Positions 1 through 64,000 of a stretch of DNA of 64,000 nt are shown in pieces. Source of the stretch: Actinomycetes bacterium (GTDB lineage Bacteria; Actinomycetota; Acidimicrobiia; Acidimicrobiales; JAJYXR01). The notes beneath the pieces are model-generated. The model worked only from the letters and a program-made list of their open reading frames with translations, did not search any database and was not told the DNA's origin. Positions within the stretch are counted from its first letter, which is position 1, and each line of letters begins with the position of its first letter. Location: the NCBI GenBank assembly GCA_021801795.1, contig JAJYXR010000001.1:988-64987 (forward strand). Reading direction: 5' to 3'. Made by a program: the position numbers and the translations under genes.

Positions 1-664
1 GTATCCCTTCGGGCTTCTGATTTGGATATCCCGTCTTCTCTTTGCCGTTGGTAGGCACGATGGTGTGCCACCACACGTCCGTGGGCACCTTGCCACGCTC
101 TGCCTTCTCCGGCGTAACGAGACCGGGCGCCATGTACGGGATCCTCTCCACGGCGTCTTGGTCGAAGTAGTAGCGGTCTGGGTCGCGAACGTAAACGAGG
201 ATCGTGTCGTGCTTGGCAGGCCAGCGGTTCTTCGCTCGGCCGCCGTAGTCGTAGGCCCAGATGACTTCGTTCAGAAAACTGTCCCGACCGAAGATCTCGT
301 CGAGAAGGATCTTGCAGTAGTGAGCCTCGCGGTAGTCGATGTGGAAGTAAAGGGTCCCATCGTCAGCAAGCAGGCGGCGAGCTTCTTCGAGTCGTGGACC
401 GATGAAGCCGAGGTAGTCATCGAATTCGTCCCCGTAAGACTTACGGCCGGTCTCGACGGTTGCGTAGCTTCGACCGCCAAAGCCGATGCGGTCCCCGTTC
501 TCAGATCGGCGCGTTTGGAGCATCAGGCGTTGCTGGACCTTGCCGGTGTTGAACGGAGGATCGATGTAGATGAGCTGAAACGACTGGTCTGGCAACTTGG
601 GCAGCACGTCGGCGTTGTCTCCGAGTATCACGTAGTCACTGCTTCGTCCGGTGAGGTCGAGCAT
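1..664 (-). CDS. Site-specific DNA methyltransferase (N4-cytosine/N6-adenine, beta-class); 5' part only, gene runs off the window start
   Basis: Not in the ORF track because it has no stop in the window. My own minus-strand translation from ATG 662-664 gives MLDLTGRSSDYVILGDNADVLPKLPDQSFQLIYIDPPFNTGKVQQRLMLQTRRSENGDRIGFGGRSYATVETGRKSYGDEFDDYLGFIGPRLEEARRLLADDGTLYFHIDYREAHYCKILLDEIFGRDSFLNEVIWAYDYGG... The DPPF catalytic motif sits near the N-terminus, as in beta-class amino-methyltransferases. GGAGGA lies about 5 nt upstream of the ATG. Confidence 0.85.
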   Translation of the reverse strand, partial: MLDLTGRSSDYVILGDNADVLPKLPDQSFQLIYIDPPFNTGKVQQRLMLQTRRSENGDRIGFGGRSYATVETGRKSYGDEFDDYLGFIGPRLEEARRLLADDGTLYFHIDYREAHYCKILLDEIFGRDSFLNEVIWAYDYGGRAKNRWPAKHDTILVYVRDPDRYYFDQDAVERIPYMAPGLVTPEKAERGKVPTDVWWHTIVPTNGKEKTGYPNQKPEGI

Positions 665-1068
665 CGCAGTCCTCCGGGTTAGTCCTGGCTAAGGATGATA
701 GTGCGGAGGTGTGTCAAGGTCGGGGACCGCCGCTTCGCGCCAGCTTGACTGGCCTGACCCGACGAGGCCGACGATGGGGCCTCTCCCTGCTCGTTACGCC
801 TCACCTACTCGGCCGCCGAGCGCTCGGCCAACGCGAAGCAGCACGTCGTCGTAGTTCGAATACGAGCGACTACGGCCCACGAGTTCGACCCGCACGAATC
901 ACACCGGTAGCTCTCGACGGGTTCAGTGGGCGTCGTGGTGGTGCTCGTCGTCGGGGTCCTCGCTCGCCAGCAGGACGCTGGCGTCGAGGAGCCAGAGGTT
1001 CACGGAGCGGGCCGGTTCGGCTTGACGAGGGCTGCGAAGCTAGGTCCTCGCTGCATGGTGGCGAGGGA

Positions 1069-1084
1069 ATACCCTGAGGGGTAT
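1069..1084. promoter_or_regulatory. Inverted repeat ATACCC-TGAG-GGGTAT just upstream of a TTGACA -35-like hexamer (1090-1095) in front of trxA; CsoR/RcnR-family-style operator candidate
   Basis: Read directly: 6-bp perfect arms with a 4-nt spacer, overlapping a second palindrome GGTATACC (1080-1087). TTGACA follows 5 nt later, and a weak -10 candidate TACAGG lies 17 nt after it. The resemblance to ATACCC...GGGTAT operators of CsoR-type repressors is from memory. Confidence 0.35.
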
Positions 1085-1194
1085 ACCTGTTGACACACCA
1101 CGAGCAATGCAGTACAGGCATGAGCCGTGGACCACAGGACCGTTCCCGGCGATTGTCGTGAAGAGCAGACCAGCCGAAAAACGAGGAGGCAGCA

Positions 1195-1593
1195 GTGGCG
1201 ACTCTTACCCTGACCAAGGAGAACTTCGAGAAGACGGTTACGTCCAACGACACGGTCCTCATCGACTTCTGGGCCTCCTGGTGCGGCCCATGCAGGATGT
1301 TCGCTCCCGTCTACGAGCAGGCTTCCGAGCGCCACCCGGACATAGTCTTCGCGAAGGTGGACACAGAGGCCGAGCAGGATCTCGCGGCAGAGTTCCAGAT
1401 CATGTCCATACCGACCCTGATGGCCTTCCGTGACCAGGTGCTCCTCTACGCGCAGCCGGGTGCCCTGCCGAAGGAGGCCCTGGAGGACCTGATCGGCCAG
1501 ATAGAGGCGCTCGACATGGACGAGGTCCGCCGCCAGATGGCGGCCTCTTCCGATGGCGCTGAACCTGGACCAGCCGCAGCAGACGAGGGTTAG
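1195..1593 (+). CDS. trxA: Thioredoxin
   Basis: WCGPC active site in DFWASWCGPCRMFAPVY, with the typical thioredoxin fold sequence. An Ala/Pro/Asp-rich C-terminal tail is present. Confidence 0.95.
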   Translation: MATLTLTKENFEKTVTSNDTVLIDFWASWCGPCRMFAPVYEQASERHPDIVFAKVDTEAEQDLAAEFQIMSIPTLMAFRDQVLLYAQPGALPKEALEDLIGQIEALDMDEVRRQMAASSDGAEPGPAAADEG

Positions 1594-1631
1594 CAACCGC
1601 TGAGGCGCGCACCGCCACGCGCGGACAGGAG

Positions 1632-2603
1632 TTGTGCGAGGCTCACCCGACCGGCCAACCTGGTCGGGTGCCGAGTCCACCGAGCGCTACGCCTGTAGCT
1701 GGAGTGAAGCTCGACCATGTAGCCGTGGCGGTGGAGCACTGGGAGCAGGCCTGGCCGCTCTACGTCAGCGAGCTCGGCGGTCGGTGGGCGTCTGGTGGCC
1801 TGAACGTAGGCTTCGCACCCGCACAGCTCTCCTACGCGAACGGTGCGAAGATCGAGGTGCTCCAGCCACACGCTCCGGACGCGAACCCCTTCCTGCGAAG
1901 GTTCCTCGACCAGCACGGCCCGGGTCCCCACCACGTCACCTTCAAGGTTCCCGACCTCGCCTCTGCGCTCGAAGCACTGCGTGACGCTGGCCTGCACCCC
2001 GTGGGCGTGAACATGAGCATGCCCTGGTGGATGGAGGCCTTCATCCACCCCAGGGAAGGCACAGGCATCGTCATCCAACTAGCCCAGGCAGCCGGCGAGT
2101 GGTCCACGCCCCCTCCCGAGGGCTTCCCAGCCCCGACCGCCCCGCAGGCGTCGCTCGTGAGGGTCGTACATGCCGTGGCGAGCATGGAGAGAGGGCTCGC
2201 CGTCTTCGAAGGACTTCTCGGCGGCAGCCGATCGGCGCCCCAGCCCCACAGGGGTGCCACAGCCGACGGGGAGGAGTTCGAGGCCGTCGACCTCAGCTGG
2301 GGTGGCCCCCTGTCGATCCGGCTGATCTCGCCCGTGGAGGCCACCAGCCGCTCGCAGGCGCCAGCGCTGGATCCGGCAGCCCCCAGCGGGCGCGAGCTGT
2401 CACTCGGCTCCTGGCTCCTGGACAGGCCGGGCCGGGTCCACCATGTAGCCTTCGCCACCAGCGACCGGGCCATCCTCGAGCGCCTCTCTCCGGTGGCCGA
2501 CCTACCCGGAGCCGACCCCGGGCGCGAAGCTCTGGTGGTGGAGCCGGCAGAGAACAACGGTACGCGCGTGGTTCTCTACGCCGAGGAGACCGACGCTCCG
2601 TGA
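1632..2603 (+). CDS. VOC (glyoxalase/bleomycin-resistance/dioxygenase) family protein, two-module
   Basis: LDHVAVAV...GPGPHHVTFKV and a second HHVAF module are typical of tandem VOC beta-alpha-beta-beta-beta units. The start is uncertain (TTG 1632 or GTG 1704). Confidence 0.7.
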   Translation: MCEAHPTGQPGRVPSPPSATPVAGVKLDHVAVAVEHWEQAWPLYVSELGGRWASGGLNVGFAPAQLSYANGAKIEVLQPHAPDANPFLRRFLDQHGPGPHHVTFKVPDLASALEALRDAGLHPVGVNMSMPWWMEAFIHPREGTGIVIQLAQAAGEWSTPPPEGFPAPTAPQASLVRVVHAVASMERGLAVFEGLLGGSRSAPQPHRGATADGEEFEAVDLSWGGPLSIRLISPVEATSRSQAPALDPAAPSGRELSLGSWLLDRPGRVHHVAFATSDRAILERLSPVADLPGADPGREALVVEPAENNGTRVVLYAEETDAP

Positions 2604-3256
2604 CGCGGCCGGAACGCGAGACACCCCCAGGCGGGGTGGGCGCCACCATCAGGGGACTCGACGAGCGTGAGAGGCTTCTCGGGTTCGTCGCGGCCGGCAT
2701 GGCAGCCATCCTGTGGCTGATAGTGACCGTGCCCAGCCTGGTGTCACCGCCCAAGCACCCTAAGCCCCACCAGCTCGACAGCACCCAGGTCGCCATCTAC
2801 CTACTCGTGGGGCTGGTGCTGGCAGGCCTGATCCTCGTCGCCACGATCGTGAGGAGACGGGCCTTCCTCGGCTTCGCTGTCCTCTTCACCGGGGCCTCCT
2901 TCGGCGGAGACATCCTGCTGGCACTCCCCTTCTGGGCACTCGGCGGATGGCTGCTCTGGCGTGCATTCGGCGTCCAACGGGCGGCATCTGCACAGCGACT
3001 GGCAGCGGCCCGCGAGAGGGCTCAGGCCGGTGGTGCAAGAGACGGCTCGACGGGCTCTCGACCCGGCTGGCGCAAGTGGGCGAGCACACCCGAGCGCGCC
3101 GGGACCCTCGGCGGATCCACCTGGCAGGCCGAGAGCGGCCCGCGCAGACCGCCGACGCCCTCCAAGCGCTACACCCCTCCGAAGCCACCCCCCCGGCGCC
3201 CGTCGAGCCAAGGACGCTCGGCGCGCACTCGGCACGACCGTGATGCGGAGCCTTGA
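2600..3256 (+). CDS. Hypothetical integral membrane protein with Arg/Pro-rich C-terminal tail
   Basis: About 4 hydrophobic helices (AAGMAAILWLIVTV, VAIYLLVGLVLAGLILVATIV, FLGFAVLFTGASFGG, ALPFWALGGWLLW). GTG 2600 overlaps the upstream stop (GTGA). The part of track ORF 2027..3256 upstream of 2600 overlaps the VOC gene out of frame and is discounted. Confidence 0.5.
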   Translation: MTRPERETPPGGVGATIRGLDERERLLGFVAAGMAAILWLIVTVPSLVSPPKHPKPHQLDSTQVAIYLLVGLVLAGLILVATIVRRRAFLGFAVLFTGASFGGDILLALPFWALGGWLLWRAFGVQRAASAQRLAAARERAQAGGARDGSTGSRPGWRKWASTPERAGTLGGSTWQAESGPRRPPTPSKRYTPPKPPPRRPSSQGRSARTRHDRDAEP

Positions 3257-3337
3257 TTCGCCATTGCCGGGGAAGCGAGGAGGGGGACGAGCTGGCAGCC
3301 ACGGCGGCTAGTGGTCCGATGCCTCATGGCGCCACCC

Positions 3338-3955
3338 TCAGGGCTCCATCACGAGAGCAGATCTGAGCAGCCGGAGGATCTCGGCACGCCTGCGCACGAG
3401 GGAGCGTGCGGTCGGCTCCTCCCCGAAGGCACGAAGCACCTCCACCTCGGCTGCCATGCCGATCACCGTGGAGTAGATGGCCAGCAGCAGTAGCCGCGGC
3501 TCGTGCCGGGTCATCTGGCCCGCGTCCATCTCGGCCTCGAGGAAGCTCGAGGCTCGCTCCACCAGAGGATCGAGTGCCGCCACCAGCCTGGTAGCCGCAG
3601 GGGCCCCGAGCCGGCTGGCCTCCCGCACCAGGCCGATGAGCTCCGGCTTGGCCGCTGCGAGCCTGAAGACAGAGCGCACCACCGCGTCCACCCGGGACCA
3701 GCCGGACCCCGCGCGCGCCAGGGCTGCCTCCAGGGTCTCCGACAGCTCGCCGGCTGCCCTGTCGATGACGGCCTCCAGCAGCGCCTCCTTCGAGGGGAAC
3801 CAGTAGAGGATGCTCTGCTTCCTCAGCCCCAGGGTCTCGCCCAGAGAGTCCAGGGAGGTGGCCTCGTAACCCCTAGTGCCGAAGGAGTAGAGGGCGGCGT
3901 CGAGGATCTTCGCCGGCGTGCCGTCGCCGCCCGTGTTCGCGCTAGCACCGCTCAC
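3338..3955 (-). CDS. TetR/AcrR family transcriptional regulator
   Basis: N-terminal HTH ILDAALYSFGTRGYEATSLDSLGETLGLRKQSILYWFPSKEALL. The gene is divergent from the lipid operon. GTG start at 3955. Confidence 0.9.
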   Translation of the reverse strand: MSGASANTGGDGTPAKILDAALYSFGTRGYEATSLDSLGETLGLRKQSILYWFPSKEALLEAVIDRAAGELSETLEAALARAGSGWSRVDAVVRSVFRLAAAKPELIGLVREASRLGAPAATRLVAALDPLVERASSFLEAEMDAGQMTRHEPRLLLLAIYSTVIGMAAEVEVLRAFGEEPTARSLVRRRAEILRLLRSALVMEP

Positions 3956-3969
3956 CTACCATATGGTAG
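3956..3969. promoter_or_regulatory. Perfect 14-bp palindrome CTACCATATGGTAG in the 23-bp TetR / reductase intergenic gap; probable TetR operator
   Basis: Read directly. It fills most of the gap between the GTG of the TetR gene (3955) and the ATG of the reductase gene (3979). It contains TACCAT (TANNNT-like) on both strands. Confidence 0.55.
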
Positions 3970-3978
3970 ACCAGTTGG

Positions 3979-6474
3979 ATGCGAGGCGACGCCGCAGGCC
4001 CGGCGGAGACACCTGCCGGACCCATCGAGTCAGTTGCCACAGCGCTGGCGGGAAAGCGCATCCTCGTGACCGGAGCGACAGGATTTCTCGGCACCGCTCT
4101 GGTGGAACGCCTGGTGAGGTCGATCCCCTCCTGCCAGGTAGTCGTCCTGGTGCGACCGACCAGGCGCTCCGACGCGTCGGACCGCCTGAAGCGCGAGATC
4201 CTGCGGAACGACTGCTTCGACAGGCTACGCGAGGAGCTCGGGACGAGCTTCGACGGCGTGATGGCCGGTCGCGTCACGGCGCTCGCCGGTGATGTGTCGA
4301 CAGACGGGCTGGGACTCGAGAGCGCGGGGATCGACACGCTGGCCACCTGCGACGTGGTGGTCCACTCCGCAGCATCGGTAGCCTTCGACGCCCCATTCGA
4401 CACAGCGGTCGAGGTGAACCTGCTCGGGCCCTCACGGGTGGCAGGCGCCATAGAGGCTGCGGCCACCAGGCGCGCCGAGCTCAGTCCTGGATCGGCAGCC
4501 ACCCATCTCGTCTCCGTGTCCACGGCGTACGTCGCGGGCACCCACCAGGGCTTCGCGTCGGAGACCCTCGCATCGGAGGCTGTCAGGACCTCTCCGAGCT
4601 CCCGCACCCACTCCACGGTGACGACCGAGGTCGACATCCCCGCCGAGATCGCCGCCGCCAGGCGCCTCAGGGCCGACCTTCAGGCAGAGTCCAGACGCGC
4701 CGCCCGCCTGCGGGCCTTCGAGGCTGCTGCACGCCGCGAGCTGGGCGCGGCCGGGCCTCATCTCGTCGCGGAGAAAGCCGAGAAGCTTCGGGAGGACTGG
4801 GTCCACGCTCAGCTGGTCGCCGAGGGCAGGTCGCGCTCCCAGGCCCTCGGATGGCCAGATGCCTATGCCTTCACGAAGGCCCTCGGCGAGCGGCTACTCG
4901 TCGGGGACCACCCGACGGTTCCCCTCAGCGTCGTTCGCCCGTCGATCATCGAGTCCGCCCTAGCCGAGCCCAGACCGGGCTGGATACGTGGATTTCGCAT
5001 GGCCGAGCCGATCATCGTCTCCTACGCCAGGGGCCTGCTGGCCGAGTTCCCCGGCATCCGAGAAGGCGTTACCGACGTCATACCTGTCGACCTGGTCGTG
5101 GCAGCCATCATCGCCGTCGCCGCGGCTGGACCGGATCCCGCTGGCCCCGGTGTCTACCAGGTCGCCTCGGGAGTGCGGAACCCCCTTCGCTACGGCCACC
5201 TGGTGGACCTGGTCCACAGCTGGTTCAGCGACCACCCGCTCTACGACTCGAGGGGCCAGCCCATAGTGGTCCCCCAGTGGTCATTCCCCGGGCGAGGGCG
5301 CGTCCAGCGCCAGCTGAGACGAGCGACCAAGATGCTGTCCTACACCGAGCGGCTGCTCGGAGCACTTCCCGTGCGCGGCGCGGCGGCCAGGGTCGAGGCG
5401 AGGGTCGAGGAGCGCCACGGCCAGGCCGAGCGCGCCCTTGGCTACGTGGAGCTCTACGGCGCATACACCGAGACCGAGGCGCTCTTCAGCGTCGACCGGC
5501 TCTTGGAGCTGGCCTCCAGGCTCTCGCCCGAGGACAGGCAGGCCTTCAGCTTCGATCCTGCTGTGATCGACTGGGATCGCTACGTCCATGACATCCACCT
5601 GCCCTCGGTGGTGGAGCATGCCCGGGTGCGGACCAGCCCAGGGCGCTCCGCCATCAGGAGCAGGACCGAGCGCGGCCTGAAGGCCGTGCTCGCTCCGGAG
5701 CGCCAGCTCGCCGTGTTCGACCTTGAGAACACCTTGATCGCCTCGAACGTGGTCGAGTCCTATGCATGGCTGGCCACCCGGCATCTCACTCCCCTCGAAC
5801 GAGCGCGCCTGGCTACCAGGCTGGCCCTCGAGGCTCCTTCCCTGGCGGCGCTCGACAGGAGGGACCGCGGGGACTTCCTGCGCACCTTCTACCGCCGCTA
5901 CGAAGGCGCGCCGGCTGAGTTGCTGCGGGCAGATGCCCAGGAGATGTTCGCCGACCTGCTGATGGCCAAGTCCTTTCCCGCTGGGATTGCCAGGCTGCGC
6001 CACCACAGGGGCCTCGGTCAGCGCACCGTGCTGATCACAGGTGCGCTCGACTTCGTCGTGGAGCCGCTCCGGCCTCTCTTCGACGAGGTCATATGTGCCG
6101 AGCTCGGGACCACCCCCGACGGGCGCTTCACCGGTCAGCTCCAGCGCGTCCCTCCGACCGGCGAGGCCAGGGCCCTGGTCCTCGCCGAGTACGCGAAGCG
6201 GGAGGGAATCGACCTGGCGGAGGCTGTGGCATATGCGGACTCGGCCTCGGATCTGGCCCTCCTGGAGGCCGTGGGGTTCCCCGTCGCGGTGAACCCCGAA
6301 GCCCGCCTCGCCGCCATCGCTAGACGCCGCGGCTGGCATGTGGAGCGCTGGCGGGCCTCGGCGAAGGGAATCCGCAGTCCCCTGCCCTTCGCCGCGCGCG
6401 AGATCGCAGACCCCGGCGCATGTCGGGCTGCGATCTACTCCCGCGGGGCCGACCGGCAGGAGCCTGTCGGATGA
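3979..6474 (+). CDS. Fatty acyl-CoA/ACP reductase (extended SDR, male-sterility type) fused to a C-terminal HAD-IB phosphatase-like domain
   Basis: ILVTGATGFLGTALVERL Rossmann motif and YAFTKALGERLL (YxxxK) in the N-terminal ~420 aa. The C-terminal domain has LAVFDLENTLIASNV (HAD motif I DxE/DxT) and YADSASDLALLEAVGFPVAVNP (HAD motif IV region). Confidence 0.8.
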   Translation: MRGDAAGPAETPAGPIESVATALAGKRILVTGATGFLGTALVERLVRSIPSCQVVVLVRPTRRSDASDRLKREILRNDCFDRLREELGTSFDGVMAGRVTALAGDVSTDGLGLESAGIDTLATCDVVVHSAASVAFDAPFDTAVEVNLLGPSRVAGAIEAAATRRAELSPGSAATHLVSVSTAYVAGTHQGFASETLASEAVRTSPSSRTHSTVTTEVDIPAEIAAARRLRADLQAESRRAARLRAFEAAARRELGAAGPHLVAEKAEKLREDWVHAQLVAEGRSRSQALGWPDAYAFTKALGERLLVGDHPTVPLSVVRPSIIESALAEPRPGWIRGFRMAEPIIVSYARGLLAEFPGIREGVTDVIPVDLVVAAIIAVAAAGPDPAGPGVYQVASGVRNPLRYGHLVDLVHSWFSDHPLYDSRGQPIVVPQWSFPGRGRVQRQLRRATKMLSYTERLLGALPVRGAAARVEARVEERHGQAERALGYVELYGAYTETEALFSVDRLLELASRLSPEDRQAFSFDPAVIDWDRYVHDIHLPSVVEHARVRTSPGRSAIRSRTERGLKAVLAPERQLAVFDLENTLIASNVVESYAWLATRHLTPLERARLATRLALEAPSLAALDRRDRGDFLRTFYRRYEGAPAELLRADAQEMFADLLMAKSFPAGIARLRHHRGLGQRTVLITGALDFVVEPLRPLFDEVICAELGTTPDGRFTGQLQRVPPTGEARALVLAEYAKREGIDLAEAVAYADSASDLALLEAVGFPVAVNPEARLAAIARRRGWHVERWRASAKGIRSPLPFAAREIADPGACRAAIYSRGADRQEPVG

Positions 6475-7712
6475 AGGCGCTGGTCTTCGAGAGAAGCCTT
6501 CCCCGCTTCGCGGCAGCCCGGGTAGCCCATGTGCTGGGTAGCTCCAGCCGCGCTGCATCGCTCGGACCCCTTCGCCTGGTGGACACCGATCCGCCGGAGC
6601 TCCCGGCAGATGGCTGGGTGCATGTCCGGCCACTCGTCTCCGGAATCTGCGGATCGGACCTGGCCACCATCGAGGGTGCCAGCTCGCGCTACTTCGAGCC
6701 GATGGTGAGCTTCCCCTTCATCCCCGGCCACGAGGTGGTCGGGGTCCTCGAGGACGTAGCGAAGCCAGACGATCGCAGCCCGGCGCTGACGGCTGGGTCG
6801 CGAGTGGTCCTGGAACCGGTGCTCGGGTGTGCAGCCCGCGGCATCGAACCGCCCTGCAGCCCGTGCGCCCGGGGCGAGACCGGCAGCTGCCAGAACCTCG
6901 CGTTCGGTCACCTCTCCCCTGGCCTTCAGACCGGGTTCTGTGCCGACACGGGCGGTGGATGGAGCACCGGGACCTTAGTGGCCCATCTGAGCCAGCTCCA
7001 CGAGGTGCCGGCTTCGATGAGCGACGAGGAAGCAGTCATGGTGGAACCGGCAGCCTGTGCCCTGCACGCGGTGCTGGGTGCCGGCATCGCACCCGGATCC
7101 CAGGTGGCAGTCCTCGGAGCGGGAACGCTCGGCCTGCTGGTGGTCGCGGCCATCAGGCAGGTCTGCGATCCCTCCAGCCTGCTCGTCGGTGCGCGTTATC
7201 ACCACCAGCGCGTAATGGCCCTCGAGCTCGGTGCCGACCAGGCACTCGAGCCCGAGGAGCTGGCACGGGCCCTCAGGAGGAGGAGCCGCTCGATGCTCCT
7301 CGGGGTCGATCTGACCGGCGGGGCTGACGTCGTGATCGACTGCGTCGCCAGCAGCGACTCCATCCGCAGCTGCCTGGCGATGGTGAGGCCGAGGGGCAGG
7401 GTGGTCCTACTCGGGATGCCTGCGAAGCAGACCCTGGACCTCACTCCGCTGTGGCACCGCGAGATCTCCCTCAGCGGTGCCTACGCATACGGAACCGAGA
7501 ACGTCGGGGACGGACGCCGCCGTACCTTCGAGCTGGCGATGGAGCTGACCCGCAGCGCTCGTCTAGGCCGCCTGGTGAGCGCCCGCTATCCCATCGACCG
7601 CTTCGAGGAGGCCATCGCGCACGCGGCCTCGGCTGGACGCCGGGGCTCGGTGAAGGTGGTCTTCGACCTGGCAGCCCGACCCCCACGATCATCGAAAGGA
7701 CGCTCGGCATGA
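6471..7712 (+). CDS. Zinc-dependent medium-chain alcohol dehydrogenase/reductase
   Basis: GICGSDL, GHEVVG, a structural-zinc Cys cluster (CAARGIEPPCSPCARGETGSC) and VAVLGAGTLGLL. ATG 6471 overlaps the upstream stop (ATGA). Confidence 0.85.
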   Translation: MKALVFERSLPRFAAARVAHVLGSSSRAASLGPLRLVDTDPPELPADGWVHVRPLVSGICGSDLATIEGASSRYFEPMVSFPFIPGHEVVGVLEDVAKPDDRSPALTAGSRVVLEPVLGCAARGIEPPCSPCARGETGSCQNLAFGHLSPGLQTGFCADTGGGWSTGTLVAHLSQLHEVPASMSDEEAVMVEPAACALHAVLGAGIAPGSQVAVLGAGTLGLLVVAAIRQVCDPSSLLVGARYHHQRVMALELGADQALEPEELARALRRRSRSMLLGVDLTGGADVVIDCVASSDSIRSCLAMVRPRGRVVLLGMPAKQTLDLTPLWHREISLSGAYAYGTENVGDGRRRTFELAMELTRSARLGRLVSARYPIDRFEEAIAHAASAGRRGSVKVVFDLAARPPRSSKGRSA

Positions 7713-9298
7713 GTCCTCGACCCGGTTTCGTACTCGAGGTGGAGCGGTCCACTCCACCAACCCTCTTCTGGCATGGGGAGGGGTTCCGTCTCGAGAGGCT
7801 TCCAGCCGGTCGCAGCCGGGTCATATACGCCCCCGAGCCCGCCCGGGCACTCGAGGACCCCAGGGCGGCCATCCGCCATGCCCTCGACCACCCCCTCGGC
7901 GACTCCGAGCCGCTCAGGGCCTACCTGAGGCCCGGCATGCGCCTGACGGTGGCCTTCGACGACGTCTCCCTCCCGCTCCCCCCCATGCAGGCGCCCGACG
8001 TACGCCAGCTGGTGATCGAGGAGGTTCTAGAGCTCGCAGCAGAGGCCGGCGTCGACGACGTGGTGCTCATCGCAGCGCTCGCCCTCCATAGGCGCATGAC
8101 CGATGCCGAGCTGCTCCATGCCCTTGGCCGGCGCGTATACGACTCGTTCTCCCCCGCTGGTCGCCTGCTCCAGCACGATGCGGAGGACGCCTCGAACCTG
8201 GTCCACCTCGGCTGCACCGACGAGGGCGAGGACGTGGAGATATCGAAGCGGGCGGCCACCTCGGACCTGATCGTCTACGTGAACATAAACCTGGTCGCCA
8301 TGGACGGCGGGCACAAGAGCGTTGCCACCGGCCTGGCCAGCTATAGAAGCATCCGCCACCACCATAACCCCGACACCATGCGCCGTAGCCGTTCATTCAT
8401 GGACATGCACCACTCGGAGCTCCACAGCTCGAACTGGCGAATGGGACGGCTCATCGCGGCATCCGGTATACGGGTCTTCCAGATAGAGACCACCCTGAAC
8501 AACGACACCTTCCCCGACAGCTTCGGCTTCCTCCAGCGCCGGGAGTGGGAATGGAGCCTGCGCGACCGTGCTTCGTTCCTGGCATCCTCGAGTGCCCTCG
8601 AACGCCTCCCGGCATCGCTCAGCCGTTCCATCTTCCACTCGATCCGATCCCCGCACGCGATGTCGTCGGTCCAGGCAGGCGAGGTGGAGGCCGTCCACGC
8701 TCGGACCCTCGAGAACGTCTACGCGCAGCAACTGGTGGAGGTGGAGGGCCAGTCCGACGTGCTCACGATGGGCCTTCCCTACATATGCCCCTATAACGTG
8801 AACTCGATCATGAACCCGGTGCTGGTGGCCTGCCTCGGGCTCGGCTACTTCTTCAACCTCTACCGCGGCAAACCACTCGTGCGCGAGGGGGGGGTGGTCA
8901 TCATGAGCCACCCGACCCGCTCAGAGTTCCACCCCGGCCACCACCCGAGCTACATAGACTTCTTCGAGCACGTGCTGGCCGAGAGCACCGATCCCGTCGA
9001 GGTGGCGAAGCACGAGGAGGCATACGCGACCGATCCCTGGTACGTGCATCTCTACCGCACGGCCCATGCCTACCACGGTGTCCATCCCTTCTACATGTGG
9101 TACTGGTGCGCGCACGCGCTCGACCATCTCTCCGCGGTGATAGTGGTGGGAGGCGAACGCGACGCGGTGAGGCGGCTCGGCTTCCGCCCGGCATCCACCC
9201 TCTCGGATGCCCTGGAGATGGCCTCCGACGTGGTAGGCCCCAGCCCCACCATCACCCACATGCGCACTCCCCCGCTCCTCCTGGCAGGCGTGATATGA
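7709..9298 (+). CDS. LarA-like (lactate racemase N-terminal domain / DUF2088-type) protein
   Basis: The pattern VAFDDVSLPLP ... IAALALHRRMTDAEL ... DLIVYVNINLVAMDGGHKSV resembles the LarA N-terminal domain as I recall it. ATG 7709 overlaps the upstream stop (ATGA). Confidence 0.55.
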   Translation: MSPRPGFVLEVERSTPPTLFWHGEGFRLERLPAGRSRVIYAPEPARALEDPRAAIRHALDHPLGDSEPLRAYLRPGMRLTVAFDDVSLPLPPMQAPDVRQLVIEEVLELAAEAGVDDVVLIAALALHRRMTDAELLHALGRRVYDSFSPAGRLLQHDAEDASNLVHLGCTDEGEDVEISKRAATSDLIVYVNINLVAMDGGHKSVATGLASYRSIRHHHNPDTMRRSRSFMDMHHSELHSSNWRMGRLIAASGIRVFQIETTLNNDTFPDSFGFLQRREWEWSLRDRASFLASSSALERLPASLSRSIFHSIRSPHAMSSVQAGEVEAVHARTLENVYAQQLVEVEGQSDVLTMGLPYICPYNVNSIMNPVLVACLGLGYFFNLYRGKPLVREGGVVIMSHPTRSEFHPGHHPSYIDFFEHVLAESTDPVEVAKHEEAYATDPWYVHLYRTAHAYHGVHPFYMWYWCAHALDHLSAVIVVGGERDAVRRLGFRPASTLSDALEMASDVVGPSPTITHMRTPPLLLAGVI

Positions 9299-10278
9299 CG
9301 CCCGCCTCGCGTGCCCTCGCCAGGGTCCGGCGCATAGTGCCAGACGGATTCCCCTGGCAGGCTGCCAGCTGGCCTGCCTCCATCGAGCGCGCCGCACCAG
9401 AACGCGGCCTCGGCGTGGACTACGACACCTCCTGGTCGCGGCGCTACCCGGTACGGCTGGCCAGGGCCGTGCTTCTGGACCACATGGCCACGCCTGCGGT
9501 GAGGGCGCTCGCCACCCCTAGGGTCGTCGGTGCCGAGGTGCTCGACGGGCTGGACCCACCGGCCATCTTCGTGGCGAACCACGCCAGCCACCTCGACACA
9601 GCGCTCATCCTCTCGGTGCTGCCACCTCCGATGCGACACCGCACCGTGGTGGCAGCGGCTGCCGACCACTTCTTCGACCGCCGCATGAAGGCTCATCTGT
9701 GGTCCTTCTGCCTGGCCGCGATCCCCATAGAGCGTCACCGGGTCAACAGGAGGTCTGCGGAGCTCGCCGCGGGACTCCTGGAGGAGGGTTGGAACCTCGT
9801 GATCTTCCCAGAAGGTGGCCGCACACCCGACGGCTGGCAGCAGGAGTTCCGCGGTGGGGCCGCCTACCTGTCGGTGAGGACCGGCAGGCCCATGGTGCCG
9901 GTGCACCTCGACAGGACCTGGCGGCTGCTACCGAAGGGTGGCCGGCGGATCAGGCGTGCCGGGGTACAGGTGACCTTCGGTCTGCCGATCCTGGCGGCAC
10001 CCGGTGAGGATGCCCGCCGCCTCTCGGCGCGCGTCGAGCAGGCGGTCGCCGTGCTGGGCGACGAGTCCGCCTCGGACTGGTGGTCTGCCCGCAGGCGCCA
10101 TGCGGCTGGGGCCACGCCCTCTGCACGTGGACCAGACTGGTCTTCCTGGCGCCGTGCCTGGGAGCTGACCTCCCCTAGTCGAGACCACCCGAGCAGATCC
10201 GGTGGAGCCGCTACAGGCCCACCTTCAGGTGATCTGCGCTGGGCGCTCACCAGGCAGAGAAAGCCATCCGGCGCCTGA
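9295..10278 (+). CDS. Lysophospholipid / 1-acyl-sn-glycerol-3-phosphate acyltransferase family (PlsC-type)
   Basis: HX4D motif in FVANHASHLD and block III in IFPEGGRTPDG. ATG 9295 overlaps the upstream stop (ATGA). The 3' end overlaps the convergent murT-gatD ORF by 32 bp. Confidence 0.8.
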   Translation: MTPASRALARVRRIVPDGFPWQAASWPASIERAAPERGLGVDYDTSWSRRYPVRLARAVLLDHMATPAVRALATPRVVGAEVLDGLDPPAIFVANHASHLDTALILSVLPPPMRHRTVVAAAADHFFDRRMKAHLWSFCLAAIPIERHRVNRRSAELAAGLLEEGWNLVIFPEGGRTPDGWQQEFRGGAAYLSVRTGRPMVPVHLDRTWRLLPKGGRRIRRAGVQVTFGLPILAAPGEDARRLSARVEQAVAVLGDESASDWWSARRRHAAGATPSARGPDWSSWRRAWELTSPSRDHPSRSGGAATGPPSGDLRWALTRQRKPSGA

Positions 10279-12466
10279 GGCGCTGGAGCGACCTGACGCG
10301 CTCGGCTCTGAGGGACTCGATCTCCCCCTCCTCGCCTGGCCCCAGGGGTGGAAGCGTGATACCGGTGGCGACCTCGATCAGGTGGTCCGCGAGCCTGGGG
10401 TTGCGAGCCAGGACCGGTCCGTGCATGTAGGTGCCGACGATGCTCCTGGTGAGAACCCCGTCGACGCGGGCCCGCTCGGAGTTCCCAGTTCCCCGAAGGA
10501 CCCTCGCCAGAGGCGATACGCCCGTGCCTAGCTCGGTGGCACCAGCATGGTTCTCGAACCCGCTCAGGAGGCCGAGACCGGCTGGGATCCCCTCCGAGAG
10601 GATCTCGCCTACGGCGCGCCTGGTCATCGGGCGATCCGTGCTGGCGTCCACCAGGCCTGCACCAGCCAGCCGCCGTCCTGTGGGGTCCGAGAAGTCCGTA
10701 CCGATTATCTGCAGACCGGCACATACGGCCAGCACCACCGCTCCCCTCTCCAGGGGACCCGCCAGCGCGCCCAGATGGCCGGCGGCCTCAGCCTGTGGAC
10801 CGTCCTCGCCACCTCCGATGCAGTACACATCCCCCGACAGCGGCAGGGGATCATCGAAGCGCGCCATGACGAGCTCGGCCCCCATCTCGCGCCAGAGCGC
10901 CCGGGCCGCGAGCACGATCCCGTTGCCGGTGTCACCGTATGTCCCGAGCAGTTCCGGGTAGACCACCACCACCCGAAGCCTCGACTCCCCCCCCGCTCTG
11001 CCATGGATAGCGGGTCGAGCGCTGCCGGTGGATTCTCGGCTCGCCGTAGCTGGCACCTCGATTGGCTGGCTGGCCGGACACCCGGTCCACGACGGCCTGT
11101 GCGGGTGCATCTCGGGCGGCTCGCCTGGAAGCGGGCTTCGCGTCCTGGAGAACCCCCGGCGGAGGCTGCCTGGCATAAGCCGTGGCCCGGCATGCCGCGA
11201 TGCAAGTGACCTGCGGAGCTGTTGGAAGGCGGTGTAGTTGCCGATGAAGACGGCATCTCGCGCCTCCAGACGAGACAGGGCCGCGACCTGGTCGGGGATC
11301 ACCGCGTGCTCCACGCCGGCATAGAGCAGCCTCACGCCCAGATCCAAGCACCTGGCTCCCGTAGCGATAACCCGCCGTCCTTCGAGTCTCTCGAAGGCCA
11401 CGTCCCAGAGCCACGACGGGTCCCGGCCGTCGGCCACCTCTGCATTGATCCCTATGGCGATAGGCCGGTCGTCGCCCACTACGAGGTCGAGCAGCTCGGC
11501 CCAACCAGCCGGGTTCTTCGCCAGCATGAGCTCCAGGCTGGTCCCACCAACGTCTACCCGCTGGAAGCGTCCCTCGACCTGGTCGACGACGGCCATCCGC
11601 TCCAGAGCTCCGGGCAGCTCGACCCCGAGCTCCGATGCAGCCACCGCTGCCATCGCAGCGTTCGCGCGGTTGAAGCCTCCGGGGATGGCCAGGTCCAGAC
11701 GGAACCGACGACCGTCGGCGCAGACCAACTCCTCTCCGTCCACCCACCACCCGAGAGCTGGACGCTCGAACCCGCACCTGCATCCCCAGCCGTCCTCACC
11801 TACCTCGACCAGACCTCCGCAGACTGGGCAGCCGGCCGCGTCGGAACGCCAGCCGAGCCCGGTCCCCACCCAGGTAACCCTCCCCGCGGCCGATGCGGCG
11901 TAGACCACCAGCGGGTCGTCGCCGTTGGCCACGAGAGCGGGGGCATCTGGCCCCTCCAGCCATGCCCGCCACCGCCTGGCCATCATCCTCACCTCGCTGG
12001 TCCTGTCCAGCTGGTCGCGCGAGAGGTTCAGCAGGACCGCCAGGCGCGCAGCACTCTCGGCAGCGACCCCAGGGAGGTATGCCTCGTCCACCTCCAGCAC
12101 ACCAGTCGTTCCAGGAGCGGACCCGGCCAGCGCGGCCACGATCCCGGCCGGCAGGTTCGAGCCCGACCGCGACGAGACGACTCGCTCGCCACCTGAGAGA
12201 GCGACAGCGAGGAGCCGGGTGGTGGTCGTCTTACCGTTCGTCCCGCTCACCAGCACGATCTTCCTGCCCCGCGACAGCTCTGCGAGCAGGTTAGGAGCCA
12301 CCAGGAGACCGGCACGGCCGCCTATCACCGATCCACCTCCTAAGCCCAGACGCCTGGACAGACCCGCCAGGGCGCGGCTGGACGCCAGGGCCACCTCGGA
12401 CCGGAAGCCGAGCTTCGGGCCCGCGTAGCCGACCGCGGTATCGTCCATGGCGCCGGACGCGCTCAC
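10247..12466 (-). CDS. murT-gatD: Lipid II isoglutaminyl synthase, MurT (Mur-ligase-like) and GatD (class-I glutamine amidotransferase) encoded as one continuous ORF
   Basis: MurT part: P-loop VSGTNGKTTTT, Cys ribbon CPVCGG...CRCG, and a C-terminal FIGNYTAFQQL. GatD part: RVVVVYPELLGTYGDTGN, catalytic-Cys context VCAGLQIIG, and GTYMHGPVLARNP. About 77 aa of low-complexity linker (about 10975-11205) has no stop. GTG/ATG start at 12466 or 12448. Confidence 0.8.
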   Translation of the reverse strand: MSASGAMDDTAVGYAGPKLGFRSEVALASSRALAGLSRRLGLGGGSVIGGRAGLLVAPNLLAELSRGRKIVLVSGTNGKTTTTRLLAVALSGGERVVSSRSGSNLPAGIVAALAGSAPGTTGVLEVDEAYLPGVAAESAARLAVLLNLSRDQLDRTSEVRMMARRWRAWLEGPDAPALVANGDDPLVVYAASAAGRVTWVGTGLGWRSDAAGCPVCGGLVEVGEDGWGCRCGFERPALGWWVDGEELVCADGRRFRLDLAIPGGFNRANAAMAAVAASELGVELPGALERMAVVDQVEGRFQRVDVGGTSLELMLAKNPAGWAELLDLVVGDDRPIAIGINAEVADGRDPSWLWDVAFERLEGRRVIATGARCLDLGVRLLYAGVEHAVIPDQVAALSRLEARDAVFIGNYTAFQQLRRSLASRHAGPRLMPGSLRRGFSRTRSPLPGEPPEMHPHRPSWTGCPASQPIEVPATASRESTGSARPAIHGRAGGESRLRVVVVYPELLGTYGDTGNGIVLAARALWREMGAELVMARFDDPLPLSGDVYCIGGGEDGPQAEAAGHLGALAGPLERGAVVLAVCAGLQIIGTDFSDPTGRRLAGAGLVDASTDRPMTRRAVGEILSEGIPAGLGLLSGFENHAGATELGTGVSPLARVLRGTGNSERARVDGVLTRSIVGTYMHGPVLARNPRLADHLIEVATGITLPPLGPGEEGEIESLRAERVRSLQRLRRRMAFSAW

Positions 12467-13857
12467 CGCTTGGAAGGTGCCCCAGGTGCTTCGGCACGGG
12501 CCAGCTCGCCGGCCGAGGGAACCCGCCTCCGGCGGGCCTCTTCGGGCAGCAGCCCCGCGATGGCGTGCATGAGCCGATCTGTGCCTGCTCGTGCATCACC
12601 GCGTCCGAACACCATCGGCTCACCGACCCTCACCGTCACCTCGGGACGCCCCTGCCAGCCTGGCAGCGAGGGCAGCCTGGCGGACCTGGGCCATACATGC
12701 TCGGTTCCCCAGATCCCGACAGGGACCACAGGGGCTCCAGTGGCCGCGGCAAGCCTCACCGCCCCCGTGCGGCCCTTCAGGGCGGGATCGAAGAATGCCT
12801 TGCCTCGGGGTATCGTCCCCTGGGGAAGGATCACGACCATCTCGCCTGCCCTGAGCACCCTGCCTGCGACGGCCAGCGCCTCGCCAGGGCTCGAGTCGCG
12901 ATCGACCGGGATGCCCCCGAGTGCTCTGGCCAGGGTTCCCACCACTGGCGCATCGAAGAGCTCCTTCTTGGCCAGGAAGCGTGCCGGACGCCCGATCTCT
13001 GCCACCAGCATTGCCAGGGCGACCACGTCGAAGTAGCTCCGGTGGTTCGCCGCCAGCACCACGGGGCCGCTCGATGGCACCCTGGCTGCCCCATCCACCT
13101 TCACGCTGGCCAGCGCCATTAGCTCTGGCCTCACCAGCGGTCTGAGGAGGTGGTAGAGCTCGCGGCCTGCGACCGATGCGACGCCTCCAGGCCGATCCCA
13201 GCTCTCGATGGGCCACCGCCTCAGCGCGCAGAGAACCCTGAGGCGCGCATCGGGGTTCACCGCGTGAGGCTTGCCGACCGCACCGAGAAGTGGGGCGTCG
13301 AAGACGCTGTCGGAGTAGGCCGACGATCCCACCATGGATACCTCGTTCGTGGCTGACCAGAGCCGGACAGCCCTCAGCTTGCCCGGACCCCACACGAGCC
13401 CTCCGTCCAGCCTCCCCGTAAGGGTGCCGCCGTCGGCTTCGTACCTGGTGGCCACCACGGCGTCGAAGCCCAGCTCGGCCGCGAAGGGCTCGACCAGCTC
13501 TGCAGGCGTCGTGGTGGAGAGGACGACCATGCGCCCCGAGCGCCTCTCGTCTTCGATGGCCGCCAGGGCGTAGGGACGGAGCCTCTCGGCGAGTCCCTCC
13601 ACGGCCGACTCCGCTGCCCGGCGCACTCCATCCAGAGGCCAGCCACGTGTGAAGGCGGCCGCCATGCGCACCATGGCGACGAAGGGAAGGGTCTCGCCCA
13701 GGGACTCATAAGCCCGGTAGAAGGCTCCTTCGAGCGGGAGCTTCGCTCCAGGCTGGATCACGCCCGCGGCCACCAGGGCGTCCGAGATGACAGGGCCGCT
13801 GGCCCCGGACAGGAGCGTCCTGTCGAGATCGAAGAATGCCGCTCGCCGCTCGGGCAT
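12463..13857 (-). CDS. plsC: Bifunctional HAD-IB hydrolase / 1-acylglycerol-3-phosphate acyltransferase (PlsC) fusion
   Basis: N-terminal FFDLDRTLL (HAD motif I) and GSSAYSDSVFDAPLLGAVGKPHAVNP. C-terminal LAANHRSYFD (HX4D) and ILPQGT. The architecture matches M. tuberculosis Rv2483c as I recall it. I use the start at ATG 13857 (MPERRAAFFDLD). The stop overlaps the murT start (GTGA). Confidence 0.85.
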   Translation of the reverse strand: MPERRAAFFDLDRTLLSGASGPVISDALVAAGVIQPGAKLPLEGAFYRAYESLGETLPFVAMVRMAAAFTRGWPLDGVRRAAESAVEGLAERLRPYALAAIEDERRSGRMVVLSTTTPAELVEPFAAELGFDAVVATRYEADGGTLTGRLDGGLVWGPGKLRAVRLWSATNEVSMVGSSAYSDSVFDAPLLGAVGKPHAVNPDARLRVLCALRRWPIESWDRPGGVASVAGRELYHLLRPLVRPELMALASVKVDGAARVPSSGPVVLAANHRSYFDVVALAMLVAEIGRPARFLAKKELFDAPVVGTLARALGGIPVDRDSSPGEALAVAGRVLRAGEMVVILPQGTIPRGKAFFDPALKGRTGAVRLAAATGAPVVPVGIWGTEHVWPRSARLPSLPGWQGRPEVTVRVGEPMVFGRGDARAGTDRLMHAIAGLLPEEARRRRVPSAGELARAEAPGAPSKR

Positions 13858-14027
13858 GACAGGGACCTTACCGGTTCCGAACCGTTCCGGGCGCCTACGC
13901 GACGAAGGGACCGGCGGGGGGGCGACCGATCCCTTCGTAGTGACTCGCCAGGAAGTGGAGGGGGAAGTCCTGATCCTGCGGTCTGGATACATGATGCCTC
14001 ATCTCGCGCCATCAGTCAAACAGGTAT

Positions 14028-14042
14028 TACAGATATGTTGTA
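14028..14042. promoter_or_regulatory. AT-rich inverted repeat TACA-N7-TGTA immediately upstream of the LysR gene; candidate LysR autoregulatory box
   Basis: TACAGATATGTTGTA read directly. It lies in the only AT-rich patch of the 197-bp divergent intergenic region (13858-14054). Confidence 0.3.
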
Positions 14043-14054
14043 TCATTGAAACCG

Positions 14055-15029
14055 ATGGAGCTCAGGCACCTCGAGGTCATAGCGGCCGTAGCCGAGCACG
14101 GCAGCTTCACCGCAGCGGCCGATGCTCTGAACACCGTCCAGTCGAACATCTCCTCCCATGTGTCCCGCCTGGAGCGCGAGCTGGGCGTGACCCTGGTGAA
14201 CAGGACCACCGGCAGGCTCACCCCCGAGGGCGACGCAGTGCTGGCGCGCACCTACAGGATCATGAGCGAGGTCGACTCCCTCGTATCGGACCTTGGTGCC
14301 CTGAAGGCAGAGGTATCCGGGGTCGTGCGTGCCGGGATGATCGGGACCACGGCGCGCTGGCTCGTCCCCCACCTCCTGGCTGAGTGCTCCGAGCTGCACC
14401 CGAAGCTCCGCCTGGTGGTGGCGGAAGGCACCACAACCACCCTCGACCCCCTGCTCGCCACCGGGCGCCTCGACCTCGGGGTCGTCACCCTGCCCGTCCC
14501 GGGTCGTGACCTCACCTCCGAGGCTCTCTTCAGGGAGGACCTGGTCCTCGTGGTCGCCCGCGACCAGGACCCCGTCACCGGCATGGAGAGGGTGGGCCTC
14601 ACGGATCTGGGGCGCATGGACCTCCTCCTTCCCGCGCCCGGAACTGCATTTCGCTCCGAGCTCGACGCTGCCGCGAAGCCTGCGGGAGTGCGGCTGAGGC
14701 CGAGGGCTGAGCTGGACGGGGTGAGGCTGATCGCGTCCCTCACCTTCGAGGGATATGGCCCCGCGATCCTGCCTGCCACCGCGGTCCCCCAGCACCTGAG
14801 AGATCGGTTCCGCCTGGTCCCCATCGACGGGCTGAGCCCTCGGCTGGTCGGTCTGGTGCTTAGGAACCGAGGGATGCCGTCTGCCTCCACCCTGGCTGTG
14901 ATCGACCTGCTCCGTAAGCTGGTGGCCCGCTCCGAGGAGCTGCCGGAGGGCATCCACCCGGCAGATCCGCCCGCCGTGGCCCCCAGGCTCGAAGGGGCGA
15001 CTCGCCGGCTGGGGGTGCCTAACGGCTGA
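14055..15029 (+). CDS. LysR family transcriptional regulator
   Basis: MELRHLEVIAAVAEHGSFTAAADALNTVQSNISSHVSRLERELG winged-HTH followed by a LysR substrate-binding domain. ATG 14055 is preferred over TTG 14046. Confidence 0.9.
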   Translation: MELRHLEVIAAVAEHGSFTAAADALNTVQSNISSHVSRLERELGVTLVNRTTGRLTPEGDAVLARTYRIMSEVDSLVSDLGALKAEVSGVVRAGMIGTTARWLVPHLLAECSELHPKLRLVVAEGTTTTLDPLLATGRLDLGVVTLPVPGRDLTSEALFREDLVLVVARDQDPVTGMERVGLTDLGRMDLLLPAPGTAFRSELDAAAKPAGVRLRPRAELDGVRLIASLTFEGYGPAILPATAVPQHLRDRFRLVPIDGLSPRLVGLVLRNRGMPSASTLAVIDLLRKLVARSEELPEGIHPADPPAVAPRLEGATRRLGVPNG

Positions 15030-15072
15030 GCCCGCTCGGACCACCCCGCCGCTCGGACTGCCATGACCAGGG

Positions 15073-15699
15073 CTACGCCGGTGGGCCTTTCGGCTCTCGC
15101 CACATCAGCCAGAGGGTGGGTCCTCCCCCTGGGCTGTGCAGCTCATGGGTGACCTCGAAGCCGTGCCGGGCGTAGAAGGGGACGTTCCTCTCCTTCGAGG
15201 ACTCCAGGTAGGCAGGCAGGCCCTGCTCGTCACAGCGGTCGAGCACCGATGCGAGCAGCATCGAGCCCACGCCCTGGCCCTGGCGGTCAGGATCGGTCCC
15301 GAGAACGCCGAGATACCAATGTGCCTGCTTCGGACGGAGCTGGTCAATACTTACCAGTAGCCGGACTGCCCGCAGGGCATTGCGCCCCAACAGGTCTGGT
15401 GCCACCGGCAGCAGCCTCACCAGATCCATGAGCCCCGGGCGCGCCTTGTCTGGTGGCGCCCACAGTGAGGCCCCGGCCAGATCATCGGTGGTCCAGACCT
15501 CGCCACCGACCATGTAGCTGTGGCGGAGCTGGATGGAGAAGAACTTCCTCAGACCCCTTCGGCGGTGACGATCGCCGTCGAAGAGGAACATGCTCACGGG
15601 GTCGTCGTCGAATGCCCTTCCGAGCACGGCGACGATCTCGGGGATGTCGCTGGTGTCGGCCCGCCTGACGCTCCGGCCGGGCTTCTCGGCGCCGCTCAT
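15073..15699 (-). CDS. GNAT family N-acetyltransferase
   Basis: The acetyl-CoA motif region QGQGVGSMLLASVL...LPAYLESSKERNVPFYARHGF is typical of GNATs. The start ATG overlaps the stop of the upstream fused TA ORF (ATGA). Confidence 0.85.
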   Translation of the reverse strand: MSGAEKPGRSVRRADTSDIPEIVAVLGRAFDDDPVSMFLFDGDRHRRRGLRKFFSIQLRHSYMVGGEVWTTDDLAGASLWAPPDKARPGLMDLVRLLPVAPDLLGRNALRAVRLLVSIDQLRPKQAHWYLGVLGTDPDRQGQGVGSMLLASVLDRCDEQGLPAYLESSKERNVPFYARHGFEVTHELHSPGGGPTLWLMWREPKGPPA

Positions 15700-16346
15700 C
15701 GCTCCAGGTGCAGGAACTCGCGGCGGTGGAGGTCTATGAGACGGACCGCGTGCTGGGTGGTGTCGATGCGATAGATGACCCTGAGACCTGCCACGACCAC
15801 GAGATGCCTCCTCGAGAGATCCCCGAGGAGCTCTATACCCGTTCCCTCGGGGTCAGCGACCAGCTCGCCCACCAGCAGGCGCCATACCTCCTTACGATCC
15901 GCCTCGGCTAGCTCCACCAGCGCCTGGCGCGCGGGACCCCCCACGACCAGCTTCCAGCGGCTGGCGCCGCCTGGCGCTGGAGCCCCTATGGCAGGAAGCG
16001 CCATCATGGCGGCCGAGTCCGGGGCCAGGCCCATCCCGAGCTCCTCGGCGATCTCCTTCTCCGAGAAGAAGTCCCCGGTCTGGACCGCGTGCTCCCCGGT
16101 CCTCAGGCGGTCCACCAGTAGGTGGTCGCTCACTATCTCGAAGCTCTCCTCCAGTGCGTCGACGTAGTCCCCGGCAACCAGGGCCACCCCACCGGTGCCT
16201 TCGATGGGCACGCGCAGGCGGTCCTGGCCGCGAGCCACGGCAATGGCTACCTGCGGGAACACCTGGTAGAAAGCCTCGTAGGCGACCACTTTCTCCTGCA
16301 TTATGTGAATGCTAGCCACATACGGTGCTCCGTACCGGCCAGTCAC
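15696..16346 (-). CDS. Phd/YefM-like antitoxin and RelE/ParE-like toxin domains in a single uninterrupted ORF
   Basis: The N-terminal half (VAYEAFYQVFPQV...GVALVAGDYVDALEESFEIVSDHLLVDRLRTGEHAVQTG) fits the Phd/YefM pattern. The C-terminal half (WKLVVGGPARQALVELAEADRKEVWRLLVGELVADPEGTGIELLGDLSRRHLVVVAGLRVIYRIDTTQHAVRLIDLHRRE) fits the RelE/ParE pattern. No stop codon lies between them. Start is GTG 16346 or ATG 16301. Confidence 0.6.
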   Translation of the reverse strand: MTGRYGAPYVASIHIMQEKVVAYEAFYQVFPQVAIAVARGQDRLRVPIEGTGGVALVAGDYVDALEESFEIVSDHLLVDRLRTGEHAVQTGDFFSEKEIAEELGMGLAPDSAAMMALPAIGAPAPGGASRWKLVVGGPARQALVELAEADRKEVWRLLVGELVADPEGTGIELLGDLSRRHLVVVAGLRVIYRIDTTQHAVRLIDLHRREFLHLER

Positions 16347-16377
16347 GTACCAGTGGGTAACCTGGGATCTGCTCGAT

Positions 16378-16419
16378 GCCGCACCTGCCCGGCTCGGGTC
16401 GCTGGCCGCACCTGCCCGG
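16378..16419. repeat. Two perfect 15-bp direct repeats GCCGCACCTGCCCGG (16378-16392, 16405-16419; period 27 bp) upstream of the fused TA ORF
   Basis: Read directly. They lie 32-73 nt upstream of the GTG at 16346, between it and the yqgE-like stop. Confidence 0.8.
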
Positions 16420-16436
16420 GTGGCTGGAGGAACCGC

Positions 16437-17036
16437 TTAGTTCACCGAGGGGTGCGGCGGGAAGGCCGCCAGCATCGCCATGTCTCCGCCCTGGCGGCGA
16501 AGCACGTCGTGCCATAGCGCCTCGGGCGAGTCGGTGGTCACATCGGTCTCCTCGGCAGCCAGGACGAACCAGGCTCCCTCCGCCAGCTCCCCGTCGAGCT
16601 GTCCGGGTCCCCAGCCCGCATAACCGGTGAAGAGCCTCGCGCAGTCCAGGAGCTGGTGGTCCTCTCCTGCGCTAGGGGGGCTCGCGAGGTCGAGTGCACC
16701 GACGCCGTCGAAGAGCCCCACCCAGCCGGCATGGCTCCCGGCGTCGCCAGAGCCTCTCAGGTGCGCGAGGCCTATGACCGAGTTCAGCGCGACCGGCCCA
16801 CCGTGGAACATGACCGCAGGCGGCGCAGCCTGTGCAAGAGCCTCCCAGCCGCCCAGGATCTCGCCCACCGGCACGCTTCCGGGTCGGTTCAGGATCACCC
16901 CGAGGGTACCCTCCGGGCCGTCGTCGAGCACCAGGACCACGCTGCCTGTGAAGTTGGGGTCCGCGAGCCGCGGAGAGGCCACCAGGAGCCGCCCCCTCCT
17001 CGAGCTGTACTGGGTGAAGTCCCCGTCTTCGCTCAT
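16437..17036 (-). CDS. YqgE/AlgH family protein (UPF0301)
   Basis: GRLLVASPRLADPNFTGSVVLVLDDGPEGTLGVILNRP and the C-terminal FTGYAGWGPGQLDGELAEGAWF are typical of the family. Confidence 0.85.
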   Translation of the reverse strand: MSEDGDFTQYSSRRGRLLVASPRLADPNFTGSVVLVLDDGPEGTLGVILNRPGSVPVGEILGGWEALAQAAPPAVMFHGGPVALNSVIGLAHLRGSGDAGSHAGWVGLFDGVGALDLASPPSAGEDHQLLDCARLFTGYAGWGPGQLDGELAEGAWFVLAAEETDVTTDSPEALWHDVLRRQGGDMAMLAAFPPHPSVN

Positions 17037-17069
17037 CAGGTCGCCGCCTTCATGAAGTGGACACCGTCC

Positions 17070-18122
17070 TCAGGATCGCCCGGTTCCCGGTTCGGTTCGA
17101 AGCCTCGGCAGCGCGCTCGGGTGCTCGGTGCGCAGGAAGTCGACCAGGCGCTCGCGCACCTCGCACTGCAGATCCCACGACGCGGAGCTGTCCCTCGCGC
17201 TCATCATGGCCCTGAGCTGCATGGTCTCGGTCCCCACGCCGGTGACCTGAAGGCTCCATGCCTTTCCGTCCCAGTTGGACGACTCGAGAAGGATCTCGTG
17301 GAACCGTTCCCGTATCGCCTGGACCGGCGCGCTGTAGTCCACCTCCAGGTGCACCCAACCCACGATGTCGGCCCGCTGGCGGGTCCAGTTCTCGAACGGC
17401 TGGAGGGTGAAGTAGGAGATGGGAAGTATCAGCCTGCGCAGGTCCCATACGCGGACGGTCACGTAGTTCAGCGAGATCTCCTCGATGCGTCCCCAGTGCC
17501 CCTCCACTACCACCACGTCGTCCACCTTGATCGGCTGCGTGACCGCTATCTGGATCCCGGCGATCAGGTTCCCGATCGCCGGTCGTGCCGCCAGGCCGAT
17601 CACGATCCCGGCGACACCAGCCGAGGCGAGCAAGCTGGCACCGATCGCCCTGATCGGCGAGAAGCTGAGCAGCACCACCCCGAGAGCGAGGAACGAGACT
17701 CCGGCGATGGCCACCCTGCGGAACACCTGGATCTGCGTGTGAACGCGCCTGGCACGCAGGTTATCGGCAGCCGTGATGTCGTAACGCTGCTTCGCGACGT
17801 CGTCGAACACGTAGGTGAGCCCTATGAGCGCCCACGCGACCGATCCCACGACGACGATCCCGAGACCGTGCGCGAGCGCTGTGCCCAGCATGCCGTGCAC
17901 CCCCACCACTGCCACCGCTATGTCGAGCGCCACGCTGACGGTCGCGAGCCTGCTGGATGCCCTCAGGCGGTGGAGCACCGAGCACCGCAGCGTCGCACCG
18001 CGACGCACCGAGGCGCGTTCGAGCACCAGGAAGACCAGCCATTGGAGCCCGAGTCCGAGAAGTCCTGCACCGACGACGGCCACCGGTGCCACCCATATGC
18101 GGTCTGAAGCTGTAGCGAGCAT
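17070..18122 (-). CDS. Mechanosensitive ion channel family protein (MscS-like)
   Basis: Multiple TM helices followed by the conserved pore/beta-domain NLIAGIQIAVTQPIKVDDVVVVEGHWGRIEEISLNYVTVRVWD. I use the start at ATG 18122. The upstream part of the track ORF is Arg-rich and overlaps the neighbouring gene. Confidence 0.8.
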   Translation of the reverse strand: MLATASDRIWVAPVAVVGAGLLGLGLQWLVFLVLERASVRRGATLRCSVLHRLRASSRLATVSVALDIAVAVVGVHGMLGTALAHGLGIVVVGSVAWALIGLTYVFDDVAKQRYDITAADNLRARRVHTQIQVFRRVAIAGVSFLALGVVLLSFSPIRAIGASLLASAGVAGIVIGLAARPAIGNLIAGIQIAVTQPIKVDDVVVVEGHWGRIEEISLNYVTVRVWDLRRLILPISYFTLQPFENWTRQRADIVGWVHLEVDYSAPVQAIRERFHEILLESSNWDGKAWSLQVTGVGTETMQLRAMMSARDSSASWDLQCEVRERLVDFLRTEHPSALPRLRTEPGTGRS

Positions 18123-18127
18123 CCCGC

Positions 18128-18892
18128 TCAGGAAACTACCGCGCCGTGGCGCCCTTCCCCTGACGCGAAGCGCCTGGCCCCTTCGAGAGTCTCCCCCGAA
18201 CGGATCACCTCGAGGCCGCCGGCAGCCTCCATTCTGAGTGCTTCTGCGAGGCCGAGTCCCCACTGCTCGTAGGACGAACGCCTGTCTGCACGCATGCAGA
18301 GCTGCGGGAAGGCCGCTATCTGGAGCGCGAGCTCCATGGCAGCATCGAGAGCAGAGCCCTCGGGCACCACCCGGTTCGCGAGACCGAATGCCAGTGCCTC
18401 CTCGGCGTCTACGGCCCTGCCGGTGAGGATCATGTCGAGCGCCCTGGAGTGGCCAATGAGCCGGCTGAGGCGCACCGTCCCGCCGTCGACCAGTGGCACC
18501 CCGAAGCGCCGGCAGTAGACCCCGAACACTGCGCCCCTACCAGCCACACGCAGGTCGCACCAGAGCGCCAGCTCGAGCCCGCCCGCCACGGCATGGCCCT
18601 CCACGGCAGCGATCACCGGTTTCGCTAGCAGCCTCCTCGTCGGCCCCAGGGGTCCGTCCGAGCCTGGCTCCACACGACCGGCACTACCGCCTGCCACAGC
18701 CTTCAGGTCTGCTCCAGAGCAGAAGGTCCCTCCAGCGCCGGTGAGCACACCCACCCTGAGGCTCTCGTCTGCCTCCAGCCTCTCGAAGGCAGCAGTGAGG
18801 GCGGTGGCTGTGGCTACATCTATGGCGTTCTTCGTCTCAGGCCTGTCGATGGTGACGAGCAGGACTGGGTCGTGGGCCTCTACCCGAACCAT
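18128..18892 (-). CDS. Enoyl-CoA hydratase/isomerase (crotonase) family protein
   Basis: LLVTIDRPETKNAID...VLTGAGGTFCSGADLK...KPVIAAVEGHAVAGGLELALWCDL is a classical crotonase signature. Confidence 0.9.
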   Translation of the reverse strand: MVRVEAHDPVLLVTIDRPETKNAIDVATATALTAAFERLEADESLRVGVLTGAGGTFCSGADLKAVAGGSAGRVEPGSDGPLGPTRRLLAKPVIAAVEGHAVAGGLELALWCDLRVAGRGAVFGVYCRRFGVPLVDGGTVRLSRLIGHSRALDMILTGRAVDAEEALAFGLANRVVPEGSALDAAMELALQIAAFPQLCMRADRRSSYEQWGLGLAEALRMEAAGGLEVIRSGETLEGARRFASGEGRHGAVVS

Positions 18893-21384
18893 CCGACTAC
18901 GTCGACTATCACGTTCACCGAGCCGGCATTGTTGAACACGTCGATCTCACCGGAGGACCCGAGCTTCACGACCACCATGTTCGCGACTGTCTCGCCGGCG
19001 TGCCAGTTCAGGTCCGAGGAGGAGGGGACCGAGCCCCCAGCCGGGTACGCGGCCAGGAAGCTGCCGGCGGTGGTACCGGTGACCGTCAGGTTCACCACCA
19101 CCCCGGTAGCCGATGAAGGCACTCCGCCCACGCCGGCGACCGGGATCGTGAGGCTGCCCGCCGGCCCCACCGTGTGGCCAGTGCAGGCATCCGTGAGCCC
19201 TGAGAGGCTGGTGGGCCTAGTGTCGCAGATCCTCACGGGAGCGCTGGGGGTGAAGGAGGCACCGGTGGACGCGTAGTAGCCGTTCACATCTACGATCACG
19301 TCGGTGGTGCCGAAGGCGTTGTATATGGCCACCTGGCCGTTAGTCCCCACGGGCACGACCACCCGGTTCGGAACCGCGGCACCCAGGGAGAAGTTCACGC
19401 TAGAGGAAGCCGGCAGGGTGGCTCCGGCAGGGTAGACCGTGAGGAACCCCCCGTGGGTGCCGTCCACCGCTGTGACGTTCAGGACCACCGCGGACACCCC
19501 GGACGAGGGCACGTTCCCCACCCCGGTAACGGTGACCAGCGCGGTGCCTGCCGGGCCGGGAGCCGCCAGGGACTGGTTGGCCGACGGTATGTTCTCGCTC
19601 GCGCAGTAAGGCGGAGGCGATGCGCCTGCACATCGAGTGTCGGCGATGCGGGTAGGCGGGAGCGGGTTGAAGAGGCTGCCCCCCGTCCCAGATGCGTCGA
19701 CGTAGCCCTCCACGTCCACCGCCACGTTCGTGGTGCCGAAGGCGTTGTATATGGCCACCTGGCCCGAGCTCCCGATGGTGACGTCCACGAGGTTCGCGAC
19801 GATGTCTCCAGGCGAGAAGTTGATGCTGGAGGCCACCGGCGTGGCGGTGCCAGACGGGTAGACCGTGAGGAACCCGCCGTGGGTCGGCTGGATGGCGGTG
19901 ACGTTCAGAAGCACCGACTCCGCACCTGAGGGCACGGCGTCGGTTCCAGATCCCGTGCCTGTCACCTGGACGTTTATCGTCTGGCCCGCCCCAGGCGCCT
20001 GCAGGGAAGTGTTGGAGGACGGAAGGTTCTCGTTGGCACAGAATGCAGGCGTGGGACTCGCCCCGCATCGCGTGTCGGCGATCCGGTAGGGGGTCACCGG
20101 AAAGTAGGAGCCGCTGGCCACGTAGACGAAGCCGTCGAGTGAGGTCGCAGGGGTCGTACCGCCCGGCGTCACCACCGTCACGCCCACCAGGCCCGGGGTC
20201 GTGGCGGCCGGCACGGTCGCGGTCACCTCCGTGCTCGACACGACCGTCACGTTCGTCGCGGCCACAGAGCCGAAGTCGACAGCCGTGGCGCCGGACAGGG
20301 AGGTGCCGTCTATCGTCACCGTCCCGCCACCGGCGAGCGGCGACGACGCCGGTGTGACCGAGGTGACCGTCGGCGGGGGCATGACCAGGTTCAGCGTGGC
20401 GGTGTCGACAGCGTCGACGGTAGCGGTTAGGCCCTCTTCGGAGACCTGCTCGCTGCCGTTCAGCTGCACGTAGCAGGTCGTGCACGGGGCCGGAAGGCCC
20501 GATGGCACGGTGAGCGATCCCGAGAGGTCACCCGTGGCGCTCTCCGTGGCGGAAGCTCCGGTGGCCGTCACGCACTGTCCACTCGTGGCATCGCATACCT
20601 CGATGGTCCCGGTGATGCTGCCACCGGCCACCGGCGAGACCGGCCAGTTGGTTCCGCTTACGCTCACCGTGGCTCCCGCGTACGCGGTCGTGGGACTCAC
20701 GCTGAAGGTGGGCTGGATCTGGCCGGAGTACTCCACGGGTGCGACGGCCACGGCGGTAGGAGAGAAGCTGGAGGTGATCCCGACGAGCGCCACTGCACAG
20801 ATGACCCCAGCCTTCTGCTCGGCAGCCGTCGGCGGGCAGGGGTAGTTAGCAGCGTCCTGGTTCGCGGGGTTCCCCGCGGAGTCGGTTCCAGAGTCCGATG
20901 AGCCGATGTTCCCGCTCGGAACGGAGTACGGGTAGCTGAGGGTCCCGTTCGAGTAGTACTTCGAGGTCTGCTCCACGACGAACTCGCTGCATCCCACCGG
21001 CACGTTATGACCGAACACGCTGTAGGTGGGCTGGGTCGGGTCGCTGTTGCACTCGATGGGGACGAAGTAGGTGTCGCTGGAGGCATCCCAGTTAGTGCTG
21101 GTGATGGTCGCAGACGTGGTCCCGCTCGTGCTCAGGCCGGTGCTCGGGGAGACCTGGATCGACGGGGTCCCCGCGCTCGTGAAGACAGCCTGGCCGATGG
21201 TGGGCGCAGCCGCACCGGCAGGAAGAGCCCCACCAGCCAGGGAGGCCAGTCCGGTGCCCAGCGTCAGCGCAACCGCGCCGACGAGCGCCACCCCTACCCT
21301 CGGGCCGGCCGACCAGGTGCCCGAACGCCGGCGGCCGCGAGGCCCGCCTGCTCGACCAGAACATCCCCTGCTGCTAGTGCTCAT
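18880..21384 (-). CDS. Large secreted protein: signal peptide, Cys-rich N-terminal domains, IPT/TIG-like Ig domain, then three copies of a ~125-135-aa 'DTRC' module
   Basis: Signal-like N-terminus (RRRSGTWSAGPRVGVALVGAVALTLGTGLASLAGG). IPT-like PTVTSVTPASSPLAGGGTVTIDGTSLSGATAVDFG...TVVTPGGTT (about 20119-20376). Three modules lie at about 19699-20106, 19273-19674 and 18883-19254. Each has RI[AC]DTR..C, V.GVG.VPSSG..AVVLNVT, GGFLTVYP, NF/NW..G, GQVAIYN and VDV.GY. Confidence 0.7.
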   Translation of the reverse strand: MSTSSRGCSGRAGGPRGRRRSGTWSAGPRVGVALVGAVALTLGTGLASLAGGALPAGAAAPTIGQAVFTSAGTPSIQVSPSTGLSTSGTTSATITSTNWDASSDTYFVPIECNSDPTQPTYSVFGHNVPVGCSEFVVEQTSKYYSNGTLSYPYSVPSGNIGSSDSGTDSAGNPANQDAANYPCPPTAAEQKAGVICAVALVGITSSFSPTAVAVAPVEYSGQIQPTFSVSPTTAYAGATVSVSGTNWPVSPVAGGSITGTIEVCDATSGQCVTATGASATESATGDLSGSLTVPSGLPAPCTTCYVQLNGSEQVSEEGLTATVDAVDTATLNLVMPPPTVTSVTPASSPLAGGGTVTIDGTSLSGATAVDFGSVAATNVTVVSSTEVTATVPAATTPGLVGVTVVTPGGTTPATSLDGFVYVASGSYFPVTPYRIADTRCGASPTPAFCANENLPSSNTSLQAPGAGQTINVQVTGTGSGTDAVPSGAESVLLNVTAIQPTHGGFLTVYPSGTATPVASSINFSPGDIVANLVDVTIGSSGQVAIYNAFGTTNVAVDVEGYVDASGTGGSLFNPLPPTRIADTRCAGASPPPYCASENIPSANQSLAAPGPAGTALVTVTGVGNVPSSGVSAVVLNVTAVDGTHGGFLTVYPAGATLPASSSVNFSLGAAVPNRVVVPVGTNGQVAIYNAFGTTDVIVDVNGYYASTGASFTPSAPVRICDTRPTSLSGLTDACTGHTVGPAGSLTIPVAGVGGVPSSATGVVVNLTVTGTTAGSFLAAYPAGGSVPSSSDLNWHAGETVANMVVVKLGSSGEIDVFNNAGSVNVIVDVVGWFG

Positions 21385-21444
21385 CGCTGTCCCCCTGCAT
21401 CCACGCGGTCCCCGGCAGGAACCGTCCCCTGACAGACCGTCACC

Positions 21445-24400
21445 CTAATCCACTTCGACAACGCGTTCCAGCCGCGCTAGACCCGGCGGCAACCGGCCGG
21501 CCAAGCCGCCGAGCCAGTAGCCCATGGCTCCTGGCACCAGGCGGGGCAGGACCAGGGACCCGACCGTCGCTGCCCCGGCAGATCCCACCGCTATGGTCCA
21601 GCCGACGGGACCGAGCGGCGTGCAGCCGAAGAACTGGCTCACGACCGGTGTCTGGACCACCGCCACGAGGACGGCTGCCGATCCGGCACTGGCCGCGAGG
21701 ACAGCGGGACTGTGCCTGCCGATGACTGCCGTCTGTGCGAGCTGGGTGCCCACCAGGGCCGCCAGTGCCACAGTCGACGCGTGCCTGCGCCGGCCTGTAG
21801 CCCTGGCGAGCATCCAGGCCCCGGTGGCTCCAGATGCCGTGGTGATCGCACGGAGGGCTATCTCGCGCACGAGGGCTCCACCCAGGGCAGCATCCGGACC
21901 CTCGTGGAGCAGTGCCTCGGGACTCATGCCAGCAGGGGGCCTGAGCGCGATGGTCATGGCGGGAGCCAGGTCCGTGAGCAGGTTCACGAGCAGGAACTGC
22001 CGGGCGGCGAGAGGGGAAGAGCCGGCGATGGCAGTGGTGGCGATGCTGAAGGCCACCTCGCCGAGGTTCCCGCCGACGAGGATTCCGAGGGCATCACGCA
22101 CGGATGACCACATGGCACGCCCCTCGACGATCGCGTCGACGATCGTCTCCAGGCGATCGTCCGTGACCACCAGGTCTGCGGCCTCCCTGGCGGCGGCCGA
22201 CCCGCGTGCGCCAAGTGCTATCCCGGCATGGGCGAGCCTGATGGCTCCGGCGTCGTTCGCACCGTCGCCGGTCATCGCCACCACGCGCCCCGCTCTCTGG
22301 AAGGCCCCGACGACCCGTACCTTGTGAGCCGGGGTCACCCTAGCGAAGACGGACACCTTCCCTGCGATGGACTCCAGCTCGGAATCGCTCATCTGGTCGA
22401 GCTCGGTGCCAGTCACCACCAGCTTCGAGTCCAATATGCCGAGCTCTTCTGCTATGGCCTGCGCAGTTGCCGGATGGTCCCCGGTGATCATCACCACCTC
22501 GACACCCGCCCTGGAGAGCTGGTCGACTGCTGCTGCGGCGCTCGGACGCACGTGGTCGGCGAGCCCCAGGAAGCCGAGCAGCTCTAGGCGCGAGACCCGC
22601 TCGTCCACCAGCTCGCCACCGTTGTCAGCGCGGCGCTCCGCTACGGCTAGCACCCTCAGTCCCTGAGAGGCCAGCCGCTCGACCTCCGACGCGAGCTGCC
22701 TGTGCGTCCGGGCATCGATCCGCCTGGAGCCAGCCGGAGCCAGCCAGCTCACACAACGCGGCAGTATCACCTCCGGTGCGCCCTTGGCAGCGACCACCAT
22801 CCCCTCGCCGCTCCTGCCGATCACCGCGTGGAACCCCCGGGTGGGCTCGAACGCGAGCTCCCCGACCACCTCCCATCCACCCACCAGGCTCCCCGGGGAC
22901 AGGCCCAAGGCCTGGGCTCCCTCGACCACGGCCCTGTCAGTGGCATGCCACATGGCCCTGTCCGCGTCCGACTCCGGGCTCGCTCGAAGTGCCGATGCGA
23001 GCACCGACATGGTGCGCGCGCCGAGTGACTCGACAGGCTCGTCCACCCGTCCATCGGATACCCGCTTCAGTGCGATCGAGCCCGCAGTGAGGGTGCCGGT
23101 CTTATCGAAACAGAGCATGTCCACGCGCCCGAGGGCCTCTATGGTGCGGGGATTGCGCACCAGCGCGCCCCGCTCGGAGAGGCGCCGGGCCGCCGAGACC
23201 TGTGCGGCGCTCGCCAGCAGCGGCAGGCCTTCTGGCACTGCAGCCACCATGAGGCTCACCCCGGAGCTGACCGCCGAGCGCACGGAAGCCCCCCGGAGCA
23301 GCCCGATACCCGTGACCGCTCCACCGCTTGCCAGGGTCACCGGCACGCTGAGCGCGCTGAGTCGGGCCAGGCGGGCCTCCACACCGCTCGGTGCCGGCTC
23401 GGGCGCATCTGAGAGCGCTTTACGCGCCTCGGTGGATCCGCCCACCGCCACCACCACCGCTAGGCCACTGCCGGCCACCACGGTGGTGCCTTCGTAGAGC
23501 ATGCAGGAGCGGTCTGCCACCCCGACCCCTGGCGTAGCCAGAGCCTGCTTCGCCACGGGAAAGGACTCACCGGTGAGCGACGACTCGTCCACCTCGAGGC
23601 CGATCGCCTCCAGGATCCGGCAGTCGGCCACCACCTGGTCGCCACCGCTCACCTCCAGCACGTCGCCCACCACCAGCCGATCGTGGCCCAGCTGCACCGT
23701 GGCACCGTCGCGCCTCACGCCGACCAGGGCAGCCCCTGCTCCCGCCAGGCGCTCGATGGATACCTCGGACCGCAGGCGCTGCACGGCTCCGATGGCGGCG
23801 TTGGCGCCGGTGACTCCGGCCACGAGAGCCGCGTCGGTCAGGGACCCCACCGCTGCCGAGAGGCCTGCGCCCGCGGCGAGCAGCGGGGTCAGGGGGTTGG
23901 CCAGCTCCTCGCCGAGCGCCTTGGCCAGGCGCAACGGCATAGGACGCCTCCTGGCCCGGGGTTCCATACGCCTGCGCGCCTCCGAAGCAGCGAGCCCCTC
24001 TGGCGACGCATGGAGCGCGCTCAGGGCCGCCTCGGGGCTCATCGCGTGCCAGGCAGGAGCGGCGAGCATGAGGCGCGGTGGACGCCTCTCCAGGCCCGCA
24101 GCACGCAGGTACCCGTTGGCCTGGGCTGCCAGGGCCGCCGCATTGACCGCCAACGCAGCCCGGCGACCCGCCCCCACGGGCAGGCCTACCAGCGCCCAGG
24201 CTGCTCCGATCCCGCTCCCGGCCATCGCCAGCGAGGCACTCTGCCTGCTCACCGTGGAAGCCTGCTGGAGTGCCTCCACCACCACCAGCGCATCGGCGAG
24301 CTCCTCCCCGAGGATCAGGTCGGCTCCCCAGGGAGCCGGCGCTGCCCTCCCCGTAACCGCGACGCTGACATCGGCTGCCTCGAGGGCCCTGTGGGACACT

Positions 24401-25596
24401 CCTCCGGACACGAGCAGGACTACCTTGCCGAGAGCCTGGAGCGATCGCACCGACTCGTGCAGGTGCCTCCCGCCGGGAACCACCTCGCTCACCCCGAGCT
24501 GGCGTGCTGTGGACCCACGCCTGCCCGCCAGGACCAGGTGCAGCCCGGCACGCCGGGCTCCGTCGGCGAGGAGGAGGGCCGCGGGGTCTAGCTCATCCGT
24601 GTCAGACATGCGCGCCCTGCCGGTAGTGAGTACCGCCACGTCGAGCACCACCGTGTCGACCCGATCGAGCATCCTGAGGGCGCCACGGTCCATCACTACC
24701 GCTCCGCGGCGTGCCAGCGATCGGCCGAAGCGTGACCCGAATGCCTCACGCCCCATCCGGCCAGCCTTCGGGGTGCCAGCGCTGAAGGCTGTGGCCGCCA
24801 GGCGGGGGCTCCCGGTGAACCCGAGCACCCCTGCGAAACCAGCGAAGGAAGCCAGGGAGGCGATGTCGGCCCATCGCTCCACCGGACCACGCTTGATGGC
24901 GGCTGGACGCGGGTCACGCTCCACCGGTGCCGCCGCGGACCGACCGCGCGCACCGAGTTCCTGCTCGCGCCGAACCCAGACCGCCCGGTTCGCCCCCAGC
25001 TCTCCTATCACGTTTCCCCGGTGCGCCATGTCCACCACCAGGCCGAGCGGTCCCTGGGACACTGCCTGGCCCAGGGCGTTCGCCAGGCCGAGGCCGAGGT
25101 CAGAAGCGGCTGGACCGAGGTGGGCGTCGAGAAACCGACGGATGCGCGGCTCGGACTCCAGAAGGGACACCACCGAGGCGAGCTCCACGGGCACGGGAGA
25201 CATCCCGAGCACCTGGCCGAACACCGAGACCCAGAGGCCCAGCACGTCCGCGCCGAGCGCGATGGCGTTCCTGCGGATGGGCTCGGCGTCACCTGGATGC
25301 TCCGGCCGGTCGTGACCGAAGCGCTCGGCGTGGAGACCGTGGGCTTCCTCCACCCCTTCCACCACGTCCACCAGGTCGTCCACGCCGGTGCTGTCCGGGT
25401 CGAACACGACCACCACCCTGCCGGTCACCGCGTTCACCTCGGCCCAGCTCACCGAGTCGAGCGAGCGCAGCGCGCGCTCTACCTCAGCCGTGAACGCACC
25501 GAGGCCCGGACGCCTCGCTGCACGTACCTCTATGTGTGCACGGCCGTCCCTGGCCCACACCCTTCGATGACGCCTGCCGGCGGCGAGCCAGGTCAC
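21445..25596 (-). CDS. Cation-transporting P-type ATPase (P2-like catalytic half) with ~505-aa N-terminal extension (CtpH/CtpI-like size class)
   Basis: The C-terminal ~870 aa carry SSLTGES, CFDKTGTLT, MITGDHPATA, MTGDGANDAGAI and a cation-ATPase N-terminal motif WHAMSPEAALSALHASPEGLAASEARRR. The N-terminal half is described in the findings. Confidence 0.9.
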   Translation of the reverse strand: MTWLAAGRRHRRVWARDGRAHIEVRAARRPGLGAFTAEVERALRSLDSVSWAEVNAVTGRVVVVFDPDSTGVDDLVDVVEGVEEAHGLHAERFGHDRPEHPGDAEPIRRNAIALGADVLGLWVSVFGQVLGMSPVPVELASVVSLLESEPRIRRFLDAHLGPAASDLGLGLANALGQAVSQGPLGLVVDMAHRGNVIGELGANRAVWVRREQELGARGRSAAAPVERDPRPAAIKRGPVERWADIASLASFAGFAGVLGFTGSPRLAATAFSAGTPKAGRMGREAFGSRFGRSLARRGAVVMDRGALRMLDRVDTVVLDVAVLTTGRARMSDTDELDPAALLLADGARRAGLHLVLAGRRGSTARQLGVSEVVPGGRHLHESVRSLQALGKVVLLVSGGVSHRALEAADVSVAVTGRAAPAPWGADLILGEELADALVVVEALQQASTVSRQSASLAMAGSGIGAAWALVGLPVGAGRRAALAVNAAALAAQANGYLRAAGLERRPPRLMLAAPAWHAMSPEAALSALHASPEGLAASEARRRMEPRARRRPMPLRLAKALGEELANPLTPLLAAGAGLSAAVGSLTDAALVAGVTGANAAIGAVQRLRSEVSIERLAGAGAALVGVRRDGATVQLGHDRLVVGDVLEVSGGDQVVADCRILEAIGLEVDESSLTGESFPVAKQALATPGVGVADRSCMLYEGTTVVAGSGLAVVVAVGGSTEARKALSDAPEPAPSGVEARLARLSALSVPVTLASGGAVTGIGLLRGASVRSAVSSGVSLMVAAVPEGLPLLASAAQVSAARRLSERGALVRNPRTIEALGRVDMLCFDKTGTLTAGSIALKRVSDGRVDEPVESLGARTMSVLASALRASPESDADRAMWHATDRAVVEGAQALGLSPGSLVGGWEVVGELAFEPTRGFHAVIGRSGEGMVVAAKGAPEVILPRCVSWLAPAGSRRIDARTHRQLASEVERLASQGLRVLAVAERRADNGGELVDERVSRLELLGFLGLADHVRPSAAAAVDQLSRAGVEVVMITGDHPATAQAIAEELGILDSKLVVTGTELDQMSDSELESIAGKVSVFARVTPAHKVRVVGAFQRAGRVVAMTGDGANDAGAIRLAHAGIALGARGSAAAREAADLVVTDDRLETIVDAIVEGRAMWSSVRDALGILVGGNLGEVAFSIATTAIAGSSPLAARQFLLVNLLTDLAPAMTIALRPPAGMSPEALLHEGPDAALGGALVREIALRAITTASGATGAWMLARATGRRRHASTVALAALVGTQLAQTAVIGRHSPAVLAASAGSAAVLVAVVQTPVVSQFFGCTPLGPVGWTIAVGSAGAATVGSLVLPRLVPGAMGYWLGGLAGRLPPGLARLERVVEVD

Positions 25597-25613
25597 CTAG
25601 CCGGCCTGAGGAT

Positions 25614-25645
25614 CTCGATCACCGGGCGACCTCGATCACCGGGCG
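25614..25645. repeat. Two perfect 15-bp direct repeats CTCGATCACCGGGCG (25614-25628, 25631-25645) just upstream of the P-type ATPase start
   Basis: Read directly. They lie 18-49 nt upstream of the ATG at 25596 (minus strand). Confidence 0.8.
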
Positions 25646-25696
25646 GCGCAGACCGGCGACCTGCCAGGATCAGCCGCCTGAGAACAGGCCCGGCGG

Positions 25697-27466
25697 TCAG
25701 CCGTAGATCTGCTGGAAGTTCGGTGTGGATGGCTCGATCCTACCTGCCGGACCCTGACCGAACACCCGCAGGAGATTCCCGGTGATCTTCCTCAGCAGGG
25801 GTGCCGGGCACTGGGCCTCGCCGGCAGAGCAGGTACGCATCGAGTAGATCCAGTTATTCGTACCCGAATCGAACACGCCGCCGCCGCTGGTCGGATCGTC
25901 GTAGTAGGTCATGTCGGAGTACTGGACCCCGTTGACGGCACCGAGGTCGGTCTGGACCATGGAGAGCTTCAGCGGGGAGTGGCCGAGTATCTCGACGTCA
26001 CCAGGATGGGCGAGGTTCACGTCGAAACGGTCGAAGTCCGACATGATCACGCCGGGAATGCTCGATCCGGTGGTCAGGCCGGTCCCCTTGAACACCCAGG
26101 CCGACCCGTCGGCCACGACGAATGGCTGAGGACCGACACCGCCAAGCGTGTATCCACCGTAGGTCTCGCCGACGAAGTTGTCCTCTGCCCAGTCCGCGGG
26201 CGGCGATCCCCAGGTGTTCCCGGTCACCTCGAGCGGGTTCCCCTTTCCGTAGAGGGGATCCTTCAGCGAGTTCCGGTAGTCGACCTCCTCGCGGTCGGGG
26301 CCCAGAGGTGATGCCTGGAGCCGCACGTGGCGGAGCATCGGGCTCGCGGCGAAGAAGACCACGTTCAGGCCGTCCGCATGGTTCGCGTTCTCCACTGCCT
26401 GGCGCTCGCGCAACGACCAGCACTCGTCGTGGCCGAGTGAGAGGATCGTCTTGTGGTTGGCCAGCAGCGCCGGATGCTGGACGACGGTGAGATCGGTCCA
26501 GTATGCGACGTCCAGGCCATGCTTCTCTGCCCAGTAGACGAGCGGGTACTCGTTCGCCAGGAAGTCGCCTGCACCCTCTCCGTATGCATAGGGCCGGTCG
26601 AATGACACGATGCGCGCCCGCGAGCACAACGGGTAGTGCCCTGGAGGGCAGGAACCGATCCCGGTGTAGTAGTCGTAGCCACCGTAGGGGTTCCAGGCCT
26701 GCCAGGTGAAGATGTCGTTCTTGATTATGTAGGCGGCATGGCTCGAAGGGTCCCATACGGTGAGAGGCACGTAGCTCTGCTGGTTACCACTGCCGACGAG
26801 CTTGAACAGGTAGTCGCCCTGCACGAAAGCGCTCGTCAGCGTGACGCTGAACGAAGGCGACCAGTTGTCGCAGGCCACCATGTTCACCCCGGGGGTGACC
26901 GGGCAGGGAGGCTGGACCACGCCGTCGAGCTGCTTCGAGGTCCACACCAGGCGCGCGCCGGTGCCGCCGTAGTAGCCCATCCGGTAGGCATACACCTGGT
27001 AGGTGGGTGCCTGGCTGGAGACGTAGAAGGTGACGGTCTGGCCGTCGGCCGCGTAGGAGCGGTTCGCGAACCCCTCGATGGTCGAGCCAGCCGGGGCATT
27101 CGTGATGCGCCACGCAGTGGTGCCCGGCAGGTGGTTCTGCTGTATCACCCAGCGGGCCTCTACCCCGTCAGGGCCTAGGAAGGTCGCCCGTCCGCTGCTG
27201 CCAGCCCCGGCCTTACCCTGCTGGCGCTTCCGAGCGCCGAGAGCCTGGGTGCCGGAGGCATGTGGCGCCCCCTGGCCGTGGATGGCCGAGACCCTCTGGG
27301 TCGCCTGGGTGGTCGGCGAGGAGCTCCCGAGCTCCACTACCAGTGCCACCACGAGTACCGCAGCGGCAGCGACTACCAGGATGGTCGCTGCCGCCCGCCG
27401 CCGTCGCTGCTTCGACGTAGGGCGCCTCAGGTGGCGCGGGGGCGATACCGGGTTCTCCGATGTCAC
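25697..27466 (-). CDS. Membrane-anchored extracytoplasmic protein, N,N-dimethylformamidase beta-subunit-like family (function unknown)
   Basis: An N-terminal Arg-rich segment plus TM (AAATILVVAAAAVLVVALVV). Motifs recalled for this actinobacterial family: VTFYVSS..YQVYAYRMGYYGGTGARLV, SYVPLTVWD, FTWQAWNPYGGYDYY, IVSFDRPY, and SLGHDECWS. Confidence 0.5.
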   Translation of the reverse strand: MTSENPVSPPRHLRRPTSKQRRRRAAATILVVAAAAVLVVALVVELGSSSPTTQATQRVSAIHGQGAPHASGTQALGARKRQQGKAGAGSSGRATFLGPDGVEARWVIQQNHLPGTTAWRITNAPAGSTIEGFANRSYAADGQTVTFYVSSQAPTYQVYAYRMGYYGGTGARLVWTSKQLDGVVQPPCPVTPGVNMVACDNWSPSFSVTLTSAFVQGDYLFKLVGSGNQQSYVPLTVWDPSSHAAYIIKNDIFTWQAWNPYGGYDYYTGIGSCPPGHYPLCSRARIVSFDRPYAYGEGAGDFLANEYPLVYWAEKHGLDVAYWTDLTVVQHPALLANHKTILSLGHDECWSLRERQAVENANHADGLNVVFFAASPMLRHVRLQASPLGPDREEVDYRNSLKDPLYGKGNPLEVTGNTWGSPPADWAEDNFVGETYGGYTLGGVGPQPFVVADGSAWVFKGTGLTTGSSIPGVIMSDFDRFDVNLAHPGDVEILGHSPLKLSMVQTDLGAVNGVQYSDMTYYDDPTSGGGVFDSGTNNWIYSMRTCSAGEAQCPAPLLRKITGNLLRVFGQGPAGRIEPSTPNFQQIYG

Positions 27467-27513
27467 TCCCGCGATGGTATCCAGGGCGGCAGCTCAGCGC
27501 CTGGCACCCGGGC

Positions 27514-28086
27514 TCAGACAGCCAGTTCGGCCGTCTCGGGCGTCCGGCGCGAGTGCCAGATCCCGAGGAGGACGAGCATCAGCATCACCGCTCCGAGGGC
27601 GAAGGCCGCGATGCCCGCGTAGAGGGCTATGGAGCCGAACATCCCGAACGCGTAGGCTTCGAGCAGCAGGCCTCGAAGGGTGGTCCCCTGGAACGAGGTC
27701 TGCTCCAGAGCCTTCAGCTTCGCATCCGAGGGATTGGCCATCGCAGCAGCGCTTATCTTCGCGTAGACGCCGTGGTAGGGCATCTCCGAGAGGTGAACCG
27801 CGATGAAGTGGTCCGCGTAGGCCTCGGCCTGGGCTCCTGTGAGCACCTGCTGGCCCGCGTACTTGAGCAGGTACGGCCTCATCGACGGAGTTATCTCAGT
27901 GCCGGGCTCAGCGTGTGCGAACGCAGATGCCGGTGGGAAGAATATGTCCTGCTCGGCCAGCTGGTTATGGACGCTCGAGCTGGCAAAGCTGGCACCCCAC
28001 ATGAGCAGGCTCCCAGCCACGACCAGGACCACGACCACCAGAGCCCCACCTGCGCTGGCAAGGACGTCGAACACCTTGCGCTTCAT
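27514..28086 (-). CDS. Hypothetical membrane protein (1 N-terminal + 2 C-terminal TM helices)
   Basis: Hydrophobic segments GGALVVVVLVVAGSLLMW, AYAFGMFGSIALYAGIAAF and ALGAVMLMLVLLGIW. It ends 47 bp upstream of the next gene on the same strand. Confidence 0.55.
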   Translation of the reverse strand: MKRKVFDVLASAGGALVVVVLVVAGSLLMWGASFASSSVHNQLAEQDIFFPPASAFAHAEPGTEITPSMRPYLLKYAGQQVLTGAQAEAYADHFIAVHLSEMPYHGVYAKISAAAMANPSDAKLKALEQTSFQGTTLRGLLLEAYAFGMFGSIALYAGIAAFALGAVMLMLVLLGIWHSRRTPETAELAV

Positions 28087-28255
28087 ACCAGCCTCCTTCC
28101 ACGCCCTTGGCGGGCGACAGCCCGGCTGCGGTGGTCACCCGAGGACCTTCGATAGCGCCTCGGGAAGGCCAGCCGGTGCACGGGAACCAATGCATACCTC
28201 CCTTCTACGCTCCTGGCGTCGCCTCGGCTAGGGCCCTTCGTCACATTGTTACGTA

Positions 28256-30139
28256 ATGATGAACCCTGCCTGCTCGGCAGGTATGTGGCATGCTCTGTCG
28301 ATGCCGACTCCATCCCTGCTCGGAACCATCGTGAACCTCGACCGGCCCGGCACCTACCTCCACTGGAACATCTTCATAGTCTCGGAGTCGAACCTGGTCC
28401 TCATCGGCGTGATGGTGGTCATATTCGGCCTCGCCCTCCTGCTGCCCTTCCCCAGAGGCGAGGGGGCCCCTGACACCGACGAGCACCACGAGGACGCCGA
28501 GGGAGTCCCTGGCGCTGGCGAGCACCACACCGAGCACGCCGAGAGCCTCGACGACCCCGACGGTGCAGACGCGACCATGTGGACGGCACGGGTGCGCAGG
28601 CGCGCGCTCCGCCTGCTGCCGCCAGGGAAGCTCCTGCCCGACAGCCAGCCCGCCTACGTCGCCTCCTGGGTGTACGTCTTCGGGGTGGCCACCCTGGCGG
28701 CGCTCGGCATGGCGATCGTATCGGGACTGGCCATAGCTCTCGGCGGCGTCGACTGGTGGCACACGAACCCCGTAGGCCACTTCTTCAACAGCATGCACCT
28801 CTGGAGCGTGGAGCTCTTCATGGCCTTCATGGTGATCCACCTGTGGGGGAAGTTCTGGATGGCTGCATGGCGAGGCAGGCGACGTCTCACCTGGGTCACC
28901 GGCGTGGTGGCCTTCCTGGCATCCATCGTCGAGTGCTTCACCGGGTACCTCTCCCAGCAGAACTTCGACTCCCAGTGGATAGCCACCAACGGCAAGGACG
29001 CGATCAACGCCACCGGCCTCGGAGCCTTCTTCAACCTGATGGACTTCGGCCAGATGCTGCTCTGGCACGTGGTCCTCATCCCCTTGGTGCTCGTCGGCAT
29101 CGTGGGGGGCCACATCCTGCTGGTGAGAGTCCGTGGCGTGAGCCACCCGCTGCCCGAGGAGCGGCCACGACTGGGCAGGCGTCACAGGCCAGAGCGTGAG
29201 GTGCTGGCCGCTGCCGACGCCGCGCCCTGGCGAGGCCCGAACAGGCGCTACGACATACTGAAAGAGGCCACCGTCGCGTCCTTGGTGGTGCTGGTGCTCG
29301 TGGTGCTGATGGCAGGCATGCTCTCCTCCCCCGACATCCCTCCGGTCACCATCGCGAGCTGGGCCAAGGTGGCACCGGCCGACTTCCTCGACACCGCTGC
29401 CAGCGAGCTGGCCGGCACCAGCGAGACGGCCACCTACGGCCCGCCCTATGACCATGCCAGCGCCTACGTGCAGCGCATCGGGGTGTCCTGGCAGGAGATC
29501 GCAGGCGTGAGGGAGCCGATCAACGCGTCGGAGACCTTCGTCCTCGACCCACTCGCGAAGCTCTCGGCCACCGACCCGAGCCTGTCTCGCGCGCTGGCGA
29601 CATACCGTAGAGCCTCGCCGGCCCTGCAGCGCTCCTGGGCTGGCGCATACTTGAAGGCGCTTCCAGCCGTGAAGTTCTCGAACGGCAGCCCCGTGCTGCC
29701 TCGCGCCAGCTACGGGCCAGTCGCGCTGATGCTCTCCTCCGAGCTCACCCTGGCGCGTAGCGGTGCCCTGGACGCCGACCTCATCGCCCAGCACCCCTTC
29801 TACGGCACCAACTTCACGAAACCACTGCTCTTCATAGAAGACGGCCAGTACTTCGCCAACCTGGCCAGCGAACAGCACATGGGTGGCACCCAGTGGGGGG
29901 TGATGAACGAGACCGGCAGCTACCCCGGACAGCCATGGCTGTGGCTCTACACCCTGTGGTACCAGGTGCCTGGATTCCGCTCCTCACCTAACGTGGACCT
30001 GATAGCCATATACCTGACCGGCGCCGCCACGCTCCTGCTCCTCGGAGTCCCCTTCATCCCGGGCATCCGGGACATACCGAGAGTGGTCCCGGTCCACAGG
30101 CTCGTCTGGAAGCGCTGGTACAGCTCCCAGCGCTCCTGA
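28256..30139 (+). CDS. Cytochrome b N-terminal-domain protein with His/Asp/Glu-rich loop and ~300-aa C-terminal extracytoplasmic-type extension
   Basis: Helix-B-like HLWSVELFMAFMVIH (His i, i+14) and helix-D-like HVVLIPLVLVGIVGGH (His i, i+15), plus WWHTNPVGHFFNSMH and TGYLSQQ. The start is uncertain (ATG 28256, 28283 or 28301). Confidence 0.7.
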   Translation: MMNPACSAGMWHALSMPTPSLLGTIVNLDRPGTYLHWNIFIVSESNLVLIGVMVVIFGLALLLPFPRGEGAPDTDEHHEDAEGVPGAGEHHTEHAESLDDPDGADATMWTARVRRRALRLLPPGKLLPDSQPAYVASWVYVFGVATLAALGMAIVSGLAIALGGVDWWHTNPVGHFFNSMHLWSVELFMAFMVIHLWGKFWMAAWRGRRRLTWVTGVVAFLASIVECFTGYLSQQNFDSQWIATNGKDAINATGLGAFFNLMDFGQMLLWHVVLIPLVLVGIVGGHILLVRVRGVSHPLPEERPRLGRRHRPEREVLAAADAAPWRGPNRRYDILKEATVASLVVLVLVVLMAGMLSSPDIPPVTIASWAKVAPADFLDTAASELAGTSETATYGPPYDHASAYVQRIGVSWQEIAGVREPINASETFVLDPLAKLSATDPSLSRALATYRRASPALQRSWAGAYLKALPAVKFSNGSPVLPRASYGPVALMLSSELTLARSGALDADLIAQHPFYGTNFTKPLLFIEDGQYFANLASEQHMGGTQWGVMNETGSYPGQPWLWLYTLWYQVPGFRSSPNVDLIAIYLTGAATLLLLGVPFIPGIRDIPRVVPVHRLVWKRWYSSQRS

Positions 30140-30211
30140 CTGTGCCGGCGGGCCTGGGTCGTCCCTGGCGGGTGATGCAGGCTCTCCGACTCTGCAGGTG
30201 ATGCAGGCGGC

Positions 30212-31099
30212 CTAGGAGCCTCCGGGACCTCGCTGCCAGGCGTCGACCTCCGGACGTGCCAGCGCGAACACCCCCAGCGTCATCACTGCCAGACCGGCTA
30301 CCTCGATGACCGAGGATGGCCAGCGGGTGACCATGTGCTCCTTGAACATGAGCTGGCCGATCACGATGGCCACCAATGGCTCGCTCACCGTCGCGATCGG
30401 CAGGGACATCCGCAGCTCCCCTGCCTGGAACGCGCTCTGCACGGTGAGCACGCCCAGGGCACCGCTCGCCACCATCGCGTAGGGGGACCACGAGGCCAGC
30501 GCGTGAAGGAGCCCGCGGTCGAGCGCGTGCCCGGCCACTGCAGTCACTGCCGAGGCGTACCCCCAGGTGATCCCCCCTGCCCCGGCCAGCAGGAGGGCTC
30601 TGTGGGGACGTGCCCAGGTGGAGGCCAGGATCACCAGGCAGCCGACCGCTGCGGCGCTTACGCACGAAAGCGCCACCCACGCGATTCCGGGCGCATCGGG
30701 AAGCCCCGTCCCAGGCCGTGCAGCTCCCATGAAGAGGGCCAGCCCGGCCACCACTACTCCCGCAGACAGGTACTCGGCCCGGCTGACGCGACGGCGGGTG
30801 AGAAGCGCTCCGGCAGGAACGGCGAATATCAGGCTGCAGACCAGCAAGGGGTTGACCAGCGCCAGCGATCCACTCCGGAGAGCCAGGAACTGGCAGACGA
30901 AGCCCACTCCGTCTAGCAGGTTCGAGGCCACCCACGCGGGCTCGCGCAGCAGACCCACGATCAGGCCTGCGCGCATGGACAGCTCCGGGTCCTGGGACCT
31001 GGCTGCCCGGTGCTGGAGCACGCTGGCCACCCCGAAGCAGCCTCCAGCCGCGAGGGAAAGGGCGACGATGGTGACCGGCACTCCACTACGCTCGCACAT
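30212..31099 (-). CDS. Polytopic membrane protein, DMT/EamA-like (about 9-10 TM)
   Basis: Repeated hydrophobic helices throughout and no soluble domain. The family call is by general appearance only. I use the start at ATG 31099. Confidence 0.5.
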   Translation of the reverse strand: MCERSGVPVTIVALSLAAGGCFGVASVLQHRAARSQDPELSMRAGLIVGLLREPAWVASNLLDGVGFVCQFLALRSGSLALVNPLLVCSLIFAVPAGALLTRRRVSRAEYLSAGVVVAGLALFMGAARPGTGLPDAPGIAWVALSCVSAAAVGCLVILASTWARPHRALLLAGAGGITWGYASAVTAVAGHALDRGLLHALASWSPYAMVASGALGVLTVQSAFQAGELRMSLPIATVSEPLVAIVIGQLMFKEHMVTRWPSSVIEVAGLAVMTLGVFALARPEVDAWQRGPGGS

Positions 31100-31198
31100 G
31101 GACGGTCCAGGTGCCGTATCGATGCACTCGCGCTGGTGATCCACAGAAGGTGATCGAATGGTTCAGGCCGTCGGCCAGGCAGACGAAGATCGGATCAG

Positions 31199-32218
31199 GT
31201 GACTCCTGAGGCGTTCGCGGCAGCCGGTGGTGCCGTGGGGATCGCTGCGCTACTGGGTGTGAGCGACGCGCCGAACTCGTCGGCCGCACTCGTGTCGGCG
31301 CGCAGCGGCTCCTACCCTGCCGTAGCCGCGTGGTCCGTCGGGTGGCACCTGGTAGGCGGTCTGCTGGCCGGCGTGGCGGTCGCCCGCACCATCGTGGGGA
31401 TGGTGCACGTCGTGCCAGGTCTGCTCGCACCGACGCTCGCTGCCGCCTCGATCACGTCGGTGGCCTTCACATGGCTCACCACCAGACGTGGACTGCCCAC
31501 CAGTGCAAGCGTCGGCCTGGTCGGTGGGCTGGCCGGAGCAGGATTCGTGGCCGGTGGATGGGAGGCGGTCGACTGGGGAGGCCTCGACGGGCTGAGGCTC
31601 GTGGGCGTCCTCGGGGTTCTCGGCGGAATAGTGCTGGCCCCGGTGCTCGGTGGCCTCGTAGCATGGGCATTCGACCGGATCGCCCGGAAGATCTCGCTGC
31701 ACATGACGAGGGCCAGCCGTAGGCCGCTGAACGCGGGGCTCTGGATCTCCTCGGCTGCCGTCGGGATCGCCGATGGCACGAACGACGGCCAGAAGGCCAT
31801 GGGGATCCTCGCGGTTTCCCTCTCCGGAGGCGGCGTCCTCGCCAGCCACGGTGCCGGCATCTCCTGGACGGAGAAGCTCCTCTCGGCGCTGGTGCTGGCC
31901 CTCTTCACCGTGCTCGGCGGCAGGCGCATCGTGCGGACCGTGTCGAGAGGGCTGGCCCGCGGTGGCGCCGTCGACGACCTGGCGGCCCAGAGCGCTTCGG
32001 CGGGGCTCATATTCCTGGCTGCGTTCGCGGGGATACCGCTGTCGACCTCGACGGTGGTCACCTCGGCAATGGTCGGCACCGGAGTCGCCACGCGACGCCG
32101 GCACGTGAAATGGGCCGGCGTGATCCGGATACTGGTGGTCTGGGCAATAACCGTGCCTAGCTGCGCGCTCGTGGCAGGACTCATCATGCTCGCCTGGCGC
32201 GCTAGCGTTGGCCGGTGA
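31199..32218 (+). CDS. pit: Inorganic phosphate transporter, PiT family
   Basis: GVSDAPNSSAALV and GIADGTNDGQKAMGI are the duplicated PiT signature motifs. GTG start. Confidence 0.9.
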   Translation: MTPEAFAAAGGAVGIAALLGVSDAPNSSAALVSARSGSYPAVAAWSVGWHLVGGLLAGVAVARTIVGMVHVVPGLLAPTLAAASITSVAFTWLTTRRGLPTSASVGLVGGLAGAGFVAGGWEAVDWGGLDGLRLVGVLGVLGGIVLAPVLGGLVAWAFDRIARKISLHMTRASRRPLNAGLWISSAAVGIADGTNDGQKAMGILAVSLSGGGVLASHGAGISWTEKLLSALVLALFTVLGGRRIVRTVSRGLARGGAVDDLAAQSASAGLIFLAAFAGIPLSTSTVVTSAMVGTGVATRRRHVKWAGVIRILVVWAITVPSCALVAGLIMLAWRASVGR

Positions 32219-32874
32219 GCAGATCGCCTGGCCGCCGGGTCCGCCCTGGGGCGGGACATGGGATCTTCGGGAAGTTCTTCCTCTCGGTGGCACCGGATGT
32301 AGTCCACCTGCTCGCCACCCAGGGCGAGCGGAGCCTGGAGGCCATGCATGCGTTCGTCGCCTGGTCATCCACCGGCAGCCCGGAGGCCCTCGACTCGATA
32401 CGGTCGCTCGACCAGGCGGCCTACGACGCCAGGCGCTCGCTGCTGGCAGCGCTTCGGAGCGCTCTGGCCACCCCCGTCGACCAGGAGGATCTCTACGTCC
32501 TCTCCGAACGATGCGACCGCGTGGTGAAGGCCTGTAAGAACCTGGCCGCGGAGGCAGATTCCCTCGCCTGGCAACCCGACTCCTACGCAGCCACCATGGC
32601 CGGCTGCCTCGCCGAGGCCATGGGCCACCTGCTGGAGGGCTTCAGGAACCTGGCCAAGGATCCGGACCTCGCGGGCAGCTGCGCAGACCGGGCCGGCTCG
32701 AAGGCCCACGAGGTGGTCCGGGTCTACCGGGAGGCGATGCGCGCCATCCTCGGCACCGGAGACCTCGACCGGGCCTTCACGGGCCGCGAGATATACCGTT
32801 CCTACGCTCGCGCTGCCGAGCTGGTGACAGCGGTAGGCGACCGCCTGTGGTATGCGGTAATCGCCGAGGCCTGA
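32215..32874 (+). CDS. DUF47 / PhoU-like Pit accessory protein
   Basis: An all-helical protein with a GTGA overlap to pit. VDQEDLYVLSERCDRVV is typical of the DUF47 family that pairs with PiT transporters. Confidence 0.7.
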   Translation: MSRSPGRRVRPGAGHGIFGKFFLSVAPDVVHLLATQGERSLEAMHAFVAWSSTGSPEALDSIRSLDQAAYDARRSLLAALRSALATPVDQEDLYVLSERCDRVVKACKNLAAEADSLAWQPDSYAATMAGCLAEAMGHLLEGFRNLAKDPDLAGSCADRAGSKAHEVVRVYREAMRAILGTGDLDRAFTGREIYRSYARAAELVTAVGDRLWYAVIAEA

Positions 32875-32924
32875 CCGGCTGGCGCTCCGCGTCCAGCGTT
32901 CCCCGGCTGCTCTCGAAAGGAGCG

Positions 32925-33407
32925 CTATCGCGGTCGGACCACGACTACCGGCCCATGGGCATGGGTTGCGCAGTAGTCGCTCACGGAGCCGAGCAGCTTG
33001 CCGGTGAACCCACCGTGGCCGCGGCTTCCCACTACGAGCATCGCCTCTCCCTCGGAGGCCGCCACGAGTGCCGGGGCCGGGTGCCCTTCGACCACCAGGC
33101 GCTCCACCTCCACTCCGGCATCGCTGCCTGCCACCTCCCCGATGACCCTGTACAGCTCGCTGCGGGCCTCGCCCTCGGGATCGAATCCATCGGGATACGG
33201 AGGTGCCCATCCGAAACCTGCCGGGTAGCCCCAGGTGATCACCGCCAGCACGGGGGTTCCCGTCAGGCGGGCCTGCGCCAGGGCCCAGCGGAGGGCCTCC
33301 TTGGACCCATCCGAGCCGTCAACCCCTACCACTATCCGTCCACCCGACCGATCTCTCGGAGCCGCCGGCGGCTCAGAGCCACCCTCGCGATCTGCATCGC
33401 CACGCAT
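32925..33407 (-). CDS. Universal stress protein (UspA family)
   Basis: RIVVGVDGSDGSKEALRWA...MLVVGSRGHGGFTGKLLGSVSDYCATHAHGPVVVV. I use the start at ATG 33407. Confidence 0.85.
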   Translation of the reverse strand: MRGDADREGGSEPPAAPRDRSGGRIVVGVDGSDGSKEALRWALAQARLTGTPVLAVITWGYPAGFGWAPPYPDGFDPEGEARSELYRVIGEVAGSDAGVEVERLVVEGHPAPALVAASEGEAMLVVGSRGHGGFTGKLLGSVSDYCATHAHGPVVVVRPR

Positions 33408-33642
33408 GATGTCCACGCGTCGAGTATGCCAGCCACATGCCGGGGAGTCCAAGAAGACTCTGAACCGGGCCCGGAAGGGGACTGTCTTCCATGCTCACGC
33501 GTCTGGCCCTATACTCCCATGAGCCTGCCCGGTCGCAGAACGCACCCCGGACCGGCCAGACGAACCGCAGTAGAGACTGGTTTCTCCTCGGCCCGAGCGC
33601 CAGGGGGAGGCCTGAGTAGCCAGCAGGGGGGGGTTATACACC

Positions 33643-35301
33643 GTGGCAAAAGACGCCACAGATGGGGGAGGCAGCGTGGGCAGAGGTAAGGAGGGACCTG
33701 CGCCCAAGCTCGTATTCGAGCAGCCATCGGCTGGCAGGATCGCGCGCCACTACATCCCCGTGGTTGCGATAGCCGCGATCTTCGTCGTGGTCATCGCGAC
33801 CATGCCCTCGACTGTCCCCACGGGATCGGGCCTGCCGGGTTCTTCGAGCACCCCGACCCCATCTCCATCGGGGATCACGCCGGCCGCCCCGCCGGACTCT
33901 CCGGGCATCGCGGTGAGCGGTGTTCACTGTAAGCCCGGTGCACGTCAGGTCACCTGGTCGGACTACGCGCCACTCTGCGAGCCGGCCTGGCACGGTGACA
34001 ACGGGGGGAGCACCTCGCCGGGGGTCACCAGCAACACCATCACGGTCACCTACCGCTATGCAGTGAGCGAAGCCGAGAAGGTTCTCTACTCCCTGGTAGC
34101 CCCGTCCGTGGTCGGCACGAACAGCGGCACCATAGCCACCATGGAGGGCTACATAAAGCTCTTCAACCGAACCTTCGAGCTCTACGGACGCCATGTGGTC
34201 TTGAAGCCGTTCACCGGAAAGGGCGACTTCCTCCAGGAGGACGAGGGTAACGACGCCTCAGCGGCACAGGCCGACGCTGCCCACGCCAAGGCCCTCGGGG
34301 CCTTCGCGGATGTCTCCCTCCTGGCCTCCACCCCCCTCTACGACCAGGATCTGGCCAAGGAAGGTGTGGTGGCGATAGGCGCGTCCCTGATGACCCAGCA
34401 GTGGTTCGAGCAGTACGCACCCTATGAGTTCTCGCCCTCGGCCTCCTGCAACGAGCTCGCCCAGGGGGGAGCCGAGTTCGTGGGACGCTCGATGGCCGGC
34501 ATGCCGGCCATCTACGCCGGGAACCCGGCCATGCACACCGAGATCAGGCGCTTCGGGCTCATCTACCCGAGCGTCACCGAGTACACCGCGTGTGCGGACA
34601 CCTTCGTCCACACGATGGAGGACACCTACCATGTGACCCCCGCCAAGGTGGTGGCCTACTCGATCAACCTAGGGGAGCTCGGTCAGGAAGCCACCAGCAT
34701 CATCGCCCAGATGAAGGCCGCGAACGTCACCACTGTGATCTGCGCCTGTGACCCCGTGTCGCCGATCCTGCTGACCGAGAGCGCAGTGGCCCAGAACTAC
34801 TACCCGGAATGGTTCTCCTTCAACATCGGTAACAGCTTCGCCAGGCTCCCCGACCAGAAGGAATGGGCGCATGCCTTCGGTGCCGGCACCCAGACCCTGC
34901 CACTGTCCGAGCAGGAGGCATACCAGGCCTGGGAGCTGGCCGACCCCGGCACCCAGCCCCCGTCTCCCACCTTCGCGACCGTCTACGTGAACCTCCTGCT
35001 CCTGTTCGACGCCCTCCAGGCGGCCGGGCCTGACCTCACACCGCAGACCTTGGAAAGAGGGTTCTTCCACCTACCCGAGTCCCTGCCGGGCGGTGAGTTC
35101 GGAACCTGGGTGTTCGGGAAGAACGTGTTCGCGCCGACGGCGAGCACTGGGATCGTCTGGTGGGACCCGCAGGCCATCAGCGTCTCCTCGGGCAAGAAGG
35201 GAGCCTGGCTCGCATGCAACGGCGGCAAGCAGTACGGCATCCTGCCAGGGTTCCAGTTACCGCCTGCACACCAGCAGCTCCAGTGCTTCGGCTCGGGATG
35301 A
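33643..35301 (+). CDS. Membrane-anchored ABC transporter substrate-binding protein (type I PBP, Liv-like)
   Basis: N-terminal TM (HYIPVVAIAAIFVVVIATM) and a Pro/Ser linker. Its size and its ATGA coupling to the Liv-type permease/ATPase gene fit this role. The family assignment rests mainly on context. Confidence 0.6.
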   Translation: MAKDATDGGGSVGRGKEGPAPKLVFEQPSAGRIARHYIPVVAIAAIFVVVIATMPSTVPTGSGLPGSSSTPTPSPSGITPAAPPDSPGIAVSGVHCKPGARQVTWSDYAPLCEPAWHGDNGGSTSPGVTSNTITVTYRYAVSEAEKVLYSLVAPSVVGTNSGTIATMEGYIKLFNRTFELYGRHVVLKPFTGKGDFLQEDEGNDASAAQADAAHAKALGAFADVSLLASTPLYDQDLAKEGVVAIGASLMTQQWFEQYAPYEFSPSASCNELAQGGAEFVGRSMAGMPAIYAGNPAMHTEIRRFGLIYPSVTEYTACADTFVHTMEDTYHVTPAKVVAYSINLGELGQEATSIIAQMKAANVTTVICACDPVSPILLTESAVAQNYYPEWFSFNIGNSFARLPDQKEWAHAFGAGTQTLPLSEQEAYQAWELADPGTQPPSPTFATVYVNLLLLFDALQAAGPDLTPQTLERGFFHLPESLPGGEFGTWVFGKNVFAPTASTGIVWWDPQAISVSSGKKGAWLACNGGKQYGILPGFQLPPAHQQLQCFGSG

Positions 35302-38300
35302 GCGCGCCCGCACGCCGGCTGAGCGGCGATAACACAGCCTGGCTCGCAGGCATAGCGGTAGTGCTCGTAGCCGCTTGGTTCGTCGGGTCAGCCCTCCTGC
35401 CCGGCCACCTTCCGGCTGGCGTAGCGGTCCAGGGAGTCGTCGTAGGTAGCCTCGACGCGCTCGTGGCGCTGGGGCTCGTGCTCGTCTACCGCGCCCAGCG
35501 GATCGTGAACTTCGCTCAGGCCCAGATGGGGGCGATCGGGGCTGCTGCGGCAGTCATAGGTGTGGCGGGCCTCCACCTGAGCTACTACATCTCCATCCTC
35601 CTCGGCATAGTCGCGGCAGCCCTGACCGGTCTCTTCGCCGACCGGATCATCTCCTGGCGCTTCTCCAGGGCACCGAGGCTGGTCCTGATGGTGGTCACCA
35701 TCGGCCTCGAGCAGCTCTTCGGCGCCGTCGGAGCTGTCATGCCCGAACCGTTCCACCTGTCGCCGACCACCTCATTCGGTGCGCCTTTCCGGGTGAGCTG
35801 GAACATCGGCCCGATACTCTTCAACCAGAACGACGTGGTGGCCATCGTCGTGGTCCCCGTGGTGCTCGTCGCCCTCTGGTGGTTCCTGGATCGCACCGAC
35901 ACCGGCATCGCCATCAGGGCAGCCTCGGACTCCACCGAGCGATCCGCCCTCCTCGGCATCCCGGTTCGGCGTCTGAACCGGATCACCTGGCTCCTGGCAG
36001 CCATCGTGGCAGGCATCGGTGCCATGCTCGCCGTGCCTATAGCTCCAGTGGCGCCGAGCCTGGGGAGCGTGCCGAGCCCCGAGCTGCTCTTGATCCCGCT
36101 GGCCGCGGCTGTCGTGGGGGGCATGGAGAGCCTGCCCGTCACCTTCGTGGCTGCCATCGTGCTCGGTGTGTTCCAGCAGGCCTCCTACTGGTCGTACCCG
36201 AACCCCTCCTTCGTCAGCCTGGTCATCTTCGCCCTCATCCTCGTAGCCCTGCTGGTCCAGCCCTACTCGCCGGTGGCGAAGTCTCGGCGGAGCCGCGACC
36301 ACGACGACTCCCTCGGCGGCTTCGTGGGGCTGCGGGAGGTGCGCGCCATCCCATCGGCCCTCGCGAAGCTGCCTGTCGTCCGATATGGCAGGACCGCTCT
36401 GCTGGCGGTCCTAGCCATCGCTGCTCTCGTGGTCCCCCTGGCCTTCTCCGGCGAGCAGGTCCTGCTGCTCAGCTACGTCTCCATCTACGCGCTGATCGCA
36501 GTATCCCTGGTCCTGCTATCTGGCTGGTCCGGTCACATGAGCCTCGGGCAGTTCGCGTTCGTGGGCGTCGGCGCTGCCCTGACTGGATCTCTCATGGTCC
36601 ACGCGCACATGGACATGTTCCTGGCCCTCGTGATATCCGGCGCGGCCGGCGCAGTGGTCGCTGCAGGCATCGGGTGGCCGGCTCTGCGCATGTCAGGCCT
36701 GTTCCTCGCGGTGGTCACCCTGGCCTTCGCGATCCCCGTGTCGAGCTGGCTGCTGAGCGCGTCTAACTTCCCGCTGCTGAACCCGGGGAACGTGCCACGG
36801 CCCGTTCTCTTCGGTCGGATCTCGCTCACCTCTCCGTGGGCCTTCTACGAGCTGTGCACCGTGATCGTCATAATCGCGATGCTCCTTGCCCATAACCTGC
36901 GTCGCAGCCGACCGGGCCGGGCCATGGTCGCCGTCCGGGACAGCGAGCGAGGCGCAGCGGCCTTCTCGGTGTCGCCCCTGCGCACCCGCCTGCTCGCCTT
37001 CAGCATCTCGGGAGCGATCGCCGGGGTGGCAGGCGGGCTCTACGTGCTGGCCCTGGGCGGGCTGGGCAACGCCGGCATCCCGGTCGAGAAGAGCCTCTTC
37101 GTCTTCGCCATGGCCGTGCTGGGTGGCATCGGGAGCCTCACCGGCGCGGTGCTCGGAGCCGTCTACCTGGAGCTCGTCAGCCACTACCTCTCCAGTGCTC
37201 TCCAGCTGCTGGCCACCGGCGTGGGCATCCTCATCATCCTCGCGATAATCCCGGAGGGTTTGGCCGACATATGGTTCCGCTTGCGGGACCTCGTCCTGTC
37301 GGCCATCGCCAAGCACGAGGAGGCAGGAGGCGATCTTCCGCTTGCTCTCGCAGGCGACGGCGGCCCAGCCGAGAACACCACGCAGCTGGCCGCGATTCGC
37401 CTGGGAGCACTCGAGGCCCTGGAGGACAGCGACGGACCGCCGCCTGCACCCGAGGCAGACGTCTCCTACCCTTCGGCCCCCGACCCGATCACTGCCAGCC
37501 TCACCGATGGAGCCTCCGGCGACGAGGCCTCCACCCTTCGTGCAATCTCCTGTTCAGACATAGACGCCTCATATGGAAGCCGTCCGGTGCTCCATGACGT
37601 CGCTCTCGACGTCATGCCGGGAGAGGTCTTGGCACTGCTTGGCACCAACGGGGCTGGCAAGTCCACCATCCTGCGAGTCCTCTCGGGGCTGCTGGCAGCC
37701 GACACGGGACGGGTGATCCTAGGCGGTGAGGACATCACCGGCCTCGACACCGTCGCGAGGGCACGTCGTGGCCTGGTGATGGTGCCCGGTGGCCACGGCG
37801 TGTTCCGATCGCTCTCGGTGGCAGAGAACCTGCGGCTCGCCATGTGGATGTCCAGGCATGGCAGGCACCGCAGCGCACCCAGCATGGAACGGACCTTCGA
37901 GCTCTTCCCCGTCCTCGCAGACCGTCTCTCCACCCGTGCAGGTCTGCTCTCAGGCGGGGAGCAGCAGATGCTCGCCCTGGCCCAGGCCTTCCTCTGCAGC
38001 CCGAAGGTGCTGATGATCGACGAGCTCTCCCTGGGTCTGGCCCCGACGGTGGTGGCCGAGGTTCTCGGTGCCGTGCGCCGGCTCGTCGAGGAAGGCACGA
38101 CCGTCGTCGTAGTAGAGCAGTCCGTGAACGTAGCCACCGCCATCGCAGACCGCGCGGTGTTCCTAGAACGCGGCAGGGTCCGGTTCTTCGGACCCACGCC
38201 CGACCTCACTGCCCAGCACGACCTGCTCCGCTCGGTGTTCCTGCGCGCTGCAGCTCGTGCCGTGACATCCCACGACGCTCCAGCGCAGGTGAGCTCCGGC

Positions 38301-39209
38301 GTCGTCGATGTCCTGGCCGGCCTGGCAGCCCCTACCCCGGACGCTACTGCCGGCCAGCAGGGCCAGGGGGATTCCCGAGCCCGCCCGGATTCCGTGCTCG
38401 TCTCGTCAGACGCCGGGCCCGCGATGACCGTGACGGGCATCTCGAAGTCATACGGCGGTATCTCAGCTCTCAGTGATGTCAGCTTCCAGGTCCAACCTGG
38501 CGAGATACTGGGCATCATCGGGGCCAACGGCGCAGGCAAGACCACCCTCTTCGACACCTGCTCCGGCTTCATCGTGCCCGATCAGGGTCGAATCCTCTTC
38601 GACGGTGTCGACATCACCACGGAGCCACCGTACCTACGAGCCCGTCGCGGCCTCGGACGTGTCTTCCAGGACGGCAGGGTGTTCCCCTCTCTCAGCGTCG
38701 AGGAGGCCATAGCGGTGGCCTTCGAGCGCTTCGTAGAGGTACGCGACCCCCTGCTGTGCTCGCTCGACACCCTCGATGCATCCCTCTCCGAGGCGGCCAT
38801 CCGGGTGGGAGTCGAGGGGCTCCTCGCCGAGTTCGGCCTCGCACGCTGGCGGGACAACTTCGTCTCCGAGCTATCCGTAGGCACCCGCCGCATGGTGGAG
38901 CTGGCCTGCATCCTCGCCCACAGGCCGAAGCTCCTCCTCCTGGACGAGCCATCCTCCGGCATAGCCCAGCGCGAGAGCGAGGCGCTGGGCGACCTCCTGA
39001 AGGGCCTCCGGGACCGGACGGGCGCTGCGTTCGTGATCATCGAGCACGACGTCCCCCTCGTGTCCTCGATCGCCGACCGCCTGATATGCCTCCACCTCGG
39101 ATCCGTCATAGCCGAGGGCTCGACCACCGAGGTACTGCACGATCCAGCCGTGGTGGATGCCTACCTCGGAACCGACCAGACGGCCATCGCCCGCTCGGGT
39201 CTAGCCTGA
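35298..39209 (+). CDS. Branched-chain-amino-acid-type ABC importer with LivH-like, LivM-like, LivF-like and LivG-like domains in one 1303-aa polypeptide
   Basis: TMD1 about 35298-36280 (LVLVYRAQRIVNFAQAQMGAIGA). TMD2 about 36300-37310 (IAVSLVLLSGWSGHMSLGQFAFVGVGA). NBD1 about 37540-38230 (GTNGAGKST, LSGGEQQM, LMIDELSLGLAP). NBD2 about 38425-39209 (GANGAGKTT, LSVGTRRM, LLLDEPSSGIA). The reading frame is uninterrupted, and the ATG overlaps the SBP stop (ATGA). Confidence 0.85.
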   Translation: MSAPARRLSGDNTAWLAGIAVVLVAAWFVGSALLPGHLPAGVAVQGVVVGSLDALVALGLVLVYRAQRIVNFAQAQMGAIGAAAAVIGVAGLHLSYYISILLGIVAAALTGLFADRIISWRFSRAPRLVLMVVTIGLEQLFGAVGAVMPEPFHLSPTTSFGAPFRVSWNIGPILFNQNDVVAIVVVPVVLVALWWFLDRTDTGIAIRAASDSTERSALLGIPVRRLNRITWLLAAIVAGIGAMLAVPIAPVAPSLGSVPSPELLLIPLAAAVVGGMESLPVTFVAAIVLGVFQQASYWSYPNPSFVSLVIFALILVALLVQPYSPVAKSRRSRDHDDSLGGFVGLREVRAIPSALAKLPVVRYGRTALLAVLAIAALVVPLAFSGEQVLLLSYVSIYALIAVSLVLLSGWSGHMSLGQFAFVGVGAALTGSLMVHAHMDMFLALVISGAAGAVVAAGIGWPALRMSGLFLAVVTLAFAIPVSSWLLSASNFPLLNPGNVPRPVLFGRISLTSPWAFYELCTVIVIIAMLLAHNLRRSRPGRAMVAVRDSERGAAAFSVSPLRTRLLAFSISGAIAGVAGGLYVLALGGLGNAGIPVEKSLFVFAMAVLGGIGSLTGAVLGAVYLELVSHYLSSALQLLATGVGILIILAIIPEGLADIWFRLRDLVLSAIAKHEEAGGDLPLALAGDGGPAENTTQLAAIRLGALEALEDSDGPPPAPEADVSYPSAPDPITASLTDGASGDEASTLRAISCSDIDASYGSRPVLHDVALDVMPGEVLALLGTNGAGKSTILRVLSGLLAADTGRVILGGEDITGLDTVARARRGLVMVPGGHGVFRSLSVAENLRLAMWMSRHGRHRSAPSMERTFELFPVLADRLSTRAGLLSGGEQQMLALAQAFLCSPKVLMIDELSLGLAPTVVAEVLGAVRRLVEEGTTVVVVEQSVNVATAIADRAVFLERGRVRFFGPTPDLTAQHDLLRSVFLRAAARAVTSHDAPAQVSSGVVDVLAGLAAPTPDATAGQQGQGDSRARPDSVLVSSDAGPAMTVTGISKSYGGISALSDVSFQVQPGEILGIIGANGAGKTTLFDTCSGFIVPDQGRILFDGVDITTEPPYLRARRGLGRVFQDGRVFPSLSVEEAIAVAFERFVEVRDPLLCSLDTLDASLSEAAIRVGVEGLLAEFGLARWRDNFVSELSVGTRRMVELACILAHRPKLLLLDEPSSGIAQRESEALGDLLKGLRDRTGAAFVIIEHDVPLVSSIADRLICLHLGSVIAEGSTTEVLHDPAVVDAYLGTDQTAIARSGLA

Positions 39210-40292
39210 GAAGGAATACACCTCGCTGGCAGGCGGAACGGAAGCGTTCACCGATACCCCGTAACCCGAGACACCGAGTGTGACGTCGAAGTTAGTCGGC
39301 ACGGTCGCACCGTTCGACGGTGGCACGGAACCGGAGATCTGGAGCTGGACGATCTGGTCACTACCGTTGATCCACAGCTCGGCGCTGATGGACGAGGTGG
39401 AGGGAGAGCTCTTCTCGATGGCCTGGTAGATGCTTGCGGCAGCACCGCCTGCCTGAGCAGCAGCCGCCACAGGGACCGTGACGTTGTACGCGTAGGTAGA
39501 GACCCCGCCTATGTTCGCCGTCCCAGCAGAGCTCACCTGATCAGCGGGGCTGGAGAAGAGCTGCAGCGCTTCGCCTGGGTTCGACGCGATGGTGCTCGCC
39601 AGCGGACCAGCGCTTGGCAGGAGCTGGCTGAAGAGCGGCCCGAGAGCGATGCTCACGTAAGGCTTGCCGCCAGCAGCGCTCGCGAGAACGGATCCAGAGG
39701 CTGGCTGGATGTACGCCGTTCCGTCAGCTAGGACTATCGCGTGCGATCCGGCTCCCAGGAGCTGCGTGATCTGGGCAGATCCGTTCATGGTGAGCTGGAG
39801 CGAACCGATGTTGTTCGCGAAGCTGTAGGGACCTGAGATGCTGCCACTCAGGGTACCAGTGGATCCGCTGAAGTCCCCCGACACCGTGAAGGAGATGTTC
39901 AGGTTCGCGCTGTGCGCCCCGAGAGTGGCGCCTGCGCTCGCCTCCACCAGGGCCTGCGGCGTAGGCAGGGATGACGGCGCTGGCTGGGGTGACGGACTCG
40001 AAGACTGGCCCGGTGGCGGACTCGAAGACTGGCTCGGCGCCACCGATGTCGGCGTGCTCTTCGCCGCCGTGGTAGTGGTCACCTTGCCCTTCACCGTCGT
40101 CTTCGTGGTTACCTTCGTCGTCTTTACCTTGGCGTGAGCCTTGGCATGCGCGGTGGAGGAAAGCTCCACCTTCTTCGTGGCCGGATGCTTCGCGGCACTC
40201 GGGCTGGAGCTGCACGCAGAGGCGATGCTGGCGAACGCTAGAACACCGGCAGCAGCCAGAACGGGGCGAGAGAAACGAGCTCTGGCGGTCAT
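39201..40292 (-). CDS. Lipoprotein, LppX/LprG (LolA-fold)-like, with Lys/Thr- and Ser/Pro-rich linker
   Basis: Signal peptide plus lipobox-like AFASIASAC|SSS. The C-terminal body has the LprG-like pattern (ANIGGVSTYAYNVTVP ... ISAELWINGSDQIVQLQISG ... VTLGVSGYGVSVNASVPP). It is a paralog of the adjacent gene. Confidence 0.6.
   Translation of the reverse strand: MTARARFSRPVLAAAGVLAFASIASACSSSPSAAKHPATKKVELSSTAHAKAHAKVKTTKVTTKTTVKGKVTTTTAAKSTPTSVAPSQSSSPPPGQSSSPSPQPAPSSLPTPQALVEASAGATLGAHSANLNISFTVSGDFSGSTGTLSGSISGPYSFANNIGSLQLTMNGSAQITQLLGAGSHAIVLADGTAYIQPASGSVLASAAGGKPYVSIALGPLFSQLLPSAGPLASTIASNPGEALQLFSSPADQVSSAGTANIGGVSTYAYNVTVPVAAAAQAGGAAASIYQAIEKSSPSTSSISAELWINGSDQIVQLQISGSVPPSNGATVPTNFDVTLGVSGYGVSVNASVPPASEVYSFSG
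39994..40041. repeat. 24-bp in-frame tandem duplication (about 21/24 identical by eye) inside the lipoprotein linker
   Basis: GGACTCGAAGACTGGCCCGGTGGC / GGACTCGAAGACTGGCTCGGCGCC, encoding the QSSSP repeat. Confidence 0.8.
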
Positions 40293-41167
40293 GGGAGGCT
40301 CGTAACCGCCTGCACTTCGCTAGCGGGAGGCACGGTGACGCTGACGGGCTTGCCGAAGCCCGAGAAGCCCACGGTCAGGCTGATCGAGGCGCCCTGGTTC
40401 CATACCAGCGACTGTGCGAGCCCACTCAGCGAGAGGGAGAGCTGGCGCATACGACCGCTGGCGCCGACCCAGACGTCGGCGGTGAAGTCCTTCAGGGTTG
40501 GCGAGCCCTTCGCTATCTCGCCGAAGAGCGTGCCCGACGCGCCCCCGTCTGCTGCCGCCTTCTTCAGCGGCACCGATATCGCGTACTCGGTGGTGGAATG
40601 CCCGTTTATGAGGGCCGGACCCACCTTCGTGACGGTCATGGCAGGGCTGTCGAAGAGATCGAAGAGCTGAGCAGGGTTACCGGCCACTGCTGAGCCGAGC
40701 GGACCGAGGTTCAGCACGCCAGTAAGCGTGGCGAGCGAGAGGCTCGCGTAGGTCTTTCCTGGAGCCAGCTGGAGCAGACGTGCGAGGGTCGGGGGCGGCG
40801 GGAAGTAGCCGGTGCCATTCGCCAGGGTCACGTTCAGGGGACCCCCGATGATGCTCGCCACCGTGCCGTTCAGGACTATGTCCAGCTGGGCCTCGTTCGT
40901 CGTGAAGTTGTCCGGGCCTGTGATCGTGCCCGAAAGGGGCGTCGAGGCTGGCTGGCCCGCTGCCGCTGGGTTATGCACGGCTATGTCGACGTGGAGGTCA
41001 GCCGTGCCGGCCGCCAGGGTCTTCGTCCCTAGGCTGGTGAGGGTCGAGTCTGCCACCTGGTGGGTGCTCGGCGGTGGGCTGCTGCTCGTGGTAGGGCTCG
41101 ACGAGCACGCACTGGCTCCCAGGGCGAGAGCTACGGCCGCAGCCCCGAATCCGATGAACTTCCTCAT
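40289..41167 (-). CDS. Lipoprotein, LppX/LprG (LolA-fold)-like paralog
   Basis: MRKFIGFGAAAVALALGASAC|SSS lipobox. The body is collinear with the downstream paralog (LINGHSTTEYAISVP ... FTADVWVGASGRMRQLSLSLSG ... LTVGFSGFGKPVSVTVPP). The stop overlaps the next start (ATGA). I use the start at ATG 41167 rather than the track start 41332, so that the signal peptide is N-terminal. Confidence 0.6.
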   Translation of the reverse strand: MRKFIGFGAAAVALALGASACSSSPTTSSSPPPSTHQVADSTLTSLGTKTLAAGTADLHVDIAVHNPAAAGQPASTPLSGTITGPDNFTTNEAQLDIVLNGTVASIIGGPLNVTLANGTGYFPPPPTLARLLQLAPGKTYASLSLATLTGVLNLGPLGSAVAGNPAQLFDLFDSPAMTVTKVGPALINGHSTTEYAISVPLKKAAADGGASGTLFGEIAKGSPTLKDFTADVWVGASGRMRQLSLSLSGLAQSLVWNQGASISLTVGFSGFGKPVSVTVPPASEVQAVTSLP

Positions 41168-41292
41168 TTCGCAGAACGCCTTTCTGTCCAGGTTAGACGG
41201 ACCCCGAATACCCCGATGGCCCGGTTGCTCTCTGAAGACTGCCATTCCCGCCCAGCCAGAGTACTCGACCTGGCCGGACTTCTTCACGATAT

Positions 41293-41350
41293 GGTCGGGC
41301 AGAGCCTGGGCTGACCAGCTGAGCCAGTGCATGTCCAGCCCTGCCCGACC
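41293..41350 (-). terminator. Long hairpin (10-bp perfect arms GGTCGGGCAG / CTGCCCGACC, 38-nt loop, arms extendable imperfectly) 12 nt downstream of the 846-aa ORF stop
   Basis: Read directly. No U-tract follows, so terminator function is uncertain. Confidence 0.25.
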
Positions 41351-41362
41351 GCTCGTGCTATG

Positions 41363-43774
41363 TCATGCAGGCGCGAACCACCCGAAGACGTCCACGATGA
41401 CGTTCGCGCTGCCCGAGTTGTTATAGATCGAGATCTCACCCGAGCTCGACAGGGTCGCTATCACGAGGTTCGGCGCAGTCTGGCCACGAGACCAGTTCAG
41501 GTCCGAGACCGTAGGCATGGTGCCGCCAGGCCACACGGTGAGGAACCCTCCCGAGGTGGTGCTGGTCACCGTGACGTTCGCCACGGCTGCAACCGCGCTC
41601 GACGGGATGTTCGCCACGCCGGTGACGTGGACGGTGGCAGTGCCCGCAGCACCTAGCTCGGTGATCGCTGTGTTCAGGCTCGGCAGGTTCTCGCCACCGC
41701 AGTATCCCGGGACGAGCGACACGTCGCACCTGGTGTCCAGGATCCTGGCGGGGCTCGAAAGAGCATAGAACTCCGATCCCGTGCCACCAGAGTCCGTGAA
41801 GTAACCGTTCACGTCCACGATGAACTGCACGTTACCGCTGTTGTTGAACACGGTTACCTGGCCGTTCGTTCCCACGGGAACGATCACCCTGTTCGGCAGG
41901 CTCTCGCCAGCGGTCCAGTTCAGGTTCGACGCGGTGGGACGGGTGCTGCCGGTCGGGTAGACGGTTATGAACCCACCGGCGTGGGTGGCGGTGACCGTGA
42001 CGTTCAGCACCACAGCGCTCACGCCGGTCGAGGGCACCTTCCCGACGCCGGTGACGGTGACGTTCTCGCTTCCCTGCGGGCCGAGACCGGTCAGCTTCTG
42101 GTTAGCCGCTGGCAGGTTCTCGCTCGCACAGAACGAGGGTGCCGGAGATGCGCTGCATCGTGTGTCTGCCAGCCGCGCCGGTGTGAGCGCGTTGTAGAGG
42201 CCGGCTCCTGACGAGGACGACGAGGGTGCAGCGAAATAGCCTTCGGCGTCTACCGCGACGTTAGCCGTCGTGTTCGTGACGACATCCACGGCGCCATTCG
42301 ATCCCAGGCCGACGGTGACGAGGTTCGCTCGCACGTCACCTGGTGTGAAGTTCAGGTTCGACGCCAGCGGCGCTGACTCACCCGAGGGATAGACGGTCAT
42401 GTAGCCACCAGTGGATGGACCTATGACCGTGACGTTCAGCACCACGCCGGTCACGCCGCTCGAGGGGATGCCGCCGAGTCCTGCCACGGGCACCTGGAGC
42501 GGGGTGTTCGCGCTGAGCGGGGTCCCGGAGTTCGCGCACTGGCCGGTGACGCCGCTGATCACGTCGCCAGTACCACCGATGGACGCACTCGAACGCGTGT
42601 CACAGAGGCGCTGGGGGCTCTTCAGGGCCGTGTACGTAGAAGCCGTCGGTGCCGGCGGCGGAGTGGAGCTGCCCGAGATGGTGAGCGGTGCGCTGGCGGT
42701 GATGGCGTCCGGGAAGTTCGGGTTCGTGCTGTTACCCGGGTCCATGGCAAGCGCGTTCGACTCGTAGAGGTTCACCGTGTAGCTGCCTGCCGGCAGGCTG
42801 GAGGGCACCGTGAAGCCGCCCTTCAGCGTCGGGTAGGAAGTGATGGTCCCGGTGTAGGTCGAGGTGTTGAAGTCGTAGACGGGCGGGGTGACCGTGACCA
42901 CAGGCGAGGTGGCGGGGTTCGGCACCTCGGTGCAGGCACCACCGCTAGTGGGGCAGATCTCGATCGTCAGGGTGACGGCCTCGGTGGTTACCCCGTCGAA
43001 GTTCCCACCGCTGTTGGGAGCAGTTCCCACAGGGTCGCCCCACCAGTAAGGGCAGACCGTGCTGGAGCTCGGCGTGCAGGGCTTGTCCGAGACCGACACC
43101 GTGCCACCAGGGGCCACAGACGAGGAGCTGAGCTGGAGGGTCGGGGCTGCGGGCGTGGGGTTCGTCGGGTACTTGAGGAGTGCCAGTCCCCAGATGTCCG
43201 CATTCGTGTCTGCAACCGTGATGGCACAGGCCGGCAGGCCCATGTTCACCTGCTGCTGGGTAGGCGGGCAGACGGCATTCGGGTCGCCCTTGGCGGTGAT
43301 CACCGACTGCGAGCCGCCGCTCTTGAACGGGCTCGGCACTGTGTAGCTCGTGTTCCAGGTGCTGCCGCAGCCGAACAGGCACTCCTCGTATACGGCTGCC
43401 GATATGTCGGCCTCGTTCTCCGCGAGGGTCTCCTGGTCCGAGCTCGAGCAGGCCGATCCGTTACAGTTCGCTATGAGGGCAAGGGGGCTTCCCTGGCCTG
43501 CCAGTGCAGCAACACCCGAGATGGCTAGGTTCGAGCAGCTGATCGAGATCTTCGTGCCCTCGCTGACCGACAGCGATGCGATCTTCGGCGGGGTGAGGGT
43601 GGACGTGGAGCCATTGAAGCTGCAGTCTTGCGGATGCGCTGTGATGGCTCCTGCCGGCGACGGCGCTGCCAGCAACGCAACGCCTGCAGACCCCACGAAG
43701 GTCGCAGCTACTGCGATGGCTGCGAACAGGACGATCCCCAGACGCTTGACTACCCCTGATGCACTGCGGAGCAT
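41363..43774 (-). CDS. Large secreted protein, paralog of 18880..21384: signal peptide, Cys-rich N-terminal domains, three 'DTRC' modules
   Basis: Signal peptide MLRSASGVVKRLGIVLFAAIAVAATFVGSAGVALLAAPSPAGA (start ATG 43774). It shares the motif CPPTQQQVNMGLPACAI (versus CPPTAAEQKAGVICAV in the paralog). The three C-terminal modules (about 41366-42637) are collinear with those of the paralog and end GWFAPA versus GWFG. Confidence 0.7.
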   Translation of the reverse strand: MLRSASGVVKRLGIVLFAAIAVAATFVGSAGVALLAAPSPAGAITAHPQDCSFNGSTSTLTPPKIASLSVSEGTKISISCSNLAISGVAALAGQGSPLALIANCNGSACSSSDQETLAENEADISAAVYEECLFGCGSTWNTSYTVPSPFKSGGSQSVITAKGDPNAVCPPTQQQVNMGLPACAITVADTNADIWGLALLKYPTNPTPAAPTLQLSSSSVAPGGTVSVSDKPCTPSSSTVCPYWWGDPVGTAPNSGGNFDGVTTEAVTLTIEICPTSGGACTEVPNPATSPVVTVTPPVYDFNTSTYTGTITSYPTLKGGFTVPSSLPAGSYTVNLYESNALAMDPGNSTNPNFPDAITASAPLTISGSSTPPPAPTASTYTALKSPQRLCDTRSSASIGGTGDVISGVTGQCANSGTPLSANTPLQVPVAGLGGIPSSGVTGVVLNVTVIGPSTGGYMTVYPSGESAPLASNLNFTPGDVRANLVTVGLGSNGAVDVVTNTTANVAVDAEGYFAAPSSSSSGAGLYNALTPARLADTRCSASPAPSFCASENLPAANQKLTGLGPQGSENVTVTGVGKVPSTGVSAVVLNVTVTATHAGGFITVYPTGSTRPTASNLNWTAGESLPNRVIVPVGTNGQVTVFNNSGNVQFIVDVNGYFTDSGGTGSEFYALSSPARILDTRCDVSLVPGYCGGENLPSLNTAITELGAAGTATVHVTGVANIPSSAVAAVANVTVTSTTSGGFLTVWPGGTMPTVSDLNWSRGQTAPNLVIATLSSSGEISIYNNSGSANVIVDVFGWFAPA

Positions 43775-43939
43775 GATACCCCCCCTGTGGTGCGGCGGCT
43801 TCCCCCTTGCCCGAGCCCGCACCCGGTTCGCGGCAGGGAGCACACCGGCAAGGCGCCAGATGTGCCTGTCCGACACCCTAGACCGGCACTGTCCCGATGT
43901 CAACGCGAGTGGGTGACGGAGACGCCACCGACGGCGTGA

Positions 43940-64000: not shown

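Follow-up and report, generated by a model that had tools for sequence, protein, structure and literature searches.

The peroxisomal-type aerobic ether-lipid pathway consists of FAR1, GNPAT, AGPS and acyl/alkyl-DHAP reductase, and it is also present in Myxococcus as MXAN_1676-1674. The elb genes of Myxococcus are a further ether-lipid cluster, and a 2023 paper on Rubrobacter lipids reportedly proposed a putative operon for 1-O-alkyl glycerol phosphate that resembles elb. The genes elbA to elbE correspond to MXAN_1531 to MXAN_1527 (PMC13012113). Disruption of elbD in M. xanthus strongly lowered alkyl and vinyl ether lipids, the phenotype of an elbB insertion was ascribed to polar effects, and no disruption of elbC was reported in the same review (PMC9131029). 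In sponge symbionts, some elb-like clusters are limited to homologs of elbD and elbB, and Pontiella has elbD homologs, yet no ether lipids were detected in it. Mixed ether/ester lipids are reported to dominate in five Rubrobacterales species (Sinninghe Damste et al., 2023, Syst Appl Microbiol 46:126404). The gene association is already on record in Table S1 of Desguin et al. (2020), where LarAH group 14 occurs with PlsC, HAD, Zn-dehydrogenase and thioester-reductase COGs in Frankia, Kribbella, Nocardioides, Rubrobacter, Acidimicrobium and Ilumatobacter. The association itself was thus previously known, although the initial annotation of the present locus was aware of no characterised pathway of such composition.

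We analysed a 64-kb stretch of Acidimicrobiia DNA (the window), in which a TetR gene faces four plus-strand genes joined by three ATGA overlaps. This layout was as initially annotated, and domain searches returned the same families for all genes. The features are as follows:

3338..3955, minus strand: TetR-family regulator, 205 aa (TetR_N E 9.8e-12), divergent from the operon
3956..3969, no strand: candidate TetR operator, perfect palindrome CTACCATATGGTAG, between the TetR and reductase start codons
3979..6474, plus strand: fatty-acyl (thioester) reductase-HAD-IB fusion, 831 aa (domain search)
4066..5595, plus strand: reductase module, NAD_binding_4 aa 30-377 and Sterile/FAR_C aa 488-539
5707..6342, plus strand: HAD-IB module, aa 577-788, ElbB homolog (TIGR01490)
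6471..7712, plus strand: Zn-dependent medium-chain dehydrogenase of polyol/threonine dehydrogenase type, 413 aa
7709..9298, plus strand: LarA-family protein, ElbC ortholog, 529 aa (NF052592)
9295..10278, plus strand: PlsC/AGPAT-superfamily acyltransferase, 327 aa (PF01553)

The junctions read gATGAa (6471-6474), cATGAg (7709-7712) and tATGAc (9295-9298). Gene calls on public contigs with an identical LarA-like protein agreed on every product length (831/413/529/327 aa), which shows that the coupled starts are not an artefact of start choice here. The overlaps had been taken to imply stoichiometric co-expression; translational coupling is supported, but an overlap cannot show stoichiometry, and such overlaps are common in this genome (4-nt start/stop overlaps at 8/29 same-strand gene pairs across the window and at 5/26 when the operon is left out). 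Alone they indicate a tight operon and nothing more unusual. At the corresponding junctions of orthologous loci, in gene order, the overlap was possible in 56/72, 43/78 and 41/79, and the 3' end of the acyltransferase gene runs 32 nt into a convergent MurT-GatD gene. The TetR and reductase start codons are separated by 23 bp, and the 14-bp palindrome in this gap occurs once in the window, even when 3 mismatches are allowed. Variants of TCTACCAnnTGGTAGA were found at the matching intergenic site of at least 24 of 44 orthologous loci, and among the loci with sufficient flank 37 of 59 had a divergent TetR ortholog no more than 1.5 kb upstream of the reductase gene (median identity 71%).

The four-gene order, whose conservation had been proposed as a check, was colinear in all 61 Acidimicrobiia loci that hold all parts. 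The gene set was also found in locus L084 and, with PlsY in place of the PlsC-type enzyme, in Rubrobacter radiotolerans, and the Zn dehydrogenase gene was missing from the Ca. Microthrix locus (L074). The catalytic motifs of all four enzymes were kept in 65-80 orthologs. The median ortholog identity of the LarA-like protein was 75%, the highest in the operon, compared with 55-64% for the other operon proteins.

The first gene product contains NAD_binding_4 (E 1.5e-53), Sterile and HAD (E 1.2e-26) domains; Sterile scored 35.1 bits against a cutoff of 35.4, and it is unmarked in the precomputed Pfam matches on public contigs. Its closest solved chain is a fatty acyl-CoA reductase (7eoz, E 3.9e-63), and the GATGFLG Rossmann motif and YAFTK (YxxxK) were kept in 65 orthologs. 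BLASTP analysis showed that the reductase matched ElbD residues 5-539 (28% identity over 555 aa, E 8.5e-49) and the HAD module matched ElbB (37% identity, E 1.7e-37), and the fusion is the counterpart of the N-terminal ElbD reductase plus ElbB. Rubrobacter (752 aa) and L084 (780 aa) have this fusion too. The HAD-IB module scored 98.9 bits with TIGR01490 (cutoff 98.3); its motif IV is DSASD, and its motif I is FDLENT, an unusual variant (DxE, not DxD) present in 67/69 Acidimicrobiia orthologs.

The second gene product carries ADH_N and ADH_zinc_N domains, and the solved chains closest to it are sorbitol, threonine, idonate and ketose dehydrogenases or reductases. Its Zn-ligand motifs GICGSD, GHE and EPxAC were kept in 72 orthologs, and BLASTP found no Elb homolog of it. 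The fourth gene product is a PF01553 acyltransferase (E 3e-17) with the intact HX4D and PEGG blocks described initially (NHASHLD, aa 95-101; FPEGGR, aa 171-176), and NHxSHxD and (F/Y)PEGGR were kept in 78-80 orthologs. It matched ElbD residues 1266-1389 (BLASTP, 35% identity over 125 aa, E 8e-20), nearer than the housekeeping HAD-PlsC fusion of the window (29%, E 1e-9).

The third gene product has a Lar_N domain (E 5e-38) and scored 868.8 bits with NCBIfam NF052592 (LarAH14/15/16), whose cutoff of 740 was also passed by ElbC and the Rubrobacter protein. MXAN_1529 is of the same LarAH family and lies between a 221-aa HAD protein and a 1470-aa reductase/AMP-binding/carrier/acyltransferase protein; by the numbering of elbA to elbE it is ElbC, and the window protein was 49% identical to it over 523 aa (BLASTP, E 2e-179). 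The AlphaFold model (pLDDT 93.5) had a LarA fold, with 9q3k as the best Foldseek match (TM 0.78/0.85). D85, H127, K203 and H219 were invariant in 234 sequences, all of which keep one catalytic histidine together with the tether lysine, nickel-binding histidine and ribose-binding aspartate. The position of the second catalytic histidine of LarA is Asn194, that of the carboxylate-binding R75 is Leu88, and the K298 position is Asn according to the Desguin et al. 2020 table. The protein is probably an enzyme of the nickel-pincer-nucleotide (NPN) type that works with one catalytic histidine. ElbC-type proteins keep all cofactor-holding residues but just one catalytic histidine, and we speculate that they may perform the ether-forming step. 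No larB, larC or larE was found within the window, and the ether-lipid literature searchable here had not linked ether-lipid genes with the nickel-cofactor lactate-racemase family.

By these comparisons four of the five operon domains are homologous to ElbB, ElbC and both ends of ElbD, and the "loose" resemblance to ElbD first noticed was an understatement of true homology. The elb cluster (Lorenzen et al. 2014; MIBiG BGC0000871) likewise has the reductase, HAD-IB, LarA-type and AGPAT-type acyltransferase parts in one operon, with a second NAD(P)-type oxidoreductase besides the reductase. But ElbD fuses reductase, adenylation, carrier and acyltransferase domains and the HAD is a separate protein in Myxococcus, whereas in the window the reductase is fused to the HAD, the acyltransferase is separate, a Zn medium-chain dehydrogenase stands in place of the short-chain dehydrogenases ElbE/ElbA, and a TetR gene is added. 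BLASTP against the Elb proteins found no counterpart in the operon of the ElbD adenylation and carrier domains or of ElbE/ElbA, so the pathway would differ from elb in detail. The Rubrobacter cluster has the reductase-HAD fusion, Zn dehydrogenase and LarA-type protein in identical order (37-55% identity to the window proteins), but its HAD motif I is the canonical DxD, it has no adjacent TetR gene, and PlsY upstream replaces the PlsC-type enzyme found downstream in the window. This PlsY passed its equivalog model in R. radiotolerans (186 bits, cutoff 137), which points to a glycerol-3-phosphate backbone.

We consider it fairly likely that the operon is a TetR-repressed, rearranged actinobacterial version of elb and that its likeliest product would be 1-O-alkyl-sn-glycerol-3-phosphate-based (alkyl/acyl) lipids made from ordinary fatty-acyl thioesters. 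An ether, diol or wax lipid had been suggested before, and among these three classes the evidence favours the ether, a product that we infer by comparison. In the literature searched we found no lipid analysis of Acidimicrobiia carriers. Also counting against this reading are the elb-like clusters reduced to elbD and elbB, the result for Pontiella, the inactivity of LarAH14 from Frankia on 2-hydroxyacids, the tether-lysine loss in group 16 relatives, the absence of larB, larC and larE from the window and the DxE variant of HAD motif I. The reductase module would convert acyl-CoA or acyl-ACP to a fatty aldehyde, possibly a fatty alcohol; unlike ElbD it carries neither an adenylation nor a carrier domain, so its substrate must come from the cellular acyl pool. 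In speculative chemistry, the LarA-type protein might use its single catalytic histidine and a tethered nickel-pincer cofactor to shuttle a hydride in a redox-neutral way at C2 of the glycerol-phosphate moiety, by which the alkyl chain becomes ether-linked at sn-1. The Zn dehydrogenase (ElbE in Myxococcus) would then reduce a keto intermediate to the C2 alcohol, and the PlsC-type acyltransferase (PlsY in Rubrobacter) would attach an ester-linked chain to the glycerol phosphate; the order of these last three steps is likewise speculative. The HAD-IB module would act on some phosphate ester, and TetR on the conserved palindrome would keep the operon off until a lipid-related signal arrives.

It is less likely, though worth weighing, that ether lipids are made but the LarA-type protein is a scaffold, a chaperone of hydrophobic intermediates or a side-step isomerase, and that the ether bond comes from the reductase, the acyltransferase and some unlinked enzyme, for instance an AGPS homolog. 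In group 16 relatives the tether lysine and catalytic histidine are gone while the PlsC and HAD neighbours remain, which would suit a non-catalytic role, at least in group 16; elbC is missing from some elb-like clusters, no protein of group 14 or 15 has a known activity, and the AGPS route is also present in M. xanthus (PMC9131029). However, AGPS disruption there had only a minor effect (PMC9131029), and the proteins of Acidimicrobiia, Myxococcota and Rubrobacter do not vary at any cofactor-holding residue or at one catalytic histidine, which together with the highest conservation in the operon is unexpected for a mere scaffold.

Another non-standard lipid is improbable, be it wax esters or free fatty alcohols, long-chain diol lipids, or phospholipid through the acyl-dihydroxyacetone-phosphate route. 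A fatty-acyl reductase and an acyltransferase could in principle yield wax esters, the pairing of a polyol-type dehydrogenase and an acyltransferase recalls the acyl-DHAP route, and a diol route needs action beside a hydroxyl group, as LarA relatives perform. But the acyltransferase belongs to the PlsC superfamily rather than the wax-synthase/DGAT family and is replaced by a true PlsY in Rubrobacter, the elb cluster with its four homologous domains lowers ether lipids when disrupted, and cluster-bearing Rubrobacterales are reported to be rich in ether lipids. Very improbable, finally, is a soluble 2-hydroxyacid or sugar-acid isomerase placed among lipid genes by an accident of conserved order. 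NF052592 is indeed named "NPN-dependent hydroxyacid isomerase", and all characterised LarA homologs act on 2-hydroxyacids (PMC7583248, PMC11770544), but LarAH14 from Frankia was inactive in seven 2-hydroxyacid reactions, and the substitutions at R75, K298 and the second catalytic histidine also argue against it. In addition, the association with reductase, HAD and acyltransferase spans two phyla and survives domain fusions and gene replacements.

For the LarA-type protein, the closest solved structures are the NPN-loaded single-histidine homologs of group 17 from Streptococcus plurextorum and Blautia wexlerae (9q3k, 9q2u, 9q3j; PMC12611868; phmmer E 2.5e-39, identity 20-23%). They share Asn at the second catalytic histidine position and keep the tether lysine, nickel-binding histidine and ribose-binding aspartate, and their substrate-site His115, Tyr307 and His401 correspond to H127, Y362 and H459. 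In contrast, their His306 is Pro361 and their Lys/Arg at the R75 position is Leu88 in the window protein, and their genes lie in a glycolytic neighbourhood (triose-phosphate isomerase, aldolase) rather than among lipid genes. Bacteria can also form sn-1 alkyl or alkenyl ethers by the anaerobic routes Ger (glycerol ester reductase) and PlsA/PlsR, but these enzymes are oxygen-sensitive, belong to unrelated protein families with no homolog in the window operon, and act on a pre-formed ester. The peroxisomal-type pathway shares the logic of a fatty-acyl reductase, a glycerone/glycerol-phosphate acyltransferase and a ketoreductase; the window operon differs in having a HAD domain and no AGPS flavoenzyme, and the ether-forming slot may be filled by its best-conserved protein, a member of the nickel-cofactor lactate-racemase family.

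The operon lies in a window with a GC content of about 69-70%, where genes are visible through third-position GC, and it comprises four plus-strand genes beside a divergent TetR gene.

Genes of the operon and the divergent regulator gene (coordinates, strand, gene and basis of the assignment)
3338-3955, minus strand, TetR gene, from the ORF call
3979-6474, plus strand, reductase-HAD gene, with NAD_binding_4, Sterile and HAD domains (HAD-IB, TIGR01490)
6471-7712, plus strand, Zn medium-chain dehydrogenase gene, from domain matches
7709-9298, plus strand, LarA-type gene, with Lar_N and the NCBIfam family NF052592 'LarAH14/15/16'
9295-10278, plus strand, acyltransferase gene, with PF01553

The four products have 831, 413, 529, and 327 aa, and the same lengths were found in gene calls on public contigs with an identical protein. 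Domain and family-model matches bore out every family assignment of the initial annotation, and direct reading of the sequence gave ATGA at all three junctions, exactly where they had been placed. These overlaps, which had been taken to imply stoichiometric co-expression, are available at the equivalent junctions in most orthologous loci, but four-base start/stop overlaps occur in 8 of the 29 same-strand gene pairs in the window, so they are not noteworthy in themselves and are a sign of a tight operon, nothing more unusual. Elsewhere the window carries core chromosomal genes (the pyrimidine operon, metK, coaBC, gmk, efp, and nusB), the best-matching proteins come from Acidimicrobiales MAGs, and a plasmid search with the LarA-type family gave no match.

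The 23-bp gap between the TetR start codon and the reductase start codon contains a perfect palindrome, CTACCATATGGTAG, and variants of TCTACCAnnTGGTAGA were found at the equivalent intergenic position in at least 24 of 44 orthologous loci. This phylogenetic footprint of a predicted operator supports the earlier description of the operon as TetR-guarded. The divergent TetR gene itself was present in 37 of the 59 loci with sufficient flank. A scan of 3200-10600 for promoters and terminators gave no matches, and such a scan has low informativeness in an actinobacterium with 70% GC.

To follow the gene order, a LarA-type protein alignment was used to scan one genome per species, and at least 588 species genomes were found to encode a relative. 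The best 80 of these relatives were all from Acidimicrobiia loci, with 68-81% identity to the LarA-type protein; this outcome reflects the choice of the best 80, and other phyla were covered by protein searches and contig look-ups. The operon is carried by the 80 loci examined, many of which come from Acidimicrobiia MAGs of bog, palsa, and soil origin. In all 61 loci with every part present, the reductase-HAD, dehydrogenase, LarA-type, and acyltransferase genes were colinear on a single strand, as expected for a conserved four-gene order. Median ortholog identity was highest for the LarA-type protein (75%), followed by HAD (65%), reductase (62%), dehydrogenase (58%), and acyltransferase (55%). 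One orthologous locus from a Ca. Microthrix MAG (L074, 7657-12570) has no Zn dehydrogenase gene, and there the reductase-HAD gene directly adjoins the LarA-type gene.

Several other genes of the window were recorded. At 10247-12466 on the minus strand, a 739-aa protein fuses MurT (Mur ligase middle and MurT_C domains) with GatD (a CobB/CobQ-type amidotransferase), two lipid II isoglutaminyl synthase subunits that NCBIfam models as separate proteins, and its 3' end has a 32-nt convergent overlap with the acyltransferase gene. The next gene (12463-13992, minus strand) encodes a 509-aa fusion of HAD-IB (canonical FDLDRT) and a PlsC acyltransferase, which is presumably the housekeeping lysophosphatidate acyltransferase and lies downstream of the operon in 32 of the 80 loci; the pairing of HAD-IB with an acyltransferase therefore occurs twice within 10 kb, by fusion here and by operon. 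The 1349-aa ORF at 35160-39209 (plus strand) combines two permease domains of the branched-chain-amino-acid type with two ABC ATPase domains, so that one polypeptide holds a whole Liv-type transporter; its predicted start, which may be mis-set, gives a 142-nt overlap with the upstream periplasmic-binding-protein ORF. On the minus strand we also saw a 1383-aa P-type ATPase (21445-25596) whose recognisable domains begin at about residue 626, after an N-terminal extension of about 600 aa without Pfam match; three consecutive large ORFs of 347, 846, and 798 aa without Pfam match (40289-46336); an 834-aa ORF with one IPT/TIG domain only (18880-21384); and a 589-aa protein (25697-27466) for which the C-terminal domain of the N,N-dimethylformamidase beta subunit was a strong match (E 6e-98). 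First-position GC was unusually low and second-position GC unusually high for the genome in 41363-43903 and 18880-21384.

The initial annotation was aware of no characterised pathway with exactly the composition of the operon and saw a loose resemblance to ElbD. Homology indicates instead an actinobacterial version of the Myxococcus xanthus elb cluster with its parts rearranged. The M. xanthus locus encodes, in order, an epimerase-type dehydrogenase (326 aa), a HAD protein (221 aa), a Lar_N protein (536 aa), a 1470-aa NAD_binding_4/Sterile/AMP-binding/PP-binding/Acyltransferase protein, and a second epimerase-type dehydrogenase (342 aa). Genes elbA to elbE are MXAN_1531 to MXAN_1527 (PMC13012113), so MXAN_1529 is ElbC, which the ether-lipid literature calls a "protein of unknown function" (PMC9131029) and which falls in LarAH group 15 of Desguin et al. 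2020 (PMC7583248).

BLASTP comparison of operon products with Elb proteins
LarA-type protein and ElbC, 49% identity over 523 aa, E 2e-179
HAD module and ElbB, 37% identity over 214 aa, E 1.7e-37
Reductase module and ElbD N-terminus, 28% identity over 555 aa, E 8.5e-49
Acyltransferase and ElbD C-terminus, 35% identity over 125 aa, E 8e-20

Family models and motifs gave the same pairs: TIGR01490 was matched by both the operon HAD module and ElbB, NAD_binding_4 and Sterile are common to the reductase and ElbD, and the acyltransferase shares ANHxSHLD and FPEG(G/T)R with ElbD. The operon acyltransferase and HAD are each nearer to their Elb partner than to the housekeeping HAD-PlsC fusion 2 kb downstream. 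Two further group 15 loci retain the order elbB, elbC, elbD, elbE.

The reductase carries the Rossmann GxxGxxG as GATGFLG and the catalytic YxxxK as YAFTK, both conserved among orthologs; its nearest solved chain was 7eoz, a fatty acyl-CoA reductase (E 3.9e-63), and its C-terminal Sterile domain scored 35.1 bits against a cutoff of 35.4. The HAD module was barely at the TIGR01490 cutoff (98.9 against 98.3 bits). The canonical HAD-IB motif I is DxDx(T/V). The operon has FDLENT at this position (window 5734-5751, aa 586-591 of the reductase-HAD protein), and the resulting DxE, with Glu in place of the general acid/base Asp+2, was found in 67 of 69 Acidimicrobiia orthologs and also in the orthologous locus L084, whereas ElbB and Rubrobacter have FDVDGT (DxD). 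In the dehydrogenase, GICGSD, GHEVVG, EPAAC, CSPCARGETGSC, and GAGTLG supply the catalytic Zn ligands (Cys, His, Glu), the structural Zn cysteines, and the GxGxxG NAD(P) site. Every equivalog model was far under its cutoff for this protein, which is most closely related to dehydrogenases of polyols, threonine, and ketoses, enzymes with secondary alcohols and ketones as substrates. The acyltransferase has the HX4D block NHASHLD and block III, (F/Y)PEGGR, as FPEGGR, conserved in 78-80 orthologs; it scored 46.2 bits against the cutoff of 102.95 of TIGR00530 (1-acylglycerol-3-phosphate acyltransferase), and its top NCBIfam match was the acyltransferase domain of Aas-type enzymes.

The LarA-type protein scored 868.8 bits with NF052592 (cutoff 740), a cutoff passed alike by ElbC and the Rubrobacter protein. 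Its structure was predicted with a pLDDT of 93.5 and a pTM of 0.92, and all 19 Foldseek matches with E ≤ 0.001 were LarA-family chains or relatives with the LarA two-domain fold. The best match was 9q3k (E 2.2e-34, TM 0.78/0.85), the NPN-loaded structure of LarA_Sp, a single-histidine LarA homolog from Streptococcus plurextorum whose family was also top by sequence comparison (E 2.5e-39). Here NPN is the nickel-pincer nucleotide cofactor. Residues were then mapped by L. plantarum LarA numbering in 234 sequences from Acidimicrobiia and Myxococcota.

LarA residues, their roles and the equivalents in the LarA-type protein
D72, cofactor ribose binding: D85, invariant in the 234 sequences
H108, catalytic histidine: H127, invariant in the 234 sequences
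K184, covalent cofactor tether: K203, invariant in the 234 sequences
H200, nickel ligand: H219, invariant in the 234 sequences
H174, second catalytic histidine: N194, invariant Asn, as in group 17
R75, carboxylate and phosphate binding: L88, Leu/Val/Met across the family

The position of K298 is Asn in the table of Desguin (PMC7583248). Around the unidentified ligand of LarA_Sp, His115, Tyr307, and His401 correspond to the invariant H127, Y362, and H459, whereas His306 is replaced by Pro361. The cofactor residues and H127 are thus kept and the equivalents of R75 and H174, the second catalytic histidine needed for racemisation, are lost, so the LarA-type protein looks suited to holding NPN and abstracting a hydride with a single base and looks unsuited to carboxylate binding or racemisation. 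A lactate or 2-hydroxyacid racemase, the activity that the family name would suggest, was rejected on the grounds that the protein lacks the residue for carboxylate binding and one of the two catalytic histidines and that LarAH14 is inactive: the purified Frankia enzyme had none of seven 2-hydroxyacid activities (PMC7583248). Such enzymes have been suggested to shift a hydride within the substrate or to work in a single direction (PMC7583248; PMC12611868), and intermolecular hydride transfer with NPN by a different protein scaffold (PMC13524815) is a precedent for non-racemase chemistry. No larB, larC, or larE was found in the 64-kb window when essentially all credible ORFs were compared with Pfam.

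The gene association of the operon has already been tabulated, without function, by Desguin et al. 2020 (PMC7583248), who distinguished 25 groups of LarA homologs. Group 14 (Frankia, Kribbella, Nocardioides, Rubrobacter, Acidimicrobium, and Ilumatobacter) was associated at 88% with COG0204 (PlsC), COG0560 (HAD), and COG1063 (Zn dehydrogenase) and at 50% with COG3320 (thioester reductase), group 15 of myxobacteria with COG0560, COG0451, and COG1022, and group 16 with COG0204 and COG0560 (PMC7583248). Group 16 (Frankia alni FRAAL3757, Francci3_2278, Microlunatus MLP_28440, and a Propionibacterium protein) no longer has the tether lysine, and the catalytic histidine is often gone too, while PlsC and HAD genes still adjoin (PMC7583248); these relatives may be pseudoenzymes. 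None of 150 representatives of the LarA-type protein had an informative domain fusion. One protein of the representative library, P0417 (947 aa), is 36% identical to the LarA-type protein and ends in a chlorophyll a/b-binding domain. This is probably the product of a eukaryotic (algal) gene model in which genes were merged, and it hints at ElbC-like proteins in photosynthetic eukaryotes.

Rubrobacter offers a correlative link between the operon and a lipid class. The R. radiotolerans cluster encodes PlsY, a reductase-HAD protein (752 aa), a Zn dehydrogenase, and a LarA-type protein, and the operon is probably of the same type. PlsY uses glycerol-3-phosphate as substrate. The R. radiotolerans PlsY is a true equivalog (186 bits, cutoff 137), and the replacement of the PlsC-type enzyme of the operon by this unrelated protein points to a glycerol-phosphate backbone. 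The work of Sinninghe Damste and colleagues from 2023 reportedly includes a putative 1-O-alkyl glycerol phosphate operon, like that of other aerobic bacteria. According to Sinninghe Damste et al. 2023, the lipids of five Rubrobacterales species are mostly mixed ether/ester, and the presence of the same core in these ether-lipid-rich organisms backs an ether product by correlation. Disruption of elbD in M. xanthus strongly lowered alkyl and vinyl ether lipids (PMC9131029); ElbE is also required and ElbA dispensable, and iso-15:0 aldehyde is elbD-dependent, with no elbD-dependent fatty alcohol. The initial lipid-operon reading, which had named ether, diol, and wax types, was essentially right, and ether lipids are the best-supported class. 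The homology, synteny, and conserved catalytic residues of the operon are seen directly, and we infer from the analysis that its product would be lipids based on 1-O-alkyl-glycerol-phosphate, under TetR repression.

We tentatively considered how the ether bond might be formed. The reductase would supply a fatty aldehyde, which the LarA-type enzyme might join to glycerol-3-phosphate with a borrowed C2 hydride: the hemiacetal of the two would lose water, and C1' would then be reduced by the hydride from glycerol C2 to give 1-O-alkyl-dihydroxyacetone phosphate (1-O-alkyl-DHAP). Its keto group would be reduced by the Zn dehydrogenase or ElbE, and the acyltransferase would add the second chain. This model would fit the Myxococcus aldehyde, the single histidine, the ketoreductase requirement, and the absence of AGPS. 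ElbE is closest to families of 3-beta-hydroxysteroid-dehydrogenase-like lipid ketoreductases, among them HpnA and OleD, and the swap of one ketoreductase type for a non-homologous other suggests a keto intermediate in the pathway. AGPS performs an acyl/alkyl exchange on acyl-DHAP. In an AGPS-like variant of the model, the pathway would start from 1-acyl-G3P and the acyl chain would be swapped for a fatty alcohol during transient C2 oxidation, which would fit PlsY in Rubrobacter. That the ElbC-type LarA homologs of groups 14 and 15, including the window protein, are the missing ether-forming enzymes of an aerobic AGPS-independent bacterial pathway, acting through an NPN borrowed hydride, is possible, though we hold it to be rather unlikely. 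For the proposed ether-lipid pathway as a whole, the loss of the tether lysine in group 16 is evidence against, as are some elb-like clusters without elbC and organisms with elbD homologs that can be without ether lipids.

Non-isoprenoid alkyl glycerol ethers are common in soils, peat, and sediments and serve geochemists as biomarkers, and the literature has settled neither which aerobic organisms produce them nor how the ElbD route forms the ether bond. One ElbD screen used an identity threshold of 30%; with ElbD split and its reductase part at about 28%, such screens would likely miss the operon form. In the nickel-pincer field, groups 14 and 15 are single-histidine LarA homologs that await characterisation, and their PlsC/HAD context has no explanation. 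The locus joins these two literatures, which do not cite each other within the literature searched, and their combination makes both open questions directly testable. No report in that literature linked LarA, lactate racemase, or DUF2088 to ether lipids, so the assignment by sequence of ElbC and its actinobacterial orthologs to nickel-pincer-type LarA homologs is new within it and offers a concrete candidate for the ether-forming step. If the borrowed-hydride reading is true, alkyl ether lipid synthesis would be nickel-dependent in Myxococcota, Rubrobacteria, Acidimicrobiia, and other Actinomycetota, and the single-histidine LarA subfamilies would have a first function.

The two phyla differ in how the parts are arranged. 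The ElbD adenylation and carrier domains (AMP-binding and PP-binding) were absent from the operon proteins and flanking genes in the domain scan, and the operon has a Zn medium-chain dehydrogenase instead of a homolog of the ElbE-type extended short-chain dehydrogenase. HAD is fused to the reductase here, whereas ElbB is separate in M. xanthus. The order in Myxococcota is HAD, LarA-type protein, a reductase-adenylation-carrier-acyltransferase fusion, and short-chain dehydrogenase, whereas that in Actinomycetota is a reductase-HAD fusion, Zn dehydrogenase, LarA-type protein, and acyltransferase; judged from homology, the two architectures have one core in common.
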